The notes below the pieces were generated by a model, which worked only from the letters and a program-made list of their open reading frames with translations, had not been told where the DNA came from and made no database searches. From assembly GCA_964346665.1 (NCBI GenBank), contig CAYFVC010000026.1, positions 18,197 through 82,196 on the forward strand: a stretch of 64,000 nucleotides of DNA, given 5' to 3'. How positions within the stretch are numbered: the stretch's first letter is position 1; the number at the start of each line of letters is the position of its first letter. Shown piece by piece: positions 1-64,000 of the stretch. Position numbers and translations under genes: made by a program. The stretch comes from an uncultured archaeon (GTDB lineage: Archaea; Aenigmatarchaeota; Aenigmatarchaeia; QMZP01; QMZT01).

Positions 1-57
1 CCTCCGAAGCCAGAAGCCTTGATACAAGCGATTGTTAAGGTCATGGAGAAGATGTGA
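1..57 (+). CDS. C-terminal fragment of a NuoB-like protein (complex I 20 kDa subunit / energy-converting hydrogenase small-subunit family); 5' end lies outside the window
   Basis: Frame 1 is open from the window edge to TGA at 55-57. The tail PPKPEALIQAIVKVMEKM resembles the conserved NuoB C-terminus (..CPP.PEAL..). The next gene starts 2 nt after the stop. Confidence 0.4.
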   Translation, partial: PPKPEALIQAIVKVMEKM

Positions 58-58
58 T

Positions 59-448
59 ATGCACATAGAAAATTATATTAAACGCTTAAAGCCGAAAAGT
101 GAAGGAAATAATTTATGGATTTCCATCGAGAGGGGTAAATTTCGGAAAGTTCTTAAGGATCTGAAATCCCTTGGTCTGTCAAGGATATCCTCCATAACAG
201 GGGTTGATGAAGGAAAAAGGATAGACGTTATTTATCATTTCATCCACAAAAAGAAAACAATAAACATAAAGCTATCTGTTAATAAAAAAGACGGTGTTGT
301 TGACACGATAACTGACATGTACCCTGGGGCGAACCTCTTCGAGAGGGAATTATCCGAAATGTTGGGGGTCCAGGTGAAAAATCACCCAAACCTGAAAAAG
401 CTGTTTCTAGCGAAGGGTTCGCCTAAAAGTCCTCTGAGAAGATCTTAA
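59..448 (+). CDS. NuoC-like 30 kDa subunit (complex I / membrane-bound hydrogenase family)
   Basis: An in-frame stop at 20-22 rules out the TTG start at 32; ATG at 59 gives MHIENYIK... The motif YPGANLFERELSEMLGVQ matches the NuoC/30-kDa signature (..WFERE.YDMFG..). Confidence 0.55.
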   Translation: MHIENYIKRLKPKSEGNNLWISIERGKFRKVLKDLKSLGLSRISSITGVDEGKRIDVIYHFIHKKKTINIKLSVNKKDGVVDTITDMYPGANLFERELSEMLGVQVKNHPNLKKLFLAKGSPKSPLRRS

Positions 449-470
449 ATTCTTCACGTAATTTTTTGAA

Positions 471-1277
471 TCACTTGAACCCTATTGCGTAATACGAAAC
501 GACAGAGGAAAAATCGCCTGTTGAATCCCCTGAATTTGTTTGTTGTATTACCTTCGCTGTTTTGAGGTTGAGGGATTTCGCTACGTACATAAGTACGGCG
601 ATAGGTCCGTATCCGCATACAGATGCGTCAATCTCTTCGAGCGTTCGAAACAGTCCTTTGGTGTCGAGTTTATGAATTCTTTCGATAGCTTTCTCATCCT
701 TTTCCTTCGCGACCTCTTTCGGAAGGTAGTGGGAAAAGTCAGAGGAGGCGATAACATCGATGTTCTTCCCATTTATGGTTTTGGCAATGTGTTTTCCGAG
801 AGTTTCGCATTTACCTAGGAATTCTTCTGAGTAATCAATGTTCGCTATGCTTATCGGGACAAAGCGAAGGTCCTTGAATCTATGCTGAAGAAATGGGAGC
901 TGAACTTCAATAGAATGCTCGTGTGTATGCGAAAGGTAATCTTCCCGAACGACCTCGCACTTTTTGATTTCATTCGCAAGTTCCGAGTCTATTTCTACCC
1001 CTCCCATGGGGGTTTCCCATTCACCCGATCCCATTATTGAGAATTCGCTTCCTATCATGTTGTGGTTCGGACCTAAAATTATGAAACTTTTTGCTGGCCT
1101 CAGCGATTGTATCGCATAAGCGGCGGTCTTTCCGGAATATTCATAGCCAGCGTGTGGCGAAACTACGCAAATAAAATCGTTAGCTTTCGTGGATTCAAAG
1201 AGTTTCGAGAGCATTTTCGCTAGCGAATCCCTGCTGAACGGGTAAAACATCCCTGCAACTATGGGCTTTCTTTTCAT
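471..1277 (-). CDS. MEMO1-family protein (AmmeMemoRadiSam system protein B)
   Basis: VAGMFYP N-terminus, SPHAGYEYSG, and HEHSIEVQLPFLQ are hallmark Memo motifs. Confidence 0.8.
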   Translation of the reverse strand: MKRKPIVAGMFYPFSRDSLAKMLSKLFESTKANDFICVVSPHAGYEYSGKTAAYAIQSLRPAKSFIILGPNHNMIGSEFSIMGSGEWETPMGGVEIDSELANEIKKCEVVREDYLSHTHEHSIEVQLPFLQHRFKDLRFVPISIANIDYSEEFLGKCETLGKHIAKTINGKNIDVIASSDFSHYLPKEVAKEKDEKAIERIHKLDTKGLFRTLEEIDASVCGYGPIAVLMYVAKSLNLKTAKVIQQTNSGDSTGDFSSVVSYYAIGFK

Positions 1278-1307
1278 GATTTCTAATTGGCTTCAAGGTT
1301 AAAAAAT

Positions 1308-2126
1308 TTAAATGTAAGAGACCTTGAGCTGCTTTCTTATGTGTTTCAAAGGACTCAGGAAATAGAAATCGAAATCACACGTTAGTTCACTCCTCACCTT
1401 GTATTGGTTCTTTGTTGTCCTTATCCTGAATTCCGTTGTTTCCCCGGGGTCCAATTTCTCAACTTCTATTAGCCATGTCTTGGATTCCAGTGAAAAGAAC
1501 GAGGTGTATATCGTGTAATCATCACTTTCGAATTTGTTTTCGTAACCTAATTCCTTATACCCCTCAAGGATCTCAACCCTGTCCGCATCTATGCTGTCTA
1601 TTTTGTGTTTAGTCGCGGAATCCGTGCAGTTATAGGTTGCGCGAATGTTTCGGATTTCCGTGTTACTTGCTGTTATGTTAAGGTAGAAATCCGGCTTCTT
1701 ATCGGTTTCGTTGCTTCCTGTGTGTATGAACACGAAAGTATCTCCTTCCATGTAATCTGGACCACCATATCGGTGGAAGAAATCCGTCATATCTATCACC
1801 ATGCAATCTTGCGGGCATTCATTAGCGAGTTCTTCGCTTTTATCACATACCCCATTCCCACAGCATGGCTTTATTATGTCGTGTTTGCATTCGAAATTAG
1901 TATGTAAGGAACAGGAATCCTTTGTGCAGGGGTTGGAATCATCGCACGATTCCGGACATTCTTTCTCGTCTATATCGCACACGCCATTATTATCCTCGTC
2001 AAAACAACATCTTCCGCCTATGAGTTTTTCGGGATCCACGCATGTAGGTACTGTCTCCTCTTCGAATGTTAAGCACCCTGCAATCAGAATTACAAAAATA
2101 ATTGCAAATGGAAAAAATTTCCTCAT
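1308..2126 (-). CDS. Cysteine-rich secreted protein or lipoprotein, function unknown
   Basis: N-terminal hydrophobic signal ending in a lipobox-like IAGC. More than 20 Cys in the first 110 aa with CxxxC / CC spacing, and several N-x-S/T sequons. Confidence 0.5.
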   Translation of the reverse strand: MRKFFPFAIIFVILIAGCLTFEEETVPTCVDPEKLIGGRCCFDEDNNGVCDIDEKECPESCDDSNPCTKDSCSLHTNFECKHDIIKPCCGNGVCDKSEELANECPQDCMVIDMTDFFHRYGGPDYMEGDTFVFIHTGSNETDKKPDFYLNITASNTEIRNIRATYNCTDSATKHKIDSIDADRVEILEGYKELGYENKFESDDYTIYTSFFSLESKTWLIEVEKLDPGETTEFRIRTTKNQYKVRSELTCDFDFYFLSPLKHIRKQLKVSYI

Positions 2127-2163
2127 ACTTTAAATTATCGTTACGGGTTAATAAAAATTTGGT

Positions 2164-3858
2164 CTACATCCTCTCCAGAGCCTCTATACCGAGCAGATTA
2201 AGGGCATTTTTCAAAACAATGGAAACAGCCTTGACTAGGGCTAGCCTAGCAGATCTCATTTCTCCCTTCGCCTTCAAAACAGGCAGAAACTGGTAAAACT
2301 CGTTGAATTTGGTCGAAATTTCGTAACAGAAATTCGCGATGTAGTGCGGTCTCATGTCATCCCCCGATTTCCTCACAACATACGGAAACTTCGATATCAT
2401 TTGAAGGAGATGTTTCTCGTGAGGTTCTTTGAGCAGGGACATGTTGAATCTCTTCGGGAATCCCTTTGCCTTTCTAAGAATAGAATTCGCGCGAGCGCAT
2501 GTATATTGTAGGTAAGGGGCGTTGTTTCCTTCGAAAGACAAAGCGTCTTCGACTCTGAAAGCATATGTTTTTTCAGGGGAAACCTTTATCATTGCGTATT
2601 TTAATGCTCCAACGCCAACACTTTCAGCTATTTTCTTTTTCTCTTTCTTCGAGTACTTCGGCATCTTTTCATTAACCGTTTTCATTGCGGTATCAATTGC
2701 TTTTTTGATCAAATCGTCCACGGATACGAATTTTCCTTCTCTCGTGGACATCGATCCCTCAGGTAATTTCAAAAACTCGTAGAAAAGGATTTCGTAATTT
2801 TTCGCCTTCTCGGGCATTATCAACTTTAGGGTGGAAACGATCTGATCGAAATACAGTTTTTGGTCACCACCCATGACGTTTATGTTGAAATCTGATTTCG
2901 ATAGTTTGTAGTTGTGGTAGGCGAGATCCCTGAGCGTGTACATTGAAGTTCCGTCAGACCTTGTCAGGTTGAATTCCCTTTCGATTCCGAATTCCTTGAG
3001 ATCAACCCATACCCTTTTCCCATCTATCTTTGCTTTGCCTGTCTTTTTTACTCTTTCAAGAATTTTCTGAACATCTTTGTTGAAAATATATTTGCTCTCA
3101 GGGGAATAATTATCTACCTTTATTCCGAGTTTATCAAAGGTTTTTTTGTGTCCTTCCAAGCATTTTTTTGTTAAAAAAGTGAAATATTTTCGTAAGGTTT
3201 TGTCTCCTTTCTCGAACCTCTGTATTATCTTCTTTACCTCTTCTTCGAGATTTTCATTTGCTTTCAGCTCTTTGTTTCCTTTTAAATAGAGGTCGAGTAC
3301 CCACCAATCTGGCTTTCCCTTAACTTTTGGTTTTTTCTTAATGTATTCCATAACGGCTATCGCAATCTGCCTTCCTGTATCGTTTACCAGGAAATCTGTT
3401 TTTACCTTGTTTCCCGCGAAGGACAGTATTCTCGCAAGGGAATCTCCAATCACGGTGTTTCTGAAGTGTCCTAAATGCAAAGGGCCGTCTGGGTTTGCTG
3501 AGGTGTGTTCCACAAGAATTCTAATCCCTTTCTTTCCTGACCCGTATTTTTTTCCCTCTTTCAGAACCTGCCCAACAACCTTCTGCCCGATCTTGTCCCA
3601 ATTCGCAGAGAAATTAAGATACCCTCCCTTTGGCTCGACCTTTGCAATCATACCGGAGGGTTTGATTTTCGAAGAGAAGTCTTTCGCTATCACGTCTGGG
3701 GGTTTTCTTAGTTTTTTCGAGACTATGAAGCAGGGGAAGGCGAGGTCCCCGAATTCGGGCTGGGGAGGTTTTTCGAGGATTATATCTTCTTTTTTGATCT
3801 TCGACTCTTTAGCTATCTTCTTCTTTACTTCATCTTTGAATTCCTCAAAAAGGTTCAT
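2164..3858 (-). CDS. argS: Arginyl-tRNA synthetase
   Basis: 564 aa with a class I HLGH motif and C-terminal anticodon-binding domain sequence typical of ArgRS (..QYTCARANSILRKA..). Confidence 0.9.
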   Translation of the reverse strand: MNLFEEFKDEVKKKIAKESKIKKEDIILEKPPQPEFGDLAFPCFIVSKKLRKPPDVIAKDFSSKIKPSGMIAKVEPKGGYLNFSANWDKIGQKVVGQVLKEGKKYGSGKKGIRILVEHTSANPDGPLHLGHFRNTVIGDSLARILSFAGNKVKTDFLVNDTGRQIAIAVMEYIKKKPKVKGKPDWWVLDLYLKGNKELKANENLEEEVKKIIQRFEKGDKTLRKYFTFLTKKCLEGHKKTFDKLGIKVDNYSPESKYIFNKDVQKILERVKKTGKAKIDGKRVWVDLKEFGIEREFNLTRSDGTSMYTLRDLAYHNYKLSKSDFNINVMGGDQKLYFDQIVSTLKLIMPEKAKNYEILFYEFLKLPEGSMSTREGKFVSVDDLIKKAIDTAMKTVNEKMPKYSKKEKKKIAESVGVGALKYAMIKVSPEKTYAFRVEDALSFEGNNAPYLQYTCARANSILRKAKGFPKRFNMSLLKEPHEKHLLQMISKFPYVVRKSGDDMRPHYIANFCYEISTKFNEFYQFLPVLKAKGEMRSARLALVKAVSIVLKNALNLLGIEALERM

Positions 3859-4171
3859 AATAATTCTATTATCATAAGCAATTATTAAATTAACAGTTTT
3901 GAGCTACCTTCTATCTTTCTCTACAGATTTAAGGTAGTCGCCAATAACATTTTTAAAAAAACTGTCATATTCAATACCTTTGGGATTGCCGTCAATATTA
4001 TATGAACTACCAAAGAAATCAAGAATTACGTCACCTGGAGGGCCATGCTTCAGGTTTGTTAGCCCCGATGTTTTCGATTTCATTCCACTTTCTATAGAAA
4101 GAAGTGTTTATATAGTTTTCGTTGTATTTATAACATTATGGAACATTTTTGTTCCATTTGGGACTGATAGT

Positions 4172-4762
4172 ATGCCGAGCATTTCAGAGAATGTCTGGCT
4201 GTACGTAAAAGGGAAACCTTACCTTCAGGAAGCCTTGGAGAAGGGGATAGTCAACTACTCCGCACTCGCAAGGATGATAGACAGGGAAATGGACGGAAGG
4301 AATTTCGATGCTGTAAAGGCAGCGCTGAGGAGGTTGAATGAGAGGTTGGGAAAGGAGAGGAGGAATGTGGAGCAGAAAGTTCTGAAGGTTATAAAGGCTA
4401 GCATACTCGAGATGCGTGACAAAATAGCCGTGATAATATCGAACAGAAAACTTGATATGCCTGTTATAGCTAGCGCGAAAAGCAAAAGCGGTTACACTTA
4501 TATTGTGGAGGGGAATGTTATCGAAAGGGTTGAACACAAGGATTTCCTAAAAATCCAAAAGAACCTCAGCATGATAACGATAATAAGTCCAGAGAGCCTT
4601 GAGGATACACCAGGGGTTCTATCCTATTTGCTGTCTTCGCTTGTGGCTGAAAACATAAACGTCGTTGAATTCGTATCCTGTTACAAGGACACGTTGCTGG
4701 TTTTCAAGGATGCTGATATAACGAAAGCATTCGAAATCTTATCGGAAAGGTTAAGGGTTTAG
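4172..4762 (+). CDS. ACT-domain-containing regulatory protein (archaeal conserved)
   Basis: Start moved to the internal ATG at 4172 (MPSISENVW...); the upstream part of the long ORF is AT-rich promoter-like sequence. The C-terminal ..NVVEFVSCYKDTLLVFKDADITKAFEILS.. resembles an ACT fold. Confidence 0.45.
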   Translation: MPSISENVWLYVKGKPYLQEALEKGIVNYSALARMIDREMDGRNFDAVKAALRRLNERLGKERRNVEQKVLKVIKASILEMRDKIAVIISNRKLDMPVIASAKSKSGYTYIVEGNVIERVEHKDFLKIQKNLSMITIISPESLEDTPGVLSYLLSSLVAENINVVEFVSCYKDTLLVFKDADITKAFEILSERLRV

Positions 4763-5532
4763 CGGCTCAAAACCTTCAACATTTTCTTATGCAAATATTT
4801 GTTCGCTGCAAGAATGCTTGATCTCTTCATTTCGAGTGGCTTCCCTTCAGTGGTTGTAACGATTCCGCCTGCCTCTTTCGCTATTGAGGAAGCGGCAGCG
4901 AAGTCCCATGGTTTTAGAACAAATTCCCAGTAACCATCAACCCTTCCGCACGCTACGTAACATAAATCAAGTGCTGCCGATCCTGATCTCCTTATGCCAT
5001 GGATACCCTCATAAAAAAATTCACCTATCTTCTTTAGTGTAATATTCATCTTTTGATCTCTGAAGTAATAAAACCCCGTATTTAGAAGTGAATTTTTAAG
5101 GTCTTTGTTTTTCGAAACTCTTATCCTTTTTCCGTTGAGGTACGCTCCTTTTTTCGCAAGAGAATGGAACATCTCCTTTCGCAAAGGATCGTAAACAACC
5201 CCCAGTTCCTGTTTGTTCTTCCTTACCAAGGCAATGGAAACGCAGAAGAATGGATAGCCGTGCATGAAATTCGTCGTCCCGTCAAGTGGATCGATTATCC
5301 AAAGGTTTTCGGAGTCACCTTCGCTTCTCGTTCCCTCTTCCGAAATTATTCCGTGACTTGGGAAATTCTTTCTTATTAGGGAGGTTATCAGTTTCTCTGA
5401 ATTCTTGTCCGTGTTTGTAACGAAGTCTATCTTTGTTTTGAAGTTTATTATCCTCCTTGTTTTGAATTGATTTGTTATCAACTTTCCGGCTTCTTTCGCC
5501 GCATGCATAGCGACTGAAAGCTCACGTGGCAT
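4759..5532 (-). CDS. suhB: Inositol monophosphatase / fructose-1,6-bisphosphatase family protein
   Basis: WIIDPLDGTTNF and the following GYP..SIAL motif are the IMPase/FBPase-IV metal-binding signature. The start was chosen at MPRELSVAMHAAKEAG to avoid overlap with cutA. Confidence 0.8.
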   Translation of the reverse strand: MPRELSVAMHAAKEAGKLITNQFKTRRIINFKTKIDFVTNTDKNSEKLITSLIRKNFPSHGIISEEGTRSEGDSENLWIIDPLDGTTNFMHGYPFFCVSIALVRKNKQELGVVYDPLRKEMFHSLAKKGAYLNGKRIRVSKNKDLKNSLLNTGFYYFRDQKMNITLKKIGEFFYEGIHGIRRSGSAALDLCYVACGRVDGYWEFVLKPWDFAAASSIAKEAGGIVTTTEGKPLEMKRSSILAANKYLHKKMLKVLSR

Positions 5533-5563
5533 GTAACGCATACTTGGTATGCGTCTTTTGAAA

Positions 5564-5875
5564 TTATTTTGTTTCATCCTCGATCCACTTCGTGTACTCT
5601 TTCGAACCTCCGATAATGGGGAGAGCGATGATCTCAGGGTTTTCGTATTGATGTACTTGCTTAACCCTTTTTATGAGTTTCCTCAAAACCCTTTTCTTCG
5701 TCTTCACCATAAGAAGGACTTCATCGCTTTCGTGTATCTTACCGCTCCACCAGAAAAGGGATGTGAGATTTGGAAGGATGTTCACACAAGCTGCCAGCCT
5801 TTCTTTCAACAAGATATCGGCTATCTTTTTCCCGTCCTTCGCATCAGGACACGTTATAAAAACAACTAGGTACAT
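5564..5875 (-). CDS. cutA: Divalent-cation tolerance protein CutA
   Basis: 103 aa; ..AACVNILP...S.FWW.GKI..E.L.VKT.. is the CutA1 pattern. Confidence 0.8.
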   Translation of the reverse strand: MYLVVFITCPDAKDGKKIADILLKERLAACVNILPNLTSLFWWSGKIHESDEVLLMVKTKKRVLRKLIKRVKQVHQYENPEIIALPIIGGSKEYTKWIEDETK

Positions 5876-5883
5876 GACAAAAC

Positions 5884-6567
5884 CTATTCTATTAGAGTTC
5901 CCACAAATTTTTTCCTATTTATCGCATTTTTAATGTTCTTGAAATCCTTTCCGTTAAGCACGATCGTTTTGATCCTGATATGTTCAAGAAGTTTCGCCGC
6001 AACGGGGTCCATTATGGTAATGGGACCTGCCCTGTGTTTTTTAACCTTCACCATTTTATGAAGTTCTTTTGCGCTTATTTTCTTTAGCATTTTCGCACCC
6101 TTGTGTTTGTCAGGATCCTTGTTGTAAATTCCCTTCACATCAGTTCCGATTATTATCAGATCCGCTTTGAAGAATTCACCTGCCGCTACGCTTACAGCAT
6201 CCGTTGTCTGTCTTAGAACAGTTCCTCCCATCACGATTACCTTCCCTGATTTTATCGCTTCTTCCAGGCGCTCTTTGTTCTTCACAAGTCTGTTGTATGC
6301 GTGTTTACCCAGAGCGGAGATAAGGATCATCGCATTCATCCTCGTCCCGAGTATGCCTATGAAATCGAGTGTGTCCTCGTCTGGTTTGAAAGTCCTTGCA
6401 GCCTCTATGTAACTCTTCGCCACCATTCCTCCGCCTGTCACCACTATAATCCTGTGTTTTTTTCTTTTCAGGTCAATGATGAATTTCGAGAACTTCTTCA
6501 TGTAATTAAGGTCTGGCGTTCCTTCAGGACACAAAACCGATCCGCCTATGTCGAAAACTATCCGCAT
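5884..6567 (-). CDS. pyrH: Uridylate (UMP) kinase, archaeal type
   Basis: MRIVFDIGGSV N-terminus and VVTGGG, amino-acid kinase fold; start taken at the second Met (MRIV). Confidence 0.85.
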   Translation of the reverse strand: MRIVFDIGGSVLCPEGTPDLNYMKKFSKFIIDLKRKKHRIIVVTGGGMVAKSYIEAARTFKPDEDTLDFIGILGTRMNAMILISALGKHAYNRLVKNKERLEEAIKSGKVIVMGGTVLRQTTDAVSVAAGEFFKADLIIIGTDVKGIYNKDPDKHKGAKMLKKISAKELHKMVKVKKHRAGPITIMDPVAAKLLEHIRIKTIVLNGKDFKNIKNAINRKKFVGTLIE

Positions 6568-6620
6568 GCAAATCACCTTGTTAATAATATATGTTTTTAG
6601 TATTTATTGTTCAATTTTTA

Positions 6621-7124
6621 TTATTTTCTGAGACCACGCATTTTCTTTCCAGAAGATGTCAGACCCCGGAAAACCCTTCCTTTATGCTTTTTCTCGGAAA
6701 TCCATTTCCTTTCCTTATCTCTCGAAACGTTCGGGTTTTTGGGGTCGAGAAGGACGACTTCGAACCATTCATGTTGACCGTCTTCCCCGACGTAATACGA
6801 ATTGAGAACCTCAAGATTCGTGAACTTTCTTGCGACTTTTTCTTCACCTATCAACTGGTTTGATTTGGCTGGGGGGAAGAACCTACCCATTTTTTTCGGG
6901 ACTCTCCCACCCTTGAACTTCGGGCGCTTTCTTTTCCCCTTCCTAACGCGAACCCTAGCGATAACGAAACCCTGTTTTGCTTTGTAGCCTAGGGTTTTCG
7001 CGCGATCAAGTCTTGTTGGCCTTTCGATCTTCTTTACGACACTTTCCTTTCTCCATCCAACAAGCCTTTTTTTCTGTATTTCCTTAAGGTTCTTATTTTT
7101 TCTTACGCTGAAGTTTTTGATCAT
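6621..7124 (-). CDS. rpl15e: 50S ribosomal protein L15e
   Basis: [28 protein letters not shown] matches the L15e core (..[19 protein letters not shown]..). Confidence 0.85.
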
Positions 7125-7215
7125 TTTATCACTTTACGGGTGATTTAGATATTTAAACATAAAAAGATATAAAAAGTTATAAATTCAAATTAACTTTATA
7201 AGGGGTGTAAAACAT

Positions 7216-7479
7216 ATGCATGCAGCAGTTAAAATCATAATAGGGCTGATCTTGATCCTCATTGGTCTGGGATTGTTCGTTGATTCAGTTTACCCAATCT
7301 TCGGTTCTACAGGTTTTTTCCCAGGTGACTGGCTTAAAAACTTCGTCGTAGTGTTGACAGGTGTGATACCGATATTCCTCATTCTTCTGGGGCTGTTCAT
7401 AGTGTGGCTTGAGGCGGATGAGCTGAAAACATCGAAGGAATTCGAGGAACCGAAGGAAGAGAAGCCTGAGGAGAAGTAG
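7216..7479 (+). CDS. Small membrane protein, two predicted TM helices, acidic C-tail
   Basis: Hydrophobic ORF with ATG start 16 nt after an AT-rich region; no recognisable family. Confidence 0.4.
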   Translation: MHAAVKIIIGLILILIGLGLFVDSVYPIFGSTGFFPGDWLKNFVVVLTGVIPIFLILLGLFIVWLEADELKTSKEFEEPKEEKPEEK

Positions 7480-7526
7480 ATCACAACTCGATTCTTTGAA
7501 TCAAAGAGTCTTTAATATCTGTGTTT

Positions 7527-8030
7527 TTATTCTTTTTTTCCAGCCTTTTCTCGTTTCAGCATATTCTTGAGCTTTCCGTCTATCTCTTCGCTGTATTCGA
7601 TTTCGAGGGATTTCCTGTAACTTTTCTTCGCTAGCTCGTAATCCTTTATCTTTTCGCTAGCCTTTCCTATAATGTTGTAACACCATTGTACAATGTACAT
7701 GGAATTGGATTTAGAAAAATATTTTTTCGCTTTCATCGCGAAGTTTATCGCATTGTTGAAGTCGTTGAAAGCGAAAGAATGATCAGCAGCACATTTGTAG
7801 GACCATCCAGCTTTGAAATTATTCCCCAGTTTCAGGCTGTATCTTGCCGCATCCATGGAGAAGTCCACCGCTCGCTTGTCGTTAATCGAGCCCGCAAGCC
7901 TAGCGGACTCCTGATATAGAGAAACCGCTTTCGAATAATCCTCTCTATCAACCGCTCTCTTTGCTTTCTTCACCAGCTTTTCTATTTCCTTTTCTATCCT
8001 CTTCCTATCTTTCTCATTCGTTTCAGGCAT
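7527..8030 (-). CDS. TPR-like repeat protein
   Basis: Repeated A/Y/W-rich helical 34-residue-like units (..AVSLYQESARLAG.., ..KAGWSYKCAADHSFAFNDFNNAINFAMKA..); charged N-terminus. Confidence 0.45.
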   Translation of the reverse strand: MPETNEKDRKRIEKEIEKLVKKAKRAVDREDYSKAVSLYQESARLAGSINDKRAVDFSMDAARYSLKLGNNFKAGWSYKCAADHSFAFNDFNNAINFAMKAKKYFSKSNSMYIVQWCYNIIGKASEKIKDYELAKKSYRKSLEIEYSEEIDGKLKNMLKREKAGKKE

Positions 8031-8074
8031 AACAATAAAATATTAACCTAATAATTCAAAAACCTTATTCTGGC

Positions 8075-9211
8075 TTACATCCCAAGCTGTTCTCCCCATT
8101 CCTCGTATTTTCGAATGGTTTTCTCGTCCACCGTTCTCTTCACCTTGGAGAAGGAGCGATCAAAATCTTCCTTTGTGAGCGATCTGTAATTCATGGCATA
8201 TTTTTCGATTTGCGCAGGCGTCAGCTCCTCAAGCTTCGGGTTTTGTTCCCTAACCATGAGCATTATCGCTTCCCTGCAGACACTTGCTATGTCCCTTCCA
8301 GAATACCCCTCGCCCATTTCAGCTAGTTTATTTATTGTGATCTCAGCAAGCGAAACCCCTTTCAAATGGATTTCAAAAATCTGCTTTCTTGCTTCCAAAT
8401 CCGGGAGGGGAGTGTAAATCCTTCTTTGGAACCTCGAAACCATAGCATCGTCGAGGTCCCATGGTTTGTTCGTGGCCGCTATCAGTATGACCTTTTCATC
8501 GGGTTCGGTGGCGAAACCCTCTATCTCCATGAGCAATTGGGAGACAACTCTCCTTGTGGATTCTTGAATGCCCGAATCCCTGCTAATCATCACAGAATCA
8601 AACTCATCCATGAAGATTATCGAAGGCTGGCTCTTTCGAGCCTTTTCGAACAACATACTCACTATTTTAGAGGACTCCCCGAAGTACTTCGAAAGCAAAG
8701 TGGAAGTTCTCGCCTCGAAAAAGTTAGCTTGCAGGGTGTTGCTCGCCGCTTTTGCCAGCAATGTTTTCCCGGTTCCCGGAGGGCCGTAAAGAAGAATGGT
8801 TCGGGGGGCTTCCACGAAATCTGGTTTTTTGTGTATCATGGGGAGTATTATTGCTTCCTTTACCTCCCTTTTCACTTCCTCCAAACCCCCTATATCATCC
8901 CACTTAACCGTGGGTTTTTCTGAGATAACCATACTGTCTATCGCCTCCGGAGACTTCGCACGTGTATAAGGGGTGGTCGAGCTAATCACATTGCTCATTG
9001 TCTCGTATTGGGAGGCAGATTGAAAGAAAGATTCTGCGTATTCCCTCGGGGCGACATAAGCAAGCCTTCTGTAGATCGAGGCCGCTCGTTGGTAATGAGC
9101 TACCGCCTGCTTGGATTTCCCCTCTGATTCGAGCTTTTTCGCGGTATCGATTTCGTGCTGTAATTGTTGCTTTAAAAGTGAATGCCTAAGTTCTCCCATA
9201 AATATCACCAA
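8075..9211 (-). CDS. cdvC: Vps4-type AAA+ ATPase with N-terminal MIT-like domain (CdvC-like)
   Basis: Walker A ILLYGPPGTGKT, Walker B IIFMDEFD, and an N-terminal three-helix MIT-like segment (..QAVAHYQRAASIYRRLAYVAP..). Confidence 0.8.
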   Translation of the reverse strand: MVIFMGELRHSLLKQQLQHEIDTAKKLESEGKSKQAVAHYQRAASIYRRLAYVAPREYAESFFQSASQYETMSNVISSTTPYTRAKSPEAIDSMVISEKPTVKWDDIGGLEEVKREVKEAIILPMIHKKPDFVEAPRTILLYGPPGTGKTLLAKAASNTLQANFFEARTSTLLSKYFGESSKIVSMLFEKARKSQPSIIFMDEFDSVMISRDSGIQESTRRVVSQLLMEIEGFATEPDEKVILIAATNKPWDLDDAMVSRFQRRIYTPLPDLEARKQIFEIHLKGVSLAEITINKLAEMGEGYSGRDIASVCREAIMLMVREQNPKLEELTPAQIEKYAMNYRSLTKEDFDRSFSKVKRTVDEKTIRKYEEWGEQLGM

Positions 9212-9221
9212 AGAGAAAAAA

Positions 9222-9842
9222 TCACTCTGTTTCCTTCTCTGCGGATTCCTCTGTCATCTTCTTCGCTTTCTCTCCAGCTATCTTCAAAGCTGTCTCTTCA
9301 TCGACTTTTTCTAAATCGTCTATCGCATGTATAAGTTCCTGTGATTCCTCATCGACCAAGACCTCTTCTTTTCCGAAAACCCTTTCCAGTTTCTCCTTTA
9401 CCTTGTCCAGCCTTCCCTCTTCCAAAGCTTCCTTTACGTCCTCGTCCGTTAGAACCTCATTGAGCTTGTTCATGTCACAATTAAGTATATCTTTTGTAAG
9501 TTCTGACTCTTTCTCCGTTTTCTCTCTTTCTTTCATGGCCTGTACGAGCATGATGAGCTGGAGTTCGCGCAGGAAGTGACAAGCTTCCATCTGCTTCGTT
9601 CGAGATTCGAGCCTCAATGCCTTTATCTTCTGCACATTCAGCATTTTCAGCGTGGTGGGCTGCCCTTTCGCTTCAAGCATTAACTTCTGGATTTTCTCCG
9701 CTATGCCTTTCAGATCATCCGAAATCCTCTCAACTTCCTTTTCTATCCTTACCCTCTCCTTAAAGAGATCGTCGTCCTTTATCGAAAAAACATCCTTCCC
9801 GAACCTCGACATGATGAATTTTTTAAGATCCATAATCCTCAC
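9222..9842 (-). CDS. cdvB: ESCRT-III / Snf7-family protein (CdvB-like)
   Basis: About 200 aa, predicted helical, basic N-half and acidic C-half (..EEVLVDEESQELIHAIDDLEKVDEE..) as in Snf7/CHMP proteins; lies directly upstream of the Vps4 gene on the same strand. Confidence 0.55.
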   Translation of the reverse strand: MRIMDLKKFIMSRFGKDVFSIKDDDLFKERVRIEKEVERISDDLKGIAEKIQKLMLEAKGQPTTLKMLNVQKIKALRLESRTKQMEACHFLRELQLIMLVQAMKEREKTEKESELTKDILNCDMNKLNEVLTDEDVKEALEEGRLDKVKEKLERVFGKEEVLVDEESQELIHAIDDLEKVDEETALKIAGEKAKKMTEESAEKETE

Positions 9843-9887
9843 CTTTTTACCTTGATATTTATTTTGACAAGTTTTAAATATAAAAGT

Positions 9888-12800
9888 ATGAAAAAAGCGT
9901 TTCTACTCTCTCTTGACGCTATAGCCGCCATAACATTGTTATTTGTGATCTCGCTGTTTCTAGCAGGTTTGTCATTCACTTATGCCTCTCCAGAACTACG
10001 CTATCAAAGGTATTATTACGCAGGGAAAGACTTGGCAAATATCCTTGAAGAAACGAGAATAAAAGCAGTTTCCGATATAGTGAATCTCGGTGACTACGGA
10101 TTGGGTGAGGATGATATGAACAGGACTATCTTGGATGTAATAGGCTCTTTCTGGGCAGAAGGAAACATAAGTTACGCGAGGAATCTCACGAAGGAGATAT
10201 TCGAAAATGTCATGAACAGGACAGGACTCAGTTACGAGATTATGTTCGATGGGGACTCGATATACTCGAGTGGGGAATATTCGGACTTTCTTTCGAGACT
10301 CTCCACGATAGTTTCGGGTTATGAGAAAACCAAGCCTGTGAACGGTTATCTTGCAAAGGTTTACCTCACAAAGGTTAGTAAGTCCAATTCATATTTTTCG
10401 TATTTCGGAGGTTATGTGGGCGACGGTAACGTAACGAAAATCATAATGCTTCCTTCGGACGTGAACGTAACTAATTTTTACATGGAGATGAATGTGGGAA
10501 ACAACTTCACACTCTACATTAACGGGAACTTTTCTGGGAACTACGAAAAAACGAAAGTTAACTTCTCCGCGGACAACTGGACTGTATGCTCCGTAACGAT
10601 CAACCCCGCGTATTGCTCGTATTTCACAGGAGGGAACAACACGGTGGAGATAAAATTCAAGGAAAATGTAACCAACTACATAGGAGGAGGGTATTTGAAA
10701 ATCAAATACAAAACCTCGGAGTTGACAGAAGGTGAATACATTTACAGCGGGGATACAAGGATTGGCAAATATTATTTCCCCGGGATAAATGGCCTGATCA
10801 ACCTCTATTCCTCATTTTACATACCCGGTACGCTGAACAACATAAGCGTACGCCTCCACTACTTCAACAACCTGAGCTTTAACAATGTAGGGATCCCTGT
10901 GTATTTCGTGATAGGAGCGGAAGAAGTCTATAAAAGCAACGAGACCGGAGAACAAGACATATATATAAACGATTCTAACATATCCGAGATCTTCGGAGGT
11001 AAAACAACTCTAATAGAAATATTAAGCAACGCCACGATCCCAATAAGATTCGGAACGGAAACATTCGCTTTCCTAGGAGGTAAGGGCTCTAGCGATTCAG
11101 TTTTAATAACTGATGTTTCGGGGAGTATGAATATGACATGTGATGTTCAAACCACTGCATGCCTACACCCTGACTGCAACTCAGGGACAAGTGGCTGTCA
11201 GAACTGGAGAATAGATGTAGCGAAAGATGTTGATAAGGAATTTGTTGACACCATTATCAACTACACAGGTTGTAGGGTTGGTCTTGTAAATTATTCCACA
11301 AGTGTTCAAGAAACCCATCCCTTAAGCAATGACAGTGCTTCCCTAATATCCCACATAGACGGGTATAGGGCATCGGGGATGACATGTATATCATGTGGTA
11401 TAGCAAGTGCAACGAATATGTTAGTAAATTCAAAAGTCGTTAAAACCGTTATCCCTTCCAAATCATCTTGGCTATACAACACAAGCTTCCCTTCAAGTGA
11501 TCCTCCAGACATTAACGGCACCAATTGGACTTGGCATAACTACACAGATTCAGGATGGAATCAAGGACAGGCGATACTTGGTTTCGAGAATGACCCTTAT
11601 TCCCCGAACATTAACACAAATATAGGAAACAACGGAGGAAATTATTACTTCAGGAAACATTTCAACATAAGCGATCCAAATGATATAGATTTCGGAGAAC
11701 TATACGTCCTTTCTGATGATAACGCTGAAGTTTATCTTAACGGGAATCTAATAAATAACGATACAGAGGAGCACAACGCAACCTATTGGAACAAGGGAGG
11801 GACCCTTTTCTATGATGACTTCGAGAGTTATTACGGGCCTGGAGCATACCAAGTTGACGGAACTGATCTTAACATGTCTCCTGGCTACTGGTTCATAGAT
11901 GACACAGGGGAGGAAGTTTTCATGATGTGTGATCAGTCAGACTACCCATCACATAGCGGAACAGATGTTCTGGTTTTCAGGCAAATGGATTCATATGGTT
12001 ATGCGGAAACTCATTTGAACCTGTCTGGTAAATCGAACCTTGTGTTTTCTTATTGGTGGAGGGCTGGAACCAACCGATTCGAAAGCAGCGAGTACGGTGA
12101 TGTCTGGATATGGGATGGTAGTTGGCAAAGAGTCAGGAGGTATTCCAGAGAGGAAAATTACGGTGAATACCATCACGATGAAATAGATTTATCTGGTTAC
12201 AATATGATAGAGAACTTCACAATAAGATTCGGTTCAAGATCGAGTTATGATAGTGAAAGGTTTTACGTGGATGATGTTAAAATAAGGGAAAGTATAATTG
12301 TGGATAAAACATATCTTCGAAAAGGGGACAACGTCATAGCAGTGAAACTTCGAAATAACGACAATGATAACGCGAAATTCGATCTGGAGCTTAATTTGAC
12401 TATGAAAAGGTATAAGGCGATGTTGGTTATGAGTGATGGGGAGGCGAATAGATGTGTTCCAGGAGTGAGCTGTAGCGGTCTAGCAGATAACCAAGCAATA
12501 GACAAGGCGTGTGAAGCCAGGGATAATTACAGCATAACCGTGTATTCTGTCGCTTTTGGTGATGGAGCAGACATGGACACGTTGGAGAGAATTGCATGTT
12601 GGAATTGTTCTGCGGATGATTGGATCCCTGGCTGCGACAATTTCTACAACAGCTCGAATGCAGAAGAATTGAAGGATATTTACAAGGATATAGCTGAGAA
12701 CATAGCAAATGCGACTTATGAGGCGCAGATTTTCAACATTACCGGGAACATCTCACTGGACAACATTCTCTATCCAGATTCTTTCATCTCGTTCAACTAC

Positions 12801-13640
12801 ACGCCTATTGTCAAATCACTGGAATACGGGGAGATAACTCTAGGGTTTGAATCTCCAAGGTTGAGGGAATCAACAGGCGAAACCATGATAACGGATAACG
12901 AAACGGGAACGAAAGAAGGGTGGTTCATAATTCCGAGTAACACAGAGGTTGTAACAGAGGTTCTTGATTCGAAAATAACCTCGTATTCCTCATTCTACTG
13001 GACAGACAGGTTGTGGGTGAACTCTTCAAACACGCCTAATCAGAATTGGACAAGGGTTTATTGGTTAGGGAACTATTCGGATGATTACGAAGAAGTTGGC
13101 GACCCATATATCATACAGATTCCTCCTAACTTTCTCAAACCTGGAGGTAACAATTCCTTCAAGATAGGGACAGGTATTTATCCGTCCCCTGAAGGTGGTT
13201 TAGGTGGTTCGCCAGATGATAGGGTGATTTACACCATTGGGATTATCGGAGTAACTTTAATAGAATACAGTGATATTTTTCCTAAGGCCAAAGGCTCAAG
13301 ACCAACGATATACTACGATTCGAATGGGGACAACATACCGGAGAGTTCCGTGACCGTGGAAGTGGGACCTGATCCGGATGATGTATTCGATCCTCAGAAT
13401 GATTCAATTGATAACGGATTTATGAAGCTTATGAATGCTTTGAACTTCATAAGTGATCTGAACCCGAATGTTGTTGATCTTAATCACACCAGCTCTGGTC
13501 CTACAGGAACCGGTGACGGCTCTGATAATAATCCGATTGATCTCGAAATCACAGAAGAGGTTGAATTCAAATCGGATTTCATATCCCAGATTCCGTCCAT
13601 GTGGGGTCCTGCTATAATGGAGGTGAGGATATGGGGGTAA
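9888..13640 (+). CDS. Giant (about 1250 aa) extracellular protein with vWA/MIDAS motifs, N-terminal membrane anchor or class-III-like signal, heavily N-glycosylation-sequon-rich
   Basis: MKKAFLLSLDAIAAITLLFVISLFLAG N-terminal hydrophobic segment. DxSGS MIDAS motif (VLITDVSGSMNM) near aa 410 and the second vWA half (AMLVMSDGEAN...TVYSVAFGDGAD) near aa 850. Dozens of N-x-S/T sequons. Confidence 0.7.
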   Translation: MKKAFLLSLDAIAAITLLFVISLFLAGLSFTYASPELRYQRYYYAGKDLANILEETRIKAVSDIVNLGDYGLGEDDMNRTILDVIGSFWAEGNISYARNLTKEIFENVMNRTGLSYEIMFDGDSIYSSGEYSDFLSRLSTIVSGYEKTKPVNGYLAKVYLTKVSKSNSYFSYFGGYVGDGNVTKIIMLPSDVNVTNFYMEMNVGNNFTLYINGNFSGNYEKTKVNFSADNWTVCSVTINPAYCSYFTGGNNTVEIKFKENVTNYIGGGYLKIKYKTSELTEGEYIYSGDTRIGKYYFPGINGLINLYSSFYIPGTLNNISVRLHYFNNLSFNNVGIPVYFVIGAEEVYKSNETGEQDIYINDSNISEIFGGKTTLIEILSNATIPIRFGTETFAFLGGKGSSDSVLITDVSGSMNMTCDVQTTACLHPDCNSGTSGCQNWRIDVAKDVDKEFVDTIINYTGCRVGLVNYSTSVQETHPLSNDSASLISHIDGYRASGMTCISCGIASATNMLVNSKVVKTVIPSKSSWLYNTSFPSSDPPDINGTNWTWHNYTDSGWNQGQAILGFENDPYSPNINTNIGNNGGNYYFRKHFNISDPNDIDFGELYVLSDDNAEVYLNGNLINNDTEEHNATYWNKGGTLFYDDFESYYGPGAYQVDGTDLNMSPGYWFIDDTGEEVFMMCDQSDYPSHSGTDVLVFRQMDSYGYAETHLNLSGKSNLVFSYWWRAGTNRFESSEYGDVWIWDGSWQRVRRYSREENYGEYHHDEIDLSGYNMIENFTIRFGSRSSYDSERFYVDDVKIRESIIVDKTYLRKGDNVIAVKLRNNDNDNAKFDLELNLTMKRYKAMLVMSDGEANRCVPGVSCSGLADNQAIDKACEARDNYSITVYSVAFGDGADMDTLERIACWNCSADDWIPGCDNFYNSSNAEELKDIYKDIAENIANATYEAQIFNITGNISLDNILYPDSFISFNYTPIVKSLEYGEITLGFESPRLRESTGETMITDNETGTKEGWFIIPSNTEVVTEVLDSKITSYSSFYWTDRLWVNSSNTPNQNWTRVYWLGNYSDDYEEVGDPYIIQIPPNFLKPGGNNSFKIGTGIYPSPEGGLGGSPDDRVIYTIGIIGVTLIEYSDIFPKAKGSRPTIYYDSNGDNIPESSVTVEVGPDPDDVFDPQNDSIDNGFMKLMNALNFISDLNPNVVDLNHTSSGPTGTGDGSDNNPIDLEITEEVEFKSDFISQIPSMWGPAIMEVRIWG

Positions 13641-13653
13641 GGAGGGAGATGAT

Positions 13654-14307
13654 ATGAAAAAATTAATCATTTTGTTGGTGATGGTTTTTTTGATTCCAAA
13701 CGTACTAGCGCAGGAAAACGAGGTGTGCCTTGTTTATTTCACAGGGAGCTTGTGTGGGGATGAATGCGGGTTAACTAACACCTTCATGAACGGCCTTATG
13801 GGTGAGTATTCGGCTATCTTAACAGCAATAACATATGATATTGACGCCAGTCAGGAGAATAAGGATGTATTTGAAACATATAGGGGGACGTATGGTCTGC
13901 CTTCTGGCGTGCCTCTCGTCCTATTCGGAGAGGATGATTACCTGCTGGGGAAGAATGATATTTACAGAAATACAGAAAGGAAAATATTAATTTTCTTGGG
14001 CCAGGAAGGAACCAACTGTCCTCTTGAGAGCGGGTATGTCCCTCCAAGCGATCTGGATCCTAGTGATCTCCCAGGACAGCCAGAGGTTTTCGAAAGTGAG
14101 CAGGATGAAATAGTAGAGGAGGAAACTGAGGAAGATGTAACCGAGGAAGAAACCGTCCCTGAGGGGACTGGAATAGACATAGTATCGGTCATCGAGGACG
14201 CGGCGAAATCCGAATTTTTCCCCGAGGTTGCATTGGTTACGGCGGTGTTCATCATACTAATATTTGCGATTAGCATTGCATTTGGAAGGAAAAGTAGGAT
14301 AAAATAG
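13654..14307 (+). CDS. Secreted protein with N-terminal signal peptide, acidic linker and C-terminal TM anchor with basic tail (possible sortase-type sorting signal)
   Basis: MKKLIILLVMVFLIPNVLAQ signal peptide. Cys cluster CLVYFTGSLCGDECG. C-terminal ..FFPEVALVTAVFIILIFAISIAFGRKSRIK. Starts 14 nt after the giant protein gene. Confidence 0.5.
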   Translation: MKKLIILLVMVFLIPNVLAQENEVCLVYFTGSLCGDECGLTNTFMNGLMGEYSAILTAITYDIDASQENKDVFETYRGTYGLPSGVPLVLFGEDDYLLGKNDIYRNTERKILIFLGQEGTNCPLESGYVPPSDLDPSDLPGQPEVFESEQDEIVEEETEEDVTEEETVPEGTGIDIVSVIEDAAKSEFFPEVALVTAVFIILIFAISIAFGRKSRIK

Positions 14308-14315
14308 GAAGAACT

Positions 14316-14684
14316 ATGAAAAAAGATAAGAAATTTTACATTTACCTTTCTCTTGTTATTCTTGAAACTTTCGTCCTTCTGTGGTTTTCTTTCCTGCCCT
14401 CGGTGGATTTCATTAGGACTGGTTTCCTCAGGCTGGGTGATCTCGAGCATTTCGTGGCGTATGCGGTCTACGGTTTCCTTCTCCACAGGGTTTCCAAGTA
14501 TTTTCTCGGGGGGAAGGAATCCCTTCTCTTGTCTCTTGTGATCGGGTCATTTCTAGGGGGGATGTGTGAAACCATACAGTATCTCCTTCCCTATAGGATC
14601 GGGGATGTGATTGACTGGGGGATAGACACGCTGGGATCTTTTGTAGGGGGATTCGTGAGTTCGAAATTTAAACCTTTTTCTTAA
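14316..14684 (+). CDS. VanZ-like family membrane protein
   Basis: 122 aa, 3-4 TM helices with conserved-looking D/H/AY/G positions (..GDLEHFVAYAVYGFLL..) typical of the VanZ-like domain. Confidence 0.55.
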   Translation: MKKDKKFYIYLSLVILETFVLLWFSFLPSVDFIRTGFLRLGDLEHFVAYAVYGFLLHRVSKYFLGGKESLLLSLVIGSFLGGMCETIQYLLPYRIGDVIDWGIDTLGSFVGGFVSSKFKPFS

Positions 14685-14710
14685 ATAAATTAAAAACCCT
14701 AAGTGATTGT

Positions 14711-15208
14711 ATGAAGGCTCCTATATGTGAAGTCTGCCTGAATTCAGATATACTGTGTATGGCATGCAAGAAGAAATTGGATGAGGGGAAGGTAACAGAA
14801 AACGATATCAAGGTTTCGAAGATTGTAAACGAAATTGCGAAAACCTTCAAGCCGTTGGATGGAATTGAAATAAAAAAAGTGATTGAGGGGAAGAACATAT
14901 CGGTTATCGTGTGCAAGAAGGGGGATGGTCCGAGGCTTGTGGGGAAGGACGGGGTTATGATAAAGAAACTTTCGAAACTGCTCGGAAAACCCCTCAGGGT
15001 TGTGGAGGAGTCAGAGGACGTGAAAGAGTTCGTGCAAAACCTGATACAACCAATCCCTGTGATCGGATTGAACATAATATACAAACCTGAAAAAGAGGTT
15101 TTGAAGGTCATAATACCTAAGGGGAGGAAAATCCCCATGTCAAAAGAATCCTTTGCTGAAGTGATGAATAGAATGTTCGGAAAGGATGCGATTGTGGCAA
15201 ATGAATAA
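14711..15208 (+). CDS. RNA-binding protein with N-terminal zinc ribbon and KH domain
   Basis: CEVC...CMAC zinc ribbon, then a KH-like GxxG segment (VGKDGVMIKKLSKLLGKPLRVV). Confidence 0.5.
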   Translation: MKAPICEVCLNSDILCMACKKKLDEGKVTENDIKVSKIVNEIAKTFKPLDGIEIKKVIEGKNISVIVCKKGDGPRLVGKDGVMIKKLSKLLGKPLRVVEESEDVKEFVQNLIQPIPVIGLNIIYKPEKEVLKVIIPKGRKIPMSKESFAEVMNRMFGKDAIVANE

Positions 15209-15225
15209 CTGATTCTGGTGTTAGG

Positions 15226-17004
15226 ATGGGGAAAAAGAGGATAGTGGTCCATGACAAGGAGTTATGTAGGTATGACAGCTGTGGGTACAAGTGCGTGAAA
15301 ATCTGTCCGATCAACAGGTCTGGGGAGGAGTGTGTAGTGGAAGGCGAGGATAGGTATCCAATATTCAACGAGGAGTTGTGTATAGGATGTGGTATATGCT
15401 CGAAAGCGTGCGAGAAACTCGGCTTCAACGCGATATCTGTTGTGAATCTTCCTAAAGAACTGGAGGAAGACCCCATACACAGATATGGAAAAAACCAATT
15501 CGCCCTCTACAAGCTTCCCATTCCAAAGAAAAATGTCGTGAATGGTCTGATCGGCCCGAACGGGGTGGGGAAGACAACCGTTCTAAACATTCTCTCTGGG
15601 AACATAAAACCGAATATTGGTTTGTTCAGGAAAAAGGTCCCTTGGGATTTCATAATAGATAAGTTCAAGGGAACAGAACTGCAGGAATATCTCGAAATGC
15701 TTTCAGGGAAAGGATTCGAAATAGGGTACAAACCACAGCATGTTGATCTCATCCCGAACATGTGGAAGGGGAAGGTGAAAGATTTGCTCAGTAAATACAG
15801 AGGTTATGAAAAGGTTGTCGAAAGATTAGGGATGAATGAAATGCTGGAAAAGGGTGTGAAAACCTTATCGGGGGGCGAACTCCAATTACTTGCGATAGCC
15901 GCTGTTTTGTCGAAAGAGCATGACTTTTACTTCTTCGATGAGCCTTCTAGCTACCTTGATGTGAAACAACGATTGCTAGTTGCAAAGGAAATCCGTAAGC
16001 TTTCCGAAAACAAGGAGGTTATGGTGGTTGAGCACGATCTTGCGATACTGGATTACCTGAGCGATCATGTTCACATACTCTACGGAAAGCCGGGGACGTT
16101 CGGGGTTGTTTCAAACCCTTATGGCGTGAGGGTCGGGATAAACACGTATCTGGAAGGTTACATAAAGGAGGAAAATGTCCGTTTCAGAGACAAGCCCATT
16201 TTCTTCTCGAAAAGTGCTCGTGTCCCTGGAAAGGATCAACTGCTTCTCGAGTTCTCGGGATTTGAGAAATCCTTCGAGGATTTTTTTCTTAAAACGGAAC
16301 CGGGTGAAATTCACAAGGGAGAGGTTATAGGGATATTGGGGGCGAACAGTATTGGAAAAACCACGTTCATACGTATGTTGGTGGGCGAATTGAAACCGAA
16401 TAAAGGGGAGTTCGTGAAGATGAGGTTATCCTATAAACCACAGAGACTGGTCTTGGAAAAGGAGGAGAAGAAGCTTGAAGTTAAAGAGTACATAAAAATA
16501 AATGTGGGAAAGAGACTCCAAAACACAGAATTCAAAAGGATACTCTCATCACTCGGGATTGAAAGGAACCTTGAAAAAAAGATGAAAACCCTCTCCGGAG
16601 GGGAATTGCAGGCTGTGTTCATTGCGTGTTCGCTTGGGAAAGAACACGATATTCTCCTTCTCGATGAGCCTTCTGCTTTCCTGGATGTGGAACAAAGGCT
16701 TAAGATCTCGAAAATAATAAGGAATCACGTCGAAAGTAACGAAATCTCCGCTTTCGTGGTGGACCACGATCTTCAGGTTATAGATTCGATAGCGGACAGG
16801 ATAATGGTGTTCGAGGGTGAAGGAGGGAAGGAAGGTCTAGGGAGGAAGCCCTGCGAAATAAAGGACGGGATGAACAATTTCTTACGAAAACTCGAAATCA
16901 CTTTTCGGAGGGATCCGCAGACGGGGAGGGCAAGGGCGAATAAGCCTGATTCCCAGAAGGACAGGGAACAGAAAGAAATGGGGGAATATTATTATTCTGG
17001 TTGA
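15226..17004 (+). CDS. abcE1: ABCE1 / RNase L inhibitor (ribosome recycling factor) with N-terminal 4Fe-4S domains and twin ABC cassettes
   Basis: N-terminal C..C..C...CP and CIGCGICSKAC ferredoxin motifs; two Walker A sites (GPNGVGKTT, GANSIGKTT) and two LSGGE signatures. Confidence 0.9.
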   Translation: MGKKRIVVHDKELCRYDSCGYKCVKICPINRSGEECVVEGEDRYPIFNEELCIGCGICSKACEKLGFNAISVVNLPKELEEDPIHRYGKNQFALYKLPIPKKNVVNGLIGPNGVGKTTVLNILSGNIKPNIGLFRKKVPWDFIIDKFKGTELQEYLEMLSGKGFEIGYKPQHVDLIPNMWKGKVKDLLSKYRGYEKVVERLGMNEMLEKGVKTLSGGELQLLAIAAVLSKEHDFYFFDEPSSYLDVKQRLLVAKEIRKLSENKEVMVVEHDLAILDYLSDHVHILYGKPGTFGVVSNPYGVRVGINTYLEGYIKEENVRFRDKPIFFSKSARVPGKDQLLLEFSGFEKSFEDFFLKTEPGEIHKGEVIGILGANSIGKTTFIRMLVGELKPNKGEFVKMRLSYKPQRLVLEKEEKKLEVKEYIKINVGKRLQNTEFKRILSSLGIERNLEKKMKTLSGGELQAVFIACSLGKEHDILLLDEPSAFLDVEQRLKISKIIRNHVESNEISAFVVDHDLQVIDSIADRIMVFEGEGGKEGLGRKPCEIKDGMNNFLRKLEITFRRDPQTGRARANKPDSQKDREQKEMGEYYYSG

Positions 17005-17918
17005 TGTACGACTTTAGCGGAAACGACCTTGTACATCGCAAAAAGCAATAAAACTGTTCCCAACCACTGACCTGGCAAGAGAGTTTCCCCGTAAATAAGG
17101 AATTCTCCTATTATCACTGTAGCGGGCATTGCGAGCTCATAGATAGTTGACTTCGAGGCCGGAACTCTTTTAAGACCGTAGTAATATATGAATATCGCAA
17201 CCCCTCCGGTTGTGAAAGCGATAAGTAGTAGGGTTAAAAGATTTATCTGCGTTACGTCTGCGAAGTATGATAACTTATTCATGGAAATGACTACTATGAA
17301 CATTATGAGTGTTGTCATACCAAATCTGAGGTATGTTCCCACCCTGAAGTTGACTTTCTCTATTGCGCGCTTGCTGAAAACGGTTGAAGAACCCCATGCG
17401 AAGGCTGCCAGCAGAGAGAGCATGGCAGCAATAAATGTTGCATTCGCGGGGTCGGGCGGTGAAAATCCAAAAGTAAGGAAGTAGCTTCCGATTATTGCAA
17501 CAGCAGCCCATAAAAAGAAATTCTTTCTTGGTCTTTCCCTCAGAACTATAGCTGCGACTGTTATTGCGAATAAAGGCTGGAGTTTTTGCAGGAGGATTAC
17601 GACTGAAAGTTTTACGAATTGGACCATAAAAAGAGCGGAGGTTATCGCCATAGTTCCTATCGCCCCTCCGAACAAGCCGACCCAGAAGAATGCTCCCCAG
17701 TCCCTTAGATTGAGTTTCTTAAGCTCCTTTCTCTCGTAAACCAGAAGGGTTGACATGTAAGCAAAAGCGATGGCATGCTCAAGGAAAACAACGACAGCAA
17801 CGTCCAGATGGTAGAGAGAGGGACGAAGTAGAACGCCGTCAATCCCCCACAACATGGCAGCGAAGGCTATCGCTAACGCTCCTAATACAGGGATAGAGAT
17901 TGATTTCCTGTCTAACAT
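16992..17918 (-). CDS. EamA/DMT-superfamily transporter (about 10 TM)
   Basis: Two internally repeated 5-TM halves rich in G/A/L with short loops; start chosen at MLDRKSISIPVLGALAIAF to avoid overlap with ribK. Confidence 0.65.
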   Translation of the reverse strand: MLDRKSISIPVLGALAIAFAAMLWGIDGVLLRPSLYHLDVAVVVFLEHAIAFAYMSTLLVYERKELKKLNLRDWGAFFWVGLFGGAIGTMAITSALFMVQFVKLSVVILLQKLQPLFAITVAAIVLRERPRKNFFLWAAVAIIGSYFLTFGFSPPDPANATFIAAMLSLLAAFAWGSSTVFSKRAIEKVNFRVGTYLRFGMTTLIMFIVVISMNKLSYFADVTQINLLTLLLIAFTTGGVAIFIYYYGLKRVPASKSTIYELAMPATVIIGEFLIYGETLLPGQWLGTVLLLFAMYKVVSAKVVHQPE

Positions 17919-17922
17919 CCTG

Positions 17923-18579
17923 TCACGCCCTAAGCTCCACGTGCACGTAATCGCCGTCTTTGAGGGAAAGCTCTTTTCTAATGTTGACTGGTGAGATGAT
18001 TTCGATAACATCAGAAGGGTGATGTGTTCTTTCAGGGATCACCACCACTCCTCTTATCTTCCTGTTCACAACACAAGGGTAGCATTTTATGTCTCCGAAC
18101 GTCCTCTTTTCTTTCTTGAATCCTTCCACAACGATTGGTTTTACCTTCTCCATTTCGTTTTTCGCATTTATGTCGTGGGTTGATTTCAGCCTGATGTTCA
18201 AGGTCCCCAAGAAAGGACGTAAACCCAGTTTGTCGTGAAACTGCAGGAAATACTCATCCTGCCCTACGTAATACCCCCCTTCACCAGAGCCGGATATAAG
18301 GTTCCCCCCAAAGGAAATACCTTCATCTTTCGAGCGTTCAATTAATTCTCTCAATTCAAGGTATCTTTTTCTTAGGAATTTCGTTCCGTTTTCGGTTAGG
18401 TTTATGATCTGGCCCTTTGGGTGTGTGGTCCTGCTTATCATACCAAGGTTTTCGAGTTCCCTGATCTTCCTAGAAACGGTCTGCTGGGAAGAATCAAGTT
18501 TCTTCGCGAGAATGCTCGTGGTGACCTTTCCCTTCTTCTTGGAAAGTTCAATTAGAACATCAAGAATCTCTGCCTTCAT
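17923..18579 (-). CDS. ribK: CTP-dependent riboflavin kinase (archaeal RibK) fused to an N-terminal winged-HTH domain
   Basis: N-terminal wHTH (..TSILAKKLDSSQQTVSRKIRELENLGMISR..), then the archaeal RFK core (..GSGEGGYYV...FLGTLNIRL...GVVVIPERTHH..). Confidence 0.7.
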   Translation of the reverse strand: MKAEILDVLIELSKKKGKVTTSILAKKLDSSQQTVSRKIRELENLGMISRTTHPKGQIINLTENGTKFLRKRYLELRELIERSKDEGISFGGNLISGSGEGGYYVGQDEYFLQFHDKLGLRPFLGTLNIRLKSTHDINAKNEMEKVKPIVVEGFKKEKRTFGDIKCYPCVVNRKIRGVVVIPERTHHPSDVIEIISPVNIRKELSLKDGDYVHVELRA

Positions 18580-18641
18580 AGAAGTTATTTGTTCTGAGTT
18601 ACTTAAAAATGTTATGCTTAACAGAAATGAGTAAAATGGAA

Positions 18642-19139
18642 TCACTCAACTTCCAATGAGCCCATGCTGTATATCTCCTTTATCACGGCTATGAACCTTT
18701 CAGCCATTTGTTTACAACGTTCTACCATGCTTTGCCGTACGGTGTTGTAAAACAAATGCCAGTACACCCACCACATGAACATTACAAAGCGATTACCTTC
18801 GAATTCGTGCCTCACGGTTGGCTCGACTTCTAGTCTGAAAGTCCCTTCGTTTTTCGCTTTTGCCTTGAAACCGACCATGCGGACCGAAAGTATTATTTTC
18901 GCGAATCTTCCTGATGTCTTATCGTGCATGGCCATCCTGTGGTAATACATCTGTATGGGATCGCCAGTCCAGTCCCACATCCATCTCGGCTCGCCAGTAC
19001 TCGTTGTGGTGACCTCCCAGACCGAACGAAGGATAGCGGTCGCCTCTCTTGTCCAGGCAAGCGGGTCAGGTCCTGAATAATTTATCCACCTGCTCCTTCT
19101 AGGAGCGAAACAGTCGTCATCTATCTGAAACTTCCCCAT
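18642..19139 (-). CDS. Hypothetical protein, paralogue A of a tandem pair
   Basis: Co-linear motifs shared with the adjacent ORF: I.DDCF.PRR.RWINYSGPDP here versus IQEDCYRERPERVTINYVGPSP; a W/Y-rich middle; a helical C-terminus containing Cys. Confidence 0.5.
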   Translation of the reverse strand: MGKFQIDDDCFAPRRSRWINYSGPDPLAWTREATAILRSVWEVTTTSTGEPRWMWDWTGDPIQMYYHRMAMHDKTSGRFAKIILSVRMVGFKAKAKNEGTFRLEVEPTVRHEFEGNRFVMFMWWVYWHLFYNTVRQSMVERCKQMAERFIAVIKEIYSMGSLEVE

Positions 19140-19154
19140 TTTTCCACCTTAGAA

Positions 19155-19673
19155 CTACCCGCTCTCTTCTCTGAGCTGCCTCAAGAATTCATGGATATTT
19201 CTGGTGAATATTGAAACCATGTTCCTACAGTCTTCTGTGTATTCCTCCCTTTTCCTGTAGTAAAATGACCTGTGCCAAAAAACCCTTAGCATTTCATAGA
19301 ATAGGGATCGCTGCCATACGGTGTCTTGTGGGTATTCTGTTCTCATAACCGGCTTTATATTGATCTCAGCCTTCCCTGATTTCTCATCCCCGTAACCGGA
19401 AACATCAACCCTTATGTAGAGATACGTATAAACATCCATGTCTTTATGTAGATACCAACGAACCTTGAACTTCTCTTTTTCGCCTTTACCCCAGCTTAGC
19501 TTCTCCTCTTGGATATCTGAATCGGCCGCCCTGAATATCGCTTTTATCAGTTCATATACTTTGTAATAGAGCTTCGTCGGACTAGGTCCTACATAATTTA
19601 TGGTTACCCTCTCTGGTCTCTCCCTGTAACAATCCTCCTGTATGAGCATTTTAGTTCGGGCGAACTGCGGCAT
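19155..19673 (-). CDS. Hypothetical protein, paralogue B of a tandem pair
   Basis: See paralogue A; same strand, 15-nt spacer, 172 aa. Confidence 0.5.
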   Translation of the reverse strand: MPQFARTKMLIQEDCYRERPERVTINYVGPSPTKLYYKVYELIKAIFRAADSDIQEEKLSWGKGEKEKFKVRWYLHKDMDVYTYLYIRVDVSGYGDEKSGKAEINIKPVMRTEYPQDTVWQRSLFYEMLRVFWHRSFYYRKREEYTEDCRNMVSIFTRNIHEFLRQLREESG

Positions 19674-19736
19674 GCGAATCTCCTCTTTATATTTATATTT
19701 TCATTGCGAAATTATAAATTAGTATCTTAAGCACAA

Positions 19737-19949
19737 ATGGTGTTTTATATGCTTTGGTGGCTGGTTTTCAAAATACTGGGCGTCATAATGATATTCATCG
19801 GGGGTTTTCTAGTCATATTCTTCCCAGGGATAATACACCATCAGGAGACAGGGTCAAAAAGAGCTCCACAAACCAGTTTTGGTCTGGGTGGAATCGTCGT
19901 TGGATTGATACTGATAATAGTTGGTGGTTTCATTTTATTCAGTCCGTAA
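19737..19949 (+). CDS. Small two-TM membrane protein
   Basis: 70 aa with two hydrophobic helices separated by a charged loop; the alternative-frame ORF 19754..19954 is less protein-like. Confidence 0.35.
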   Translation: MVFYMLWWLVFKILGVIMIFIGGFLVIFFPGIIHHQETGSKRAPQTSFGLGGIVVGLILIIVGGFILFSP

Positions 19950-19998
19950 AATAAACCAAGGAAAAGGTATTTTTATCTTTTGGTCTCAATAATTAAAT

Positions 19999-21714
19999 AT
20001 GGCAGAAGTAGAAAAACCACTAGAAAGGTTTGAGGAGGAGGACAAGGAGAGGGAAAAGGAGGAAAAGGCTAGGGAGAAGTATGAAAGGAAAAAGGCTAAA
20101 TGGGAAGAAATACTCAAACCTTTTGATACGGTCATAGACTACTTCTTGGATCAGGCAAGGAATAAAGGGGGTATTTATGGAGAAGTTGTCATCAGCCCTG
20201 CTTTGCTAGACCAGATCGTAACCTTGAACCCTGTAACCCTTGAAGGACAGGCTGAGATAATCTACAACATCTTTATTTATAGAGTTGCGAAGTGGCATTA
20301 CAACGTTGAGAAAGCGGACGAGTATATAAAATTAACGCCGACCGCACCTCCTGCATTCGCCCCGCTGCTTTCGCAGAAGGAAAGGCTGGAAGGTTATATA
20401 AAGTCGGGTTTGGCTTCCGCAGCCCAGGCCGTCGCTGATTACGAACTTCTGAAGCACGACGAAAGGAAGTACAGGGAAATCCTGGATTATTTCAACATGG
20501 GCAAAAAGGACGAACACGTACTGAGGGCGTTATACGTGGACAGGGTTGATGCTTACACAGGTGAAGGATATTCGATGGTAACGATGGCGAAGCGCTGGCC
20601 AACAATAATTTCGGATTTCATAAAGATGAGGAGTGGATGGATGGATGTGGATACAATAAGGAAGAAATTGAAGGTTTCAAAGGCAGAGGCCGTCGTTTTG
20701 AAAACGAAGAATGAATTGTTCGTGGAATGGAAAAGGTTATTCTTCCCAGACGTAAGAGATCGCTACGTGAGGATAAAAAACCTCCTCGAATCCAGGAGGA
20801 GATCGATTCATGAATACAGGGAGTGGTTAAAACCTCATTTGAACAGGCTGAAGAGGATAAGGGAGCAGGCGGAAATAGCGGACGCTGCATCTGATCTCAC
20901 GGAGATCACAAAACTCATGTTCACCCCTCAGGGAGAGGTTGAAGCGAAACTCTGGTTCTGGAAGCCTATCAAACCGGAGGAGGTTGGAAAACCTGTGATG
21001 GTTTCCGGGTGGGGGGAGATTCCCTTATTCGATGACTGGGTGAAGGAGAAAATAATACTCCTGGAGGCAAAGTACGGCGTTGAACTTTCTGAAAATGAGA
21101 TAAAGAATTGTGTGAAAGGGCATAAATTGGGCGGGAAGCTTTACGGTAAACGCAGGGAAATCCTTGCTGTTCATCCGGGTCCTTACATAGATGAGAGATT
21201 CATTTATTATTTTTTCATAGACCTCGATTACGTATGTCAATACAAAAAGGGTTCAACAGGACCCATGGTAATCGAGGACCAGTACTGGCATTTCCACCCT
21301 TTCCTGGTTTCAAAGAACTTCCTGCTTTTGTCACTGCTGGAACTGGAGTACAAGAAAAAAAAGCTTAGGGAGGAGATAGAGAGATTGATAGGCGTCACAA
21401 CAGAGGAGGAGAAGATAGGGGAGGAGGTCAGAAGGAAATGGCCAAGGGAAGGTGAGAAGGAGAGAAAGGAGAGATCAAGAGAAAGGTGGAAGGAGTCTTT
21501 GAGTAAAACAAAGGCGAGCTGGATTAGAAGGAGGAGGAAGCTGAAAAATGTACTGAATCCTTTATTCAAATTTTTCATAAGGGCTGGCCCTTACGAGATC
21601 AATGTTGCTGAAAGGATCTCGAAAACTTATGGTTTATATTTCGGTGGCCAGGTCGCTGAACTCAGGGATCTTATAAAGGAGACTTCTTACAGGATAAGCG
21701 GGCAAAGGCCGTAG
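19999..21714 (+). CDS. Large hypothetical protein (571 aa) with K/E-rich coiled-coil-like N- and C-terminal segments
   Basis: Long ORF with good codon usage, charged coiled-coil-like N-terminus (EEDKEREKEEKAREKYERKKAKWEE) and a basic/acidic C-terminal segment; no family recognised. Confidence 0.5.
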   Translation: MAEVEKPLERFEEEDKEREKEEKAREKYERKKAKWEEILKPFDTVIDYFLDQARNKGGIYGEVVISPALLDQIVTLNPVTLEGQAEIIYNIFIYRVAKWHYNVEKADEYIKLTPTAPPAFAPLLSQKERLEGYIKSGLASAAQAVADYELLKHDERKYREILDYFNMGKKDEHVLRALYVDRVDAYTGEGYSMVTMAKRWPTIISDFIKMRSGWMDVDTIRKKLKVSKAEAVVLKTKNELFVEWKRLFFPDVRDRYVRIKNLLESRRRSIHEYREWLKPHLNRLKRIREQAEIADAASDLTEITKLMFTPQGEVEAKLWFWKPIKPEEVGKPVMVSGWGEIPLFDDWVKEKIILLEAKYGVELSENEIKNCVKGHKLGGKLYGKRREILAVHPGPYIDERFIYYFFIDLDYVCQYKKGSTGPMVIEDQYWHFHPFLVSKNFLLLSLLELEYKKKKLREEIERLIGVTTEEEKIGEEVRRKWPREGEKERKERSRERWKESLSKTKASWIRRRRKLKNVLNPLFKFFIRAGPYEINVAERISKTYGLYFGGQVAELRDLIKETSYRISGQRP

Positions 21715-21782
21715 ATCGGATGTTGCATACATAGTATGCAACGCAGGAAGTCATGTTTACACGTGTTGTAAGGTCGTTATAT

Positions 21783-23579
21783 ATGATAAAGGTTGGAATT
21801 ACAACCGGTTTGTATTACATTGCAAGGGCGGAGGAGCTGGCGACGTCCCTTAAGAAAATAGGTTACGGTCTGACGAGGGGGACGGATGCTATCGAAATCT
21901 CAGGGGATACGCCGCACGAAATCGATTACACCATCGGGAAGGAGATACGCCACCTAGCTGAAAAGCAGGGACTGGATCTGTGTTTCCATGGTTCTTTGAC
22001 AATCCCCATGGGTATTCCCGAGCGTTCTGACTGGAGGGACGGACAAGACCACATAGAAAAATCAATACGCTCCGCCGTCTTCTCCGGGTGCAAATACGTT
22101 TTGTTCCATGCGTGCCTGCACTTCTGGCTCGAGATGATAACGTACACATCGCAGAAGCTCGAAATCATCATGTGCGATCATGATGGGGATTTTGTTTCAG
22201 AGGTTTTCTACAATAATGAAAAACTCAGAGAATGGTTTCTGTGGAAAATGTGGGATTATGAGAGACCCTATCCACAGCAGATAGTGGACGAAGATGACTA
22301 TCAGGATGCCAACGGTAAGGCGCAAACAGAAAGGGAGATTATGTGGAGGAAATTGAAAGAGGAAAAGTGGAAAAAATATTTAATCTCAAAGGGCTATATT
22401 GATGAAAAGGGGAATCAAATAAAGCAGATGCCCCCGGATGTTAAGGAAAGAATAGAAGGAGAGATAGACAGGGAAGTATCAGAAGAGAGTGGGTTGTTTT
22501 TCTCAAAAAAAGTCAGGGAATACATGACGAAGTACGCAAGAAAGAAGATGCTACAGAAGGAGTATCCAAAAAGAAGGTGGAGGGTTGATTGCTACGGAAA
22601 ACTTACGGATGCTTACGAAATCATGGCGCATTACATGTTCTACAACAAAGACCCAATATGGGTTGCGATGTCAGAAGTTTACAAGGATGTGACCGCCCCA
22701 TACAAAATGGACTACAGTGATGATCGGTGGCTTGACAAAGCATATACAAGGGCACAGGAAACGAATGACAGGGAATTCAAAAGGTTTTATTATGCAGTTG
22801 TTGCGGCGAAATTCTTGGAAGGGCATATGAAATCGGCTTTGAAATTTATAAACGGTAAGTTGATAAAAGAACTGAAACAATATCCTGATTCTGACAAACT
22901 CATAGAGAATGCGAAGAACCTGAAAATAACGATCGAGATGCCCGATGCAAGGGATCCTAAATACGCTGGATTGTATTTGCTTTGGCATCCTAAACAGATA
23001 TACGCTGCAATAAAAACCATTCGAAATACTTTGAAAACAAATCGTATTTTTATGACTATCGATTGGGAACACATAGCAGGACAGGGTATTGACCCGCTGG
23101 TGGAGATAGATAATTTGGAGAAAATCGCTCCTGACTTTGGAAGATACGTTCTTTCCGTTCATTCCAACACCCCGAACCCTTTGCATGCACATTATCCGAT
23201 TGAACTCGGTGATATGGAGATATACAGGCTTAATTGGTTCTTGAGGAAAACGGGTTTTGGGAAACAGCCCGAATATAATGTTTACCTCTGGTTTGAAAGG
23301 GGTGGAGGGGACGATCCTTTCAGGCAGGCTGTTGATGCTTTAAAATTATGCGCGAAATTCCTTGAGCAGGATGTCCCTCCGGATGAACTGCCCAATGAGT
23401 ATTTCGGGATAAAGCATACAGGTATGGATTTTTGGAGGCAGGAACAGATAATGAGGGATCATAGATTCGAACCCTTAAAGGATTTGCTAGAGATACCTGA
23501 AGAGGAATGGGGTATGCTTTCGACTGCAGCCACTAAAAAGGGGAAAACCAAGGAGTTCAAGAAAGAGGAGATGAAATAA
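21783..23579 (+). CDS. Xylose-isomerase-like (AP-endonuclease-2 fold) TIM-barrel protein with an inserted domain of about 330 aa
   Basis: N-terminal barrel strands (MIKVGITTG..., ..DAIEISGDTPHEI.., ..LDLCFHGS.., ..KYVLFHAC..) and C-terminal strands (..ITIEMPDARDP.., ..FMTIDWEHIAGQG.., ..LSVHSNTP..LHAHYPIELGD.., ..LWFERGGGDDP..), separated by a long charged/aromatic insert. Confidence 0.5.
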   Translation: MIKVGITTGLYYIARAEELATSLKKIGYGLTRGTDAIEISGDTPHEIDYTIGKEIRHLAEKQGLDLCFHGSLTIPMGIPERSDWRDGQDHIEKSIRSAVFSGCKYVLFHACLHFWLEMITYTSQKLEIIMCDHDGDFVSEVFYNNEKLREWFLWKMWDYERPYPQQIVDEDDYQDANGKAQTEREIMWRKLKEEKWKKYLISKGYIDEKGNQIKQMPPDVKERIEGEIDREVSEESGLFFSKKVREYMTKYARKKMLQKEYPKRRWRVDCYGKLTDAYEIMAHYMFYNKDPIWVAMSEVYKDVTAPYKMDYSDDRWLDKAYTRAQETNDREFKRFYYAVVAAKFLEGHMKSALKFINGKLIKELKQYPDSDKLIENAKNLKITIEMPDARDPKYAGLYLLWHPKQIYAAIKTIRNTLKTNRIFMTIDWEHIAGQGIDPLVEIDNLEKIAPDFGRYVLSVHSNTPNPLHAHYPIELGDMEIYRLNWFLRKTGFGKQPEYNVYLWFERGGGDDPFRQAVDALKLCAKFLEQDVPPDELPNEYFGIKHTGMDFWRQEQIMRDHRFEPLKDLLEIPEEEWGMLSTAATKKGKTKEFKKEEMK

Positions 23580-23615
23580 AAATAGGTTTAAAAATAAAAA
23601 GAAACGCTTTCGCTT

Positions 23616-24410
23616 TTACTCCGCCCAAGCAATGTTGAAGAATGGTTCCACAAAGCTTCTTATTGCATGTTGTGATTGCGCCCAGAATGCAACGTCCTGT
23701 GTTTGATGAACTTTCTTGTCGTCAGTTAGGGCGAAAAGCATGTGCTTGTCATCGACTGTGTAAACCCTGTTCAAGGGTTTCTTGACGTTTTTCATGTCTG
23801 CTATCTCTGAAAACGCCTTTACAGGGCTCGTGTCGCTTAAGGGAGCGAGTATTCTAAGTTTCACGCCCCTCTTTGTGATCCTCTTGAGCGAATTGTAGTG
23901 GTTTGAGTAGAGTTCGTTCAAACCCCCTTCAGTTGTTATTATACGTATTTCCTTTGCTGCCTTCTTGAAAAGCGAGTTCAAATGCTGGTTTATCGAATGC
24001 CTTCCTTTCAAAGTTCCTGTCATCTCGAACGGTTGAACTAAGTTCAGCCCTTCCTTGTATATCGCTTCAAGTTCTGCCATAACGGGCGAGTTTTTCATGG
24101 AGTCTATCCTTTCTATCATTTCATCGTGCTTTTTCTTAAGATTTTCCTTTGTCCTCTCCATCGCGTCTTTGGGTGCGAGCGCAACGTATCTTATCGGTTT
24201 TGATGGTTGTACGACCACGAATCCTTTCTCTGCGAGGGATTCCAAAATATCATATGATCTGGATCTCGGAACGTTCGCTATCTGAGAAAGTTCGCCCGCT
24301 GTTGCTACGCCTCTTGCTAGCAAAGCCACAAATATCTTCCTTTCATACAGGTTTAAACCGATGCTCTTCAACGCATCCAACGTCTTTGTTGTTGCTACCA
24401 TTTTTTTCAC
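23616..24410 (-). CDS. trmB: TrmB-family transcriptional regulator
   Basis: N-terminal wHTH (..LYERKIFVALLARGVATAGELSQIANVPRSRSYDILESLAEKGFV..) plus a C-terminal effector-like domain, 264 aa. Confidence 0.7.
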   Translation of the reverse strand: MKKMVATTKTLDALKSIGLNLYERKIFVALLARGVATAGELSQIANVPRSRSYDILESLAEKGFVVVQPSKPIRYVALAPKDAMERTKENLKKKHDEMIERIDSMKNSPVMAELEAIYKEGLNLVQPFEMTGTLKGRHSINQHLNSLFKKAAKEIRIITTEGGLNELYSNHYNSLKRITKRGVKLRILAPLSDTSPVKAFSEIADMKNVKKPLNRVYTVDDKHMLFALTDDKKVHQTQDVAFWAQSQHAIRSFVEPFFNIAWAE

Positions 24411-24548
24411 CTAATTGATAGTTAATTACAATCTTGTCTTTATAAATATTATATTTGTCGGTTTGTGATGATATTAATTGGTCGAAAGCTTTATATATGT
24501 TTATTACTTAACAGTGAATATATTTAAAGGATAATTGTTCCCAAAAAA

Positions 24549-26258
24549 TCAGGTTTTTCTCCCTCTTTGTCGGTGATAAAGCTTCTCTATTCTTTCAACG
24601 TCATCCACATCTTTTGGGGATTTATCGAATCTTATCCTCAACAACCTCGGGAATCTCAAAGCGAAGCCTGATGAATAATTCGGGGATTTTTGAATCTCTT
24701 CATATGCGACTTCGACAACGACCTTCGGTTTTATCTTGACGGATTTGCCCTTTTCTTTTTCTATGAATGGTTTCAATTGTTTTGTTAGGTCTTCGAAAGT
24801 CACGCCTTCTCCCTTCTCCTTGATCCCTGTTCCCATCATTCCACATTCAAGGAATTCATCCCCTTTCTTGGAGGAGAGAACGAACGACCCAAACCAGCTC
24901 GCCCGCTTTCCAGTCCCCCATTCCGCCCCCGTTATAACCAAATCGAGGGTCTCCATTATCGGTTTAACTTTCAGCCAATACCCAACCCTTCTTCCAGGCT
25001 GGTATTTGGCATCGAGATTCTTAACGATTACGCCTTCCTGTTTCGCCTTCAAAGCTCGTTTGTAGAATTTTTCAGCTTTTTTCAGATCTTTGGTAACAAG
25101 CATTTCAGCCAATTGGAACTTCTTGGGTATGGGCTTCACTATTTTTTCAAGGATATTCCTTCTTCTTTCCAAAGGTTCCGAAAATAATTGCTTCCCGTTA
25201 TGGTAGACCACGTCAAAAAGGTTAACCTGTATTGGGATTTCTTTCGTAATCTTCTCGATGTCATACTTCCTCTTAATCCTTTGCGAAAGCATCTGAAAGG
25301 GTAAGGGACTTCGCGTTTTCGGGTTTATCCCGAGCATTTCCCCCTCGATTATGCACTCCTTTGCTTTAATCCCCTTTCTCGCGAGATCGAGAAGGTCAGG
25401 GAATTGTTTCGTGATGTTTTCGAGTCTTCTCGTATAGAACCAGAATTCATCGCCCTTTTTGTGTATGCACACGCGAGCTCCATCGTACTTGAATTCGAGC
25501 GAAGGCCTCTCGAACTTTTCAAGTGCTTCCTTTAGATCTTTCGCTTTCTCGGAGAGAAGAACATGATAAGGTTTGCCGATTTCTATCGAAACCTTTCGTA
25601 ACCCGTTCAAACCCTTTTCCTTCGCTATCCTCGCTATCTCGGAATAATCCGGTCTCAAAAACCACGCCCACTCTATAGTTTGGACGATTTCCTTCTTCTC
25701 TTCTCCTTCTTTCCCTGGAAAGAAAGCTTCAGCGATAGAATCACGTAAAACCCCCTCAGCAACACCTATCCTCAACTGCTCGAGGACCGTTCGAATGATG
25801 TACTTCGCCTCCTTCGGTTTTGCATGTGAAATCAGCTCTTTAACTAACGAAATCTTCACCTCTTGCGATCCTTTGCCTTCTACATACGCTAGCTTTCGTA
25901 GGTTTTCAAAGACTTTTTCTATCCCAAGTTCTTTCGAAATCAGGGTGGTCTGCTTCCTTTTTTTCATCAACTCTTCCACCGAGAGTCCGAGATCTCCTGT
26001 CTCCTTGAATTCCTTAATAACGTCTTTTTCAGCGAACCCCGTTGAGGAGGATATGACCTTCACCATCATTTTGTCCGCGACCCCTATCTCCCTTTCAGAA
26101 TATGAAGGGAAGACCCTTCCTTGGACTAGAAGTGTAACCTTCTCGAGAACAGAGGTTTCTGATTTTCTTAAGAAATCCGCTATCTTTTCGATCTTCTTCA
26201 ACCTCGATGAAGTTTGTTCCAGGTATTCGTAGAGATCGACCAGTTTCGAATATTTCAT
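24549..26258 (-). CDS. lig: ATP-dependent DNA ligase
   Basis: Adenylation motif I EFKYDGARV (KxDG), OB domain, about 570 aa, archaeal/eukaryotic ligase architecture. Confidence 0.9.
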   Translation of the reverse strand: MKYSKLVDLYEYLEQTSSRLKKIEKIADFLRKSETSVLEKVTLLVQGRVFPSYSEREIGVADKMMVKVISSSTGFAEKDVIKEFKETGDLGLSVEELMKKRKQTTLISKELGIEKVFENLRKLAYVEGKGSQEVKISLVKELISHAKPKEAKYIIRTVLEQLRIGVAEGVLRDSIAEAFFPGKEGEEKKEIVQTIEWAWFLRPDYSEIARIAKEKGLNGLRKVSIEIGKPYHVLLSEKAKDLKEALEKFERPSLEFKYDGARVCIHKKGDEFWFYTRRLENITKQFPDLLDLARKGIKAKECIIEGEMLGINPKTRSPLPFQMLSQRIKRKYDIEKITKEIPIQVNLFDVVYHNGKQLFSEPLERRRNILEKIVKPIPKKFQLAEMLVTKDLKKAEKFYKRALKAKQEGVIVKNLDAKYQPGRRVGYWLKVKPIMETLDLVITGAEWGTGKRASWFGSFVLSSKKGDEFLECGMMGTGIKEKGEGVTFEDLTKQLKPFIEKEKGKSVKIKPKVVVEVAYEEIQKSPNYSSGFALRFPRLLRIRFDKSPKDVDDVERIEKLYHRQRGRKT

Positions 26259-26366
26259 AATAGAATATTGGATTCGGAATTTTAATTTAAATCTTGGATT
26301 TTGGTGTAATAAGCGTTTATAAATTTAATATCTAATGGTCAATATCCGATAATTTAAGGTGATGGT

Positions 26367-26648
26367 ATGGTTAAAATCAAGGAAAAGAAAATAACCAAAA
26401 CTATTCGTAAAGACTATAGACACCAAATAGAAAACCCCGCAGAAAGTGGTACTCTTGCTCTTACTAAAACAGGTAATATAAGTTTAAGTGAGCTTTCTGC
26501 AGGCTTGGAAAAAGATAATCCTGGAGTTAAAAAAGTATATTTAGACAGAGTAGGCAGAAGGTATCAAAAATTGAAAATAGTATTTGAATTTGAAAAGGGC
26601 TACAAGGGAGAGTTTGATCTTTCATCAATAAAAGAATATGTAAAATAA
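26367..26648 (+). CDS. Small hypothetical protein, first gene of a pilus-like operon
   Basis: 93 aa, basic N-terminus; sits after a divergent AT-rich promoter region and 37 nt upstream of the pilin-like gene. Confidence 0.4.
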   Translation: MVKIKEKKITKTIRKDYRHQIENPAESGTLALTKTGNISLSELSAGLEKDNPGVKKVYLDRVGRRYQKLKIVFEFEKGYKGEFDLSSIKEYVK

Positions 26649-26684
26649 TCTCAATTTAATTAAATCCTCGTTCATATTATTTAT

Positions 26685-27878
26685 ATGAGGGGTCAGTTTT
26701 ATTCTGCCATAGCGATCGCAATCACCATACCCATTGTTTTATTCATCTCCTATTATGTCATGTCCCATGGAGGGGAGACCGGGATATACGAGAATATCGT
26801 TGCGGATCAGATACACCAAGTTGAAAGGAGCGTTGAAAAAGATTTCGGAAAAGCAATGGTAACGTCGGGGAAGCGAGCGTTAATAGCAGGAGATGATTAC
26901 GTTGTGATGAACGGGGAACCGATTAGTGATGCAATTTCCGGAATCAAAGAACTCATGGAAAACGGGACGGTAGAAGGGAATGAGAGCCTGCTAATGGTCA
27001 ACAACACCCTAATCAACTGGACGAATAAGATTCTTGATGTTCCTGTGAATTTTTATGTTAACATAAGTTTCGCAAATCTCGAAATTTCGAACTACAATTC
27101 ATTCAACATACACGCATCCGCCGATCTTAACGTTTCGGTTGCGGATGAGTTGGGGATCGCGAGAATTGATAAAAGGGATATGCATTACGAAACGTTGGTA
27201 CCTGTTAAGGGGGCGGAAGACCCCATATTCACCCTGAAAACAAACGGTGTTCTCACAAGAAGCATAAAGATTTCGCCATATCCGTACAGAGCTAAAAAAC
27301 TCGTGGAAGGCGGGGCGAATTCTTCTGGGAACTGTTCGGGTGAGGTAACATTCAACAAATCAGAATGCGATTCGAAAATATTGGTTGCTGAGAATATAAC
27401 AGGAGTGAGTTTCGGGTGTTTTTCGGGGTTCGTCATAGAGGATTCCGTTGATCTTAGCGGGAGTTCGGATTGCTATGTAACGGGGAACGGAAGCGCGATT
27501 GAGATAATAAGCCAGGCAATTTCAGAAACGAATTATGAAAAAGTCTATATCGACAGTGATACGAAATCTGTTTGGCACCTGCCCATACGGGAGGAAATCG
27601 ATAGTAAATATTATTTCCCCGGGAACGGGCCGAACTTCCTGAAAAGGTTGGAAGGCGATCTGAATTCCTCCTCCGATGGGATGGAAACATTCGTGAACCT
27701 CCCCGAATTCCAGAGCTATCAATTACCGATAAAGGAGGATGTGATTTCGCTTGCCTATATATATTTCAGAGACCAAGACTATATTGGGTATCCAGTAAGG
27801 GGCTTGCAAAGCTGGTTTAGGACAAACCAAACGTTTGCGGACAAATACGGTTTAACGGAATTGTGTGATGGATGTTGA
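26685..27878 (+). CDS. Large pilin-like protein with class III (type IV prepilin-like) signal peptide
   Basis: MRGQFYSAIAIAITIPIVLF: a K/R-G-Q then hydrophobic stretch typical of archaeal prepilin signals. The remainder is rich in N-x-S/T sequons and beta-like. Confidence 0.55.
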   Translation: MRGQFYSAIAIAITIPIVLFISYYVMSHGGETGIYENIVADQIHQVERSVEKDFGKAMVTSGKRALIAGDDYVVMNGEPISDAISGIKELMENGTVEGNESLLMVNNTLINWTNKILDVPVNFYVNISFANLEISNYNSFNIHASADLNVSVADELGIARIDKRDMHYETLVPVKGAEDPIFTLKTNGVLTRSIKISPYPYRAKKLVEGGANSSGNCSGEVTFNKSECDSKILVAENITGVSFGCFSGFVIEDSVDLSGSSDCYVTGNGSAIEIISQAISETNYEKVYIDSDTKSVWHLPIREEIDSKYYFPGNGPNFLKRLEGDLNSSSDGMETFVNLPEFQSYQLPIKEDVISLAYIYFRDQDYIGYPVRGLQSWFRTNQTFADKYGLTELCDGC

Positions 27879-28539
27879 TATGGTCAACAAACGGAAAAAA
27901 GAGGGGTATGTGGATTTGAATAAGGTTGGGGGGAAAGATTCTGGTGAAAAAATGGCCGAGGAACTCGAAAGTAATACCCCTGATGAAAATGAAAAGAAAA
28001 CGGAAACTAAACCAAAGAGGAAGAAATCACGTGCAAAGGTGAAGACGCACCTCGAAACAAATATTGACAGATTATATGAACTGGTCAGGAAAAAAGGGTT
28101 TGTAAAGGTGGCTGAAGTTTCCAAGGAACTCGGGATTGATAAAGATCAGATTGAGGAATGGGGAAGAATACTTGAAGATCACAAACTCTTGAAACTGCAT
28201 TATCCTCCTGTTGGAGATCCCGTATTTGTATTGAAGAAATTCAAATCTGATACAAAAGAGGTAAAAAAGTTGAAAGGGAGGAAGAGATTGAAAGCTGGTA
28301 AAAAGGCTTTTTTGATCAACCTTGTCATCCTGTTTGGATTCATTGGGTTCGTTGCCTACTATACTAGAATAATCCCTTTGAGATTTCCACAAGTAGATTC
28401 TTTTTTCATTGAAATATCAAATATTCTCAAAACACCAACAATTCGAATTTCTTACGTAGAAGCTTATTTAGGAGTGATTATTATAATAATTATAGTAGTT
28501 GCCTTAATTTTAATAGTAAGAAGGTGGAGAAGGAAATAA
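27865..28539 (+). CDS. Hypothetical protein with HTH-like domain and two C-terminal TM helices (pilus operon component)
   Basis: ..IDRLYELVRKKGFVKVAEVSKELGIDKDQIEEWGRILEDHKLL.. resembles a wHTH. C-terminal hydrophobic helices end in RRWRRK. Overlaps the neighbours by 14 nt and TAATG. Confidence 0.5.
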   Translation: MMDVDMVNKRKKEGYVDLNKVGGKDSGEKMAEELESNTPDENEKKTETKPKRKKSRAKVKTHLETNIDRLYELVRKKGFVKVAEVSKELGIDKDQIEEWGRILEDHKLLKLHYPPVGDPVFVLKKFKSDTKEVKKLKGRKRLKAGKKAFLINLVILFGFIGFVAYYTRIIPLRFPQVDSFFIEISNILKTPTIRISYVEAYLGVIIIIIIVVALILIVRRWRRK

Positions 28540-30074
28540 TGGTGAAAAAGAAGGGGAGAAAGGTTGCGAAAAAAAAAGTCGAGGAAAAGAAAGTTAATCT
28601 TAAGGTTTTAGAAGAATACACCGTTCTCTATCAGAATGTCGCGGCCAGTGTTAAGATTTACCAAGACCCGGATGAATACGTTCCAGTCTACGATATCAGG
28701 TATCCTAAAATAGAGGAAGCTACCAGGGCGGTTCTCGATTCTATAAGGGAAAAGATAGTTACCGAGCTTGCTTTTCGCACGGATGATATTCTTAACCCGG
28801 AAGAGACGGGCAAGATCAGAAACAAATTCATAAACAAGGCCACGAATCTTGTTGAAGAGGAGCTCCCCAATATTTCCAAAAGTGATGCGGGTATACTTGT
28901 TGGAATCCTCTCGCAGGAATCCCTAGGCTTGGGACCGATAGAGTTCATGCTCAAGGATCAGGGCCTTGAGGAAATAGTAATCAACGGCCCCAAGGAACCT
29001 GTATGGGTATATCACAGGACGTATGGGTGGCTGAAGACGAGCATAACCGTTAAAGATGATGCAAAGGTTTACAATTACGCAGCTCAGATAGGGAGGAGGG
29101 TCGGGACGCAGATAACAAATCTCAGTCCTTTGATGGATGCATATCTAACAACGGGGGACCGTGCGAATGCAACGTTGTTCCCGATATCATCAGGGGGTAA
29201 TACGCTCACCATAAGGAAATTCGCAAGGAGGCCGTGGACCATAACTGACTTCATAGAAATGAATACCATATCCCCTGAAGTCGCTGCTTTTCTATGGCTG
29301 GCGATACAATTCGAAATGAACATTGTGTGTACGGGAGGAACGGCCTCAGGGAAAACCTCATTCCTCAATGTGTTGACCATGTTCATACCTCCCACCCAAC
29401 GAATTATTTCAATAGAGGATACAAGGGAAATACAGCTGCCACCTTTCCTTCACTGGGTTCCGCTCACTACAAGGCCTCCTAATATTGAAGGGAAAGGGGA
29501 GGTTACGATGTTGCAATTGATGATCAATGCCCTTAGGATGAGGCCTGACAGGATGATAGTGGGGGAAATACGAAGATCGAAGGAGGCGGAAGTCTTGTTC
29601 GAGGCTATAAATACAGGGCATTCTGTATATTCCACACTTCACGCAAACACCGCAGAGGAAACCTTGAAACGTTTGATAAACCCACCGATAAACATACCCA
29701 TCTCTTTGCTCACATCGCTTCAACTGATAGCGGTCATGCACAGGGACAGGAGGAGGAATATAAGGAGAGTTTTGGAGATATCAGAACTCATACCTTCGGG
29801 TGGCCTCGCCGAAATGAAAATCGAGCTTAACAATATTTTCAGGTGGGTTCCATCAAAGGATCGTATTATGGAGTGGGGGAAATCGAACAGGGCATGGAAC
29901 GATATAAAACTTTTCTCGGGTATGGGTGAAGACGAGGTGAAGAGGAATCTGGAGGAGAAAAAGAACATACTGCTTTGGATGGTGAAAAACAATATAAAGG
30001 ACATAGACAAGGTTGGAAGGATAATATCAGATTATTATAAAAATCCAGAAAGTGTCCTTAGAATGATAAAATAA
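28539..30074 (+). CDS. Type IV pilus / archaellum-type secretion ATPase (FlaI/UpsE/TadA family)
   Basis: Walker A CTGGTASGKTSF, Walker B/Asp box (..RMIVGEIR..), His box; the N-terminal domain resembles FlaI. ATG at 28539 overlaps the previous stop (TAATG); the ORF-track start at 28524 is GTG. Confidence 0.85.
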   Translation: MVKKKGRKVAKKKVEEKKVNLKVLEEYTVLYQNVAASVKIYQDPDEYVPVYDIRYPKIEEATRAVLDSIREKIVTELAFRTDDILNPEETGKIRNKFINKATNLVEEELPNISKSDAGILVGILSQESLGLGPIEFMLKDQGLEEIVINGPKEPVWVYHRTYGWLKTSITVKDDAKVYNYAAQIGRRVGTQITNLSPLMDAYLTTGDRANATLFPISSGGNTLTIRKFARRPWTITDFIEMNTISPEVAAFLWLAIQFEMNIVCTGGTASGKTSFLNVLTMFIPPTQRIISIEDTREIQLPPFLHWVPLTTRPPNIEGKGEVTMLQLMINALRMRPDRMIVGEIRRSKEAEVLFEAINTGHSVYSTLHANTAEETLKRLINPPINIPISLLTSLQLIAVMHRDRRRNIRRVLEISELIPSGGLAEMKIELNNIFRWVPSKDRIMEWGKSNRAWNDIKLFSGMGEDEVKRNLEEKKNILLWMVKNNIKDIDKVGRIISDYYKNPESVLRMIK

Positions 30075-30075
30075 T

Positions 30076-30645
30076 TTATTTTTGCGTTCTTTCGAATCTA
30101 GGTACGAAAATCCTGTATTTGTCCTTGTCCTCCAGTTCTTCAAGTATCCTTTTTATGATCATTTTTTCAGGGTCAGGAAGCATGCTGACCCGTTTTTTCA
30201 AATCATCGAAACTTTCGAATGACTTCTCCTTTTTAGCCGCTATTATCGCCCAGAGATGTTTTTTCCCTATTCCGGGGAGTAATTCAAGCTGATGTAATCT
30301 CGTCGTTATCGGACCTGCATTGTTGAAGAACTCAAGGAATTTCTGTGGTTTTATTTTCACTATTTTCTCAACCACATCCGCCACTTCTTCCTTCGCCGCT
30401 GCGGTGAGGTCCTTGAATTCTATCCTCCTCTTGATGAATTTAACTTCTTCCCTCTTCCCATCACCTATATACACACGGGATCCTACCTTCAAATGAATAC
30501 CCTCCCTGACTATCACCTCTAGTAAGGAAAAGTATTCCTCGCCGACAACTTGGGACACGGGTTGAGAAATACGCATTCCATAATATCCGTGGGGTAGATA
30601 ATCCAAGACTATCGCCCATTCGTCCTTTTTTATGTCCTTTTTCAT
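30076..30645 (-). CDS. Conserved archaeal HhH-containing nucleic-acid-binding protein (COG1491 / DUF655-like)
   Basis: Helix-hairpin-helix LELLPGIGKKHLWAIIAAK; conserved position next to rpoF and rpl21e. Confidence 0.55.
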   Translation of the reverse strand: MKKDIKKDEWAIVLDYLPHGYYGMRISQPVSQVVGEEYFSLLEVIVREGIHLKVGSRVYIGDGKREEVKFIKRRIEFKDLTAAAKEEVADVVEKIVKIKPQKFLEFFNNAGPITTRLHQLELLPGIGKKHLWAIIAAKKEKSFESFDDLKKRVSMLPDPEKMIIKRILEELEDKDKYRIFVPRFERTQK

Positions 30646-30689
30646 GCTAACCAGCTTGATTATAATAAAGAAATTGTATTTATAAAATG

Positions 30690-31016
30690 CTATTTGTTCT
30701 CCTTAACTATTTTCAGAATTTTTTTCTTGTCGTCATCAGTTAACACCAATCTCTCGTTTGCGAACAAAACCCTTAATTCATCTTGTGTTTCGGGCAGGAA
30801 GTTTATGATACTTGCTATGTGTTTATCCTTAAGCTTTTCGATACTTTTCAATTCACCGAGCATTTTATTGTATTTCTTTTCTGAAATTTTGCAGAATTTC
30901 CGCAAATGTTCTAATGCATTCTTCTGTTCATAAACAAGTTCCTTTTTCTTTTCCTTCTCCATCAAAATCTTCTTGGCGTCAAGCCAACTCACCGCTTTTT
31001 CATCCTTTATATCCAT
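30690..31016 (-). CDS. rpoF: DNA-directed RNA polymerase subunit F (Rpo4/Rpb4-like)
   Basis: 108-aa helical protein between COG1491 and rpl21e, the conserved archaeal gene order; K/E-rich Rpb4-like helices. Confidence 0.6.
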   Translation of the reverse strand: MDIKDEKAVSWLDAKKILMEKEKKKELVYEQKNALEHLRKFCKISEKKYNKMLGELKSIEKLKDKHIASIINFLPETQDELRVLFANERLVLTDDDKKKILKIVKENK

Positions 31017-31024
31017 ATGACCAC

Positions 31025-31327
31025 CTATTTCTTCAAGACAAGATGTTCGGGTTTTGATATCACCTCTTTTATTTTCTTGCCAATCTTGATTTTAATTACA
31101 TATGAACTTCCCTTTTTTTCTTTCACTTCCCCTACCTTCCCTTTGAACTTCGGAAAGGGCATGCCCTTTTGGGAAGAGGGGTCTATCTTTATAACCACCT
31201 TGTCCTTTGGTTTGAATTCCTTGAGATAGGATGTAACCTTAAACTTCTGTCTAACCTTTTTCTTCAGCCTACTCCTCGTTGATCTCCTGAATCCCTTGCT
31301 CGCCTTCACCATGTCATCAATCCTCAA
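31025..31327 (-). CDS. rpl21e: 50S ribosomal protein L21e
   Basis: ..KASKGFRRSTRSRLKKKVRQKFKVTSYLKEFKPKDKVVIKIDPSSQKGMPFPKFKGKVGEV.. matches L21e (SH3-like fold). Confidence 0.85.
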   Translation of the reverse strand: MRIDDMVKASKGFRRSTRSRLKKKVRQKFKVTSYLKEFKPKDKVVIKIDPSSQKGMPFPKFKGKVGEVKEKKGSSYVIKIKIGKKIKEVISKPEHLVLKK

Positions 31328-32483
31328 GACCTATCAAATCGAATTCCTTCACATTTGCATGGTTCCCGAGGATTTTCGAGATAGATGGGTTCGTTCTCCC
31401 CGAATCCCCGGAAATCAGTTCTTTGATGTACAAACCCGATTCCGTTTTAATTTCGAATAAGTATCTTTTATTATTAATCCTTTTCCATTTTATACTTTTA
31501 ACCTTTTTGTTCTTTGTCTTTTCCGGTTTAGAAGTCAAAACCCTCTTAGGGGTTCTCTGCTTGATAACGCCTACCAATTTCTTAACCTTCTCAATTTTTT
31601 CGACTTTTTTATCGAAGTCGGCAACAACCTTGTAAACTTTGTAGGGTCTTTTTGATTTCAATCTCGAAACCTCTTCCTTGTCAGAAATTCGAAGTCCCCT
31701 AACCTTGACCCCCTTTCGTATGTTTATCTGTTTTTTTATTTCCTTGAGATTCATTTTCCTCCTAATCGGCTGCTTGATTTCGAGGATGAATGGCCTCCAA
31801 ACCAAACACCTCGCATCCTTGTCTTCCCTCCCTAGAGCGTGGAGGGTGTGGGAAGAAGCGAAAGTGACCTTCATGAAAGGTCTCGCCATTATGTCCTGAA
31901 CCGTTTGTTTGTAGCGTGGCGAATGTGTTTGTGGGAGGCCGCGAACGAATTTCTTGTATTCCCCATAAACAAAAAGCGAATTTGAAAATATCTCCGTTCC
32001 TTCGTTCTGGATATCAAAGATTATTATTACATCGGGTTTCTTGTGGTCAATCCTTTTCCCTGTCCTTTCAATTATCATCTTCCCTAGCTCCCTGCTTATC
32101 TCGGATTTTATCGGTTCGGAGTATTTCATCCCCATCTTTTCCCATAAAGTCTCCTCGTTCATGACGAGGGAATCGCTCATCTTAACCCCGATCAGAAAAG
32201 TTTCGAATTCCATGGATCTCGATGTTTTCAGAATTTTATCTGAGATTTTCGGGAGATTATCGAAAAGGTCTTCGCATACAACGCATTTCTCCTTCCCTTT
32301 TGCGAAGTTTGATGGGTCAGCCTTTATTTTTCCAGCTTCGTACTCCATTGCCAGGAATTTTCGTATTGTTTTTCCCCTCTCCCTGTTGGAGTAACCACTA
32401 AGCAGTTTTGTGAATTGCCTACCCAAGCAGGAATCGCATACATACCCTAAACTCAATATTTTAATTGCTGTTTCCTCTATCAT
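31317..32483 (-). CDS. pus10: tRNA pseudouridine synthase Pus10
   Basis: N-terminal zinc ribbon CDSCLGR...CVVCED, THUMP-like middle, and catalytic ..GREDKDARCLVWRPF.. motif. Confidence 0.8.
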   Translation of the reverse strand: MIEETAIKILSLGYVCDSCLGRQFTKLLSGYSNRERGKTIRKFLAMEYEAGKIKADPSNFAKGKEKCVVCEDLFDNLPKISDKILKTSRSMEFETFLIGVKMSDSLVMNEETLWEKMGMKYSEPIKSEISRELGKMIIERTGKRIDHKKPDVIIIFDIQNEGTEIFSNSLFVYGEYKKFVRGLPQTHSPRYKQTVQDIMARPFMKVTFASSHTLHALGREDKDARCLVWRPFILEIKQPIRRKMNLKEIKKQINIRKGVKVRGLRISDKEEVSRLKSKRPYKVYKVVADFDKKVEKIEKVKKLVGVIKQRTPKRVLTSKPEKTKNKKVKSIKWKRINNKRYLFEIKTESGLYIKELISGDSGRTNPSISKILGNHANVKEFDLIGLED

Positions 32484-32497
32484 AATACCAATTATGT

Positions 32498-33250
32498 CTA
32501 TGCTATTTTTAAATCAAAAATACGAATAGCGTTCTCTTTCGCCTTCTCTAGAACTTCGTCCTTAGGGATTCCTTTTATCTCCGCGATCTTCTCGGCCGAG
32601 AATTTGATATTCCAGGGATAGTTTCTTGGGTCCTCCTCCTTGTTCGGGGATAGGAAAGGCGAATCTGTTTCAAGAAGTAGCCTGCTTAAAGGAACATCTT
32701 TTGCTATCTTTCGGATGTTCTTGGAGAATAAAACCATCGTGGAGATCGAAATGTAGAATCCCTTCGAGATGATCTCTTTCGCGAGATCTCTTCCTCCTGA
32801 AAAACAGTGGAATATCACCTTCACGTTCGAATCCCTCACCATCTCAAAACATTCGTTTTCCGCGTCCCAAGAGTGTATCACAAGAGGTTTCGAAAGCTTT
32901 TCTGCGAGTTCGATGAATTTCGAAAATCTTTCATTCTGGATTTTTTGCTTTTCGTTGTCCTTCTCCCAATGGTAATCCATACCAACTTCACCCACCCCGA
33001 CTATCTTTTCCGAATTAGATTTTATCAGCTCAATGATTTTTTCTGGGTCCTTTCCGCCCTCTGTGGGGTGGAAGCCAAGTGTGGGAAATAAGAAGCCCGG
33101 ATGTTTGCTAGCGAGAGAAAGAACTTTCAGTCCTTCGTCATAACGAGCGGAACTAACAATCACCCCTGCTAATTCCTTTTTACATTTCGCTATTACTTGG
33201 TCCATATCCCTGTCGTAATCACCAAAACATAAGTGAGCATGTATATCTAT
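32498..33250 (-). CDS. tatD: TatD-family metal-dependent hydrolase (DNase)
   Basis: MIDIHAHL (HxH), ..GEVGMDY.., ..VIHS.. and ..ETDSP.. motifs of the TatD TIM-barrel hydrolases. Confidence 0.85.
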   Translation of the reverse strand: MDIHAHLCFGDYDRDMDQVIAKCKKELAGVIVSSARYDEGLKVLSLASKHPGFLFPTLGFHPTEGGKDPEKIIELIKSNSEKIVGVGEVGMDYHWEKDNEKQKIQNERFSKFIELAEKLSKPLVIHSWDAENECFEMVRDSNVKVIFHCFSGGRDLAKEIISKGFYISISTMVLFSKNIRKIAKDVPLSRLLLETDSPFLSPNKEEDPRNYPWNIKFSAEKIAEIKGIPKDEVLEKAKENAIRIFDLKIA

Positions 33251-33254
33251 CATA

Positions 33255-34064
33255 TCATTCCTCAAAAAAGAAATGCTCCAGAGCTTCCTGAATGTTCTCC
33301 ACTTCTATTACCTCTATCCCCGCTTCTTCGGAGATGTCTACTTTCTTCGGGATCTTCTCAGTCGTGCAGATTTGGGCTGGGCCTATCTGTTCGCAATATC
33401 TCCTGGTTTTGTACATGACTTCCTGCGATTGTAAGAGAGGGACGAGGAACAAGCGAGCTCCCACATCTTTCGCGGCCTTAGCTTTCGGAAGGATTTGCCC
33501 TACTGGTCCTATTGTTCCGTCATGATTGATAGCCCCTGTTATCATAACTTTGGGGTCGATCATTTTATGTTCAAGTGCTGCAATAGTCGCGATGGCAAGA
33601 GATGCCCCGGCAGATGGACCTTCGACAGCTGTTGCGTTCGTTTTTATAGTGTATATTATGTCATAATTCGAGAGATTTATACCGGTTATGTTGGATGCAA
33701 CCTTGCTTGAAGTACGAATAGAGTTTTGCGTATCTGTCCAGAACAGGAGTTTGTCTATATTCGCGAGAACTCTTCCCTCCCCCGGGATTATCTGGACCGT
33801 GAGCACGGTAGTAATCCCTTCTCCTTCCTCGGTGATAGCCGGTATGATTATCGAAGCGAAAGAAACATTTGAATAAGATTCATTGACAACGTAAGGAATA
33901 TAAGTTACGACATTCGCAGTTCTTGTCTCATTGTGATAAATGATGATGGTCTCGTTCATACCCCCTATGTAATAGCCCACGTAAAAAACAAGCATTGCGA
34001 AAATCAGGTAGCTAAGTATTTTTAGCCACCTCCTCTCTTTGCGGGGTCTTCTGTATCTATACAT
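33255..34064 (-). CDS. Membrane-anchored Lon-like S16 peptidase domain protein without AAA+ module
   Basis: Ser-Lys dyad context GPSAGASLAIATIAAL ... ILPKAKAAKDVGARLFLVP. A single N-terminal TM helix. Start set at the ATG at 34064 (MYRYRRPRK...). Confidence 0.7.
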   Translation of the reverse strand: MYRYRRPRKERRWLKILSYLIFAMLVFYVGYYIGGMNETIIIYHNETRTANVVTYIPYVVNESYSNVSFASIIIPAITEEGEGITTVLTVQIIPGEGRVLANIDKLLFWTDTQNSIRTSSKVASNITGINLSNYDIIYTIKTNATAVEGPSAGASLAIATIAALEHKMIDPKVMITGAINHDGTIGPVGQILPKAKAAKDVGARLFLVPLLQSQEVMYKTRRYCEQIGPAQICTTEKIPKKVDISEEAGIEVIEVENIQEALEHFFFEE

Positions 34065-34138
34065 GCGAACACAATCGGTATATAATTGTTTTTTAACTTT
34101 TATATTATCCTTTGGCGTAAAATGTAGAAGGTTAATTA

Positions 34139-34146
34139 ATTTAAAT
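34139..34146 (+). promoter_or_regulatory. TATA-box-like element (TTTAAATA) about 25 nt upstream of the predicted SRP RNA 5' end
   Basis: An AT-rich octamer at the spacing archaeal promoters use relative to the start of the GC-rich structured RNA. Confidence 0.3.
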
Positions 34147-34168
34147 ACATGCTCTCGGATTATTAAAT

Positions 34169-34447
34169 GCAGGGAGCCTCCAGCCACGGGGTTAGGCCTA
34201 CCGTGCCTTCGGGCGGCAAATGGTCTTCATGGCCGGTTGTAGTTTACGGGTGGCTCTGTGATAGCCTGCAAGCCCAACCTGCCAACTGAGAAGCCTTGTC
34301 CTTCAGGGTCATCTTCATGGTGAACTGGGTCAGGGTCGGAAAGTTCGACACGTTTAGCGTGTCTTTCCCGAAAGATAGCAGCCCTAAACTATGTTGTTGA
34401 TGCTTGAAGGGTTGCAGGGTGGAGGAGGTAGATTGGATAACTTGCAG
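34169..34447 (+). ncRNA. ffs: Signal recognition particle RNA (7S RNA)
   Basis: GC-rich non-coding island about 280 nt long. Helix-8-like motif GGUGAACUGGGUCAGGGUCGGAAAG...GAUAGCAGCCCUAAAC (compare the conserved GGUCAGGUCCGGAAGGAAGCAGCC). Long-range complementarity CCUGCAAGCCC / GGGUUGCAGG (helix 5). Ends at an oligo-T run (34448-34452). Confidence 0.65.
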
Positions 34448-34534
34448 TTTTTCATGAAGTCTACTGTGAACATGCTCCCTGTTTTTTGTTTCAAAAGTTT
34501 AGAATATTTTATATGCAAGAGATAATATTTTAAT

Positions 34535-35413
34535 ATGCTGCCCTTTTACAAAAAACTATCCCTGTTTTTCTTCGGGGAATTGGTCGAGAAGTACATTGAT
34601 TCTTTCAGGCCCTTGGAACCCCATATAAAAAATGCAAACATAAAGATATTGCTGAAGACTTGGGTAAGTATGCTGTTCTTCTCAACATTCATTTCATTCG
34701 TAGTTTCGCTTATTTCGATATACACCATCCTTTCGTTTCTTATAGAGGTTGAATTTTACATATACATATTCAGTGTTATTTTCTTCCCAGTGTTTGTAGC
34801 ATCAATAGTTTTCATAATCTTTTATCTCTATCCCGTTCAGATGGAGAACGCGAGACGAAAATCCATAGAGAACAACCTCCCCTTCGCTATAACCCATATG
34901 GCGGCAATCGCCTCATCCGGGATACCCACTGAGTTCATGTTCGAACTGCTCACAGGCTTCAAAGAATACGGGGAGATATCAGAAGATTCGAAGTTGATAA
35001 TGAGGAATATGAAGACCTTTGGGATGAGTTCTGTTGATTCGCTAAAGGATATCGCTGAGCGGACGCCCTCGCAGGATTTCAGAGAAATTTTGCTAGGGAT
35101 AGTGTCAACCGTAGAATCCGGGGGGAATATCGTTGAATATTTGAGGGAAATGGCGGACAAAGCTTTATTCAGTTACAGGATCAAGAGGGAAAAGTATCTG
35201 AAAACGTTGTCAACGTATGCTGACATATACACCGCCCTGCTGGTCGCTGCCCCACTCATGATGCTTTCTTTGCTAGCGACGATGAGTATAATAGGCGGGA
35301 GCGTGATGGGTCTGACCATAAATGAATTGATGTTGTTGATAACGTGGGTCATACTTCCGGTGCTTAACGTTGGTTTCCTCATATTCGTACACACTACATA
35401 TCCGGGTGTTTAA
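34535..35413 (+). CDS. FlaJ/TadB-like pilus-assembly platform protein, N-terminal-type half (one T2SS-F domain)
   Basis: Membrane protein with a cytoplasmic T2SSF-like domain (..NNLPFAITHMAAIASSGIPTEFMFELL...SKLIMRNMKTFGMS...ILLGIVSTVESGGNIVEYL..) flanked by TM helices. Confidence 0.65.
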   Translation: MLPFYKKLSLFFFGELVEKYIDSFRPLEPHIKNANIKILLKTWVSMLFFSTFISFVVSLISIYTILSFLIEVEFYIYIFSVIFFPVFVASIVFIIFYLYPVQMENARRKSIENNLPFAITHMAAIASSGIPTEFMFELLTGFKEYGEISEDSKLIMRNMKTFGMSSVDSLKDIAERTPSQDFREILLGIVSTVESGGNIVEYLREMADKALFSYRIKREKYLKTLSTYADIYTALLVAAPLMMLSLLATMSIIGGSVMGLTINELMLLITWVILPVLNVGFLIFVHTTYPGV

Positions 35414-35414
35414 A

Positions 35415-36266
35415 ATGGAGATGAGCAAAACATTCGTGTTTGAAGTCATTTTCATAGTCTTAGGGATCACGCTTCTGGCCCTTAACTTCCTTTTCATATC
35501 TGTTGTCTTTCCCTTCATAGCACCTCTTATCAACGTGCTGGGAGCGCTGATAGCGATCATCCCGCCATTTCTAATTTTTTACGGAAGGTATATGGTAAGC
35601 AGGGAAATAGAGGAGCAGTTCATAATTTTCATAACAGATCTCACGGGATCGATAGATTCCGGGATGACGTTGCCCATCGCTCTGAAACATGCCTCAAGAA
35701 AGGATTACCGTTCGCTAACGAAATACGTCAAGGAAATAGAGAGTAAGGTTGAGTGGGGAGTTCCGTTCGAAAAAGCACTCAAGATATTCTCTGACAAGGT
35801 GAGGTCCATGCCCATAAAAAGATCCGTGAGCACGATAATAGAGACTTATAAAGTCGGGGGTAAGATTTCCGATACGCTGCGTGCGATAGGACAGTCCCTG
35901 ATCGAAATAAACAAAATAAAGCAGGAACGTTCAGCCTCGGTGCAAGCGCAACTCGTGACTTCTTATTTGATATTCTTCGTTTTTATTTTCATTTTGTTGA
36001 TCTTGAAAACTTTTTTAATACCTGCCCTGGGAACGATGGAGGCTCCCGCACTCGGGGAGGTGACAGGGGAACCAACTATCCCCGCGGAACTTTACACGCA
36101 GACCTTCATAAACTTCATACTCGTCCAAGGATTCTTCGCCGGTCTCGCAACCGGTAAGATGGCGGAGGGTTCGCTAATGGCAGGATTGAAACACAGCATA
36201 GTTCTGATAGTTATAGGGTATACGATTTTCTCGCTTCTAGGTCAGTTCGAAATAGCAATGTTTTAA
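35415..36266 (+). CDS. FlaJ/TadC-like pilus-assembly platform protein, second half (one T2SS-F domain)
   Basis: Second T2SSF-like domain (..FITDLTGSIDSGMTLPIALKHASRKDY...VKEIESKVEWGVPFEKAL...IETYKVGGKISDTLRAIGQSL..). ATG at 35415, one nt after the TAA of the upstream gene, in a different frame. Confidence 0.65.
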   Translation: MEMSKTFVFEVIFIVLGITLLALNFLFISVVFPFIAPLINVLGALIAIIPPFLIFYGRYMVSREIEEQFIIFITDLTGSIDSGMTLPIALKHASRKDYRSLTKYVKEIESKVEWGVPFEKALKIFSDKVRSMPIKRSVSTIIETYKVGGKISDTLRAIGQSLIEINKIKQERSASVQAQLVTSYLIFFVFIFILLILKTFLIPALGTMEAPALGEVTGEPTIPAELYTQTFINFILVQGFFAGLATGKMAEGSLMAGLKHSIVLIVIGYTIFSLLGQFEIAMF

Positions 36267-36305
36267 ATATTCGTTGGGAATAAGTATTATTTGCGCGGTG
36301 TGAAT

Positions 36306-36506
36306 ATGGGAAGGATAAAAACCATTTCGATCAAAATGCTTGGTAACCAATTGATAAGGGAACATAGCAATAAGTTCACCGATGATTTTGAGAAGAATAA
36401 GGAGATTTTGGCAGAAATAAAGGACATAAAATCGAAAAAGATAAAGAATGTTCTCGCAGGTTACATAACGAAGGAGATGAAGAAGATAAGCAAAACCGGC
36501 CTGTGA
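36306..36506 (+). CDS. rps17e: 30S ribosomal protein S17e
   Basis: MGRIKTISIKMLGNQLIREHSNKFTDDFEKNKEIL...KKIKNVLAGYITKEMKK matches S17e (..KFT.DFE.NK....RNK.AGY.T..). Confidence 0.8.
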   Translation: MGRIKTISIKMLGNQLIREHSNKFTDDFEKNKEILAEIKDIKSKKIKNVLAGYITKEMKKISKTGL

Positions 36507-36510
36507 TTTT

Positions 36511-37596
36511 ATGAAATTGGAAAATGTGATTGAAGAAGCTTTTCTCGTGAAGCCGGATGATACCCTCTCGCATGTTGCATCCAGAATGGCTGAAGCGAAA
36601 AAATATGAGGCATTCGTATTTGATGGGGGATTGAAAGGTATCGTCACGCTTGATGATATGGTGAAAAGGAGGGTTAGCGAACCGAAGAAAACGAAGGTTT
36701 CACATTTCATGAAACCATTAAATCCATTCCCCATCGATACGTCTGTTGAGGACATAATCAACTACATGCTGGTCAGCGAATACAGATCGCTTCCTATCGA
36801 GAAGGAAGGGAAGATCTATGCTGTTTCTAAACCCAGATTGCTTAAATTCGTGAAGGACGAGGTGTTCGAGAGGGAGAAAGCGAAAGATGTGATGCAATTC
36901 CCTTATTGTGCAAGCGAAGATGATACGATTTTGACTGTGATCTCCGTAATGAAGGATACAGGGTTAAACAGGATACCAATTCTGGATAAGAAAGGGGAGT
37001 TTGCTGGTCTCGTTGACAGCCTGAGCCTCGCAAGCGTATTGATCGACGAGCGAAGATCGAAGCGTGGGGATAGATTTGGGGATAGAACGAAACTGGGGGA
37101 CATCGGAATAAACAGATTTCTTAGAACCGATATAATAAAAGTGGAACCTAACACCGAAGTGAAACAAATCGTTAGGGAAGTTTCGAAAGAAGGTGTTTGC
37201 GCGGTTATTGTGGAGAAAAACGAAAGGTTTCTGGGGATGATCACCATCAAGGACCTCTTCAAGCTAATAGGGAAATCGCTAGAAACCGTTTACGTGAGGG
37301 TCACCGGCCTGGACGGTGAGGATGATTTCATAAAGATGAAAATAGACGAGATGGTAGAGAATACTATATCGAAACTCCTGAAATTCGTAACCGTAACCTA
37401 CGTGGCGATACATGCTGAAACCCATAAGAGCGGAGGCAAACGAAAGAAGTATTCCGTACAGGGAAGAATAGTCACGGAAAAGGGAAGCTTCTACGCAAGC
37501 GATCACGAATGGGACCCAACAAAGGCAATGAAACTGTTCCTAGCGAAAGTGGAAAGGGAGATTCACAAGCGCATTGAGAAGGGACGGAGGTATTAG
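36511..37596 (+). CDS. CBS-domain protein (two CBS pairs) with an additional C-terminal domain
   Basis: Four CBS-like units (..ASRMAEAKKYEAFVFDG.KGIVTLDDM.., ..RIPILDKKGEFAGLVDSLSL.., ..AVIVEKNERFLGMITIKDL..) plus a roughly 90-aa C-terminal extension. Confidence 0.6.
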   Translation: MKLENVIEEAFLVKPDDTLSHVASRMAEAKKYEAFVFDGGLKGIVTLDDMVKRRVSEPKKTKVSHFMKPLNPFPIDTSVEDIINYMLVSEYRSLPIEKEGKIYAVSKPRLLKFVKDEVFEREKAKDVMQFPYCASEDDTILTVISVMKDTGLNRIPILDKKGEFAGLVDSLSLASVLIDERRSKRGDRFGDRTKLGDIGINRFLRTDIIKVEPNTEVKQIVREVSKEGVCAVIVEKNERFLGMITIKDLFKLIGKSLETVYVRVTGLDGEDDFIKMKIDEMVENTISKLLKFVTVTYVAIHAETHKSGGKRKKYSVQGRIVTEKGSFYASDHEWDPTKAMKLFLAKVEREIHKRIEKGRRY

Positions 37597-39074
37597 AATA
37601 TCTTTTTCTCTTGGAAGAAATCATTTATTTTCGATTCCAAATCCTTTATTTTCACACGTATCTGTTTCATGGAATCCCTATCTCGTAATGTCACATCCTG
37701 CTTTTTCAAGGAATCGTAATCCACTGTTATCGCAAGCGGGATTCCTAGTTGGTCATAGATAACATAACGTTTGCCTATCGATTGCTTTTCATCGTATCTT
37801 GTTTCGAAGTTCGTCTTCAAAATATCGTGTATTTCCTTCGCTTTACTATCGACTCCATCTTTTCTAACGAGCGGGAGTATAACAACATCCAAGGGCGTAA
37901 GCTCTCGGGGGAATTTTAAAACGGGTTTTCCGCCCCTTTCCGTTAACGAATTCTCCAGAACAGCGTAAAATATACGATCGAGTCCCATTGATATCTCGAA
38001 TATGTGGGGGATGAATTTTTCTTCGTCTTCCACAACCGAAAGGTCTGAACCGGAAACCTTTGAATGGGAGGAGAGGTCGAAATCCATCCGGTAGTTGCAG
38101 GCTACGAGCTCGAGCCATCCCACACTCGTTTTCACCTCGAAATCCCATGTCTCTTTCGAATAGAAGGCCTTTGCCTTATCCTCTAGTTCGCGTAAGCGGA
38201 TGTCCTTCGAATCAAATCCACATTTCTCGAAAAACTCTTGGGTTACCGCTAAATAATAACCTATAAGCTTGCCTGATACCATTTTTTTCTTCACTGCCTT
38301 TTCCAGAGTAAGGTTTTCTGTTTTTTTCTTTCCCAAAAGTTTCAATCGGAGCTTGAAATTCTTGTACTTGCCGAACTCAGGAACGTTGTTTATCTTTTTC
38401 GGGTTGAAAAAAACCTCTGTTTCGAGCTGAGTGAACTCCCTCGTTCTTATCAATCCCTGTCTGGGGGAGATTTCGTTTCTGAATGCCCTGCCCACTTGAG
38501 AAATTCCAAGTGGTAGAGAAACCCTTGAAGTTTTATAGATTTTCTGAAATGCGGTAAAAATGTTCTGGCATGTTTCCGGCCGAAGGTAGGCATTTAGTTC
38601 TTTGGATAAGGGTCCGATTGAAGTCCCTATCATCATGTTGAATTTCTTAACTTTCGAAAGACTTCCTTTGCACTCGGGGCAGTGAATTTTGAATTTCTTT
38701 ATCAATTTGTTGAACTCGGAAATGTCCAAGGCTTCCGGTGTTTCCTTTTTCGTTTTTTCCTCTATCAGTTTATCCGCCCTGAATATCTTATGGCATTTTC
38801 TGCATTGTATTAAGGGGTCAACGAAGCCTTTAAGGTGTCCTGAGGCCTCGAAATTTCTTTTAGGAAGTATTAAACAACCTTCTATTTCAAGGGAATCCGT
38901 TTTTCTAACGAGCTCTTTCCTCCACAAATCGATTATTTTCCTTCTTAGTATCGTTCCTAAGTGGCCGAAATCCCAGAACCCTGAGGGTGGTGAATGTATC
39001 TCGGCTGAGGGGAAAAACAAACCCCTTTGATCAGCGAGTTCCTGTATGCGAAGGAACTTGTCCATGGACATCAC
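37593..39074 (-). CDS. glyS: Glycyl-tRNA synthetase (archaeal/eukaryotic alpha2 type)
   Basis: ..GLFFPSAEIHSPPSGFWDFGHLG.. N-terminal signature of class II GlyRS, a zinc-binding insertion, and the anticodon-binding C-terminus. Confidence 0.9.
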   Translation of the reverse strand: MMSMDKFLRIQELADQRGLFFPSAEIHSPPSGFWDFGHLGTILRRKIIDLWRKELVRKTDSLEIEGCLILPKRNFEASGHLKGFVDPLIQCRKCHKIFRADKLIEEKTKKETPEALDISEFNKLIKKFKIHCPECKGSLSKVKKFNMMIGTSIGPLSKELNAYLRPETCQNIFTAFQKIYKTSRVSLPLGISQVGRAFRNEISPRQGLIRTREFTQLETEVFFNPKKINNVPEFGKYKNFKLRLKLLGKKKTENLTLEKAVKKKMVSGKLIGYYLAVTQEFFEKCGFDSKDIRLRELEDKAKAFYSKETWDFEVKTSVGWLELVACNYRMDFDLSSHSKVSGSDLSVVEDEEKFIPHIFEISMGLDRIFYAVLENSLTERGGKPVLKFPRELTPLDVVILPLVRKDGVDSKAKEIHDILKTNFETRYDEKQSIGKRYVIYDQLGIPLAITVDYDSLKKQDVTLRDRDSMKQIRVKIKDLESKINDFFQEKKIF

Positions 39075-39109
39075 ATATAAATTTATTGTAATCGCTTTAA
39101 TAAGATAGT

Positions 39110-39781
39110 ATGTCTCCGAAAACGTTCGAAAGAAGCTTGAAGGTTGATTTCCATATACATTCTAGCTTTTCGCCTGATGGCGACATGTCTCCAAGGGAGA
39201 TCGTAAGTCTAGCGAAAAAACTCGGTTTCGATGCGATAGCGGTCACCGATCACAACACCATAGAAGGTGGGAAAGAAACCGAAAAACTCGCTAGGAATTT
39301 GATCGTTTTTGTTGGTTCGGAGATTCGAACGGAGGAAGGAGAGATCATAGGTTTGAATTTGGAAAGGGATATACCTGGGGATCTCCCGCTCATACAAACA
39401 TGCAAACTAGTAAAGGAGCAGGGAGGCTTCATAATCGTTCCTCACCCCTTCGACAGGATGAGGAGGGGAGTTGTGAATGGTTTGAAAAAAATAGTTAAAT
39501 ATACAGATGCGGTGGAGGTTTTCAACGCGAGGACATTGTTTTATAAGTTCAACAGGGATTCACTAGAGTTTGCAGAAAAACACGGGATTCCGAAGGTCGC
39601 CGGCTCAGATGCACATTTCGGGAACGAAATTGGTTCGGCCTACACATTTGTGGATTCTGAGAAAAGTAAGAATGCTATACTGGAAGCCGTAAAAAGAAAA
39701 AGAACAAGAATATTTGGGGAGAAAACAGGCATTCGTCCACACTGGAAAACATTCGTAACGAAAATGGGCAAAAAGTTTTAA
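39110..39781 (+). CDS. PHP-family metal-dependent phosphoesterase
   Basis: [13 protein letters not shown]...AVTDHNT and ..GSDAHF.. PHP motifs. Confidence 0.75.
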
Positions 39782-40785
39782 GTTGGCAAAGACTCTGTTA
39801 TGTTTTCTAAACCCTCCTTTATTTCCTCTTCTATATCTTCAAGGGTTTCGTATTTCTTCAATTCATCCGTTAGGTTTTCTATCGGTTCTTTTATGGTTTC
39901 AGGCACGTCTTCCATCAAATCCTCCGTATACGTATCAATCGTATTCGCCATCTTCTCATTTGCCTGACCTACAACCGGTATCGTGAGTATGATGAAGGAT
40001 ATTATAACGACAGGGAGAAGGAGGTATTCAATCACTATCATGTTGTTTATTCTGTGAAATTCTATATCCATTTGTTTGAACAGCAAAAGCACGAATAATG
40101 GTATGGTTACGAGGAGTATCATGCTGAGCGGGAAGCCGTATTGAATGAATGACAATACGTATGAAACCACACCTATAATTCCTAGACCTATGAACAGTTT
40201 TTTCTTGTTCTTTATTGTTCCGCCCTTGAATTTGAATTTGTATATGAGATAACTGGTTGTGTAAACTATTGAAAAAGCGAAAAAAAGCCAGAAAGGAAAT
40301 TTAATTAGATTGGTTGTGAGCGCGAACCACCCGCAGGAAAATTTAAGGAATTCTATCGCCGTTATGTTTACCGTTGTTTTACGCAAACTTTTTTTGAACC
40401 TCGTGTACGGGGAGGAATGCAGGAAATTAAGGAACAACATGGCGAAAATTATGAGGAAAAACCACCTGCTTATAATGAAGGCTAAAGCCAAACCCAAACC
40501 TGCAAAAAACAAAGCTAAAGCTTTCGCTGAGTTCGTTCCCATATGACCTCCTGCCACCAATTTCCACTTCAATTTTTCCCTGTCCTTTCTGTCTTCCCTA
40601 TGATCAACCATATCGTTGTATAGGTAAACAGAGGAATATGCGATAAGAAAACTGGATAAAGCTAGGAAGGTTGTATACATATCGGGTACGCCCACCAAGA
40701 ACCAAAAAAGAACAACACCTAGTGAGAATTGAACAACATTCTTTGGCAAACTTATCGTCACGCTGTTGAAAAGCAATTTTCTCAT
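39778..40785 (-). CDS. UbiA-family prenyltransferase with acidic C-terminal extension
   Basis: Polytopic membrane protein with an Asp-rich motif [15 protein letters not shown] (NDxxDxxxD); the C-terminal roughly 60 aa are E/D-rich. Confidence 0.7.
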
Positions 40786-40803
40786 GATCTCACAGTTATA
40801 TAT

Positions 40804-41571
40804 TCAAACCCGTCCTTTTTTATTTGTTTTCTTTTGCTTTCTCGCTTTCACGACCAACGTTGATGCCAAGGAAGCCCTTTTGGCGAAAACTGAATCCACC
40901 TTATTCCATAAACTCTCCTTCCACTTACTTCGCGTACCGTCAGCGAGGACCGGGCTCCCGATGACCTTTTCTATTGAAAATCCCTTAAACCTAAGGAGTT
41001 CTGTTAGCGAACGTCTGGTGAATGCGTGAATGTGTCCCACGCCCTCTTTAATGAGCGGGTTCCCCGTATACGTTTTTAAGGAGGATTCGATCCACGTGGG
41101 CATGAAACCGAACAAAAGAAAAACCCGATTATACCAGGAAGCTATGTTCGGGACTGAAACTATCAGATACCCATTCGTTTTCAGAGCTTTTCTCACGTTC
41201 TCTAGGAGATTTTCTGTATCGTACAAATGTTCAAGCAAATCCCCGCAAAACACCATATCGAAACTGTTTTTTCCGAAAGGGAATTTTTGTTTGTCAACGT
41301 CAATAACCTTCGCTACTATTCCTCTTTTCCTCGCTTTCTCTACAGCCATTGGACTTATGTCCACCCCGTAAACCTTCGCTCCCGTCGCATTTGCTATCAA
41401 GGTGGATATGAGACCGTCACCGCAGCCAACATCCAGAACCTTTCCCTTTTCGTGTTTTTCCGATAAACTCAACACTGTATTTATCTTCTTTCTCTGTATT
41501 TTGTAGTACCTTTTCGCTTCCTTATCGAATATATTTGAATAGAATTTTCTGTTATATTCGCTCGTGTCCAT
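40804..41571 (-). CDS. Class I SAM-dependent methyltransferase
   Basis: Motif I VLDVGCGDG, then the acidic loop ..VYGVDISP.. and ..FDMVFCGDLLEH... Confidence 0.75.
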   Translation of the reverse strand: MDTSEYNRKFYSNIFDKEAKRYYKIQRKKINTVLSLSEKHEKGKVLDVGCGDGLISTLIANATGAKVYGVDISPMAVEKARKRGIVAKVIDVDKQKFPFGKNSFDMVFCGDLLEHLYDTENLLENVRKALKTNGYLIVSVPNIASWYNRVFLLFGFMPTWIESSLKTYTGNPLIKEGVGHIHAFTRRSLTELLRFKGFSIEKVIGSPVLADGTRSKWKESLWNKVDSVFAKRASLASTLVVKARKQKKTNKKGRV

Positions 41572-41620
41572 GTAGAGATTTGAACTTCAAAATTATAAAA
41601 ATGGAATACCATATTAATTT

Positions 41621-43129
41621 ATGAGCTTACAAAAACTTCTTGAAACCTTGAGTCCAATGGAAAGGAATGTGCTCCCATTTCTCAAAGACAGGATCGAACT
41701 ACGGGAAATCGCGAAACTTTCGAAACTCAAGGATGTTGAAGCGATGAGGGCTTTACAGTGGCTGGAGAACAAAGGCGTGTTGAAGATAAAATCCTCATCG
41801 AGGGATATCATAGAACTCGGCAAGAACGGGGAGATTTACGAAAGGGCTGGTCTGCCGGAAAAAAGGTTTCTTTCCGCTCTTCAGGATAAGATGAGTCTGG
41901 ATGAATTGAAGGAGAAAACCAAGCTTAATGAGAACGAAATCAAAATATGCATGGGTTTACTGAAATCTCGATACGCAATAACGATACTGGGGGATGAAAT
42001 AGAACCTACAGGCGAAAGGGGTAAACTTCTTGAAAAGGGCTTTCCTGAGGAAGATCTTCTTAAGAAATTGCCCAAGCCCCTTGACGAATTGAGTGGGGAG
42101 GAAAAAATTGTCGTGAAGAAATTGCTAAAGAGAAAGGATATTGTGAAGAAAAACGTAACCAAGCTTAAATACGTTGAACTCACGGGTCTTGGGAAAAAAA
42201 TTATTGAGAAAGCCGAATACAAGAAACTTGATTTTGTGGAGAAGTTGACGCCAAAGATGTTGAAAGGGAAAGCATGGGTAGGAAAAAGGTTTAGGAGGTA
42301 TGATATAGAAACAAGTGTTCCTAAAATTCATTCAGGCAAAAGACAGCCATACAGCGAATTTCTTCAAGATGTCCGTGATAAGCTTCTCTCACTTGGTTTC
42401 AAGGAAATGAGAGGTCCGATAATCGAATTGGAGTTCTTCAACTTCGATTCCCTGTTTCAACCTCAGAATCATCCCGCAAGGGACTGGAGTGCAAGCTATC
42501 GGGTAAAGGAACCCAGATATGGAAGGCTTCCGGATAAAAAGATCGTGCTCGCGGTGAAAAAAGCGCATGAAAGGGGGATTCCGGGGTCTTCAGGATGGGG
42601 ATACGAATGGAGCGAAAAGATAGCTTCGCAGTTAATGCCTAGGGCGCATGATACTGCGATATCCCCTCGTTACCTTGCAAAAGGCGTCGAAATCCCAGGA
42701 AAATATTTTACCCTGGTTCGTTGCTTCAGGCCGGATGTGATAGATTCAACGCATGCCGTTGAATTCAGTCAGCTAGGAGGATTCGTGATTGATAAAGGTC
42801 TTTCGTTCAGACATTTGCTTGGTTTGCTAAAACAGTTCGTTTTTGAAACCACGGGGATTGAGGAAACGAAGTTCGTTCCTGATTACTTCCCTTTCACAGA
42901 GCCTTCTGTCCAGATTTCAGCCAAACACCCGAAATTCGGTTGGGTTGAGCTAGCGGGGGCGGGCGTTTTCAGGCCAGAGCTAACGGAACCTCTTGGCGTG
43001 AAGGAGCCTGTAATAGCCTGGGGTTTCGGGATAGACAGGCTGGCGATGATGAAGCTGAATATCAAGGATATACGAAACCTATTTTCGCAAGATCTCGAAT
43101 TTTTAAGAAAATCCAGGAGGGTATTCTGA
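41621..43129 (+). CDS. pheS: Phenylalanyl-tRNA synthetase alpha subunit (archaeal form with N-terminal wHTH-like repeats)
   Basis: Class II catalytic core (..FNFDSLFQPQNHPARD.., ..FRPD..) and the N-terminal extension typical of archaeal PheS. Confidence 0.9.
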   Translation: MSLQKLLETLSPMERNVLPFLKDRIELREIAKLSKLKDVEAMRALQWLENKGVLKIKSSSRDIIELGKNGEIYERAGLPEKRFLSALQDKMSLDELKEKTKLNENEIKICMGLLKSRYAITILGDEIEPTGERGKLLEKGFPEEDLLKKLPKPLDELSGEEKIVVKKLLKRKDIVKKNVTKLKYVELTGLGKKIIEKAEYKKLDFVEKLTPKMLKGKAWVGKRFRRYDIETSVPKIHSGKRQPYSEFLQDVRDKLLSLGFKEMRGPIIELEFFNFDSLFQPQNHPARDWSASYRVKEPRYGRLPDKKIVLAVKKAHERGIPGSSGWGYEWSEKIASQLMPRAHDTAISPRYLAKGVEIPGKYFTLVRCFRPDVIDSTHAVEFSQLGGFVIDKGLSFRHLLGLLKQFVFETTGIEETKFVPDYFPFTEPSVQISAKHPKFGWVELAGAGVFRPELTEPLGVKEPVIAWGFGIDRLAMMKLNIKDIRNLFSQDLEFLRKSRRVF

Positions 43130-44799
43130 TGCCGACCATTGAAATCTCTTTGAAGGACCTCAACAAACTCGTTGGGAAGAAATTCAGTCCTAAACAGTTG
43201 GAAGAAGCATTGGAATACGTTAAAGGAGAGATAGAATCGAGGGAGGGAGATAGACTAAGGATTGAAATCGCCGACACGAACAGGCCTGATTTGTGGTCGG
43301 TGGAGGGAGTAGCGAGGGAATTGCGATCGAAATACACGAGAGATAAGGGTGTGATCAAATACAAAACTAAGAAATCAGGCCTTAAGGTGGTAATTGACAG
43401 GAATTTGAAAAACATAAGGCCGAGAACTGTCTGTGCCGTGGTGAAAAGTTTGAAGATTAACGATGAGGTCTTATTTCAAATGATACAACTGCAGGAAAAG
43501 ATATGTGAAACGTTCGGGAGAAACCGAAGGGAAGTTGCCCTTGGCATTTACGATTACCATAAGATTTCTCCTCCAATTCACTTTCGTGCGTACAAACCGG
43601 ATGGAATAAAATTCACTCCCTTGGAGTTCGATAAGGAATTGAATTTGAGGCAGATCCTCTCGCAACACCCGAAAGGGAAGGAATACGGGTATTTGCTAGC
43701 GAATTTTGAAAAGTATCCAATATTCATAGATTCGAAAAATCAGGTTCTTTCAATGCCACCGATCATAAACTCGGATTACACTGGAAAGGTAACGGAAAAA
43801 ACGAAGGATGTGTTTATAGAGTGTTCGGGATTCGATATGAAGTTCTTGTCGCCTGCATTGAACATAATGGTTTCATCCCTCGCCGACAGGGGAGGGGAGA
43901 TCGAAACTGTTGATGTTGTTTTCCCCGGTGGGAAAATCGAAACGCCTGATCTGAAACCTAAAAAAATAGTTGTGGTTTCAGAAAAAATAAGAAAACTCTC
44001 AGGGCTGGATTTGAAATCTAATCAAGTCAAAGAACTACTTTTGAGGTCAAGGTATGATGTCGAAAGCAAAGAGGGGAAATTCCTTGTTTCCTATCCTGCA
44101 TACAGACAGGATATCATGCACCAGATTGACGTGATAGAGGATATGATGATTTCTTATGGTTACAACCGAATCGAACCGGTTATACCAAAAATAGCCAGCA
44201 TGGGAAAGTTAACGAATATAAATGAATTTTCAAAAAAGGTCTCTGATATAATGGTGGGTTTGGGTTCGCAAGAAATTCTTTCATATGTACTCACAAATAA
44301 GGACGACCTCGTAAAAAAGATGAATTTGGAGGATATGAAAGCTATAGAAGTTGATAATCCTGTCTCCAAGAATTGGAGTGTATTTCGAACGTGGATAATT
44401 CCATCGCTTATAGAATTTCTTGGTAAGAACACGAACAGGGAATATCCTCAAAACATATTCGAGATAGGCGAGGTCGTGATTTTAGATGAAAAAGCGGAAA
44501 CGAAAACCAAGAATCCCGTGAGGCTTGCATGGGCTTTTACGGATTCTGAGGCAAATTTCACAAAAGCAAAGCAGAGCTTCGACTTCTTCATGAGAAATCT
44601 CGGTGTTGATTATAAGATTAGCGAAGCTGATCACCATTCTTTCATACCCGGAAGGGTGGGGAGGGTTTCAGCGAAGGGGAAGAAAATCGCGTACATAGGT
44701 GAAATCCATCCTCAGGTTCTGGACAACTTCGGATTGGAACAGCCTGCTTGCGCTTTCGAGGTGAACCTAAGCGATTTGCTCGGAATTCTGAAAAAATAA
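43129..44799 (+). CDS. pheT: Phenylalanyl-tRNA synthetase beta subunit (archaeal)
   Basis: B3/B4 editing-domain-like N-terminus and B5 region; about 556 aa; start codon overlaps the pheS stop (ATGA). Confidence 0.9.
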   Translation: MPTIEISLKDLNKLVGKKFSPKQLEEALEYVKGEIESREGDRLRIEIADTNRPDLWSVEGVARELRSKYTRDKGVIKYKTKKSGLKVVIDRNLKNIRPRTVCAVVKSLKINDEVLFQMIQLQEKICETFGRNRREVALGIYDYHKISPPIHFRAYKPDGIKFTPLEFDKELNLRQILSQHPKGKEYGYLLANFEKYPIFIDSKNQVLSMPPIINSDYTGKVTEKTKDVFIECSGFDMKFLSPALNIMVSSLADRGGEIETVDVVFPGGKIETPDLKPKKIVVVSEKIRKLSGLDLKSNQVKELLLRSRYDVESKEGKFLVSYPAYRQDIMHQIDVIEDMMISYGYNRIEPVIPKIASMGKLTNINEFSKKVSDIMVGLGSQEILSYVLTNKDDLVKKMNLEDMKAIEVDNPVSKNWSVFRTWIIPSLIEFLGKNTNREYPQNIFEIGEVVILDEKAETKTKNPVRLAWAFTDSEANFTKAKQSFDFFMRNLGVDYKISEADHHSFIPGRVGRVSAKGKKIAYIGEIHPQVLDNFGLEQPACAFEVNLSDLLGILKK

Positions 44800-44841
44800 T
44801 TTCAATCTCAAATTTTTAATACCGAAAATTATACAGAGATT

Positions 44842-45087
44842 ATGAATGTAAATTTCTGGCTTTTGAAGACAAGCAGAATTAGCGCATATGTCTTGATTGT
44901 TTTAATGTTGGTTTATCTTATCACAGGTTTCTCCATGATAGGTCTTTATGATATGCACAGAATTGTTGACAAGAACTTTGCAATATACATGCATGTGAAC
45001 CTTTTTTTGTATTTAATTATTTTCCTTGTTTTACACTGCGGGATAGACGTATATTTCGCGCTGAAAAGGTGGAAGATTATAAAGTGA
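44842..45087 (+). CDS. Small membrane protein (two TM)
   Basis: Hydrophobic 81-aa ORF with an ATG start after an AT-rich spacer; no family recognised. Confidence 0.35.
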   Translation: MNVNFWLLKTSRISAYVLIVLMLVYLITGFSMIGLYDMHRIVDKNFAIYMHVNLFLYLIIFLVLHCGIDVYFALKRWKIIK

Positions 45088-45104
45088 ATTCTATGGGGAA
45101 GGAT

Positions 45105-45866
45105 CTATCTCATCAGCCAGCCGAACAAGCGAAAACCCCAAGGTATTTTTGGGGTATATTCCTCTCCGATAAGCGAAGCTGCTATCGACTTTATGTGCTG
45201 TGCTGCAGGTGATTTCGGATTGTAAGAAACGACAGGCTCTTTTAAAGCTATCGCCTTTCGAACTTCCCTGTCTTCTGGGATTTTCCCTATCACGGGCAAA
45301 CCGAGCATTTTTTCTATGTGATCTATAGGGACTTCGTGTGATTCCTTTTTTATCCTGTTCACAACCACTCCTAAATTATGAGTGGTGTACTTGTTTGCGA
45401 TAAGGCTGAGTTTGAGTGCATCAGTTATCGCGGGGAGTTCGGGGTTGGTTACGGTTATCAATTCGTCCGCTGCCTCTATTGCTGCATGTGAATCCTTTCC
45501 GAGCCCTGCAGGAGAATCGATCAGTATGAAGTCGTTTCCCTCAATTAGTTTGTAGAAGATATTGATGTATTCATAGGATTTCACGTCCCTGATCTTTCTC
45601 ATGGATATGTCTGCGGGGACTATTTTAAAACCTGTTTTATGCATATAGGTCACGTCATTTATCCTCGCCCTTCCCTCAAACACATCGTGTAATGTTTTAG
45701 GATACAGGTGCATGCCCAAGTGAATCGCAAGGTTAGAAGTGGTGAGATTTGAATCCAAGGCAACGACTGACTTCCCGTATTGCGCAAGAGCAGAAGAAAG
45801 GTTCGCGACAAGTGTTGTCTTCCCTACGCCACCTTTTCCAGAAGATATTGTAATTATCCTCGACAT
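45105..45866 (-). CDS. minD: MinD/ParA-family P-loop ATPase (archaeal MinD-like)
   Basis: Deviant Walker A ITISSGKGGVGKTT and MinD-like switch regions; 253 aa. Confidence 0.85.
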   Translation of the reverse strand: MSRIITISSGKGGVGKTTLVANLSSALAQYGKSVVALDSNLTTSNLAIHLGMHLYPKTLHDVFEGRARINDVTYMHKTGFKIVPADISMRKIRDVKSYEYINIFYKLIEGNDFILIDSPAGLGKDSHAAIEAADELITVTNPELPAITDALKLSLIANKYTTHNLGVVVNRIKKESHEVPIDHIEKMLGLPVIGKIPEDREVRKAIALKEPVVSYNPKSPAAQHIKSIAASLIGEEYTPKIPWGFRLFGWLMR

Positions 45867-45946
45867 AATTATAGTTTATTCGCGAAAAGTTATAAATCTA
45901 TGTAGTTTCGGTGGACTCAGGCATAACCTGAGTCATACGCTGTTTA

Positions 45947-46061
45947 CGGGCCTGGGGGGATTCGAACCCCCGACCTTTAGCTTAGGAGGCTACTGCTCTA
46001 ATGTCGATCGTCAAGGATACAAATCCTTGACATTTGAAACTTCCAACTGAGCTACAGGCCC
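45947..46061 (-). tRNA. tRNA-Arg (anticodon CCU) with a putative intron of about 41 nt in the D-loop
   Basis: On the minus strand: GGGCCUG-UA-GCUC-AGUUGG[intron]UA-GAGC-A-GUAGC-CUCCUAA-GCUAA-AGGUC-GGGGG-UUCGAAU-CCCCC-CAGGCCC-G. Acceptor and T arms are perfect, U33 and A37 are present, and removing AAGUUUCAAAUGUCAAGGAUUUGUAUCCUUGACGAUCGACAU restores a canonical D-arm GCUCAGUUGGUAGAGC. Position 27:43 is a G.A mismatch. Confidence 0.6.
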
Positions 46062-46150
46062 ATATTTCGAGGGACGCAGGCGAAGCCTACGTCAAATGCT
46101 CTTTGGGAAAGATGCACATTAAAGTGTGCATCAACTTATCAGGTTTTTAT

Positions 46151-47617
46151 TTATAGATTGAACAGGTTTTTAAAGAAATTGATTATGCTTTCTATAAAAG
46201 TGGAAAACCAGTTTCCTTCGCTTTTCGAGACTATCTGAGCTGTTGGTATATTTATTTTGCTTTCGGATTCGTTACCTTCGGATTCATTGTATTTTGTTTT
46301 GTTCTCCTTTTCAGTGGTTTGGTTCACTGGTTCTAGTTCCTCAGGTTCTTTTATCAGGATATCCCTAGTTATATCATGTTTCTTGTCGTCGAGCCATATT
46401 CTCACCCTCAGCTTGTATTGACCTGGTTCTGTATCGTTAGCAATCCTGTTTATCAAGGTAAGGGTAAAGGAGGAATTTCTCGATATGCTGACGTTCTGTT
46501 TGTTAGCGTTCCATGTGTTGACCCATTCATTTCCATCAAAACCCAAGGATAATGGTTTATTTCCTTCATAAACATAAGAGTAAACTGTGTAATTTTTCCT
46601 GTCATGTGAGGGGTTTTTCATGCTTATCTTTATTTCGATCTCGTCGTCCTTTTCAATTTCACTTGGACAGGAAAGTATTTCGAACTCCTTCTTTTCTGAA
46701 ACCTCCTTTTCCGGAATGGACTTACATGAACAGGATTTCTCTACTTCTATTATCTCTGGTTCGCATGAACATTCCCGTTCAGAATACGGTTTGTCTCCTT
46801 TAACGATAATTAACTTTTCTGCAGCGTTGTTAGAGAGGTTTGTGTCGTTACATACTTCATTCGTTATCACCACGTGTATAACGTATGCTTCGGTCCCAGT
46901 GATTTCGGGTGGAGTCCAGGATTTAGCGGTATTCGTGTTGTTGGTCCTGAATCTGGATCTAACAATGTTGCCGAATAAGTCCTTTATCCAGTATTCAACC
47001 TCTGGTTCAAAATCCCCTCCTTCTAAATCCTCAACCATCGGGTAGTATTTGTTGCTGCCCATTCCGAAGGTTTCATTGCATTTTATCCATACATATAAAT
47101 CGCACGTGTTGTTCGTAGTGGTTTGGTTTTCTTTAGTTTCATTCGTATCTTTCGAATCGCATATGTTAGGGAACCCGGGAGTTGAGGTGTTCTGGGGAAC
47201 GAAAATAGAATCACACAAGCCGTATGATCTGTTATTCTCCGAACTTTTGTATTCAACTTTCTGCAAAATTTCAGAACCATTATAAATAGTGATGTTATCT
47301 CCTTTGTTTCTAATGCTCATCTTTTTATTCTCAAAAATCGTTACCTCTGAATTCCATATTTCTGAAAATGCGCTCGAATTTTTCGTAATTATTATGAATT
47401 CATTTGCTTGTATTGAACCGTTCAGGGTTATCGGGTATTCACCGGTATCCACCGTGATGTTTTCAAGGAAGGAATTTACATAGCTAGTGATCTCTATCCA
47501 CTCAGAACAATCACCGCAACCATCATCCGGATCTGGCATAAACTCGTTTATTGTGATTGCTTGGACATTGTACGCTACCAAGAATAACAGGGTTAAAAAT
47601 ATAAAATGAATTTTCAT
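46151..47617 (-). CDS. Secreted surface protein with N-terminal lamin-tail-domain (LTD)-like module
   Basis: Signal peptide MKIHFIFLTLLFLVAYNVQA. ITINEFMPDPDDGCGDCSEWIEITSY resembles the LTD signature. Many N-x-S/T sequons; hydrophobic C-terminal segment. Confidence 0.55.
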   Translation of the reverse strand: MKIHFIFLTLLFLVAYNVQAITINEFMPDPDDGCGDCSEWIEITSYVNSFLENITVDTGEYPITLNGSIQANEFIIITKNSSAFSEIWNSEVTIFENKKMSIRNKGDNITIYNGSEILQKVEYKSSENNRSYGLCDSIFVPQNTSTPGFPNICDSKDTNETKENQTTTNNTCDLYVWIKCNETFGMGSNKYYPMVEDLEGGDFEPEVEYWIKDLFGNIVRSRFRTNNTNTAKSWTPPEITGTEAYVIHVVITNEVCNDTNLSNNAAEKLIIVKGDKPYSERECSCEPEIIEVEKSCSCKSIPEKEVSEKKEFEILSCPSEIEKDDEIEIKISMKNPSHDRKNYTVYSYVYEGNKPLSLGFDGNEWVNTWNANKQNVSISRNSSFTLTLINRIANDTEPGQYKLRVRIWLDDKKHDITRDILIKEPEELEPVNQTTEKENKTKYNESEGNESESKINIPTAQIVSKSEGNWFSTFIESIINFFKNLFNL

Positions 47618-47662
47618 AAAAAAATCTGAATTTTAACATTAAAAAATCTATATTGTTCAAAC

Positions 47663-48217
47663 CTATGTCTCCCTGCAATCCGGGCAGAACCATCTTCCTT
47701 CGATGTTCCTCAAATCATCTGAATATTCCCCACATTTCTCGCAAAGTCCTGAGATCCTCTGTTCCGGTCTAGCGACAGCATCCACTCTTGCTTTAAGTCT
47801 TTCTGAAAGTATCTCTATTAGTTCTGGGGAAACGAGAAGTATTTCCTTGGTTGACACTATCCCTTTCAGCTTACCATCTTCTATAACAGGGAATCTCTTT
47901 ATACCTGTCTTTATCATCTTTTTCGTAACCTTCATGATGCTCTCATTCGGGGGAACTGTTAGAAATGGTCTTTTTCTCTCTTTCCAGTATTTCCCTGCCT
48001 TTACCTTTTTAGGGTCTCTATCCTTCGCTATCAGTGTGACTATATCGTTGGTTGTTACCATACCGATTGGTTTCCCTTTGTTAACTATGACTACCGCTCC
48101 TATCCTATTGTTGGTCAAGATTTTGGAAATGACTGACATGTTCATATTCGGGTCCACTGTGACTACATGCCTCTTCATCACATCCTTTACTTTCATGCTA
48201 ATCTCCTTTACTACCAA
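47663..48217 (-). CDS. CBS-pair protein with C-terminal zinc ribbon
   Basis: Two CBS-like units (..ISKILTNNRIGAVVIVNKGKPIGMVTTNDI.., ..KTGIKRFPVIEDGKLKGIVSTKEIL..) and CEKCGEYS...CPDCRE. Confidence 0.6.
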   Translation of the reverse strand: MVVKEISMKVKDVMKRHVVTVDPNMNMSVISKILTNNRIGAVVIVNKGKPIGMVTTNDIVTLIAKDRDPKKVKAGKYWKERKRPFLTVPPNESIMKVTKKMIKTGIKRFPVIEDGKLKGIVSTKEILLVSPELIEILSERLKARVDAVARPEQRISGLCEKCGEYSDDLRNIEGRWFCPDCRET

Positions 48218-48256
48218 TTATAATGATTTGCAAGGATTTTTAAATGTTAACTCTAT

Positions 48257-50866
48257 TTATCCGTATTTTATTTTTGCCTGCGCTGCTGCAAGCTTCGCTA
48301 TTGGGATACGGAACGGTGAACAGGAAACGTAATCAAGTCCTATCATGTGGCAAAACTCGACCGAATTTGGTTCGCCTCCGTGTTCCCCGCAAATGCCTAT
48401 CTCTGTTTTTGGTTTTGCCTTCCTAATGAGTTTTGTGCATATTTTCATTAACGAGCCCACACCCTCCCTGTCGATTACTTGGAAAGGATCTTCTTTCAAA
48501 ACACCCCTTTCTATGTATTCTGGTATGAACTTCCCTGCATCATCCCTTGAAAATCCATAAACTGTTTGCGTTAAATCGTTTGTTCCGAAAGAGAAGAAAT
48601 CTAAGAACTCCGCTAGTTTGTCCGCAACCACGCACGCCCTTGGCAATTCTATCATGGTTCCAACTTTGTATTCAACTTTAATCCTTGATTTTCTGATCAA
48701 ATCTTTAGTAACCCTGTCAATTATTTCCTTCATTTCCTTTGCTTCTTCTATGTTGCCCAAAACGGGTATTTCTATCTCTGGTAATGCCTTTCCTCCGCTT
48801 TTGTTGACCTTTATCGCGGCCCTTATTATCGCTTCCACTTGCATTTCAGGTATCTCTGGGTAAACAATCCCTAGCCTACACCCCCTAAACCCAAGCATGG
48901 GGTTGAATTCGCTTAGAGATTCAACCTTGTTCTTTAGTTTTTCGAAATCTATCTTCATATCCTTCGCCAGCTCTTTTATCTCCTCTTCCTCCTTAGGAAG
49001 AAACTCATGGAGTGGTGGGTCGAGCAAACGTATGGTTACTGGTAAGCCATTCATCTCCTTGAATATCTTAACAAAATCATTCATCTGCATTTTAAGGATT
49101 TTCTTCAAGGCGAATCTCCTTCCCTTTTCATCCTCGGCCAGTATCATCTCCCTCACAGCGAATATCCTTTCTTCTTTAAAAAACATGTGCTCTGTCCTCG
49201 TTAAACCTATGCCTTCCGCCCCGAAGTTCCTTGCCCTTCTCGCGTCTTTGGGTGTGTCCGCATTAGTCCTAACACCCAGCCTTCTGATATCGTCAACCCA
49301 TTTCATAAGGATTTTGAACTCCCCTTTCAATTCAGGGTCAACAACAGGGATTTTTCCAAGCATCACCTCACCTGTTTCTCCATCAAGCGTTAACCAGTCA
49401 CCTTCCTTGATTGTAATACCATCAACTCTGAACATCCTCCTTTCCTCGTTTATGTTTATTTTGTTACAACCTGCAACACAACATTTGCCCATTCCTCTTG
49501 CAACAACTGCTGCATGCGAAGTCATCCCGCCCCTCGCTGTCAATATCCCCTTGGAAACGGACATCCCTCCTATATCTTCTGCGGACGTTTCTCTCCTGAC
49601 GAGTATTACATGTTTACCTTTGTCAGCCAGTTCTTCCGCTCTATCTGCCGTGAAGCAAACAATGCCTACAGCAGCTCCTGGAGAGGCAGGCAAACCCTTC
49701 GCTATAATTTTTGCTTTTTCTTTCTCCTTGAGATCGAGTTGTTTGTGGAGCAAATGGTTAATTTGTTCGGGCTCTATCCTCATCACCGCCTCTTCTTTCT
49801 TTATCGCCCCCTCCTTCACCAAATCCACCGCTATCTTCATCGCAGCCTGCGCCGTTCGCTTTCCCGTCCTTGTTTGGAGAACGAAGAGTCTTCCCTTCTC
49901 TATCGTGAACTCGAAATCCTGCATGTCCCTGTAATGTTTGTCGAGGAGTTTGTAAACCTTGGTCAATTCCCTGTAAACCTTCGGGAGGTCTTTTTTCAAT
50001 TCTGTTATGGGTTTTGGCGTTCTTAGTCCAGCGACGACATCTTCTCCTTGGGCGTTAAGTAAATATTCACCGTAGGGTTTGTTTTCGCCGGTTGAGGGGT
50101 TTCTCGTGAATCCAACCCCTGTCCCAGAATTCCATCCCAGGTTTCCGAAAACCATTGCCTGAACATTCACGGCGGTTCCCACATCATCCGGTATTCCGTG
50201 AATCTTTCTGTAAATCTTCGCTCGTTTGTTGTTCCAAGAGTTGAATACCGCATCTATCGACATCTTTAATTGTTCGCCCGGGTCATCAGGAAAGTCCTTG
50301 CCCGTATCCTTCTTCACGAGTTTTTTGTAATCATCGACTATCCTCTTCAACTCCTCGGTTTTCAGATCGGTGTCCTTCCTCCTCTTTTTATATCTGTCAA
50401 GGATTTTTTCGAACTTTGAGTGTTCAATCCCAAGAACCACGTTTCCAAACATGTGAATGAACCTTCTGTAGGAATCCCATGTGAACCTTGAATCTCCGCT
50501 TTCCTTTTCAAGTCCCCTTATCGTTCTGTTGTTGAGACCAAGATTCAAAACGGTGTCCATCATTCCAGGCATCGAGACTGGCGCGCCAGACCTCACTGAT
50601 ATAAGCAAAGGGTTCTTTTCATCACCGAATTTCCTTCCGATTTTTCTTTCGAGCTTTTCAAGGTTCGAATTTATCTCCTTTTCCAGACCTTTCGGATATT
50701 TCCTTGTTTTCAAGAAATTCATGCAGACCTTTGTCGAAATGGTGAAGCCAGGCGGGACAGGCAAGCCTATCTTTGTCATTTCACCCAAATTCGATCCCTT
50801 TCCTCCTAAAAGGTTTTTGCTTTCCTTCCCCCTCTCCCCGAAAAAGTAAACCATTTTTTCTTTCAT
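48257..50866 (-). CDS. ppdK: Pyruvate, phosphate dikinase
   Basis: 869 aa. N-terminal ..GGKGSNLGEMTKIGLPVPPGFTIST.., phosphohistidine region ..GGMTSHAAVVARGMGK.., and PEP-utilising C-terminal TIM barrel. Confidence 0.9.
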   Translation of the reverse strand: MKEKMVYFFGERGKESKNLLGGKGSNLGEMTKIGLPVPPGFTISTKVCMNFLKTRKYPKGLEKEINSNLEKLERKIGRKFGDEKNPLLISVRSGAPVSMPGMMDTVLNLGLNNRTIRGLEKESGDSRFTWDSYRRFIHMFGNVVLGIEHSKFEKILDRYKKRRKDTDLKTEELKRIVDDYKKLVKKDTGKDFPDDPGEQLKMSIDAVFNSWNNKRAKIYRKIHGIPDDVGTAVNVQAMVFGNLGWNSGTGVGFTRNPSTGENKPYGEYLLNAQGEDVVAGLRTPKPITELKKDLPKVYRELTKVYKLLDKHYRDMQDFEFTIEKGRLFVLQTRTGKRTAQAAMKIAVDLVKEGAIKKEEAVMRIEPEQINHLLHKQLDLKEKEKAKIIAKGLPASPGAAVGIVCFTADRAEELADKGKHVILVRRETSAEDIGGMSVSKGILTARGGMTSHAAVVARGMGKCCVAGCNKININEERRMFRVDGITIKEGDWLTLDGETGEVMLGKIPVVDPELKGEFKILMKWVDDIRRLGVRTNADTPKDARRARNFGAEGIGLTRTEHMFFKEERIFAVREMILAEDEKGRRFALKKILKMQMNDFVKIFKEMNGLPVTIRLLDPPLHEFLPKEEEEIKELAKDMKIDFEKLKNKVESLSEFNPMLGFRGCRLGIVYPEIPEMQVEAIIRAAIKVNKSGGKALPEIEIPVLGNIEEAKEMKEIIDRVTKDLIRKSRIKVEYKVGTMIELPRACVVADKLAEFLDFFSFGTNDLTQTVYGFSRDDAGKFIPEYIERGVLKEDPFQVIDREGVGSLMKICTKLIRKAKPKTEIGICGEHGGEPNSVEFCHMIGLDYVSCSPFRIPIAKLAAAQAKIKYG

Positions 50867-50952
50867 GTCCCCTCACAATTGGATTAAATCTTTGTTGATT
50901 TATATTTAAAAATATATATTAAGTAAGCTAAACTTATATATAATATATGGGC

Positions 50953-51426
50953 ATGAAAGGGATATCTCCAGTGATAGCTGCTGTTTTGCTGGTAGCGATA
51001 AGCGTTGCTGTTGGGGTGCTGTTATCATCATGGATAACCCATTGGGTGAGTACAAGAACACAACAAGCGAGTAGTGCATGCGTGACCAACACGAATTACA
51101 GGATTGACTCAGCGACTTTCGATTCGTCCACAAACAACCTCACCATCTTGCTGACAAACTTGGGAAACGTTGGACTGTACGGATTCAGCGTTCAAGTGCT
51201 CAACGGGACAAATGTGGAAGTTTACAATTCGACCGATCAGAAGGTGAGTATAAGTCCGAACGTAACCGAAACGAACCCCCTGAAAGAGCAGAGATCGGCT
51301 ATTATAATAATAAACATGAATGGTGCTTACCACTCAGGTCTTGGAAGCACCGCTGATCATATAAAGGTTCTGAACAAGGCATGCCCGACATTTTCAGCTG
51401 AAACCTTGACTATAATAAAGGAGTGA
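50953..51426 (+). CDS. Archaeal type IV pilin-like protein (class III signal peptide)
   Basis: MKGISPVIAAVLLVAISVAVGVLL: a short basic leader, G, then a long hydrophobic helix as in crenarchaeal-type pilins; 158 aa with N-x-S/T sequons. Confidence 0.6.
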   Translation: MKGISPVIAAVLLVAISVAVGVLLSSWITHWVSTRTQQASSACVTNTNYRIDSATFDSSTNNLTILLTNLGNVGLYGFSVQVLNGTNVEVYNSTDQKVSISPNVTETNPLKEQRSAIIIINMNGAYHSGLGSTADHIKVLNKACPTFSAETLTIIKE

Positions 51427-51430
51427 TTTA

Positions 51431-51868
51431 ATGAGAAAGGGTATATCTCCCCTGATCGCAGTCATAATGCTTATAGCATTTACTATGATTGTGGCAGGGA
51501 TTCTCGCTGGTTGGGCCACACAGTTCGTAACACAGAGCCGTTCAGAGCTTCAATTCTGTGCGAGGGCGCAGCTGCTCATACAGAGAGCGTACTACGATAA
51601 CTCCACCCAGGAACTCACACTTGCTTTGTTCAACACAGGCGATGTCCCTTTGAGGGGTTTTGCCGTTAGGCTTGTGTACCAAAATGAATCAATAACCTCA
51701 ACCAAATTCGAGAACCTGAACATCTCTTATCAGGACATAGAAACTGTGACTTTAACAACAGATGATACCTTGAAACAGGTTGTTGTCCAGTCACTGGAAT
51801 GCAGGGGAGCACAAGATTTGGTAGGCAGATATGATATACAGGGTTTGGGATTCCGACCGTATGGATAA
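51431..51868 (+). CDS. Archaeal type IV pilin-like protein (class III signal peptide), second copy
   Basis: MRKGISPLIAVIMLIAFTMIVAGIL; 4 nt downstream of the first pilin gene. Confidence 0.6.
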   Translation: MRKGISPLIAVIMLIAFTMIVAGILAGWATQFVTQSRSELQFCARAQLLIQRAYYDNSTQELTLALFNTGDVPLRGFAVRLVYQNESITSTKFENLNISYQDIETVTLTTDDTLKQVVVQSLECRGAQDLVGRYDIQGLGFRPYG

Positions 51869-51918
51869 CCGTATACCCAACACCTTGTTTTTTATTTCTC
51901 TTAATTGTAAATCTTTTT

Positions 51919-52329
51919 ATGAAATACAAGTTCATTGAGGACCTGACTTCGGACGTTGTTTTCGAGGCGTATGGAAAGGATTTAGAAGAGCTTTTTGAGA
52001 ACGCTGCTTTTGCTCTCTTCAGTGTGATATGTCAAATTGAAAAAGTCGAGCCAAAATTCGAAAAACAGATCGAAGTTGAAGGGAAAGACACGAAAGACCT
52101 TATGTTCAATTGGTTGCAAAAGCTAATAGAACTGGTTGATCTCGAAAACGTATTTCTTTCGAAATTCAAAGTGAAGGAAATCGGGGATATGCATTTGAGA
52201 GCGATATGTAACGGGGAATATGCTGATCCAAAGAAAGGAGGAACGTTAGTCAAGGCCGTGACATATTATAAATTCAACCTTGAAAAAATAGATAAAGGAT
52301 ACAAGGTAACTGTCAGCTTGGATATTTAG
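51919..52329 (+). CDS. Archease (RtcB activator/chaperone)
   Basis: ..EDLTSDVVFEAYGKDLEELFENAAFALFSVI.. is the archease N-terminal signature (ADVAFEA.G..LE.LF). 136 aa, convergent with rtcB. Confidence 0.8.
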   Translation: MKYKFIEDLTSDVVFEAYGKDLEELFENAAFALFSVICQIEKVEPKFEKQIEVEGKDTKDLMFNWLQKLIELVDLENVFLSKFKVKEIGDMHLRAICNGEYADPKKGGTLVKAVTYYKFNLEKIDKGYKVTVSLDI

Positions 52330-52349
52330 ATTATTTTGCACCCTTCATT

Positions 52350-53765
52350 TTATCCTTTGCATACGCCTATCGGAATCGCTCTGGCGACTTTCAATGAAAT
52401 CCCGATTCCGTGAACACTCTCTATCACGTCATCCACATTCTTATAAGCGTTAGGGGCTTCCTCGGCAAGAACCTTTGGGTGGGTGGATTGCGCTATGATT
52501 CCCTTCTTCGCGAGGTCTTCTTTGATTTTCCCTCCCCAAAACCTACGAATAGCAGCGTGCCTTGACATCGCACGCCCTGCCCCGTGTACCGTTGACCCAA
52601 AAGTTTTCTCCATCGCTGTTTCGTTTCCTTTCAGAATATAGCTTGATGTCCCCATTGTTCCGGCTATGAGGACTGGATCGCCTGGGAAGGAGCGTGTGCT
52701 TCCTTTTCTGTGAACATAGACTTTTCGCTTCTCCCCGTTTATTTCGTGTTCTTCTAGCTTAACAACGTTGTGACACAATCCGTATATCGTATGTAAATCC
52801 ATTGATTCCCAATCCTTTCTGAAAACCTTTTCGAACGTCTCACGGATCCACTGGGTCATGACCAAACGATTCGTAAACGAATAATTCACAGCGCATTTCA
52901 TCGCGGAAAAATAATCCTGGCCTTCCTGGGATTTCGCAGGGGCACAGGCCAATTGCCTGTCAGGCAACCAAATCTTGTATTTTTCCACTGCTTTTTCCTG
53001 TATCTTCAGGTAATCCGTTGCGACTTGGTGCCCTAAACCGCGTGAACCGCAGTGAAGCATTATCAAAACCTGATTCTCGTTTTCAATTCCCCATTTGCCA
53101 GCGACATCCTTCTCGTAGATATCCGAAACCCTCTGTATTTCAAGGAAGTGGTTACCAGCTCCCAGCGTGCCTAACTGCTGGAGACCGCGTTTCTTCGCAA
53201 GGTCTGAAACCTTCGAAGGGTCTCCCCCCTCCATTCGTCCTTTCTCTTCCATGTGTTCCTTGTCTTTTAAAACTCCATATCCATTTTCTATTGTCCATTC
53301 AACCCCTCTAACCAAAACCTGATCAAGTTGTTCGTTAGTGAGTTTCAATTTCCCCTTTGCTCCAACACCGCACGGTACCGCCTTGAAAATATTCGAGATA
53401 AGTTCGTTCAATTTTGGTTTGACTTGATCATAAGTGAGATTCGTTCTTATCGAATTCACCCCGCAGTTTATGTCGAAACCGCAGAGACCGGAGGATATTA
53501 TGCCTCTTTCAAAATCAAACGCTGAAACTGCTCCCATCGGCAAACCATATCCCCAGTGCATGTCTGGAAGTCCTATCACGGGTTCTATCACGCCCGGTAA
53601 ACATGCTACGTTCGTTAACTGCTCGATAGCGGCGTCCTCAAGAATGTTAACCACTTTTTTGTTACCTATGATCTTAGCCTTGACGTTCATCTTAGGTCTA
53701 ACGTTTTTGTCGAGTTCCCATTCATATGCTGACACCTGTTTCAATTTCTCTTTCATCCAAGACAC
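52350..53765 (-). CDS. rtcB: tRNA-splicing ligase RtcB
   Basis: 471 aa. The conserved metal/GMP-site His residues lie in ..HGAGR.. and ..HNVV.. contexts, and the ..GTMGT.. segment is present; no intein insertion. Confidence 0.9.
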   Translation of the reverse strand: MSWMKEKLKQVSAYEWELDKNVRPKMNVKAKIIGNKKVVNILEDAAIEQLTNVACLPGVIEPVIGLPDMHWGYGLPMGAVSAFDFERGIISSGLCGFDINCGVNSIRTNLTYDQVKPKLNELISNIFKAVPCGVGAKGKLKLTNEQLDQVLVRGVEWTIENGYGVLKDKEHMEEKGRMEGGDPSKVSDLAKKRGLQQLGTLGAGNHFLEIQRVSDIYEKDVAGKWGIENENQVLIMLHCGSRGLGHQVATDYLKIQEKAVEKYKIWLPDRQLACAPAKSQEGQDYFSAMKCAVNYSFTNRLVMTQWIRETFEKVFRKDWESMDLHTIYGLCHNVVKLEEHEINGEKRKVYVHRKGSTRSFPGDPVLIAGTMGTSSYILKGNETAMEKTFGSTVHGAGRAMSRHAAIRRFWGGKIKEDLAKKGIIAQSTHPKVLAEEAPNAYKNVDDVIESVHGIGISLKVARAIPIGVCKG

Positions 53766-53860
53766 CTTTTTGTGGAGCTATTAATATGATGTATTAATAT
53801 TTAAATTGATTTTTCTTATATAGAAACTAGTCTAAATATAAATTGTTAGGTGAGGGGTAG

Positions 53861-54115
53861 ATGACGAAAAAACGGTTTTACAGAAGAGGCTGGCATCACA
53901 CAAAGGCCAGAGGTAAAGAAACATTGGTGACTTGTGGTTTTTGCGGAAGGAAGGTTCCGAAATACAAAACATTCGCTATGTATAGGGGTTTATCCATATC
54001 CGACCCTTCTCTCAGGAAGGAGCTCGGAAGGGGAAGGTTTTCATTATCCTCAACAAAGGTTTACGCATGCCCTGCATGTGCTAGGCATAGAAAGATCGTG
54101 AAGAAGAAGAGATAA
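53861..54115 (+). CDS. rps26e: 30S ribosomal protein S26e
   Basis: ..VTCGFCGRKVPKYKTF...STKVYACPACARHRKIV.. matches S26e (C..C...VPK.K ... Y.S..CA.H.K.V) including the basic N-terminus. Confidence 0.65.
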   Translation: MTKKRFYRRGWHHTKARGKETLVTCGFCGRKVPKYKTFAMYRGLSISDPSLRKELGRGRFSLSSTKVYACPACARHRKIVKKKR

Positions 54116-54127
54116 AGGGTGTTTTAA

Positions 54128-55813
54128 ATGGGTTTGAGGGGGGCGTTAAGGAAAAAGATAGATAGAATAAGAAATATAGGGAAAGTAAAATACCCCACTG
54201 TTGAAATCAAAGAGCCCAAACATCTCATAATTTTCCCCTCATTAAAAAAGACTACAGAAATCGATATAAGATATCCTCTTCTAGAGCCTTTCGTTTACGG
54301 TCACATAAAGTGGGATCCCAAAAAGAAGGGTCTGGTTTATCGCGTGATAGAACCTGATCTCTCAAAGAAAGAAAAGGATATCCTCGAAACAGTAAAGAAG
54401 GATTTGCTTGAGCTAATAGATGTTGAACTTTCTGCAGTTAGAGAGAAGGGAAAGGTTTTTGAATACATACAGGGAAAGCTCAAGAAGATATTGGAGGATG
54501 AGAATCTTATTTTGCCTTCAGAAACCTATGTGAAGATAACGTATTACATATACAGGGACTTTGTGGGGTTCAATGAAATTGAAGGACTCCTTCACGACCC
54601 CTATATAGAGGATATAGGTTGCCCTGGATTGAACATACCTGTTTTCTTGGTTCACAGAAAATTCGGATCTATCGAGACTGATATAATATTCAAGGACAGC
54701 GGTTATCTGAACAACTTTGTGATAAAGCTAGCGGAAAGATGTGGAAGATATATATCCTATGCGAAACCCCTACTTGATGGATCACTCCCGGACGGCTCGA
54801 GGGTGCAGGCTACTCTCGCTAAGGATGTTACCACAAAAGGTCCTACTTTTTCGATACGTAAGTTCCGCGTGGAACCATTCTCACCCATAGATGTTCTGAA
54901 TTTCAAAACCGCTTCTTCGGAATTGATGGCGTACCTATGGTTGATGGTGGAAGCAAGGGCTTCAACACTTGTATGCGGAGGGGTTTCCACAGGAAAGACG
55001 ACGTTTTTGAACGTTATGAGCATGTTCATCGCACCCGAAGACAAGATAGTTTCAATTGAGGATACCCGTGAGTTGAATCTTCCACATGAAAACTGGATAC
55101 CGAGCGTGTCTAGGGTGGGGTTTGGTGTTCCTGAAATCGGGGGTAAAAGATATGGAGAGGTCACGCTCTTCGAACTTCTTAAGGAATCTTTCAGGCAAAA
55201 TCCTGATTACGTGATAGTGGGCGAGATTAGGGGGAAGGAAGCTTACGTTATGTTTCAAGGCATGGCTTCTGGTCACTCATCTCTGGGAACTATACACGCG
55301 GGATCGATAGAAGATGTTATCAAAAGGTTGGAAACGCCTCCGATCGAACTTTCGCCTACGTTGGTTGAAACCCTTGACCTCGTTGTGGTTATGATCCATG
55401 CAAAGGAAAAGGGGAAATCAGCAAGGAGGGTGAAAGAGGTTGACGAGATAGAATCCATTGATCCGAAAACAGGGACACCTCACAGCATAAAGGTTTTTGG
55501 CTGGAGCCCCTCTACGGATACGTATTCCGCGAATTTGGAAGAGTCCTACCTCCTAAAAAAGATGGCATTCGATAAAGGAATAACATATGAGGAAATTATA
55601 AAAGAGTTGAAAACACGAGCGAAAATTTTGGAATGGATGAAGAAATTCGGGGTGACGAATTTCAATGAGGTCTGTAAGCTTATCAACCTCTATCATAAAG
55701 AACCCTCGATAATTATGGAATGGGTTGAGAAGGATATCCCTCCATACAAAACAAAAGCAAAGAAAGCGACAAAGGCTCTGGAATCATACACAGGACTCAG
55801 GGTTATAGAATAG
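54128..55813 (+). CDS. Second FlaI/UpsE/TadA-family secretion ATPase
   Basis: Walker A CGGVSTGKTTF. FlaI-like N-terminal domain (..YYIYRDFVGFNEIEGLLHDPYIEDIGCPG..). ..YVIVGEIRG.. and His-box ..SGHSSLGTIHA... Confidence 0.85.
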   Translation: MGLRGALRKKIDRIRNIGKVKYPTVEIKEPKHLIIFPSLKKTTEIDIRYPLLEPFVYGHIKWDPKKKGLVYRVIEPDLSKKEKDILETVKKDLLELIDVELSAVREKGKVFEYIQGKLKKILEDENLILPSETYVKITYYIYRDFVGFNEIEGLLHDPYIEDIGCPGLNIPVFLVHRKFGSIETDIIFKDSGYLNNFVIKLAERCGRYISYAKPLLDGSLPDGSRVQATLAKDVTTKGPTFSIRKFRVEPFSPIDVLNFKTASSELMAYLWLMVEARASTLVCGGVSTGKTTFLNVMSMFIAPEDKIVSIEDTRELNLPHENWIPSVSRVGFGVPEIGGKRYGEVTLFELLKESFRQNPDYVIVGEIRGKEAYVMFQGMASGHSSLGTIHAGSIEDVIKRLETPPIELSPTLVETLDLVVVMIHAKEKGKSARRVKEVDEIESIDPKTGTPHSIKVFGWSPSTDTYSANLEESYLLKKMAFDKGITYEEIIKELKTRAKILEWMKKFGVTNFNEVCKLINLYHKEPSIIMEWVEKDIPPYKTKAKKATKALESYTGLRVIE

Positions 55814-55866
55814 GATTTAAACATAAACTTTTATAACTAATTTTCAATTCTTATTCAAGGTTTGGT

Positions 55867-56880
55867 ATGTTCTCTCTGGAAAACATAGTGAAGGAGATCT
55901 CGAAGGCGTCTGATCTTCCGGAAGAGGAGGTTAAAAAGAAGATCGAGGAAAAACAAATCGAGCTTTCTGGGCTGGTATCGCCCGAGGGAGCGGCGTACAT
56001 TGTTGGGAAAGAACTCGGAGTCAACCTTCTCAAGGAATCCGCGAAACGGAGTCTCAAGATAAGGAACGTGCTCCCTGGGATGAGATCCGTGGATGTGACA
56101 GGAAGAATAGTGAGCATATCGGAAAAGAGGGATTTCGAAAAGAAGGGGAGAAAGGGAAGTGTTGTTAACATTGTAATCGGGGATGATACGGGCATTGCAA
56201 GACTCTCCCTATGGGACAATGAAATAGAACTCATCGAAAAGCTTGGCGTGGATGAAGGAGGCGTAGTGAATATTACAGGAGGGTACGTGAAGGAGGATGG
56301 AAGAGGAGGAAGCGAAATAAGACTTGGAAAGGCGGGGAAGCTCGAGAAATCAGATATGGAAATACCCGAAATCGGGGACGTGAAGAGCGATTTCGATAAA
56401 GCTGAGGAGGAAAATATCAGTGATTTGAAAGAAGGAGGATATAACGAGGTGAGGGCCTCGCTAGTTCAGGTGTTCAGGAGGAATCCATTTTTTGAGGTAT
56501 GTCCTACATGCGAAACACGTTTGGAAAAGGAAGGTGATGTGTGGAAATGCAAAGATCATGGTCACATCGAACCAAAATACAATCTAATCCTTTCGGGCGT
56601 GATAGATGACGGTTCTGGGAATATGCGCGTTGTGTTTTTCCGTGATCTTGCAGAGAAGGTTTTTGGAAAGGACATGAACGAATTAAAAAAGTTCGTTCAC
56701 GATGACCCGTTGAGGATATATGAAAGTCTAAAGTTGGGTGAGGAGTTCGTAATTCGTGGGAGAGTCAAGAAGAACCAGTTCACAGATAGAATAGAGTTTA
56801 TAGCTAGTGGGGTTGAAAGGATCGACCCTAAGAAAGAGGTTGAAAAAGTCCTTAAAAAGATAGAAGGGGTTAAAGATTAA
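55867..56880 (+). CDS. rpa: Replication protein A-like ssDNA-binding protein (OB folds plus zinc ribbon)
   Basis: Two OB-fold-like regions (..VDVTGRIVSISEKRDF...GSVVNIVIGDDTGIARLSLWD..) and CPTCETRLEKEGDVWKCKDHGH zinc ribbon; lies upstream of radA. Confidence 0.65.
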   Translation: MFSLENIVKEISKASDLPEEEVKKKIEEKQIELSGLVSPEGAAYIVGKELGVNLLKESAKRSLKIRNVLPGMRSVDVTGRIVSISEKRDFEKKGRKGSVVNIVIGDDTGIARLSLWDNEIELIEKLGVDEGGVVNITGGYVKEDGRGGSEIRLGKAGKLEKSDMEIPEIGDVKSDFDKAEEENISDLKEGGYNEVRASLVQVFRRNPFFEVCPTCETRLEKEGDVWKCKDHGHIEPKYNLILSGVIDDGSGNMRVVFFRDLAEKVFGKDMNELKKFVHDDPLRIYESLKLGEEFVIRGRVKKNQFTDRIEFIASGVERIDPKKEVEKVLKKIEGVKD

Positions 56881-56922
56881 AATATTAAAATGAAATATAA
56901 ATGCTGATAAAGGGGATTTTAT

Positions 56923-57858
56923 ATGACAAAGGGTATCGCAGATCTTCCGGGCGTGGGAGATAAAACACTGGAAAAGATGAAAGAGTCTGGTTATGATAAT
57001 CTAATGAGCATAGCGGCCGCTTCTGCAGGTGAACTTTCGGCTGCGAGCGGACTTGGTGTGGAGACCGCGAATAAGATAATAGCTGGTGCAAGGCAAAATC
57101 TAAAAATGGGTTTTGAACCTGCAAGCGAGGTTCTGAAAAAGAGAGAGCAAATAGGCAAGATCACAACCGGTTCCAAGGCTTTAGATACGTTACTTGGTGG
57201 AGGCATCGAAACTCAGGCAATAACAGAAATGCATGGTGCGTATGGTTCAGGGAAATCGCAACTTGCGCATCAGCTTGCCGTTAGTGTCCAGCTCCCGAAA
57301 GAAAAGGGTGGATTAGGAGGGAAAGCGATATTCATAGATACTGAACAGACGTTCAGACCTGAAAGAATAAGGCATATGGCAGAGGCCATTGGGCTAGATC
57401 CGAAGAAGGCGATGGAAAATATATTTGTTGCGAGGGCATACAACTCGGATCATCAGGTTCTTCTGGCTGAAAAAACCGAGGATATCCTTAAAAAAGAGAA
57501 TGTCAAACTCCTAATAGTTGATTCTGTCACATCCTCGTTCCGTTCGGATTATACAGGAAGGGGAACGTTAGCTGACCGCCAGCAGAAATTGAACAGACAT
57601 CTGCATAAATTACAGAGGTTGGCTGATGTCTACAATATAGCGATATACGTGACCAACCAGGTTATGGCGAGACCTGATGTTCTCTTTGGAGACCCGACTG
57701 CCCCGATAGGTGGTCACATCCTTGGCCATCAAGCGACATTCAGGGTTTATCTGAGGAAATCCAAAGGTGAGAAGAGAGTAGCAAAACTGATAGACTCTCC
57801 GAACATGCCAGAAGGCGAAGCTGTATTCAGGTTGATAACAGAGGGTGTGAGAGATTAA
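56923..57858 (+). CDS. radA: DNA repair and recombination protein RadA
   Basis: N-terminal HhH (..[17 protein letters not shown]..) and Walker [14 protein letters not shown] with the RecA/Rad51 core. Confidence 0.9.
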
Positions 57859-58214
57859 AAAGTGAGACTTCGTAATTTCAGGAATCTCAAAACCTGCTCC
57901 TTAGTCATGCTGGGGTCCTTCAATTTAACGAATTTTATTCTCAAACCAATGTCTTCAAAGCCTTCGGGAACGAGAATTTCGACGTAGGGCGACATATATA
58001 AATCCAAAGTTCTGGAAACGGTCCATTTGTGGAGACCTGTTAGTTTCGATATTTTGGAAACTGTCAGCAATTCGCCTGTTTTTCCTGATTTTTTTAATAA
58101 ATTGAAGATCTGCATAACGTTTTTTAGCGTGTTTTTGTAGTAATTTTTATTTGTCATGATTAATATATTGACGGGGTCAAATTTATACCTATCAAAAACA
58201 GGAGATGAAAACAA
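57855..58214 (-). CDS. Hypothetical protein with wHTH-like segment
   Basis: ..[26 protein letters not shown].. resembles an HTH; 119 aa; weak call. Confidence 0.35.
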
Positions 58215-58220
58215 TGGAAC

Positions 58221-58481
58221 TTAAATTATGTCCTTTTCCGTTACTATTACGAAATCTCCTACTGATTTCACTGCAGAGAACGGAACGAGAACCCTTCCTT
58301 TGTCATCTTCCTGCAGATTGAGCTCGGTTGTGTGCTTGGTTGGCTGTACGAGAACTAGGTTTATGAGCTCACCCGATTCTATAATGTAATCAAGATCTCC
58401 TACAACTCCAAATTTCTTCCCGCTTTCCTCCGAAACGAGAATTTTTCCTACGAGGTCCCTGCTTCTTATTCTCTCTTCCAT
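58221..58481 (-). CDS. PRC-barrel domain protein
   Basis: 86 aa with ..LVGKILVSEESGKKFGVVGDLDYIIESGELINLVL.. typical of PRC/RimM-like barrels. Confidence 0.5.
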   Translation of the reverse strand: MEERIRSRDLVGKILVSEESGKKFGVVGDLDYIIESGELINLVLVQPTKHTTELNLQEDDKGRVLVPFSAVKSVGDFVIVTEKDII

Positions 58482-58538
58482 AAAAACCCTCCCCTTGATA
58501 AAGATATTGTATATTATGAAAATAAACTATTTAAAAAT

Positions 58539-59618
58539 TTATGCATCCACCATCAATGTCCTAATCTTATCTGATAACGTGTATTGATAGCTTTTTCCCC
58601 TCTTTTTCCTCATCACCATGCCCTCTTTCACGAGCCTTTTGACTATGTTGTTTATTGATCTTATTGCATTGTCCCTGCTCTTGTAGCCTTCCAAATTCAT
58701 TTTCTCAACTATTTCCTTTGGCGTCGACTCCCCGTATTTACCTAGTATCTCAAGGATGTCCCTCTGTTTTGAAGGCAGAGATTTCACGGATTCAAGTGAA
58801 ACCCTTTTAGGCGAAGTGATTTCAGAATCCTTGAGGAAATTCATGTCTATGGTTGATATGTTGTTTTCCATCGCCTTCTGAACGAGGTCGTTACACATCC
58901 TTATGACCTCCCTAGGGAAGCCTCCTGTCTTTTCATATATACGTTCGATAGTCTCTGAGGTGAATGGTTTTATATCATCCCCTCCTGCCCATTCTATCCT
59001 TTTTTTAATTAATTCTCTTGTTTCCGATTTTGTTAGACTTGCGAGCTCAACCCTTGTATTCACTCTTCTCCTGAAAGTTTCAAGGTTATCATTAAGGGTG
59101 GATTCCAGAACGGGCAGACCTGTGATGACAACAGAGAGGTTATCTATTTGGTCCGTTAGCGTTCTTAGCCATTCAAGCGTCTCTATGCCTGCCTCGTGAC
59201 TTTCGTCCACAAGCATAACCACGTTCGAATTCTTCATTTTTTTGTTCACCCATTCACTCAAATTGTATAGATTGATATCTTTTCTGCGTGAAAATAATCT
59301 TTCAAATACCCCTAACCCTATGAAGTTTGCGAAGACCTTCACCCAATCCTCGGGGTCATTTGGAGGTTTGGAAAGGTAAAAAATTATCCTATCCTTTTCA
59401 AAGTTTTTCATCAAAAACTTCAGGAGTGTCGTCTTGCCTGAACCCGTGGGACCGATAAGAAGGGATAACTTATCGTTGTTCTGTATGCCGGTTAGTATTC
59501 TTTCTGTTTCCTTCATGTATCCTACGAAAAGATCAGGCAATATCTTGAAACTGAATGGATTCTCTCTCCAGTTGAATATCTTCACATACCTTTCATTGAA
59601 ATTCATTTCCGAATTCAT
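58539..59618 (-). CDS. AAA+ ATPase with C-terminal winged helix (Orc1/Cdc6-like or related)
   Basis: Walker A LLIGPTGSGKTTL, Walker B VVMLVDESHE, and a C-terminal wH (..ILEILGKYGESTPKEIVEKMNLEGYKSRDNAIRSINNIVKRLVKEGMV..); the N-terminal ..ENPFSFKILPDLFVGYMKETERI.. resembles the Orc1 N-terminal region. Confidence 0.45.
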   Translation of the reverse strand: MNSEMNFNERYVKIFNWRENPFSFKILPDLFVGYMKETERILTGIQNNDKLSLLIGPTGSGKTTLLKFLMKNFEKDRIIFYLSKPPNDPEDWVKVFANFIGLGVFERLFSRRKDINLYNLSEWVNKKMKNSNVVMLVDESHEAGIETLEWLRTLTDQIDNLSVVITGLPVLESTLNDNLETFRRRVNTRVELASLTKSETRELIKKRIEWAGGDDIKPFTSETIERIYEKTGGFPREVIRMCNDLVQKAMENNISTIDMNFLKDSEITSPKRVSLESVKSLPSKQRDILEILGKYGESTPKEIVEKMNLEGYKSRDNAIRSINNIVKRLVKEGMVMRKKRGKSYQYTLSDKIRTLMVDA

Positions 59619-59707
59619 AATTTCATATAATCAAGAAACTATTTAAATGTTTTTGTGAAGTTAATGTGAAACGAGTGATTTATATATACATTTTCACAAT
59701 ATCTCTT

Positions 59708-60259
59708 ATGAGGTGTTTTATTTCGATTGATCTCGACGAAATATTGATAAAGAAGGTGATAGAGATACAGAAAAATTTGCAAAATCTAGACATAGACGTG
59801 AAATTTGTTGAACCTGAAAACCTCCATTTCACAGTGAAATTTCTCGGTAATGTGAATGAAAATGAAGTTAATGATATAAAGGATTCCCTTAAGGAATGCC
59901 TTAAAGGGGAAAGCGAATTTAAAGTAAATGTTAATGGTATTGGTTATTTCGGAAGTACTTCTTATATAAGAACGCTGTGGCTTGGTGTAAATCAAGGTGA
60001 AGATGAACTAGTCAAGTTAATGAAAAGGGTGAATGATTGTGTGAAAATAGGTGAAGGTAATTTTTCACCACATTTGACAATAGGAAGGGTTAGATCAGGT
60101 AAAAATAGGGAAATTTTGCTGAGATTCGTAAACGAATCAAAGAACGTGGATATAGGTGAAATGTTCGTGAATAAAGTGAATTTGAAGTCAAGTGCATTGA
60201 CCAAAAAAGGTCCTATATACAACGATTTGGCTGTTTTTAAACTGGGGTCACGAAAATGA
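59708..60259 (+). CDS. thpR: RNA 2',3'-cyclic phosphodiesterase (LigT/ThpR, 2H phosphoesterase)
   Basis: Two H-x-T-x motifs (HFTVKFLG and HLTIGRV) at the spacing typical of the 2H family; start moved to MRCFISIDLD. Confidence 0.75.
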   Translation: MRCFISIDLDEILIKKVIEIQKNLQNLDIDVKFVEPENLHFTVKFLGNVNENEVNDIKDSLKECLKGESEFKVNVNGIGYFGSTSYIRTLWLGVNQGEDELVKLMKRVNDCVKIGEGNFSPHLTIGRVRSGKNREILLRFVNESKNVDIGEMFVNKVNLKSSALTKKGPIYNDLAVFKLGSRK

Positions 60260-60639
60260 ACGAAAGGAGTTTGATGAAGATATCCGTAATTGGAGTTTCT
60301 ATAAGCCTTGTTATTTTGTATATAATCACCAGCCAGAGTTTCTCCTTTCACGTGAAGATTGGTGATATTGATAAATCATTCATAGGGAAAACCGTGAACG
60401 TAACGGGCGAGATAACCGGGATGTTTAAGAGTAAGGGTCATGTCTTTTTTGATCTAAAAGATGATACGGGGAATATAAAGGTTGTGCTCTGGAATGATAC
60501 GCTGGAGTTGCTCGATATCAATAACGTGAATATAAGCGAGATAAGGGACGGTAAAAGAATCAACATCATAGGAAATATTCAGCTGTATAAAGGTGAATTA
60601 GAGGTATTACCAATACGTGGAAATGTGAATATAATGTGA
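60256..60639 (+). CDS. Membrane-anchored OB-fold (tRNA_anti-like) nucleic-acid-binding protein
   Basis: N-terminal TM helix, then ..GKTVNVTGEITGMFKSKGHVFFDLKDDTGNIKVVLW.. OB-fold pattern. Confidence 0.45.
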   Translation: MNERSLMKISVIGVSISLVILYIITSQSFSFHVKIGDIDKSFIGKTVNVTGEITGMFKSKGHVFFDLKDDTGNIKVVLWNDTLELLDINNVNISEIRDGKRINIIGNIQLYKGELEVLPIRGNVNIM

Positions 60640-60641
60640 AA

Positions 60642-61673
60642 TTAAAAATGTTTATGAGCTGATTTCACGAGTTCTGTAACGAGTTTTACAGAATTCTTCA
60701 CGTCATTCATGTCTACAATCTCAACTGGAGTGTGTAAGTAACGTGAAGGTGTTAATATCGAAATTGACGGGATACCCTCCCTTATCATCGGGGTTACAGA
60801 GGCGTCTGTCGCTCCTGCTGAAAGGATGTCGAATTGTAACTTTATCTTGTTTTTCCTTGCAATATCCTGAACCCATTTCTTTGTATCGCTCTGCACTATG
60901 CTTATGGCGTCCTTAATCGTGAGTGCGGGACCTTCGCTTATTTTCCCTGTGGCTTCATGGGGCTTCAATTCAGGCGTATCACCGCTTATGGTGGCATCAA
61001 GTGCTATGACAATATCGGGGTTTATACCGAATGCTGGTCCTCTTACCCCCACCAAACCTATCTCCTCCTTCACGGTCCCAACTGCGTAAACCGTTCCCTT
61101 GAACTTTTTGAGATTTTTCATGACCTCTATTAATACCAGGCAACCAACCCTGTCATCGAATCCGTACCCTGTCACTCTAGAACCGCCGAGTTTGTTGAAT
61201 TCTCCGTAATTCGTTATGAAGTCTCCCACATTCACGCCCATTCTTTCAGCTTCTTTTCTGTTTTTCGCTCCTATATCCATGAACATGTCGCTTATCTTCA
61301 CGGGCTTCTTTTCCTCTTCTTTCTCTTGCAAGTGAATGGGTTTCGATCCTATAACTCCAACAACAGGCCCTTTAGAGCCGTGTATCTTGAACTTCTGGGC
61401 AGTTAAGATTTTCGGATCCCACCCGCCAACAGGCTCGAATCTTATGAAACCCTTTTCATCTATATACTTCACCACTAAGCCCAATTCATCCATATGCGCG
61501 GCTAACATGATCTTAGGAGAACCAGAACCCTTTCTGCATATCAAATTTCCGATTTTATCGACTTTAATTTCATCAACATGGGTTTTGATCTCCTTGGATA
61601 TCAAATCCCTTATGTTCTTTTCATAACCTGAAATTGAAGGGGATTCAACAAGTTTTTTAAGCAAATCCTCCAT
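60642..61673 (-). CDS. M42-family aminopeptidase (TET / FrvX / CelM-like)
   Basis: ..MLAAHMDELGLVV.. and ..GYGFDDRVGC.. metal-binding motifs of M42 peptidases; 343 aa. Confidence 0.8.
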   Translation of the reverse strand: MEDLLKKLVESPSISGYEKNIRDLISKEIKTHVDEIKVDKIGNLICRKGSGSPKIMLAAHMDELGLVVKYIDEKGFIRFEPVGGWDPKILTAQKFKIHGSKGPVVGVIGSKPIHLQEKEEEKKPVKISDMFMDIGAKNRKEAERMGVNVGDFITNYGEFNKLGGSRVTGYGFDDRVGCLVLIEVMKNLKKFKGTVYAVGTVKEEIGLVGVRGPAFGINPDIVIALDATISGDTPELKPHEATGKISEGPALTIKDAISIVQSDTKKWVQDIARKNKIKLQFDILSAGATDASVTPMIREGIPSISILTPSRYLHTPVEIVDMNDVKNSVKLVTELVKSAHKHF

Positions 61674-61726
61674 ACTCTCACCTAACCTATTGTCTGATAA
61701 ATAATTGACTTTGTAGTTATATTAAT

Positions 61727-62926
61727 TTATGTGAGGTCTTGTTTCGACAGGATTTTAACAGGGGATTTTATGTTTTCCTTTTCCATCCCGACCAAAAACT
61801 TTATCCCCTTCCTCCTTGCTATCATGTCTAGTTTGTAGTCAACCCTTCCGTCAAATATCACCGCATAGGGATTGTCAACTGTTTTTAGCGTGTTTTGCAG
61901 CTCTTTCACGGGAACCTTACCAAGAAGATTAAACGTTGAATCAAAGATACAAGCAGCTCGCGTTCCTATTAGTTCCTCAAGTGTTTTTTTGAATGTCTTT
62001 TTCTGATCTTCTGTAAGCTTCGTGACCTTTGGCTTGGTGAATACTTTAGGTTGAGGTTTGGTGAATTCGATTTTGGGTCTTTCCCTTTTTTCTTCATGAT
62101 TGAGCTTCTCCAATTTGAACTGGGAAGCCGAAACCTTTTCTCTGAGTGCTTTGAATACCTCTTTTTTTGAAAGCTCCTCCACTTCTTTGCCTTCGGGGGC
62201 GACAGCAACGTAATCCAAATCCGTTGTCTCCAACAGGCTTTTCAGGTTAAGGTTGCCTCCCCTGTCGCCGTCGACGAAGGCTGTGGTTATCTTCTCCTTT
62301 GACAAGCCTATTATTTGTTGGGGGATCGAACTGCCTTGTATCGCTATGACATTCTTGATTCCGTATTTCACGAGGTTTATAACATCCGCTCGACCCTCTA
62401 CTATGATTATCTCCTCCGAATCTAGCAGGCTCGGGCCGCACGGAAGGCTTTGATAACTTGTTATCTCGTATGTCTTAATCTCCTCTTTTATTTCCTCTGC
62501 TATCTTTGATGTGTCTTGTATCCCTTTGTCTAGCAACTCCTTCAAAATGGTCTTTGCCTTGTCCACTACAAACTTCCTCTTCATCTCCCTTGTGTCTTCG
62601 ACTGATTTTAGTATTATCTTGGCCGAACATGGACCAACCCTTTCTATCGTTTCTAATGTAGCTGCTATTAATGCTGTCTCCGCCGAATCCAGAGAAGAAG
62701 GGATAGCGACCTCGCCGTGTGATTTTCCTTTTTCAGATTTTATATTGACTTCAATCCTTCCTATCCTTCCTGTTCTTTGAAGTTCCCTTAAATCGAGATC
62801 AGACCCGAGCAGACCTTCTGTCTGCCCGAATATAGCTCCTATAACATCAGGTTTCTCTATTACTCCTTTTGCGTCTATTTCCGCCTTTATCACGTATTTT
62901 ATTGAAGTTGGCGCAAGTTTTGACAT
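61727..62926 (-). CDS. dnaG: Archaeal DnaG primase (TOPRIM)
   Basis: N-terminal ..IKYVIKAEIDAKGVIEKPDVIGAIFGQTEGLLGSDLDLRELQ.. signature of archaeal DnaG and a TOPRIM core (..IIIVEGRADVINL..DGD..). Confidence 0.85.
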   Translation of the reverse strand: MSKLAPTSIKYVIKAEIDAKGVIEKPDVIGAIFGQTEGLLGSDLDLRELQRTGRIGRIEVNIKSEKGKSHGEVAIPSSLDSAETALIAATLETIERVGPCSAKIILKSVEDTREMKRKFVVDKAKTILKELLDKGIQDTSKIAEEIKEEIKTYEITSYQSLPCGPSLLDSEEIIIVEGRADVINLVKYGIKNVIAIQGSSIPQQIIGLSKEKITTAFVDGDRGGNLNLKSLLETTDLDYVAVAPEGKEVEELSKKEVFKALREKVSASQFKLEKLNHEEKRERPKIEFTKPQPKVFTKPKVTKLTEDQKKTFKKTLEELIGTRAACIFDSTFNLLGKVPVKELQNTLKTVDNPYAVIFDGRVDYKLDMIARRKGIKFLVGMEKENIKSPVKILSKQDLT

Positions 62927-63308
62927 GAACATCAACCTCCTTAAACAAATGAGGGTTCGGACTATTCAAATTTCCGAAATCCTCAATCTTGTTTTTTCCT
63001 AAATTCATCACTTTCCACCTTAATTTCGAATTTGGGTGTTTTCCATATGTCTGGAGCAGGTGTTTCAATCGTTTTTCGATTGCCCTGCCTTTTTTATCGA
63101 AATCCGTCAATATGACTATCTCCTTTTTCGTTTTTGACACGATTTCCGCCACTTTGTAAAGCGGTCTTCCATTGATAGCAATAATATCTTTCACGCCTAG
63201 GCTTTTTAAAGCTTTTTTGTCTTTTTTTCCTTCAACTATGATCAGTTTTTCCTCTAATTGCCTTAAAATCCTGTCCAGTTTTTCTTCGTCTATTACCTTT
63301 CGATTCAT
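62847..63308 (-). CDS. Small TOPRIM-domain protein (COG1658-like)
   Basis: ..LIIVEGKKDKKALKSLG...VILTDFDKKGRAIEKRL.. TOPRIM E and DxD motifs; the 3' end overlaps the dnaG 5' end by about 80 nt in another frame. Confidence 0.55.
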   Translation of the reverse strand: MNRKVIDEEKLDRILRQLEEKLIIVEGKKDKKALKSLGVKDIIAINGRPLYKVAEIVSKTKKEIVILTDFDKKGRAIEKRLKHLLQTYGKHPNSKLRWKVMNLGKNKIEDFGNLNSPNPHLFKEVDVHVKTCANFNKIRDKGGNRRKRSNRET

Positions 63309-63961
63309 AGCAATACATCCAATATGTCTCTTTCTGTTATTAACCCAACGAGCTCGTCTTCCTCAACAACAGGCAATCCTCCTACGCGTTTGCTCCTCAT
63401 AATACTGACTGCTGAGAACAAATCCGCATCATCTCGAATGGTAACAGGTTCCATGTTCATCACTTTTTCTATCCATGTTTTGTCTAAAACGAACTTGTCC
63501 TCGATTCCATTTTTGCGAATGTGAAGCAAAATGTCGGTTGGCGTTACAATCCCTAGGAGTATGTTATCTTCGACTATCGGAAGTCTCCTAAATCCTCCCC
63601 TACACATCATCTTTCCGACTTCATATACACTGTATTTCCTTCGGACAAAAATGGGCCTTTCAACCATTATTTCATAAACCTTGATTCCAACTGGCCTGTT
63701 CACCTGCTTCACGAAGTCCCATTCTGAAACCACCGAAAGCAATTTTTTGGAATCCATAACAGGGAGAAGCCCGAAACCTTCTCTTTTGAATATCTCAAGC
63801 GATTTCTTTATGCTTGTTTTGAAGTTTATTTTTTTCACACGTCTTGTCATGAATTTTCCCACACGTAAACCCATGCTCCTTTTGTGTTTCTTGAATAGGT
63901 TGTATTTTTCCCCTCCTCCGAGGAGGTCAAGCAAATCGATGGAGGTGATTATTCCCTTCAA
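63305..63961 (-). CDS. CBS-domain protein (two CBS pairs); the N-terminus may extend beyond the window
   Basis: Four CBS-like units (..GLLPVMDSKKLLSVVSEWDF.., ..RRLPIVEDNILLGIVTPTDIL.., ..GGLPVVEEDELVGLITERDIL..). Confidence 0.55.
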   Translation of the reverse strand: MKGIITSIDLLDLLGGGEKYNLFKKHKRSMGLRVGKFMTRRVKKINFKTSIKKSLEIFKREGFGLLPVMDSKKLLSVVSEWDFVKQVNRPVGIKVYEIMVERPIFVRRKYSVYEVGKMMCRGGFRRLPIVEDNILLGIVTPTDILLHIRKNGIEDKFVLDKTWIEKVMNMEPVTIRDDADLFSAVSIMRSKRVGGLPVVEEDELVGLITERDILDVLL

Positions 63962-64000
63962 ATGGAATGATTTATCGACAACAGGGATCTTTCTGAATTT

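Follow-up and report, generated by a model that had tools for sequence, protein, structure and literature searches.

A probable type IV filament core in an aenigmarchaeon, with a membrane-anchored winged-helix protein encoded beside the motor ATPase

The locus analyzed here raises the question of which of its genes belong to one pilus-like apparatus and what its proteins would do there. In DPANN archaea, type IV pilus (T4P) islands have been described in which many of the pilins are unrecognisable (PMC6393860). We have examined 64,000 nucleotides from an uncultured, tiny symbiotic archaeon of the Aenigmarchaeota (DPANN), a stretch referred to below as the window. A preliminary description had found in it a four-gene pilus-like operon, formed by a small protein of 93 aa (p93), a prepilin-like protein of 397 aa (p397), a protein with a winged-helix-like domain and two transmembrane helices (wH/TM) and a FlaI-type ATPase. 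The four open reading frames were all verified in the sequence, and a public assembly has identical gene calls for wH/TM (223 aa) and the ATPase (511 aa). The elements with which we are mainly concerned are these:

26655..26664, plus strand: palindromic TTTAATTAAA, TATA-box-like, some 25 nt before the ATG of p397
26685..27878, plus strand: p397, prepilin-like, a putative modular minor pilin
27868..28539, plus strand: wH/TM protein (alternative starts GTG 27865 and ATG 27880)
28539..30074, plus strand: secretion/assembly ATPase, GspE/FlaI/CpaF superfamily, with 511 aa when read from ATG 28539

The last three are contiguous and overlapping, as had been described. The p397 stop TGA (27876-27878) overlaps the possible wH/TM starts GTG 27865 and ATG 27868, and the last A of the wH/TM stop TAA (28537-28539) is the first base of the ATPase ATG, so that both overlaps, TGTGATGGATG and TAATG, were verified. 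Related loci were gathered by scanning a genome collection with a wH/TM alignment. The order p397, wH/TM, ATPase was found again in 21 species-level loci, and in 35 of the 36 assessable species loci the gene that directly follows wH is that of the ATPase; these loci come from several DPANN groups and include some titled Woesearchaeota, Micrarchaeota and Nanoarchaeia. With such figures, the adjacency of the three genes is far beyond chance. It could have been fortuitous had wH/TM been missing from homologous loci, and this is not the case. Two loci (cited, as elsewhere, by our L numbers) have the wH gene without the ATPase: in L035 it is not followed by one, and in L005 it is found 2 kb from p397.

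The conserved unit has three genes and not four. When p93 was compared with 1.84e9 representative proteins no relative was found, the matches being p93 itself and a weak one to a repeat protein, and none of the 43 related loci contains a homolog. In the closest relatives the spacing between the ligase gene and p397 is only 50-100 bp; the coding part of p93 is unalignable to them, while the last ~40 nt before the p397 ATG do align. It is within this short stretch that TTTAATTAAA is located, 3' of p93, and the palindrome, together with the downstream ATATTATTTATATG, is conserved in front of the p397 gene both here and in L007-L017. Hence the part of the original proposal that concerned p397, wH/TM and the ATPase holds, and the small protein drops out of it. 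A translationally coupled operon of four genes, with p93 as a pilus component, would agree with the location of p93, which precedes p397 on the same strand at a distance of 36 nt, with the good Shine-Dalgarno-like AAGGTGAT and the TTTATAAAT box in front of p93 and with the call of this gene in an independent assembly, but conservation already contradicts such an operon and we regard it as highly improbable. We read p93 as an orphan outside the pilus-like system. Weak tblastn matches had also suggested that it arose by duplication of part of p397 and then degenerated, an origin that was rejected on a non-significant hhalign probability of 2.6%. As for TTTAATTAAA, it is likely the promoter of the three-gene unit. 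Scans for sigma-70 promoters and intrinsic terminators gave no excess over shuffled controls and are uninformative for an archaeon.

The ATPase is the most easily recognized member of the unit. It matches PF00437 (T2SSE) at 5e-35, with 121 bits against a threshold of 24.9, and its translation shows the Walker A motif GGTASGKTS as well as the Asp and His boxes. The best PDB matches were GspE2 of A. fulgidus (2oap, 3e-72), FlaI (1e-53) and CpaF (1e-53). The score with the NCBIfam model of FlaI/ArlI (NF058587) was 287.9 bits, under the equivalog cutoff of 550. By these matches it is a member of the T2SSE superfamily and not the FlaI of an archaellum, and the earlier label "FlaI-type" is confirmed in the sense of a FlaI-like secretion ATPase.

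The N-terminus of p397 reads MRG followed by QFYSAIAIAITIPIVLFISYYV, that is, a leader of only three residues and then a hydrophobic helix starting with QFYS, which corresponds to a short basic leader ending in [KR][GA] in front of ~20 hydrophobic residues. Behind it come a pilin-like helix and beta-sheet and a C-terminal alpha/beta domain. The predicted structure is confident and shows a 3-stranded sheet and a long helix at the N-terminus, an arrangement that agrees with the pilin fold (a long N-terminal alpha-helix on an antiparallel beta-sheet). There were no matches at E <= 0.1 to the pilin models of Pfam and NCBIfam, including Pilin_N (PF07790), and we therefore consider p397 a new sequence family. 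PDB sequence and profile searches gave nothing meaningful, and Foldseek with the model against the PDB returned only low-TM, non-significant matches to PBP5 and NTF2-like folds. Sequons are six to eight times denser in p397 than in its cytoplasmic neighbours. A protein of this kind could also be an ordinary type II signal-anchor or Sec-secreted surface glycoprotein, acting for instance in the cell envelope or in host contact, that is expressed along with the pilus motor and never enters the filament. We find this improbable. In 60 homologs leader lengths range from 3 to 16 aa, conservation begins exactly at [KR][GA]Q whatever the length, and distant members retain [KR]G and the hydrophobic stretch. 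The earlier view of a prepilin-like protein too large for a structural pilin is supported. Being too large and modular for a major pilin, p397 is best read as a minor, tip or adhesin-associated subunit. No prepilin peptidase had been noticed in the operon, and a crude motif scan (GxGD[..][KR]) found none, either in the window or among the loci retrieved.

The other parts of the apparatus that we assign to this system are encoded at a distance:

9888..13640, plus strand: giant prepilin-like vWA protein, 1250 aa, starting MKKA before FLLSLDAIAAITLLFVISLF; VWA PF00092 2.1e-07
34535..35413, plus strand: platform first half, FlaJ/TadC-like, one T2SSF domain (PF00482 1.1e-13); N-terminal half of the ArlJ/FlaJ models
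35415..36266, plus strand: platform second half, FlaJ/TadC-like, one T2SSF domain (PF00482 1.8e-16); C-terminal half of the ArlJ/FlaJ models

Canonical platform proteins of the FlaJ/TadC/PilC type have two T2SSF domains. Here these are split, one per gene, and the second half (its frame opens at TTG 35370, and ATG 35415 is the probable start) is invariably paired with the first in the loci compared. The preliminary description had correctly placed the only FlaJ-like genes 4.5 kb from the operon, on the far side of a housekeeping block, and had stated that the operon had no platform gene. The platform is not missing. In seven loci of distant relatives (L025, L029, L032, L034, L037, L039 and L043) both halves directly follow the orthologous ATPase, which makes the genes 4.5 kb away the cognate platform; in this lineage an inverted housekeeping block separates them from the ATPase. 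The vWA protein has a class-III-like N-terminus and 3.8 sequons per 100 aa, and its homologs are found directly upstream of those of p397, or one gene away, in L001/L002, L005/L006, L025, L032, L034 and L043. It is a putative adhesin partner of p397, with which it may form a complex. L025, L032, L034, L039 and L043 each have one contiguous operon of small QxxxE pilins, giant prepilin, p397-like protein, wH protein, ATPase and both platform halves; in L039 the slot of p397 holds only a prepilin-like ORF of 301 aa with the leader MKG, undetected by the p397 profile. In the lineage studied here the same operon is split into three pieces, and the FlaJ genes and the 1250-aa vWA prepilin are part of the same system. 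Small pilins of the QxxxE type were not found in the window, which has no small pilins other than two of the Pilin_N type at 50.9-51.9 kb. The window also contains a second secretion ATPase. A coiled-coil protein of 206 aa adjoins the vWA prepilin, and searches of Pfam and the PDB gave no ESCRT-III or PspA relatives for it.

A T2SSE ATPase, two T2SSF half-platform genes and a prepilin-like protein bear out the description of the locus as type IV pilus-like. We consider it reasonably probable that this region encodes the core of a type IV filament system working broadly as proposed below. Two platform genes and PilY-like adhesins have been reported before in loci of DPANN archaea (bioRxiv 10.64898/2026.04.22.720090). 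A text search of two census papers did not find the p397 family or the wH module among the accessory components that they name.

As had been proposed, the wH/TM protein consists of a winged helix followed by two TM helices: a basic tail, a canonical winged-helix domain (residues ~62-124), a Lys-rich linker of ~20 residues, the two TM helices, joined by a short and variable extracellular loop, and a second basic tail. In Pfam and NCBIfam it had only weak, sub-threshold HTH matches (Sigma70_r1_1, Fe_dep_repress, MntR). Sequence and profile searches of the PDB gave nothing meaningful, the profile hits being TM and low-complexity noise. There was no sequence match to the FlaH/KaiC, TadZ/CpaE-MinD or FlaG/F families, in agreement with the earlier remark that it is not a canonical FlaH, FlaG or TadZ component. 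We conclude that it is a previously undescribed membrane-anchored winged-helix protein.

Two functions have to be weighed. The fold of the winged helix is closest to, and structurally indistinguishable from, the DNA-binding domains of ArsR/MarR regulators, and the tails on both sides are strongly basic. An N-terminal HTH with two C-terminal TM helices is besides the architecture of ArnR, a membrane-bound regulator that controls archaellum and pilus genes (PMC6396743), and membrane-bound regulators recur in archaeal T4P loci (PMC4858521). The protein could thus be a transcription factor tethered to the membrane, which like the one-component regulators ArnR/ArnR1 or ToxR/TcpP would respond to a membrane-associated cue by acting on the pilus promoter, for example on the palindrome TTTAATTAAA, with its adjacency to the ATPase reflecting co-regulation only. 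However, helix 3, the "recognition" helix, has a mean net charge of -3.1 (n=37 members), every invariant charged residue is acidic, no basic residue is conserved in this helix or in the wing (HYPPxGxP), and the wing tip is 89% Asp/Glu. For this reason a role in docking on the ATPase is favoured over DNA binding. The comparison with ArnR/ArnR1 of Sulfolobus leads to the same side: the cytoplasmic N-terminal HTH, the two C-terminal TM helices and the genetic link to T4P-type structures are shared (PMC6396743), but the linker of wH/TM is too short to accommodate a HAMP or sensor domain, and neither PF13463 nor another regulator family gave a match above threshold, so that wH/TM falls outside the ArnR type (arCOG05969, PF13463). 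The gene is moreover fixed inside the operon, right before the ATPase and with start and stop overlapping, instead of at an operon border or in divergent orientation. At this same position other lineages have the wH module fused to CBS, MinD/ParA, DUF2226, coiled-coil or N-terminal TM domains, and L039 has a MinD-type protein with a wH module in a TadZ-like position; a literature search on DUF2226 turned up nothing. We hold a transcription factor to be rather unlikely; most likely wH/TM serves the ATPase as its dedicated partner.

The apparatus could then operate as follows. The three-gene unit would probably be driven by its own TTTAATTAAA promoter. p397 would be inserted into the membrane via its N-terminal hydrophobic helix, cut after Arg-Gly by a prepilin peptidase encoded elsewhere and incorporated into the filament as a low-abundance minor or tip subunit, probably together with the 1250-aa vWA prepilin, much as bacterial filaments are primed and capped by minor pilins and PilY1/GspK-type proteins. 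The hexameric ATPase would power assembly on the two-piece platform (34535-36266), with the cytoplasmic winged helix of wH/TM docked on it and the two TM helices keeping the motor at the membrane, beside the platform. Where other lineages have this module joined to CBS, MinD, DUF2226 or coiled-coil domains, it would link the motor to regulatory inputs. A more speculative extension, which we put forward tentatively and as somewhat doubtful, is that the ~60-residue acidic wH module is an unrecognised docking adaptor found DPANN-wide, a modular hub of motor control whose anchoring and sensing domains (TM hairpin, CBS pair, MinD/ParA, DUF2226, coiled coils) are swapped, and that p397 and the vWA prepilin make up a complex at the tip with which these episymbionts grasp their hosts.

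The locus offers three candidates. Two of them, the conserved pilin-like protein of ~400 aa and the vWA prepilin of 1250 aa, may form a tip complex that binds the host, and the third is a new accessory module almost always found beside the motor ATPase in the DPANN lineages sampled. For tethering and regulating such motors bacteria use GspL, PilM or TadZ, and crenarchaea use ArlX. Docking of the winged helix on the ATPase, if it does occur, would solve this general problem of type IV filaments in a new way. Pilus systems can be scattered in such genomes, and classifiers based on single loci will therefore under-call them.

Among known filaments, the closest are the Epd-type or "System 1" (the Epd pilus of M. 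maripaludis) and the DPANN subsystem 4A, both reported in DPANN (bioRxiv 10.64898/2026.04.22.720090; PMC4858521), the latter also carrying two platform genes (bioRxiv 10.64898/2026.04.22.720090). The likeness includes the secretion ATPase, the two-gene platform, the Gln at +1 after Gly (in p397 here and in the QxxxE small pilins of the related loci) and the many large minor pilins with an adhesin-like protein. They differ in that the operon lies here in three places, with no gene for the peptidase EppA, a System 1 trait, found in the window. GspK, the minor (pseudo)pilins of the bacterial T2SS and T4P tip complexes and the modular PilB of S. sanguinis are the proteins closest in kind to p397, without sequence similarity; its archaeal class III leader of three residues is unlike theirs, and its extra domain has a swivelling beta/beta/alpha-like fold where GspK has an alpha-domain. 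For wH/TM the proposed role, to bind the assembly ATPase and to position or regulate it at the membrane, is that of ArlX/FlaX in the crenarchaeal archaellum, GspL in the T2SS and TadZ/CpaE in Tad pili. There is no homology to any of them (the only trace of ArlX was a non-significant match, E 0.012, in the TM region of one wH family member), and the domain that would make the contact is here a winged helix.

The four ORFs of the pilus-like operon proposed in the preliminary description lie at the coordinates given there, and a public assembly whose source is practically the same organism calls them independently as 93, 397, 223 and 511 aa. They are listed below with one upstream sequence element.

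26367-26648, plus strand: p93, a Lys-rich 93-aa ORF
26655-26664: palindrome TTTAATTAAA, 3' of the p93 stop and directly 5' of p397, about 25 nt before its ATG, with ATATTATTTATATG next
26685-27878, plus strand: p397, the 397-aa prepilin-like protein
27868-28539, plus strand: wH/TM, a winged helix (HTH) with two TM helices
28539-30074, plus strand: the T2SSE secretion ATPase

Both overlaps read earlier, p397 with wH/TM and wH/TM with the ATPase, are exactly as written. The p397 stop TGA (27876-27878) lies within TGTGATGGATG, which also contains two start candidates of wH/TM, GTG 27865 and ATG 27868 (the third is ATG 27880). The last base of the wH/TM stop TAA (28537-28539) is the first base of the ATPase ATG (28539).

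The two best-conserved peptides of the winged-helix core served as queries against a set holding one genome for each GTDB species, and all ORFs of the 37 loci so obtained were compared with the proteins of the window. These loci are mostly from Aenigmarchaeota, some being titled Woesearchaeota, Micrarchaeota or Nanoarchaeia. The ATPase gene was found directly 3' of the wH gene in 35 of the 36 assessable loci (L036 was left out, its contig ending too early), a MinD-wH gene intervening between the two in L039. The fortuitous adjacency considered earlier for the HTH/TM gene, which would imply its absence from homologous loci, is thus not what we find. The sole exception is L035 (183-896), in which the wH protein lacks TM helices, its gene lies behind a p397 fragment, and an unrelated 403-aa protein occupies the place of the ATPase. 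In 21 loci the p397 gene is immediately 5' of wH, and in two others it is one gene apart. The layout of the window recurs in 17 Aenigmarchaeota loci (L007-L023): the minus strand carries TrmB and ligase, the plus strand p397, wH/TM and ATPase, next comes an inverted block (DUF655, Rpb4, L21e, Pus10 ... Lon_C-domain membrane protein) and finally the two halves of the platform.

Of the proposed four-gene unit, three genes (p397, wH/TM and ATPase) form the conserved unit and p93 stands outside it. None of the 43 related loci encodes a p93 homolog, and when 1.84 billion representative proteins were scanned in full with HMMER, the only matches were p93 itself and, weakly, an unrelated repeat protein. 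The spacer between ligase and p397 measures just 50-100 bp in the closest relatives and 426 bp in the window, where both ends are conserved at the DNA level and the p93 coding part is not. The ligase and p397 genes have conserved divergent promoter regions, and the ORF appears to have been inserted between these regions. It is an orphan, though it may be a real lineage-specific gene since it is preceded by a TTTATAAAT box of its own and by AAGGTGAT, which resembles a ribosome-binding site. The arrangement of TTTAATTAAA followed by ATATTATTTATATG before p397 is kept in L007-L017, and we infer that TTTAATTAAA is the putative TATA box of a leaderless or short-leader p397 transcript.

The homology search for p397 gave 70 proteins, nearly all of 394-408 aa, with all named sources belonging to Aenigmarchaeota and a Pfam domain in none of the 70. 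By the named sources of its homologs, the window belongs to Aenigmarchaeota, which are a DPANN lineage. Whether 26 or 60 members are aligned, conservation starts right at [KR][GA]-Q-[FVM]-Y-[ST], in which Q4 and Y6 do not vary; a leader of variable length (3 to 16 residues) stands before the motif and a hydrophobic stretch of about 20 residues after it. Distant members in other DPANN loci retain the [KR]G and the hydrophobic helix and have lost the Gln. The AlphaFold2 model is confident (pLDDT 90.3, pTM 0.79) and consists of an N-terminal helix (2-29, continuing 33-76), three long antiparallel strands (123-173) and a compact C-terminal alpha/beta domain. Its 13 N-glycosylation sequons amount to 3.3 per 100 aa, compared with 0.4-0.6 in the cytoplasmic ATPase and ligase next to it, and two cysteines, C217 and C263, are conserved; both features fit an extracellular location.

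The wH/TM family evolves fast. Its members share a core of about 60 residues (T-x-ID-x-LY...IEEWG-x-ILE-x-H-x-L-x-LHYPP-x-GEP) with Lys/Arg-rich low-complexity tails on either side and two hydrophobic helices after it, which in the AF2 model of wH/TM span 145-166 and 196-222; in this model the core has canonical winged-helix topology with pLDDT 94-98. As had been stated, this is not a canonical FlaH/FlaG/TadZ component; no curated family matched above threshold. Its position immediately 5' of the ATPase, with the start/stop overlap, is fixed, which speaks for a partner of this enzyme. In the same position the module is found fused to a CBS pair (L032, L039, L027/L030; P0085, P0125), to DUF2226 (L040; P0116-P0122), to long coiled coils (L041, P0126) or to an N-terminal TM segment (L029, L043), and in L039 (10255-11265) to a MinD/ParA ATPase directly before the pilus ATPase. 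A membrane-tethered transcription factor would agree with the fold and has a clear archaeal precedent in ArnR/ArnR1, which combine an N-terminal HTH with two C-terminal TM helices and control genes of the archaellum and of pili (PMC6396743); archaeal T4P loci also contain other regulators bound to the membrane (PMC4858521). However, ArnR is a PF13463 member with HAMP and sensor domains, and neither feature was found in wH/TM. Moreover, the net charge of helix 3 averages -3.1 among 37 members (range -5 to -1), all of the invariant charged residues are acidic (D67, E103), 89% of the members have Asp/Glu at the wing tip, and no conserved basic residue is found on the would-be DNA-contacting surface. 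Because this surface is acidic, and because the module is swapped onto other domains without changing position, we consider a regulator the less probable reading and the wH protein probably a docking or anchoring partner of the ATPase.

In L027 (9530-11765) and L030 (9530-11825), and also in L024, L026 and L031, all Aenigmarchaeota, a CBS-pair wH protein with no TM overlaps the start of an ATPase closely matching that of the window (E about 1e-220). Within 10 kb there is neither a p397 nor a platform gene, so the motor pair can exist apart from the rest of the system.

Other genes of the window bear on the rest of the machinery.

7527-9842, minus strand: Vps4-like AAA ATPase (AAA plus Vps4_C), 206-aa coiled-coil protein and TPR protein, adjoining 9888-13640
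9888-13640, plus strand: giant vWA prepilin, 1250 aa
13654-14307, plus strand: 217-aa protein with Sec-type signal, directly after the giant prepilin
33255-34187, minus strand: membrane protein with Lon protease C-terminal (S16) domain
34535-35413 and 35415-36266, plus strand: FlaJ/TadC-like platform halves
45105-45866, minus strand: stand-alone MinD/FleN-type P-loop ATPase (MSRIITISSGKGGVGKTT)
50947-51426 and 51431-51868, plus strand: two tandem small pilins (Pilin_N PF07790, E 0.0067 and 3e-05)
54128-55813, plus strand: second secretion ATPase, 561 aa (T2SSE 2.5e-32, PilB3_C-like C-terminus)

The FlaJ-like genes do lie 4.5 kb away, as described before, and they are not foreign to the system: in more distant loci (L025, L029, L032, L034, L037, L039, L043) both halves are directly 3' of the ATPase. 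Homologs of the giant protein and a p397-like gene share one operon in L025, L032, L034 and L043, with G|QxxxE small pilins within or beside it. The two homologs also adjoin in L005/L006 and, with a 278-aa gene intervening, in L001/L002, in both cases with no ATPase nearby. Parsimony suggests that pilins, vWA prepilin, p397, wH protein, ATPase, platform-a and platform-b once stood in this order in a single ancestral operon, which was dispersed in the lineage of the window; hence the FlaJ-like genes would be the cognate platform. The giant protein, an adhesin candidate 13 kb upstream, contains a vWA domain and 47 sequons, and its N-terminus is class-III-like (MKKA|FLLSLDAIAAITLLF). The tandem pilins (MKG|ISPVIAAVLLVAISV and MRKG|ISPLIAVIMLIAF) are candidate major pilins with a signal type unlike that of p397.

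Some neighbours deserve mention. The 217-aa protein, with no family match, is Cys-rich in its N-terminal part (CLVYFTGSLCGDECG), has an acidic linker and is anchored by a TM helix at the C-terminus; unrelated-looking membrane proteins of 243-284 aa occupy its position in other genomes. The 206-aa coiled-coil gene, also with no family match, is divergently paired with the giant prepilin gene in the window, L001/L002 and L005/L006, Vps4 being nearby in L006, and the Vps4, coiled-coil and TPR genes may be an ESCRT-like module linked to a surface-protein gene. The Lon-domain gene is just upstream of the platform genes and divergent from them in 16 of the 17 Aenigmarchaeota loci of the window's layout, and a functional link with the pilus is possible. 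The second secretion ATPase is alone beside RPA and RadA genes, with no adjacent wH or platform gene. The MinD/FleN-type family is a reported companion of archaeal T4P systems.

Two platform genes are the mark of System 1 (Epd-like) and of the DPANN versions of subsystem 4A, and a PilY-like adhesin is found in subsystems 4A/4B (bioRxiv 10.64898/2026.04.22.720090). The 1427-aa homolog of the giant prepilin in L001 (2855-7138) has about six repeats HISGDVYAVAYR..DG resembling beta-propeller blades which, if real, would strengthen the analogy with PilY1 (vWA plus propeller). Two tadC genes are frequent in clades 1 and 2, EppA going with clade 1 (PMC4858521), and DPANN T4P islands with unrecognisable pilins are on record (PMC6393860). 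The Gln at +1 of p397 and the QxxxE pilins of related loci would point to an Epd-like system. Text searching of the two census papers (bioRxiv 10.64898/2026.04.22.720090, PMC4858521) turned up no mention of a winged-helix/HTH protein and the literature searched gave no paper on DUF2226; therefore neither the wH-ATPase pairing nor the p397 family is described within the searchable literature. In kind the locus is an ordinary archaeal type IV filament locus; its new components are a family of pilin-like proteins and an accessory module, the winged helix, of strikingly constant position, and novel as well is a system shown dispersed along the chromosome.

Follow-up and report, generated by a model that had tools for sequence, protein, structure and literature searches.

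The locus described here raises the question of whether a tRNA-Arg(CCU) gene with an interrupted D-arm can still give rise to a functional tRNA and, if so, at which residues the interruption is removed. The gene lies in a 64-kb stretch of DNA from an uncultured member of the Aenigmarchaeota, the whole of which is referred to below as the window. We consider it very likely that this Aenigmarchaeota (DPANN) tRNA-Arg(CCU) gene is functional and that a bulge-helix-bulge (BHB) intron of 41 nt separates A20 from U20a. The geometry of the motif, a spliced product identical to intronless orthologs and the covariation among relatives jointly support this reading. The intron is real, conserved and of the known archaeal bulge-helix-bulge kind, and does not represent a new type.

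The tRNA-Arg(CCU) gene and its cloverleaf

The coordinates originally predicted for the gene were correct; it spans 115 nt and is read from the minus strand. Its principal parts are as follows.

45947..46061, minus strand: complete tRNA-Arg(CCU) gene (pre-tRNA positions 1-115, discriminator G73 at 45947), recognised from the sequence and a partial Rfam tRNA match
46042..46061, minus strand: exon 1, comprising the 5' strand of the acceptor stem, U8 and A9, the D-stem strand GCUC and D-loop residues A14-A20, delimited by alignment to the intronless ortholog L001
45947..46000, minus strand: exon 2, comprising U20a and A21, the D-stem strand GAGC, the anticodon arm, variable loop, T-arm and 3' strand of the acceptor stem
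45986..45984, minus strand: anticodon CCU, within exon 2

As had been described from first inspection, the acceptor stem (GGGCCUG/CAGGCCC, with seven Watson-Crick pairs) and the T-arm (GGGGG-UUCGAAU-CCCCC) are canonical, the variable loop reads AGGUC and the anticodon loop reads CU-CCU-AA. After removal of the intron, ARAGORN names the spliced sequence tRNA-Arg(cct), and by both ARAGORN and Rfam the spliced-equivalent sequence is an elongator tRNA-Arg(CCU), in which the 7-bp acceptor stem, 4-bp D-stem, 5-bp anticodon and T stems, U33, the CCU anticodon, G18 G19 and the T-loop UUCGAAU are all present. A G27.A43 mismatch in this tRNA is conserved throughout the clade. A T-arm scan of the 64-kb window finds a T-arm-like motif in this gene alone and detects no further hidden tRNAs. 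The gene order PheS-PheT-MinD-tRNA-LTD-CBS-PPDK is common to all of the comparison loci, which supports the orthology of the tRNA genes compared below. A contig from run ERR2564004 carries a MinD gene with 100% identity to that of the window.

ARAGORN finds no tRNA in the window. Rfam gives the unspliced gene 34.7 bits, skipping 23 nt and mistaking GGAUUUG of the intron for an acceptor strand, compared with 71.5 bits for L001, which is identical to the spliced sequence; an ortholog with two introns is missed by Rfam entirely. An essential tRNA gene is therefore overlooked by one program and half misread by the other, and these failures imply that the tRNA complements of metagenome-assembled DPANN genomes are under-counted unless intron-aware searches are used, which fits the report that complete tRNA sets are not predictable in some DPANN genomes (PMC5829648). 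Run with the -i option on the 115-nt sequence, ARAGORN does return a tRNA, namely a class II tRNA-Ser(CGA) with a 24-nt anticodon-loop intron and a long variable arm. It is extremely improbable that this is the true identity of the gene, as the D-stem of the model is 3 bp long and includes a G.U pair, its anticodon stem contains an A.A mismatch, the real anticodon arm is taken for a variable arm, and the intronless orthologs at the locus are plain tRNA-Arg(CCU). The serine model is an artefact that arises when the intron is forced into the anticodon loop.

Splice sites and the spliced product

The boundaries of the intron in the tRNA-Arg(CCU) gene follow from the BHB cut rule.

46001..46041, minus strand: 41-nt intron AGUUUCAAAUGUCAAGGAUUUGUAUCCUUGACGAUCGACAU, between A20 and U20a (pre-tRNA 21-61)

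The original prediction of an intron in the D-loop stands, but not its position between G19 and U20, since the cut rule and the orthologs place it at A20/U20a; similarly, the predicted length of 41 nt applies to the real intron, but the string quoted for it comprised 42 nt. With ^ marking the cut, the two splice sites read A20^A and U^U20a, so that the 5' site is one base 3' of that first proposed and A20 is consequently kept in the mature tRNA. Excision of the 41-nt intron gives a 74-nt tRNA that equals, base for base, the intronless L001 ortholog of a sister genome; the exons are 100% identical to this ortholog and every stem is intact. The predicted exon junction after splicing is CUCAGUUGGA^UAGAGCAG (...GUUGGA^UAGAGC...).

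In its exact form, the earlier proposal was of a 41/42-nt intron between G19 and U20, leaving a 73-nt tRNA with the D-loop AGUUGGUA. This D-loop is a common one, and the 73-nt product is also accepted by ARAGORN as tRNA-Arg(cct), but there is no bulge-helix-bulge that puts the cuts at these residues and 10/10 intron-bearing orthologs yield GGA-UA. Moreover, AGUUGGUA is found in none of the intronless orthologs, whose D-loop reads AGUUGGAUA in L001, L129-131 and L136 and AGUUGGACA in L002. Cuts at G19/U20 would also remove A20, which in many systems serves as an identity nucleotide for arginine. We therefore regard this version as very unlikely, and take the mature D-loop to be AGUUGGAUA, as indicated by the orthologs and the BHB cuts. 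The part of the D-loop that holds A20 is commonly read by arginyl-tRNA synthetases, and it is the correct placement of the splice site that retains this nucleotide in the mature tRNA sequence.

A near-canonical bulge-helix-bulge at the junctions

Whether the exon-intron junctions can fold into a BHB motif was the check proposed with the original prediction, and a near-canonical 3-4-3 BHB is found there. It has two 3-nt bulges on opposite strands, each lying 3' of its helix strand, with a 4-bp helix between them.

46044..46047, minus strand: 5' strand of the central helix, exon residues G15 U16 U17 G18, pairing with CGAC
46003..46006, minus strand: 3' strand of the central helix, intron residues CGAC (pre-tRNA 56-59), pairing with GUUG(15-18)
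46041..46043, minus strand: bulge 1, G19 A20 ^ A21, with the 5' splice site 3' of its second base, A20
46000..46002, minus strand: bulge 2, A60 U61 ^ U62 (=U20a), with the 3' splice site 3' of its second base, U61
46038..46040, minus strand: 5' strand of the outer helix h', GUU, pairing with GAU (G.U, U-A, U.G)
46007..46009, minus strand: 3' strand of the outer helix h', GAU, pairing with GUU
46010..46031, minus strand: intron hairpin GUCAAGGAU-UUGU-AUCCUUGAC, 9 bp, in both the minimum-free-energy fold and the centroid

The 8-bp hairpin GUCAAGGA/UCCUUGAC that had been noticed within the insert is present and extends to 9-10 bp. The other outer helix, h, is the 4-bp D-stem, which is separated from bulge 2 by an A14.A21 mismatch. 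In the window copy h' has 3 bp, two of them G.U, and an ensemble probability of less than 3%, whereas the h' of the orthologs is stronger (3-5 bp), with the exception of L127. The motif accordingly lies between the strict hBHBh' and relaxed forms, being close to a strict 3-4-3 arrangement with weak outer helices.

The in-register 3-4-3 motif is the only BHB candidate whose excision restores a tRNA. The fold z-score of -4.09, the rarity of in-register 4-bp and 3-bp helices among shuffled introns (only 0.44%) and the recurrence of this architecture in nine other orthologous loci together argue that it is not a chance structure. The BHB fold is not singled out by thermodynamics alone: its conformer (-42.9) is 1.8 kcal/mol higher than the minimum free energy (-44.7), the structure at this minimum pairs G19.U55 and leaves a 10-nt bulge, and the central-helix pairs have a probability of ~15% in the thermodynamic ensemble. 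The argument for the motif rests on comparative data.

Conservation and covariation among orthologs

Ten distinct orthologous and syntenic loci, nine of them in addition to the gene in the window, have an intron at the A20/U20a site. These introns range from 26 to 46 nt and are otherwise divergent in sequence, but bulge 1 is invariably GAA (10/10) and bulge 2 conforms to the pattern A-N-U (10/10), so that GA^A ... AN^U gives the GGA-UA junction in each case. The orthologs also possess a hairpin at the position of the intron hairpin, with unrelated sequence. The register of the core alignment was imposed from the template, and this favours the BHB model in every pairing and covariation figure given here; in this alignment 96% of cells are paired compared with 28-53% when the partners are slid, double compensatory changes occur in three pairs, and the covariation score is 0.354 against 0.242 for shuffled alignments, a value reached by 2/500 shuffles. 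With the same imposed register, 94% of the central-helix cells of nine distinct orthologs are paired and one pair has changed in a compensatory manner (U-A to C-G), and 2/3 pairs of h' show double compensatory changes. The central helix contains a U.U mismatch in orthologs L021 and L122, and in L127 h' is absent next to the bulge. Covariation among the orthologs, in an alignment whose register was imposed, suggests that the splice motif is maintained by selection.

This conservation contradicts the alternative raised with the original prediction, that the gene is a pseudogene or has been inactivated, a hairpin repeat having landed in the D-loop from which it is not removed, so that no working tRNA is made. 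The insert does weakly resemble a hairpin module found outside the gene (12.9 bits, E = 0.23), and the standard tRNA finders fail on the gene, but the exons match an intronless ortholog completely with all stems intact, and in ten lineages the insert is kept at one site, the splice motif being preserved by compensatory changes. In every relative, furthermore, the gene is the sole tRNA-Arg(CCU) candidate of the syntenic locus, and the splice-ligation genes encoding RtcB and archease are present. We give inactivation a very slim chance.

Splicing machinery and a predicted pathway

The two genes for rejoining the exons are indeed close to the tRNA gene, as originally claimed, at a distance of 5.9-6.3 kb.

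52350..53765, minus strand: RtcB RNA ligase (Pfam PF01139, E = 8.5e-157)
51919..52329, plus strand: archease, the RtcB cofactor (Pfam PF01951, E = 7.3e-36)

No EndA was found in the 64-kb window, either by Pfam scans of 51/68 ORFs or by tblastn and phmmer with the M. jannaschii EndA as query, which was validated against PDB 1a79. It is plausible that a relaxed-specificity endonuclease is required for this intron. Disruption of tRNA genes in DPANN archaea has been tied to an alpha4 EndA with an extra loop (PMC5829648).

For cleavage, ligation and the type of endonuclease that acts we infer the following pathway. In the precursor, exon residues G15-G18 pair with CGAC of the intron to form the 4-bp central helix between the bulges, and an EndA encoded outside the window would then cut each bulge after its second base. 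The exon halves would be joined by RtcB, together with archease, to give a 74-nt tRNA (77 nt with CCA) with the D-loop AGUUGGAUA, and the excised 41-nt intron would probably be circularised, with the predicted junction ...CGACAU^AGUUUC...

Other classes of intron do not account for the insert. Neither box C (RUGAUGA) nor box D (CUGA) occurs in the 41-nt intron and Rfam has no snoRNA match there, so an intron-encoded box C/D guide RNA of the tRNA-Trp type was rejected. A self-splicing group I or II intron was likewise rejected, as its catalytic core alone requires hundreds of nucleotides compared with the 41 nt of the insert; there is no Rfam intron match in the window.

Intron turnover in sister genomes

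The D-loop intron is the only one in the tRNA-Arg(CCU) gene of the window. Orthologs in sister genomes carry other introns (at 28/29, 30/31, 37/38 or in the T-loop) or none, with up to two introns per gene, and this single orthologous gene consequently has introns at five positions, namely the D-loop, 28/29, 30/31, 37/38 and the T-loop. On the tree of the relatives, which is a rough single-gene MinD tree, the D-loop intron has been lost or gained at least three times across ~15 close relatives. One gene followed across these relatives provides a compact natural data set on the gain and loss of archaeal tRNA introns. The intron would most simply be viewed as a tolerated and evolutionarily unstable insertion.

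A hairpin module in the flanks, a spacer and introns

Both flanks of the tRNA gene contain copies of a hairpin module of ~39 nt with the consensus cAGCGUAUGAC-stem-loop-stem-GUCCAUCGAAAC, and a fourth copy is found elsewhere in the window.

46063..46101, minus strand: 5' leader copy of the module, GAGCAUUUGACGUAGGCUUCGCCUGCGUCCCUCGAAAUA, separated from the tRNA by 1 nt (47.6 bits with covariance model R1)
45904..45942, minus strand: 3' trailer copy of the module, CAGCGUAUGACUCAGGUUAUGCCUGAGUCCACCGAAACU, separated from the discriminator by the 4 nt 45943-45946 (R1, 51.1 bits)
5527..5565, plus strand: fourth module copy (R1, 31.5 bits, E = 2.8e-7), outside the R1 training set

The fourth copy lies in the spacer between a CutA-like gene (ORF 5564-5875, minus strand, a label assigned by eye) and an inositol monophosphatase gene, and is antisense to both. 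A homologous leader copy is present in L136 with the same spacing from the 5' end of the tRNA. A looser hairpin in the leader of L133 and a second copy in L002 share the CGAW-N4 spacing, as judged by eye; they were scored by neither model. In sister genomes the module constitutes a D-loop intron in its entirety and also part of an intron in the T-loop. When a model was trained on nothing but the leader, trailer and spacer copies, it matched the D-loop intron of L128 strongly, at 43.6 bits, and likewise that of L127, at 34.9 bits; the 3' trailer copy and the L128 intron, whose rows in alignment A2 were compared by hand, are identical at 31/39 positions. The match of the window's own intron to the module model is weak, at the 12.9 bits (E = 0.23) given above.

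These similarities suggest that a duplicating hairpin element is linked to the origin of the introns. That the D-loop intron is itself a copy of this small element, known from copies at this locus and in one spacer, is a tentative proposal, and on balance we lean against it. If it is true, BHB introns in this lineage would be born where the module inserts or is copied into a tRNA gene and a few flanking bases can complete the BHB, and the five-position patchwork of introns in one orthologous gene would be a record of module insertion. Such an element would also provide a concrete DNA-level source for the gain of archaeal tRNA introns, the mechanism of which has been described as unknown (PMC4090602).

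Several other roles or sources of the module were rejected. In viral contigs, all of the 120 matches listed for the loose pattern ATGAC-N(12-30)-GTCCAYCGAA either lack the hairpin or have weak chance stems. A kink-turn or box C/D-like motif was discounted on inspection, as the 3' strand has no GA beside the closing stem, where one is required; GCG-UAU-GA-C on the 5' side is compatible with a bulged K-turn strand. A BHB formed by the leader and trailer modules with the acceptor stem, for end-trimming by EndA, is not supported, there being no bulges at the termini, and the leader and trailer extend the acceptor stem by ~3 bp only. Terminators are unlikely in view of the lack of a consistent T-run after the modules and the location of the module inside the L127/128 intron.

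Comparison with known systems

With the canonical 37/38 intron of the strict hBHBh' form, the window intron shares the 3-4-3 geometry and the cut after the second base of the bulge, and presumably the same enzymes would act on both. It differs in its D-loop site, at which the D-stem rather than the anticodon stem serves as outer helix, in the A.A mismatch that abuts bulge 2 and in an h' of only 3 bp. D-loop introns have been documented, and cleaved in vitro, for M. kandleri tRNA-Glu (20b/21) and A. pernix tRNA-Thr (PMC5829648). Like those of Methanopyrus kandleri tRNA-Glu(UUC) at 20b/21 and Aeropyrum pernix tRNA-Thr(UGU), the window intron is short, would be spliced by proteins and is located 3' in the D-loop (PMC5829648, PMC3241643). 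As in these introns, the D-stem serves as one outer helix, ligation would be of the RtcB type and the motif would be recognised independently of the mature tRNA body. In contrast to both, it is at position 20/20a, in a tRNA Arg CCU and in the Aenigmarchaeota. The M. kandleri intron is of the relaxed HBh' form with one bulge missing, whereas the window intron keeps both bulges and the 4-bp helix and is therefore nearer to the strict form.

The tRNA genes of Thermoproteales, Korarchaeum, Nanoarchaeum and ARMAN/Micrarchaeota likewise have introns at many positions (PMC4033280, PMC3239211), with fast intron gain and loss between relatives (Sugahara 2008; Fujishima 2011). An association with EndA having extra loops is a further likeness to be listed, which here would be a predicted one (PMC4033280, PMC3239211). 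Aenigmarchaeota are not among the lineages named in these reviews of multiple-intron tRNAs (PMC4033280, PMC3239211), and the variation described here, unlike that in the multiple-intron lineages, falls within one orthologous gene of close relatives. A final, possible parallel is with intron transposition in Thermoproteales (Fujishima et al. 2010, as summarised in PMC4090602 and PMC4033280), since in both cases related intervening sequences occur at different places, which points to spread of intron sequence at the DNA level. In Thermoproteales the similarity is between introns of different tRNA genes (PMC4090602, PMC4033280), whereas here it is between the introns of sister genomes and modules in the leader, the trailer and an unrelated spacer.

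The tRNA-Arg(CCU) gene and its D-loop intron

A scan of the window for T-arm-like hairpins returned a single locus, a tRNA-Arg(CCU) gene.

46061..45947, minus strand: tRNA-Arg(CCU) gene, 115 nt
46041..46001, minus strand: D-loop intron, 41 nt (pre-tRNA 21-61)

The precursor reads, 5' to 3', GGGCCUG UA GCUC AGUUGGA AGUUUCAAAUGUCAAGGAUUUGUAUCCUUGACGAUCGACAU UA GAGC A GUAGC CUCCUAA GCUAA AGGUC GGGGG UUCGAAU CCCCC CAGGCCC G, in which AGUUUCAAAUGUCAAGGAUUUGUAUCCUUGACGAUCGACAU is the intron; the original description holds for the acceptor stem, T-arm, variable loop and anticodon loop. ARAGORN calls no tRNA in the entire 64 kb, and the Rfam tRNA model gives the gene only 34.7 bits. Its partial match (45947-46026, minus strand) spans 35 nt less than the gene, skips 23 nt and takes the intron segment GGAUUUG as the 5' strand of a false acceptor stem, in which non-standard pairs are flagged. 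The 115-nt RNA folds better than 200 of 200 shuffled sequences (z = -4.09), with the acceptor, D, anticodon and T stems and a 10-bp intron hairpin in the minimum-free-energy fold. A G27.A43 mismatch at the top of the anticodon stem is kept in those orthologs that retain the GUAGC/GCUAA stem, and is thus a lineage trait rather than a sign of decay.

The substrate of the archaeal splicing endonuclease (EndA) is the bulge-helix-bulge (BHB) motif, in which two 3-nt bulges lie on opposite strands 4 bp apart and are each cut after the second base. An exhaustive scan of the precursor recovered one such motif whose removal gives back a tRNA; a BHB fold at the junctions was the check that the original prediction had proposed.

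Elements of the BHB motif (pre-tRNA numbering; ^ marks the cut)
Central helix: G15 U16 U17 G18 with C56 G57 A58 C59
Bulge 1: G19 A20 ^ A21
Bulge 2: A60 U61 ^ U62
Outer helix h' (inner): G22 U23 U24 with G53 A54 U55
Outer helix h: D-stem GCUC/GAGC, offset by an A14.A63 mismatch

The single tRNA-restoring motif therefore places the intron between A20 and U20a. Splicing leaves the D-loop AGUUGGAUA, and the resulting 74-nt sequence is called by ARAGORN as tRNA-Arg(cct) and matches at every base the intronless gene of an orthologous locus (L001), which scores 71.5 bits with Rfam. Other intronless orthologs have the D-loop AGUUGGAUA or AGUUGGACA; the D-loop AGUUGGUA, which would result from splicing between G19 and U20, is found in none of them. 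The original observation of a 41-nt D-loop intron is confirmed and its interpretation supported, while the BHB rule and the orthologs support a splice site one base away from the G19/U20 position proposed; the insert string quoted at the time as 41 nt is in fact 42 nt long. In-register 4-bp and 3-bp helices arise in 0.44% of shuffled introns, and the BHB conformer is predicted to lie 1.8 kcal/mol above the minimum-free-energy fold; the modelled thermodynamics permits the BHB structure and does not alone pick it out.

Conservation and covariation among orthologs

Orthologs were collected by scanning metagenomes with the anticodon-to-T-arm sequence and by looking up contigs that code for MinD homologs. 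All comparison loci share the gene order PheS, PheT, MinD, tRNA, LTD-domain protein, CBS, PPDK, which identifies the compared tRNA genes as orthologs. A D-loop intron is present at the same site in ten distinct orthologs (the window, L003, L078, L021, L113, L122-124, L125/126, L127/128, L133 and L134/135). These introns, of 26-46 nt, are for the most part unalignable, yet all ten fit the template GCUC-A-G(U/C)UG-GA^A ... NNNN-AN^U-A-GAGC. In a core alignment of nine distinct versions, the register of which was imposed at extraction, standard pairs occupy 96% of cells, a share that falls to 28-53% if the 3' partners are shifted by 1-3 columns. At three pairs both partners have changed in compensation, as in the central helix, where U16-A is replaced by C16-G; in h' the first pair varies as A-U, G-C or G.U and the second as C-G, U-A or G-C. 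The covariation score (0.354) was equalled in 2 of 500 shuffles. The central helix carries a U.U mismatch in L021 and L122, and L127 has no h' directly beside bulge 1, which puts its 5' site in an internal loop and makes its motif a relaxed one. Such conserved, covarying introns are difficult to reconcile with the window gene being a pseudogene, and its exons are identical to an intronless ortholog.

Intron turnover within one orthologous gene

Inserts were mapped by aligning every ortholog to the 74-nt mature sequence.

Inserts in the orthologous tRNA-Arg(CCU) genes
L122-124: D-loop intron and a 17-18-nt insert in the anticodon stem (30/31)
L125/126 and L127/128: D-loop intron and a 64-94-nt T-loop insert
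L129-131: T-loop insert alone
L136: 18 nt at about 28/29 and 12 nt at the canonical 37/38; no D-loop intron
L001/L111/L137 and L002: no introns

The T-loop inserts among L125-L131 measure 59-94 nt. On a rough neighbour-joining tree of MinD the D-loop intron occurs in most branches and is missing in three separate places, a distribution that calls for three or more losses, or else for several gains. Intron-bearing and intronless forms also coexist in one sample, since L132 (the window organism, with intron) and L137 (L001-like, intronless, with identical exons) both derive from run ERR2564004. Among thirteen loci ARAGORN called a tRNA only in the two intronless ones, and Rfam at E <= 1 found none in positions 1-20762 of L138, a 20.7-kb locus from a relative of the window organism that contains a two-intron ortholog; multi-intron genes of this type are invisible to standard annotation.

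More distant tRNA-Arg(CCU) genes were also encountered. Metagenome contig Ga0114931_10003737 (L044) has a divergent backbone (D-stem GCGC, D-loop AGUCUGG...) about 78 nt upstream of the scan match, with a D-loop insert of about 50 nt, probably at 19/20, and plausible GUCU/GGAC central and UACU/AGUA outer helices. Two unrelated metagenome loci (L008 and L028) carry inserts in or before the anticodon stem, and two others (L102 and L104), without a recognisable 5' half within 220 nt, could represent long introns or split genes.

A hairpin module common to introns and flanks

Several of the orthologous loci contain a module of the form GCG(U/A)AUGAC, 9-bp stem-loop, GUCC(A)YCGAA, with the 39-nt consensus cAGCGUAUGAC, 9-bp stem-loop, GUCCAUCGAAAC. 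It lies within D-loop introns (L127/128 and L122), just 3' of the tRNA (window, L125 and L001) and just 5' of it (window, L136, L002 and L125, with a looser, unscored version in L133); near-identical modules constitute the D-loop intron of the sister loci L127 and L128. Nine aligned copies, with 77% mean column identity and compensatory stem changes, were used to build a covariance model (R1).

Matches to R1 in the window
46101..46063, minus strand: leader copy, 47.6 bits; ends 1 nt before G1
45942..45904, minus strand: trailer copy, 51.1 bits; starts 4 nt after G73
5527-5565, plus strand: fourth copy, 31.5 bits, E = 2.8e-7; outside the training set
46039..46000, minus strand: D-loop intron, 12.9 bits, E = 0.23; filters off, weak, aligned end to end

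The leader and trailer copies stand on either side of the tRNA gene and share one orientation, and with filters off the D-loop intron is the next-best independent match after the three flank and spacer copies. R1 had no match in unrelated archaeal and bacterial loci totalling about 450 kb. A second model (R2), for which only the leader, trailer and spacer copies were used so as to avoid circularity, matched the D-loop introns of L128 (43.6 bits, E = 2e-9) and L127 (34.9 bits, E = 5e-7), and more weakly those of L122/124 (17.7), L125 (15.3) and L003 (13.9). All four module matches in L138 fall in the tRNA locus, as leader, D-loop intron, T-loop intron and trailer.

The copy at 5527 occupies the spacer between two genes.

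5564-5875, minus strand: CutA-like gene, identified by eye
4759 to about 5540, minus strand: inositol monophosphatase gene

It is antisense to both, which argues against an RNA signal and suggests that the module is a DNA-level repeat. Kink-turn, box C/D, terminator and end-processing BHB identities all fail on inspection. The simplest reading is that flanks and intron at the tRNA-Arg locus share descent by duplication. More interesting, though unproven, would be a small mobile hairpin able to seed introns.

Genomic context and the splicing pathway

Archaeal-type genes in the window encode PheRS alpha and beta, a class II synthetase, ArgRS, RadA, Pus10 and ribosomal protein L15e, and homologs of the MinD-like protein beside the tRNA (74-86% identity) are named Candidatus Aenigmarchaeota by their sources. 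With 92.9 bits against an Rfam gathering score of 96.5, the archaeal SRP RNA falls narrowly short and is therefore missed by a gathering-threshold scan.

2164-3858: ArgRS
31317-32483: Pus10
34170-34481, plus strand: archaeal SRP RNA
51919-52329, plus strand: archease
52350-53765, minus strand: RtcB
59666-60259: LigT-like 2H phosphoesterase

RNA end-healing and tRNA-related genes (archease/RtcB, LigT-like, Pus10, ArgRS, PheRS alpha/beta and the class II synthetase) are grouped in one 64-kb stretch. The RNA ligase RtcB and its cofactor archease form a divergent pair (51919-53765) 5.9-6.3 kb from the tRNA, in agreement with the original prediction; Pfam scans of 51 of the 68 ORFs, and tblastn and phmmer searches with an M. 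jannaschii EndA query validated against PDB 1a79, found no EndA gene within the 64-kb window. The analysis shows the motif, the cut positions it implies, its product, its conservation and this gene pair; on the established archaeal pathway, EndA would cleave both bulges to leave 2',3'-cyclic phosphate and 5'-OH ends, and RtcB with archease would ligate the exons and probably circularise the intron. A20, the final base of exon 1, commonly serves as an identity element for arginine. The window ArgRS possesses the N-terminal domain (PF03485), which known structures show in contact with the D-loop, and we infer a functional link between the two.

Comparison with known introns

Non-canonical sites, the D-loop among them, are well documented for protein-spliced introns, as are multi-intron tRNA genes; the lineages on record include Thermoproteales, Korarchaeum, Nanoarchaeum, M. 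kandleri and ARMAN (PMC4033280, PMC5829648, PMC3241643), and similar introns are described as having spread among Thermoproteales tRNA genes by an unknown mechanism (PMC4090602). The window intron therefore belongs to a known kind, in a host lineage, Aenigmarchaeota, absent from the lists of those surveys. To the specialist the D-loop intron itself is ordinary; its polymorphism within a single ortholog, and its kinship with the flanking hairpins, merit follow-up. The M. kandleri 20b/21 intron is cut poorly by strict enzymes (PMC5829648), whereas the window motif, with its two bulges and 4-bp helix intact, is nearer to the strict form. Its weakness lies in the outer helices, and the motif of at least one ortholog (L127) is plainly relaxed; a relaxed-specificity endonuclease, as called for in the original prediction, is plausible here. 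The present case fits the report that DPANN lineages with an alpha4 EndA bearing an extra 'L3' loop show more tRNA gene disruption (PMC5829648).
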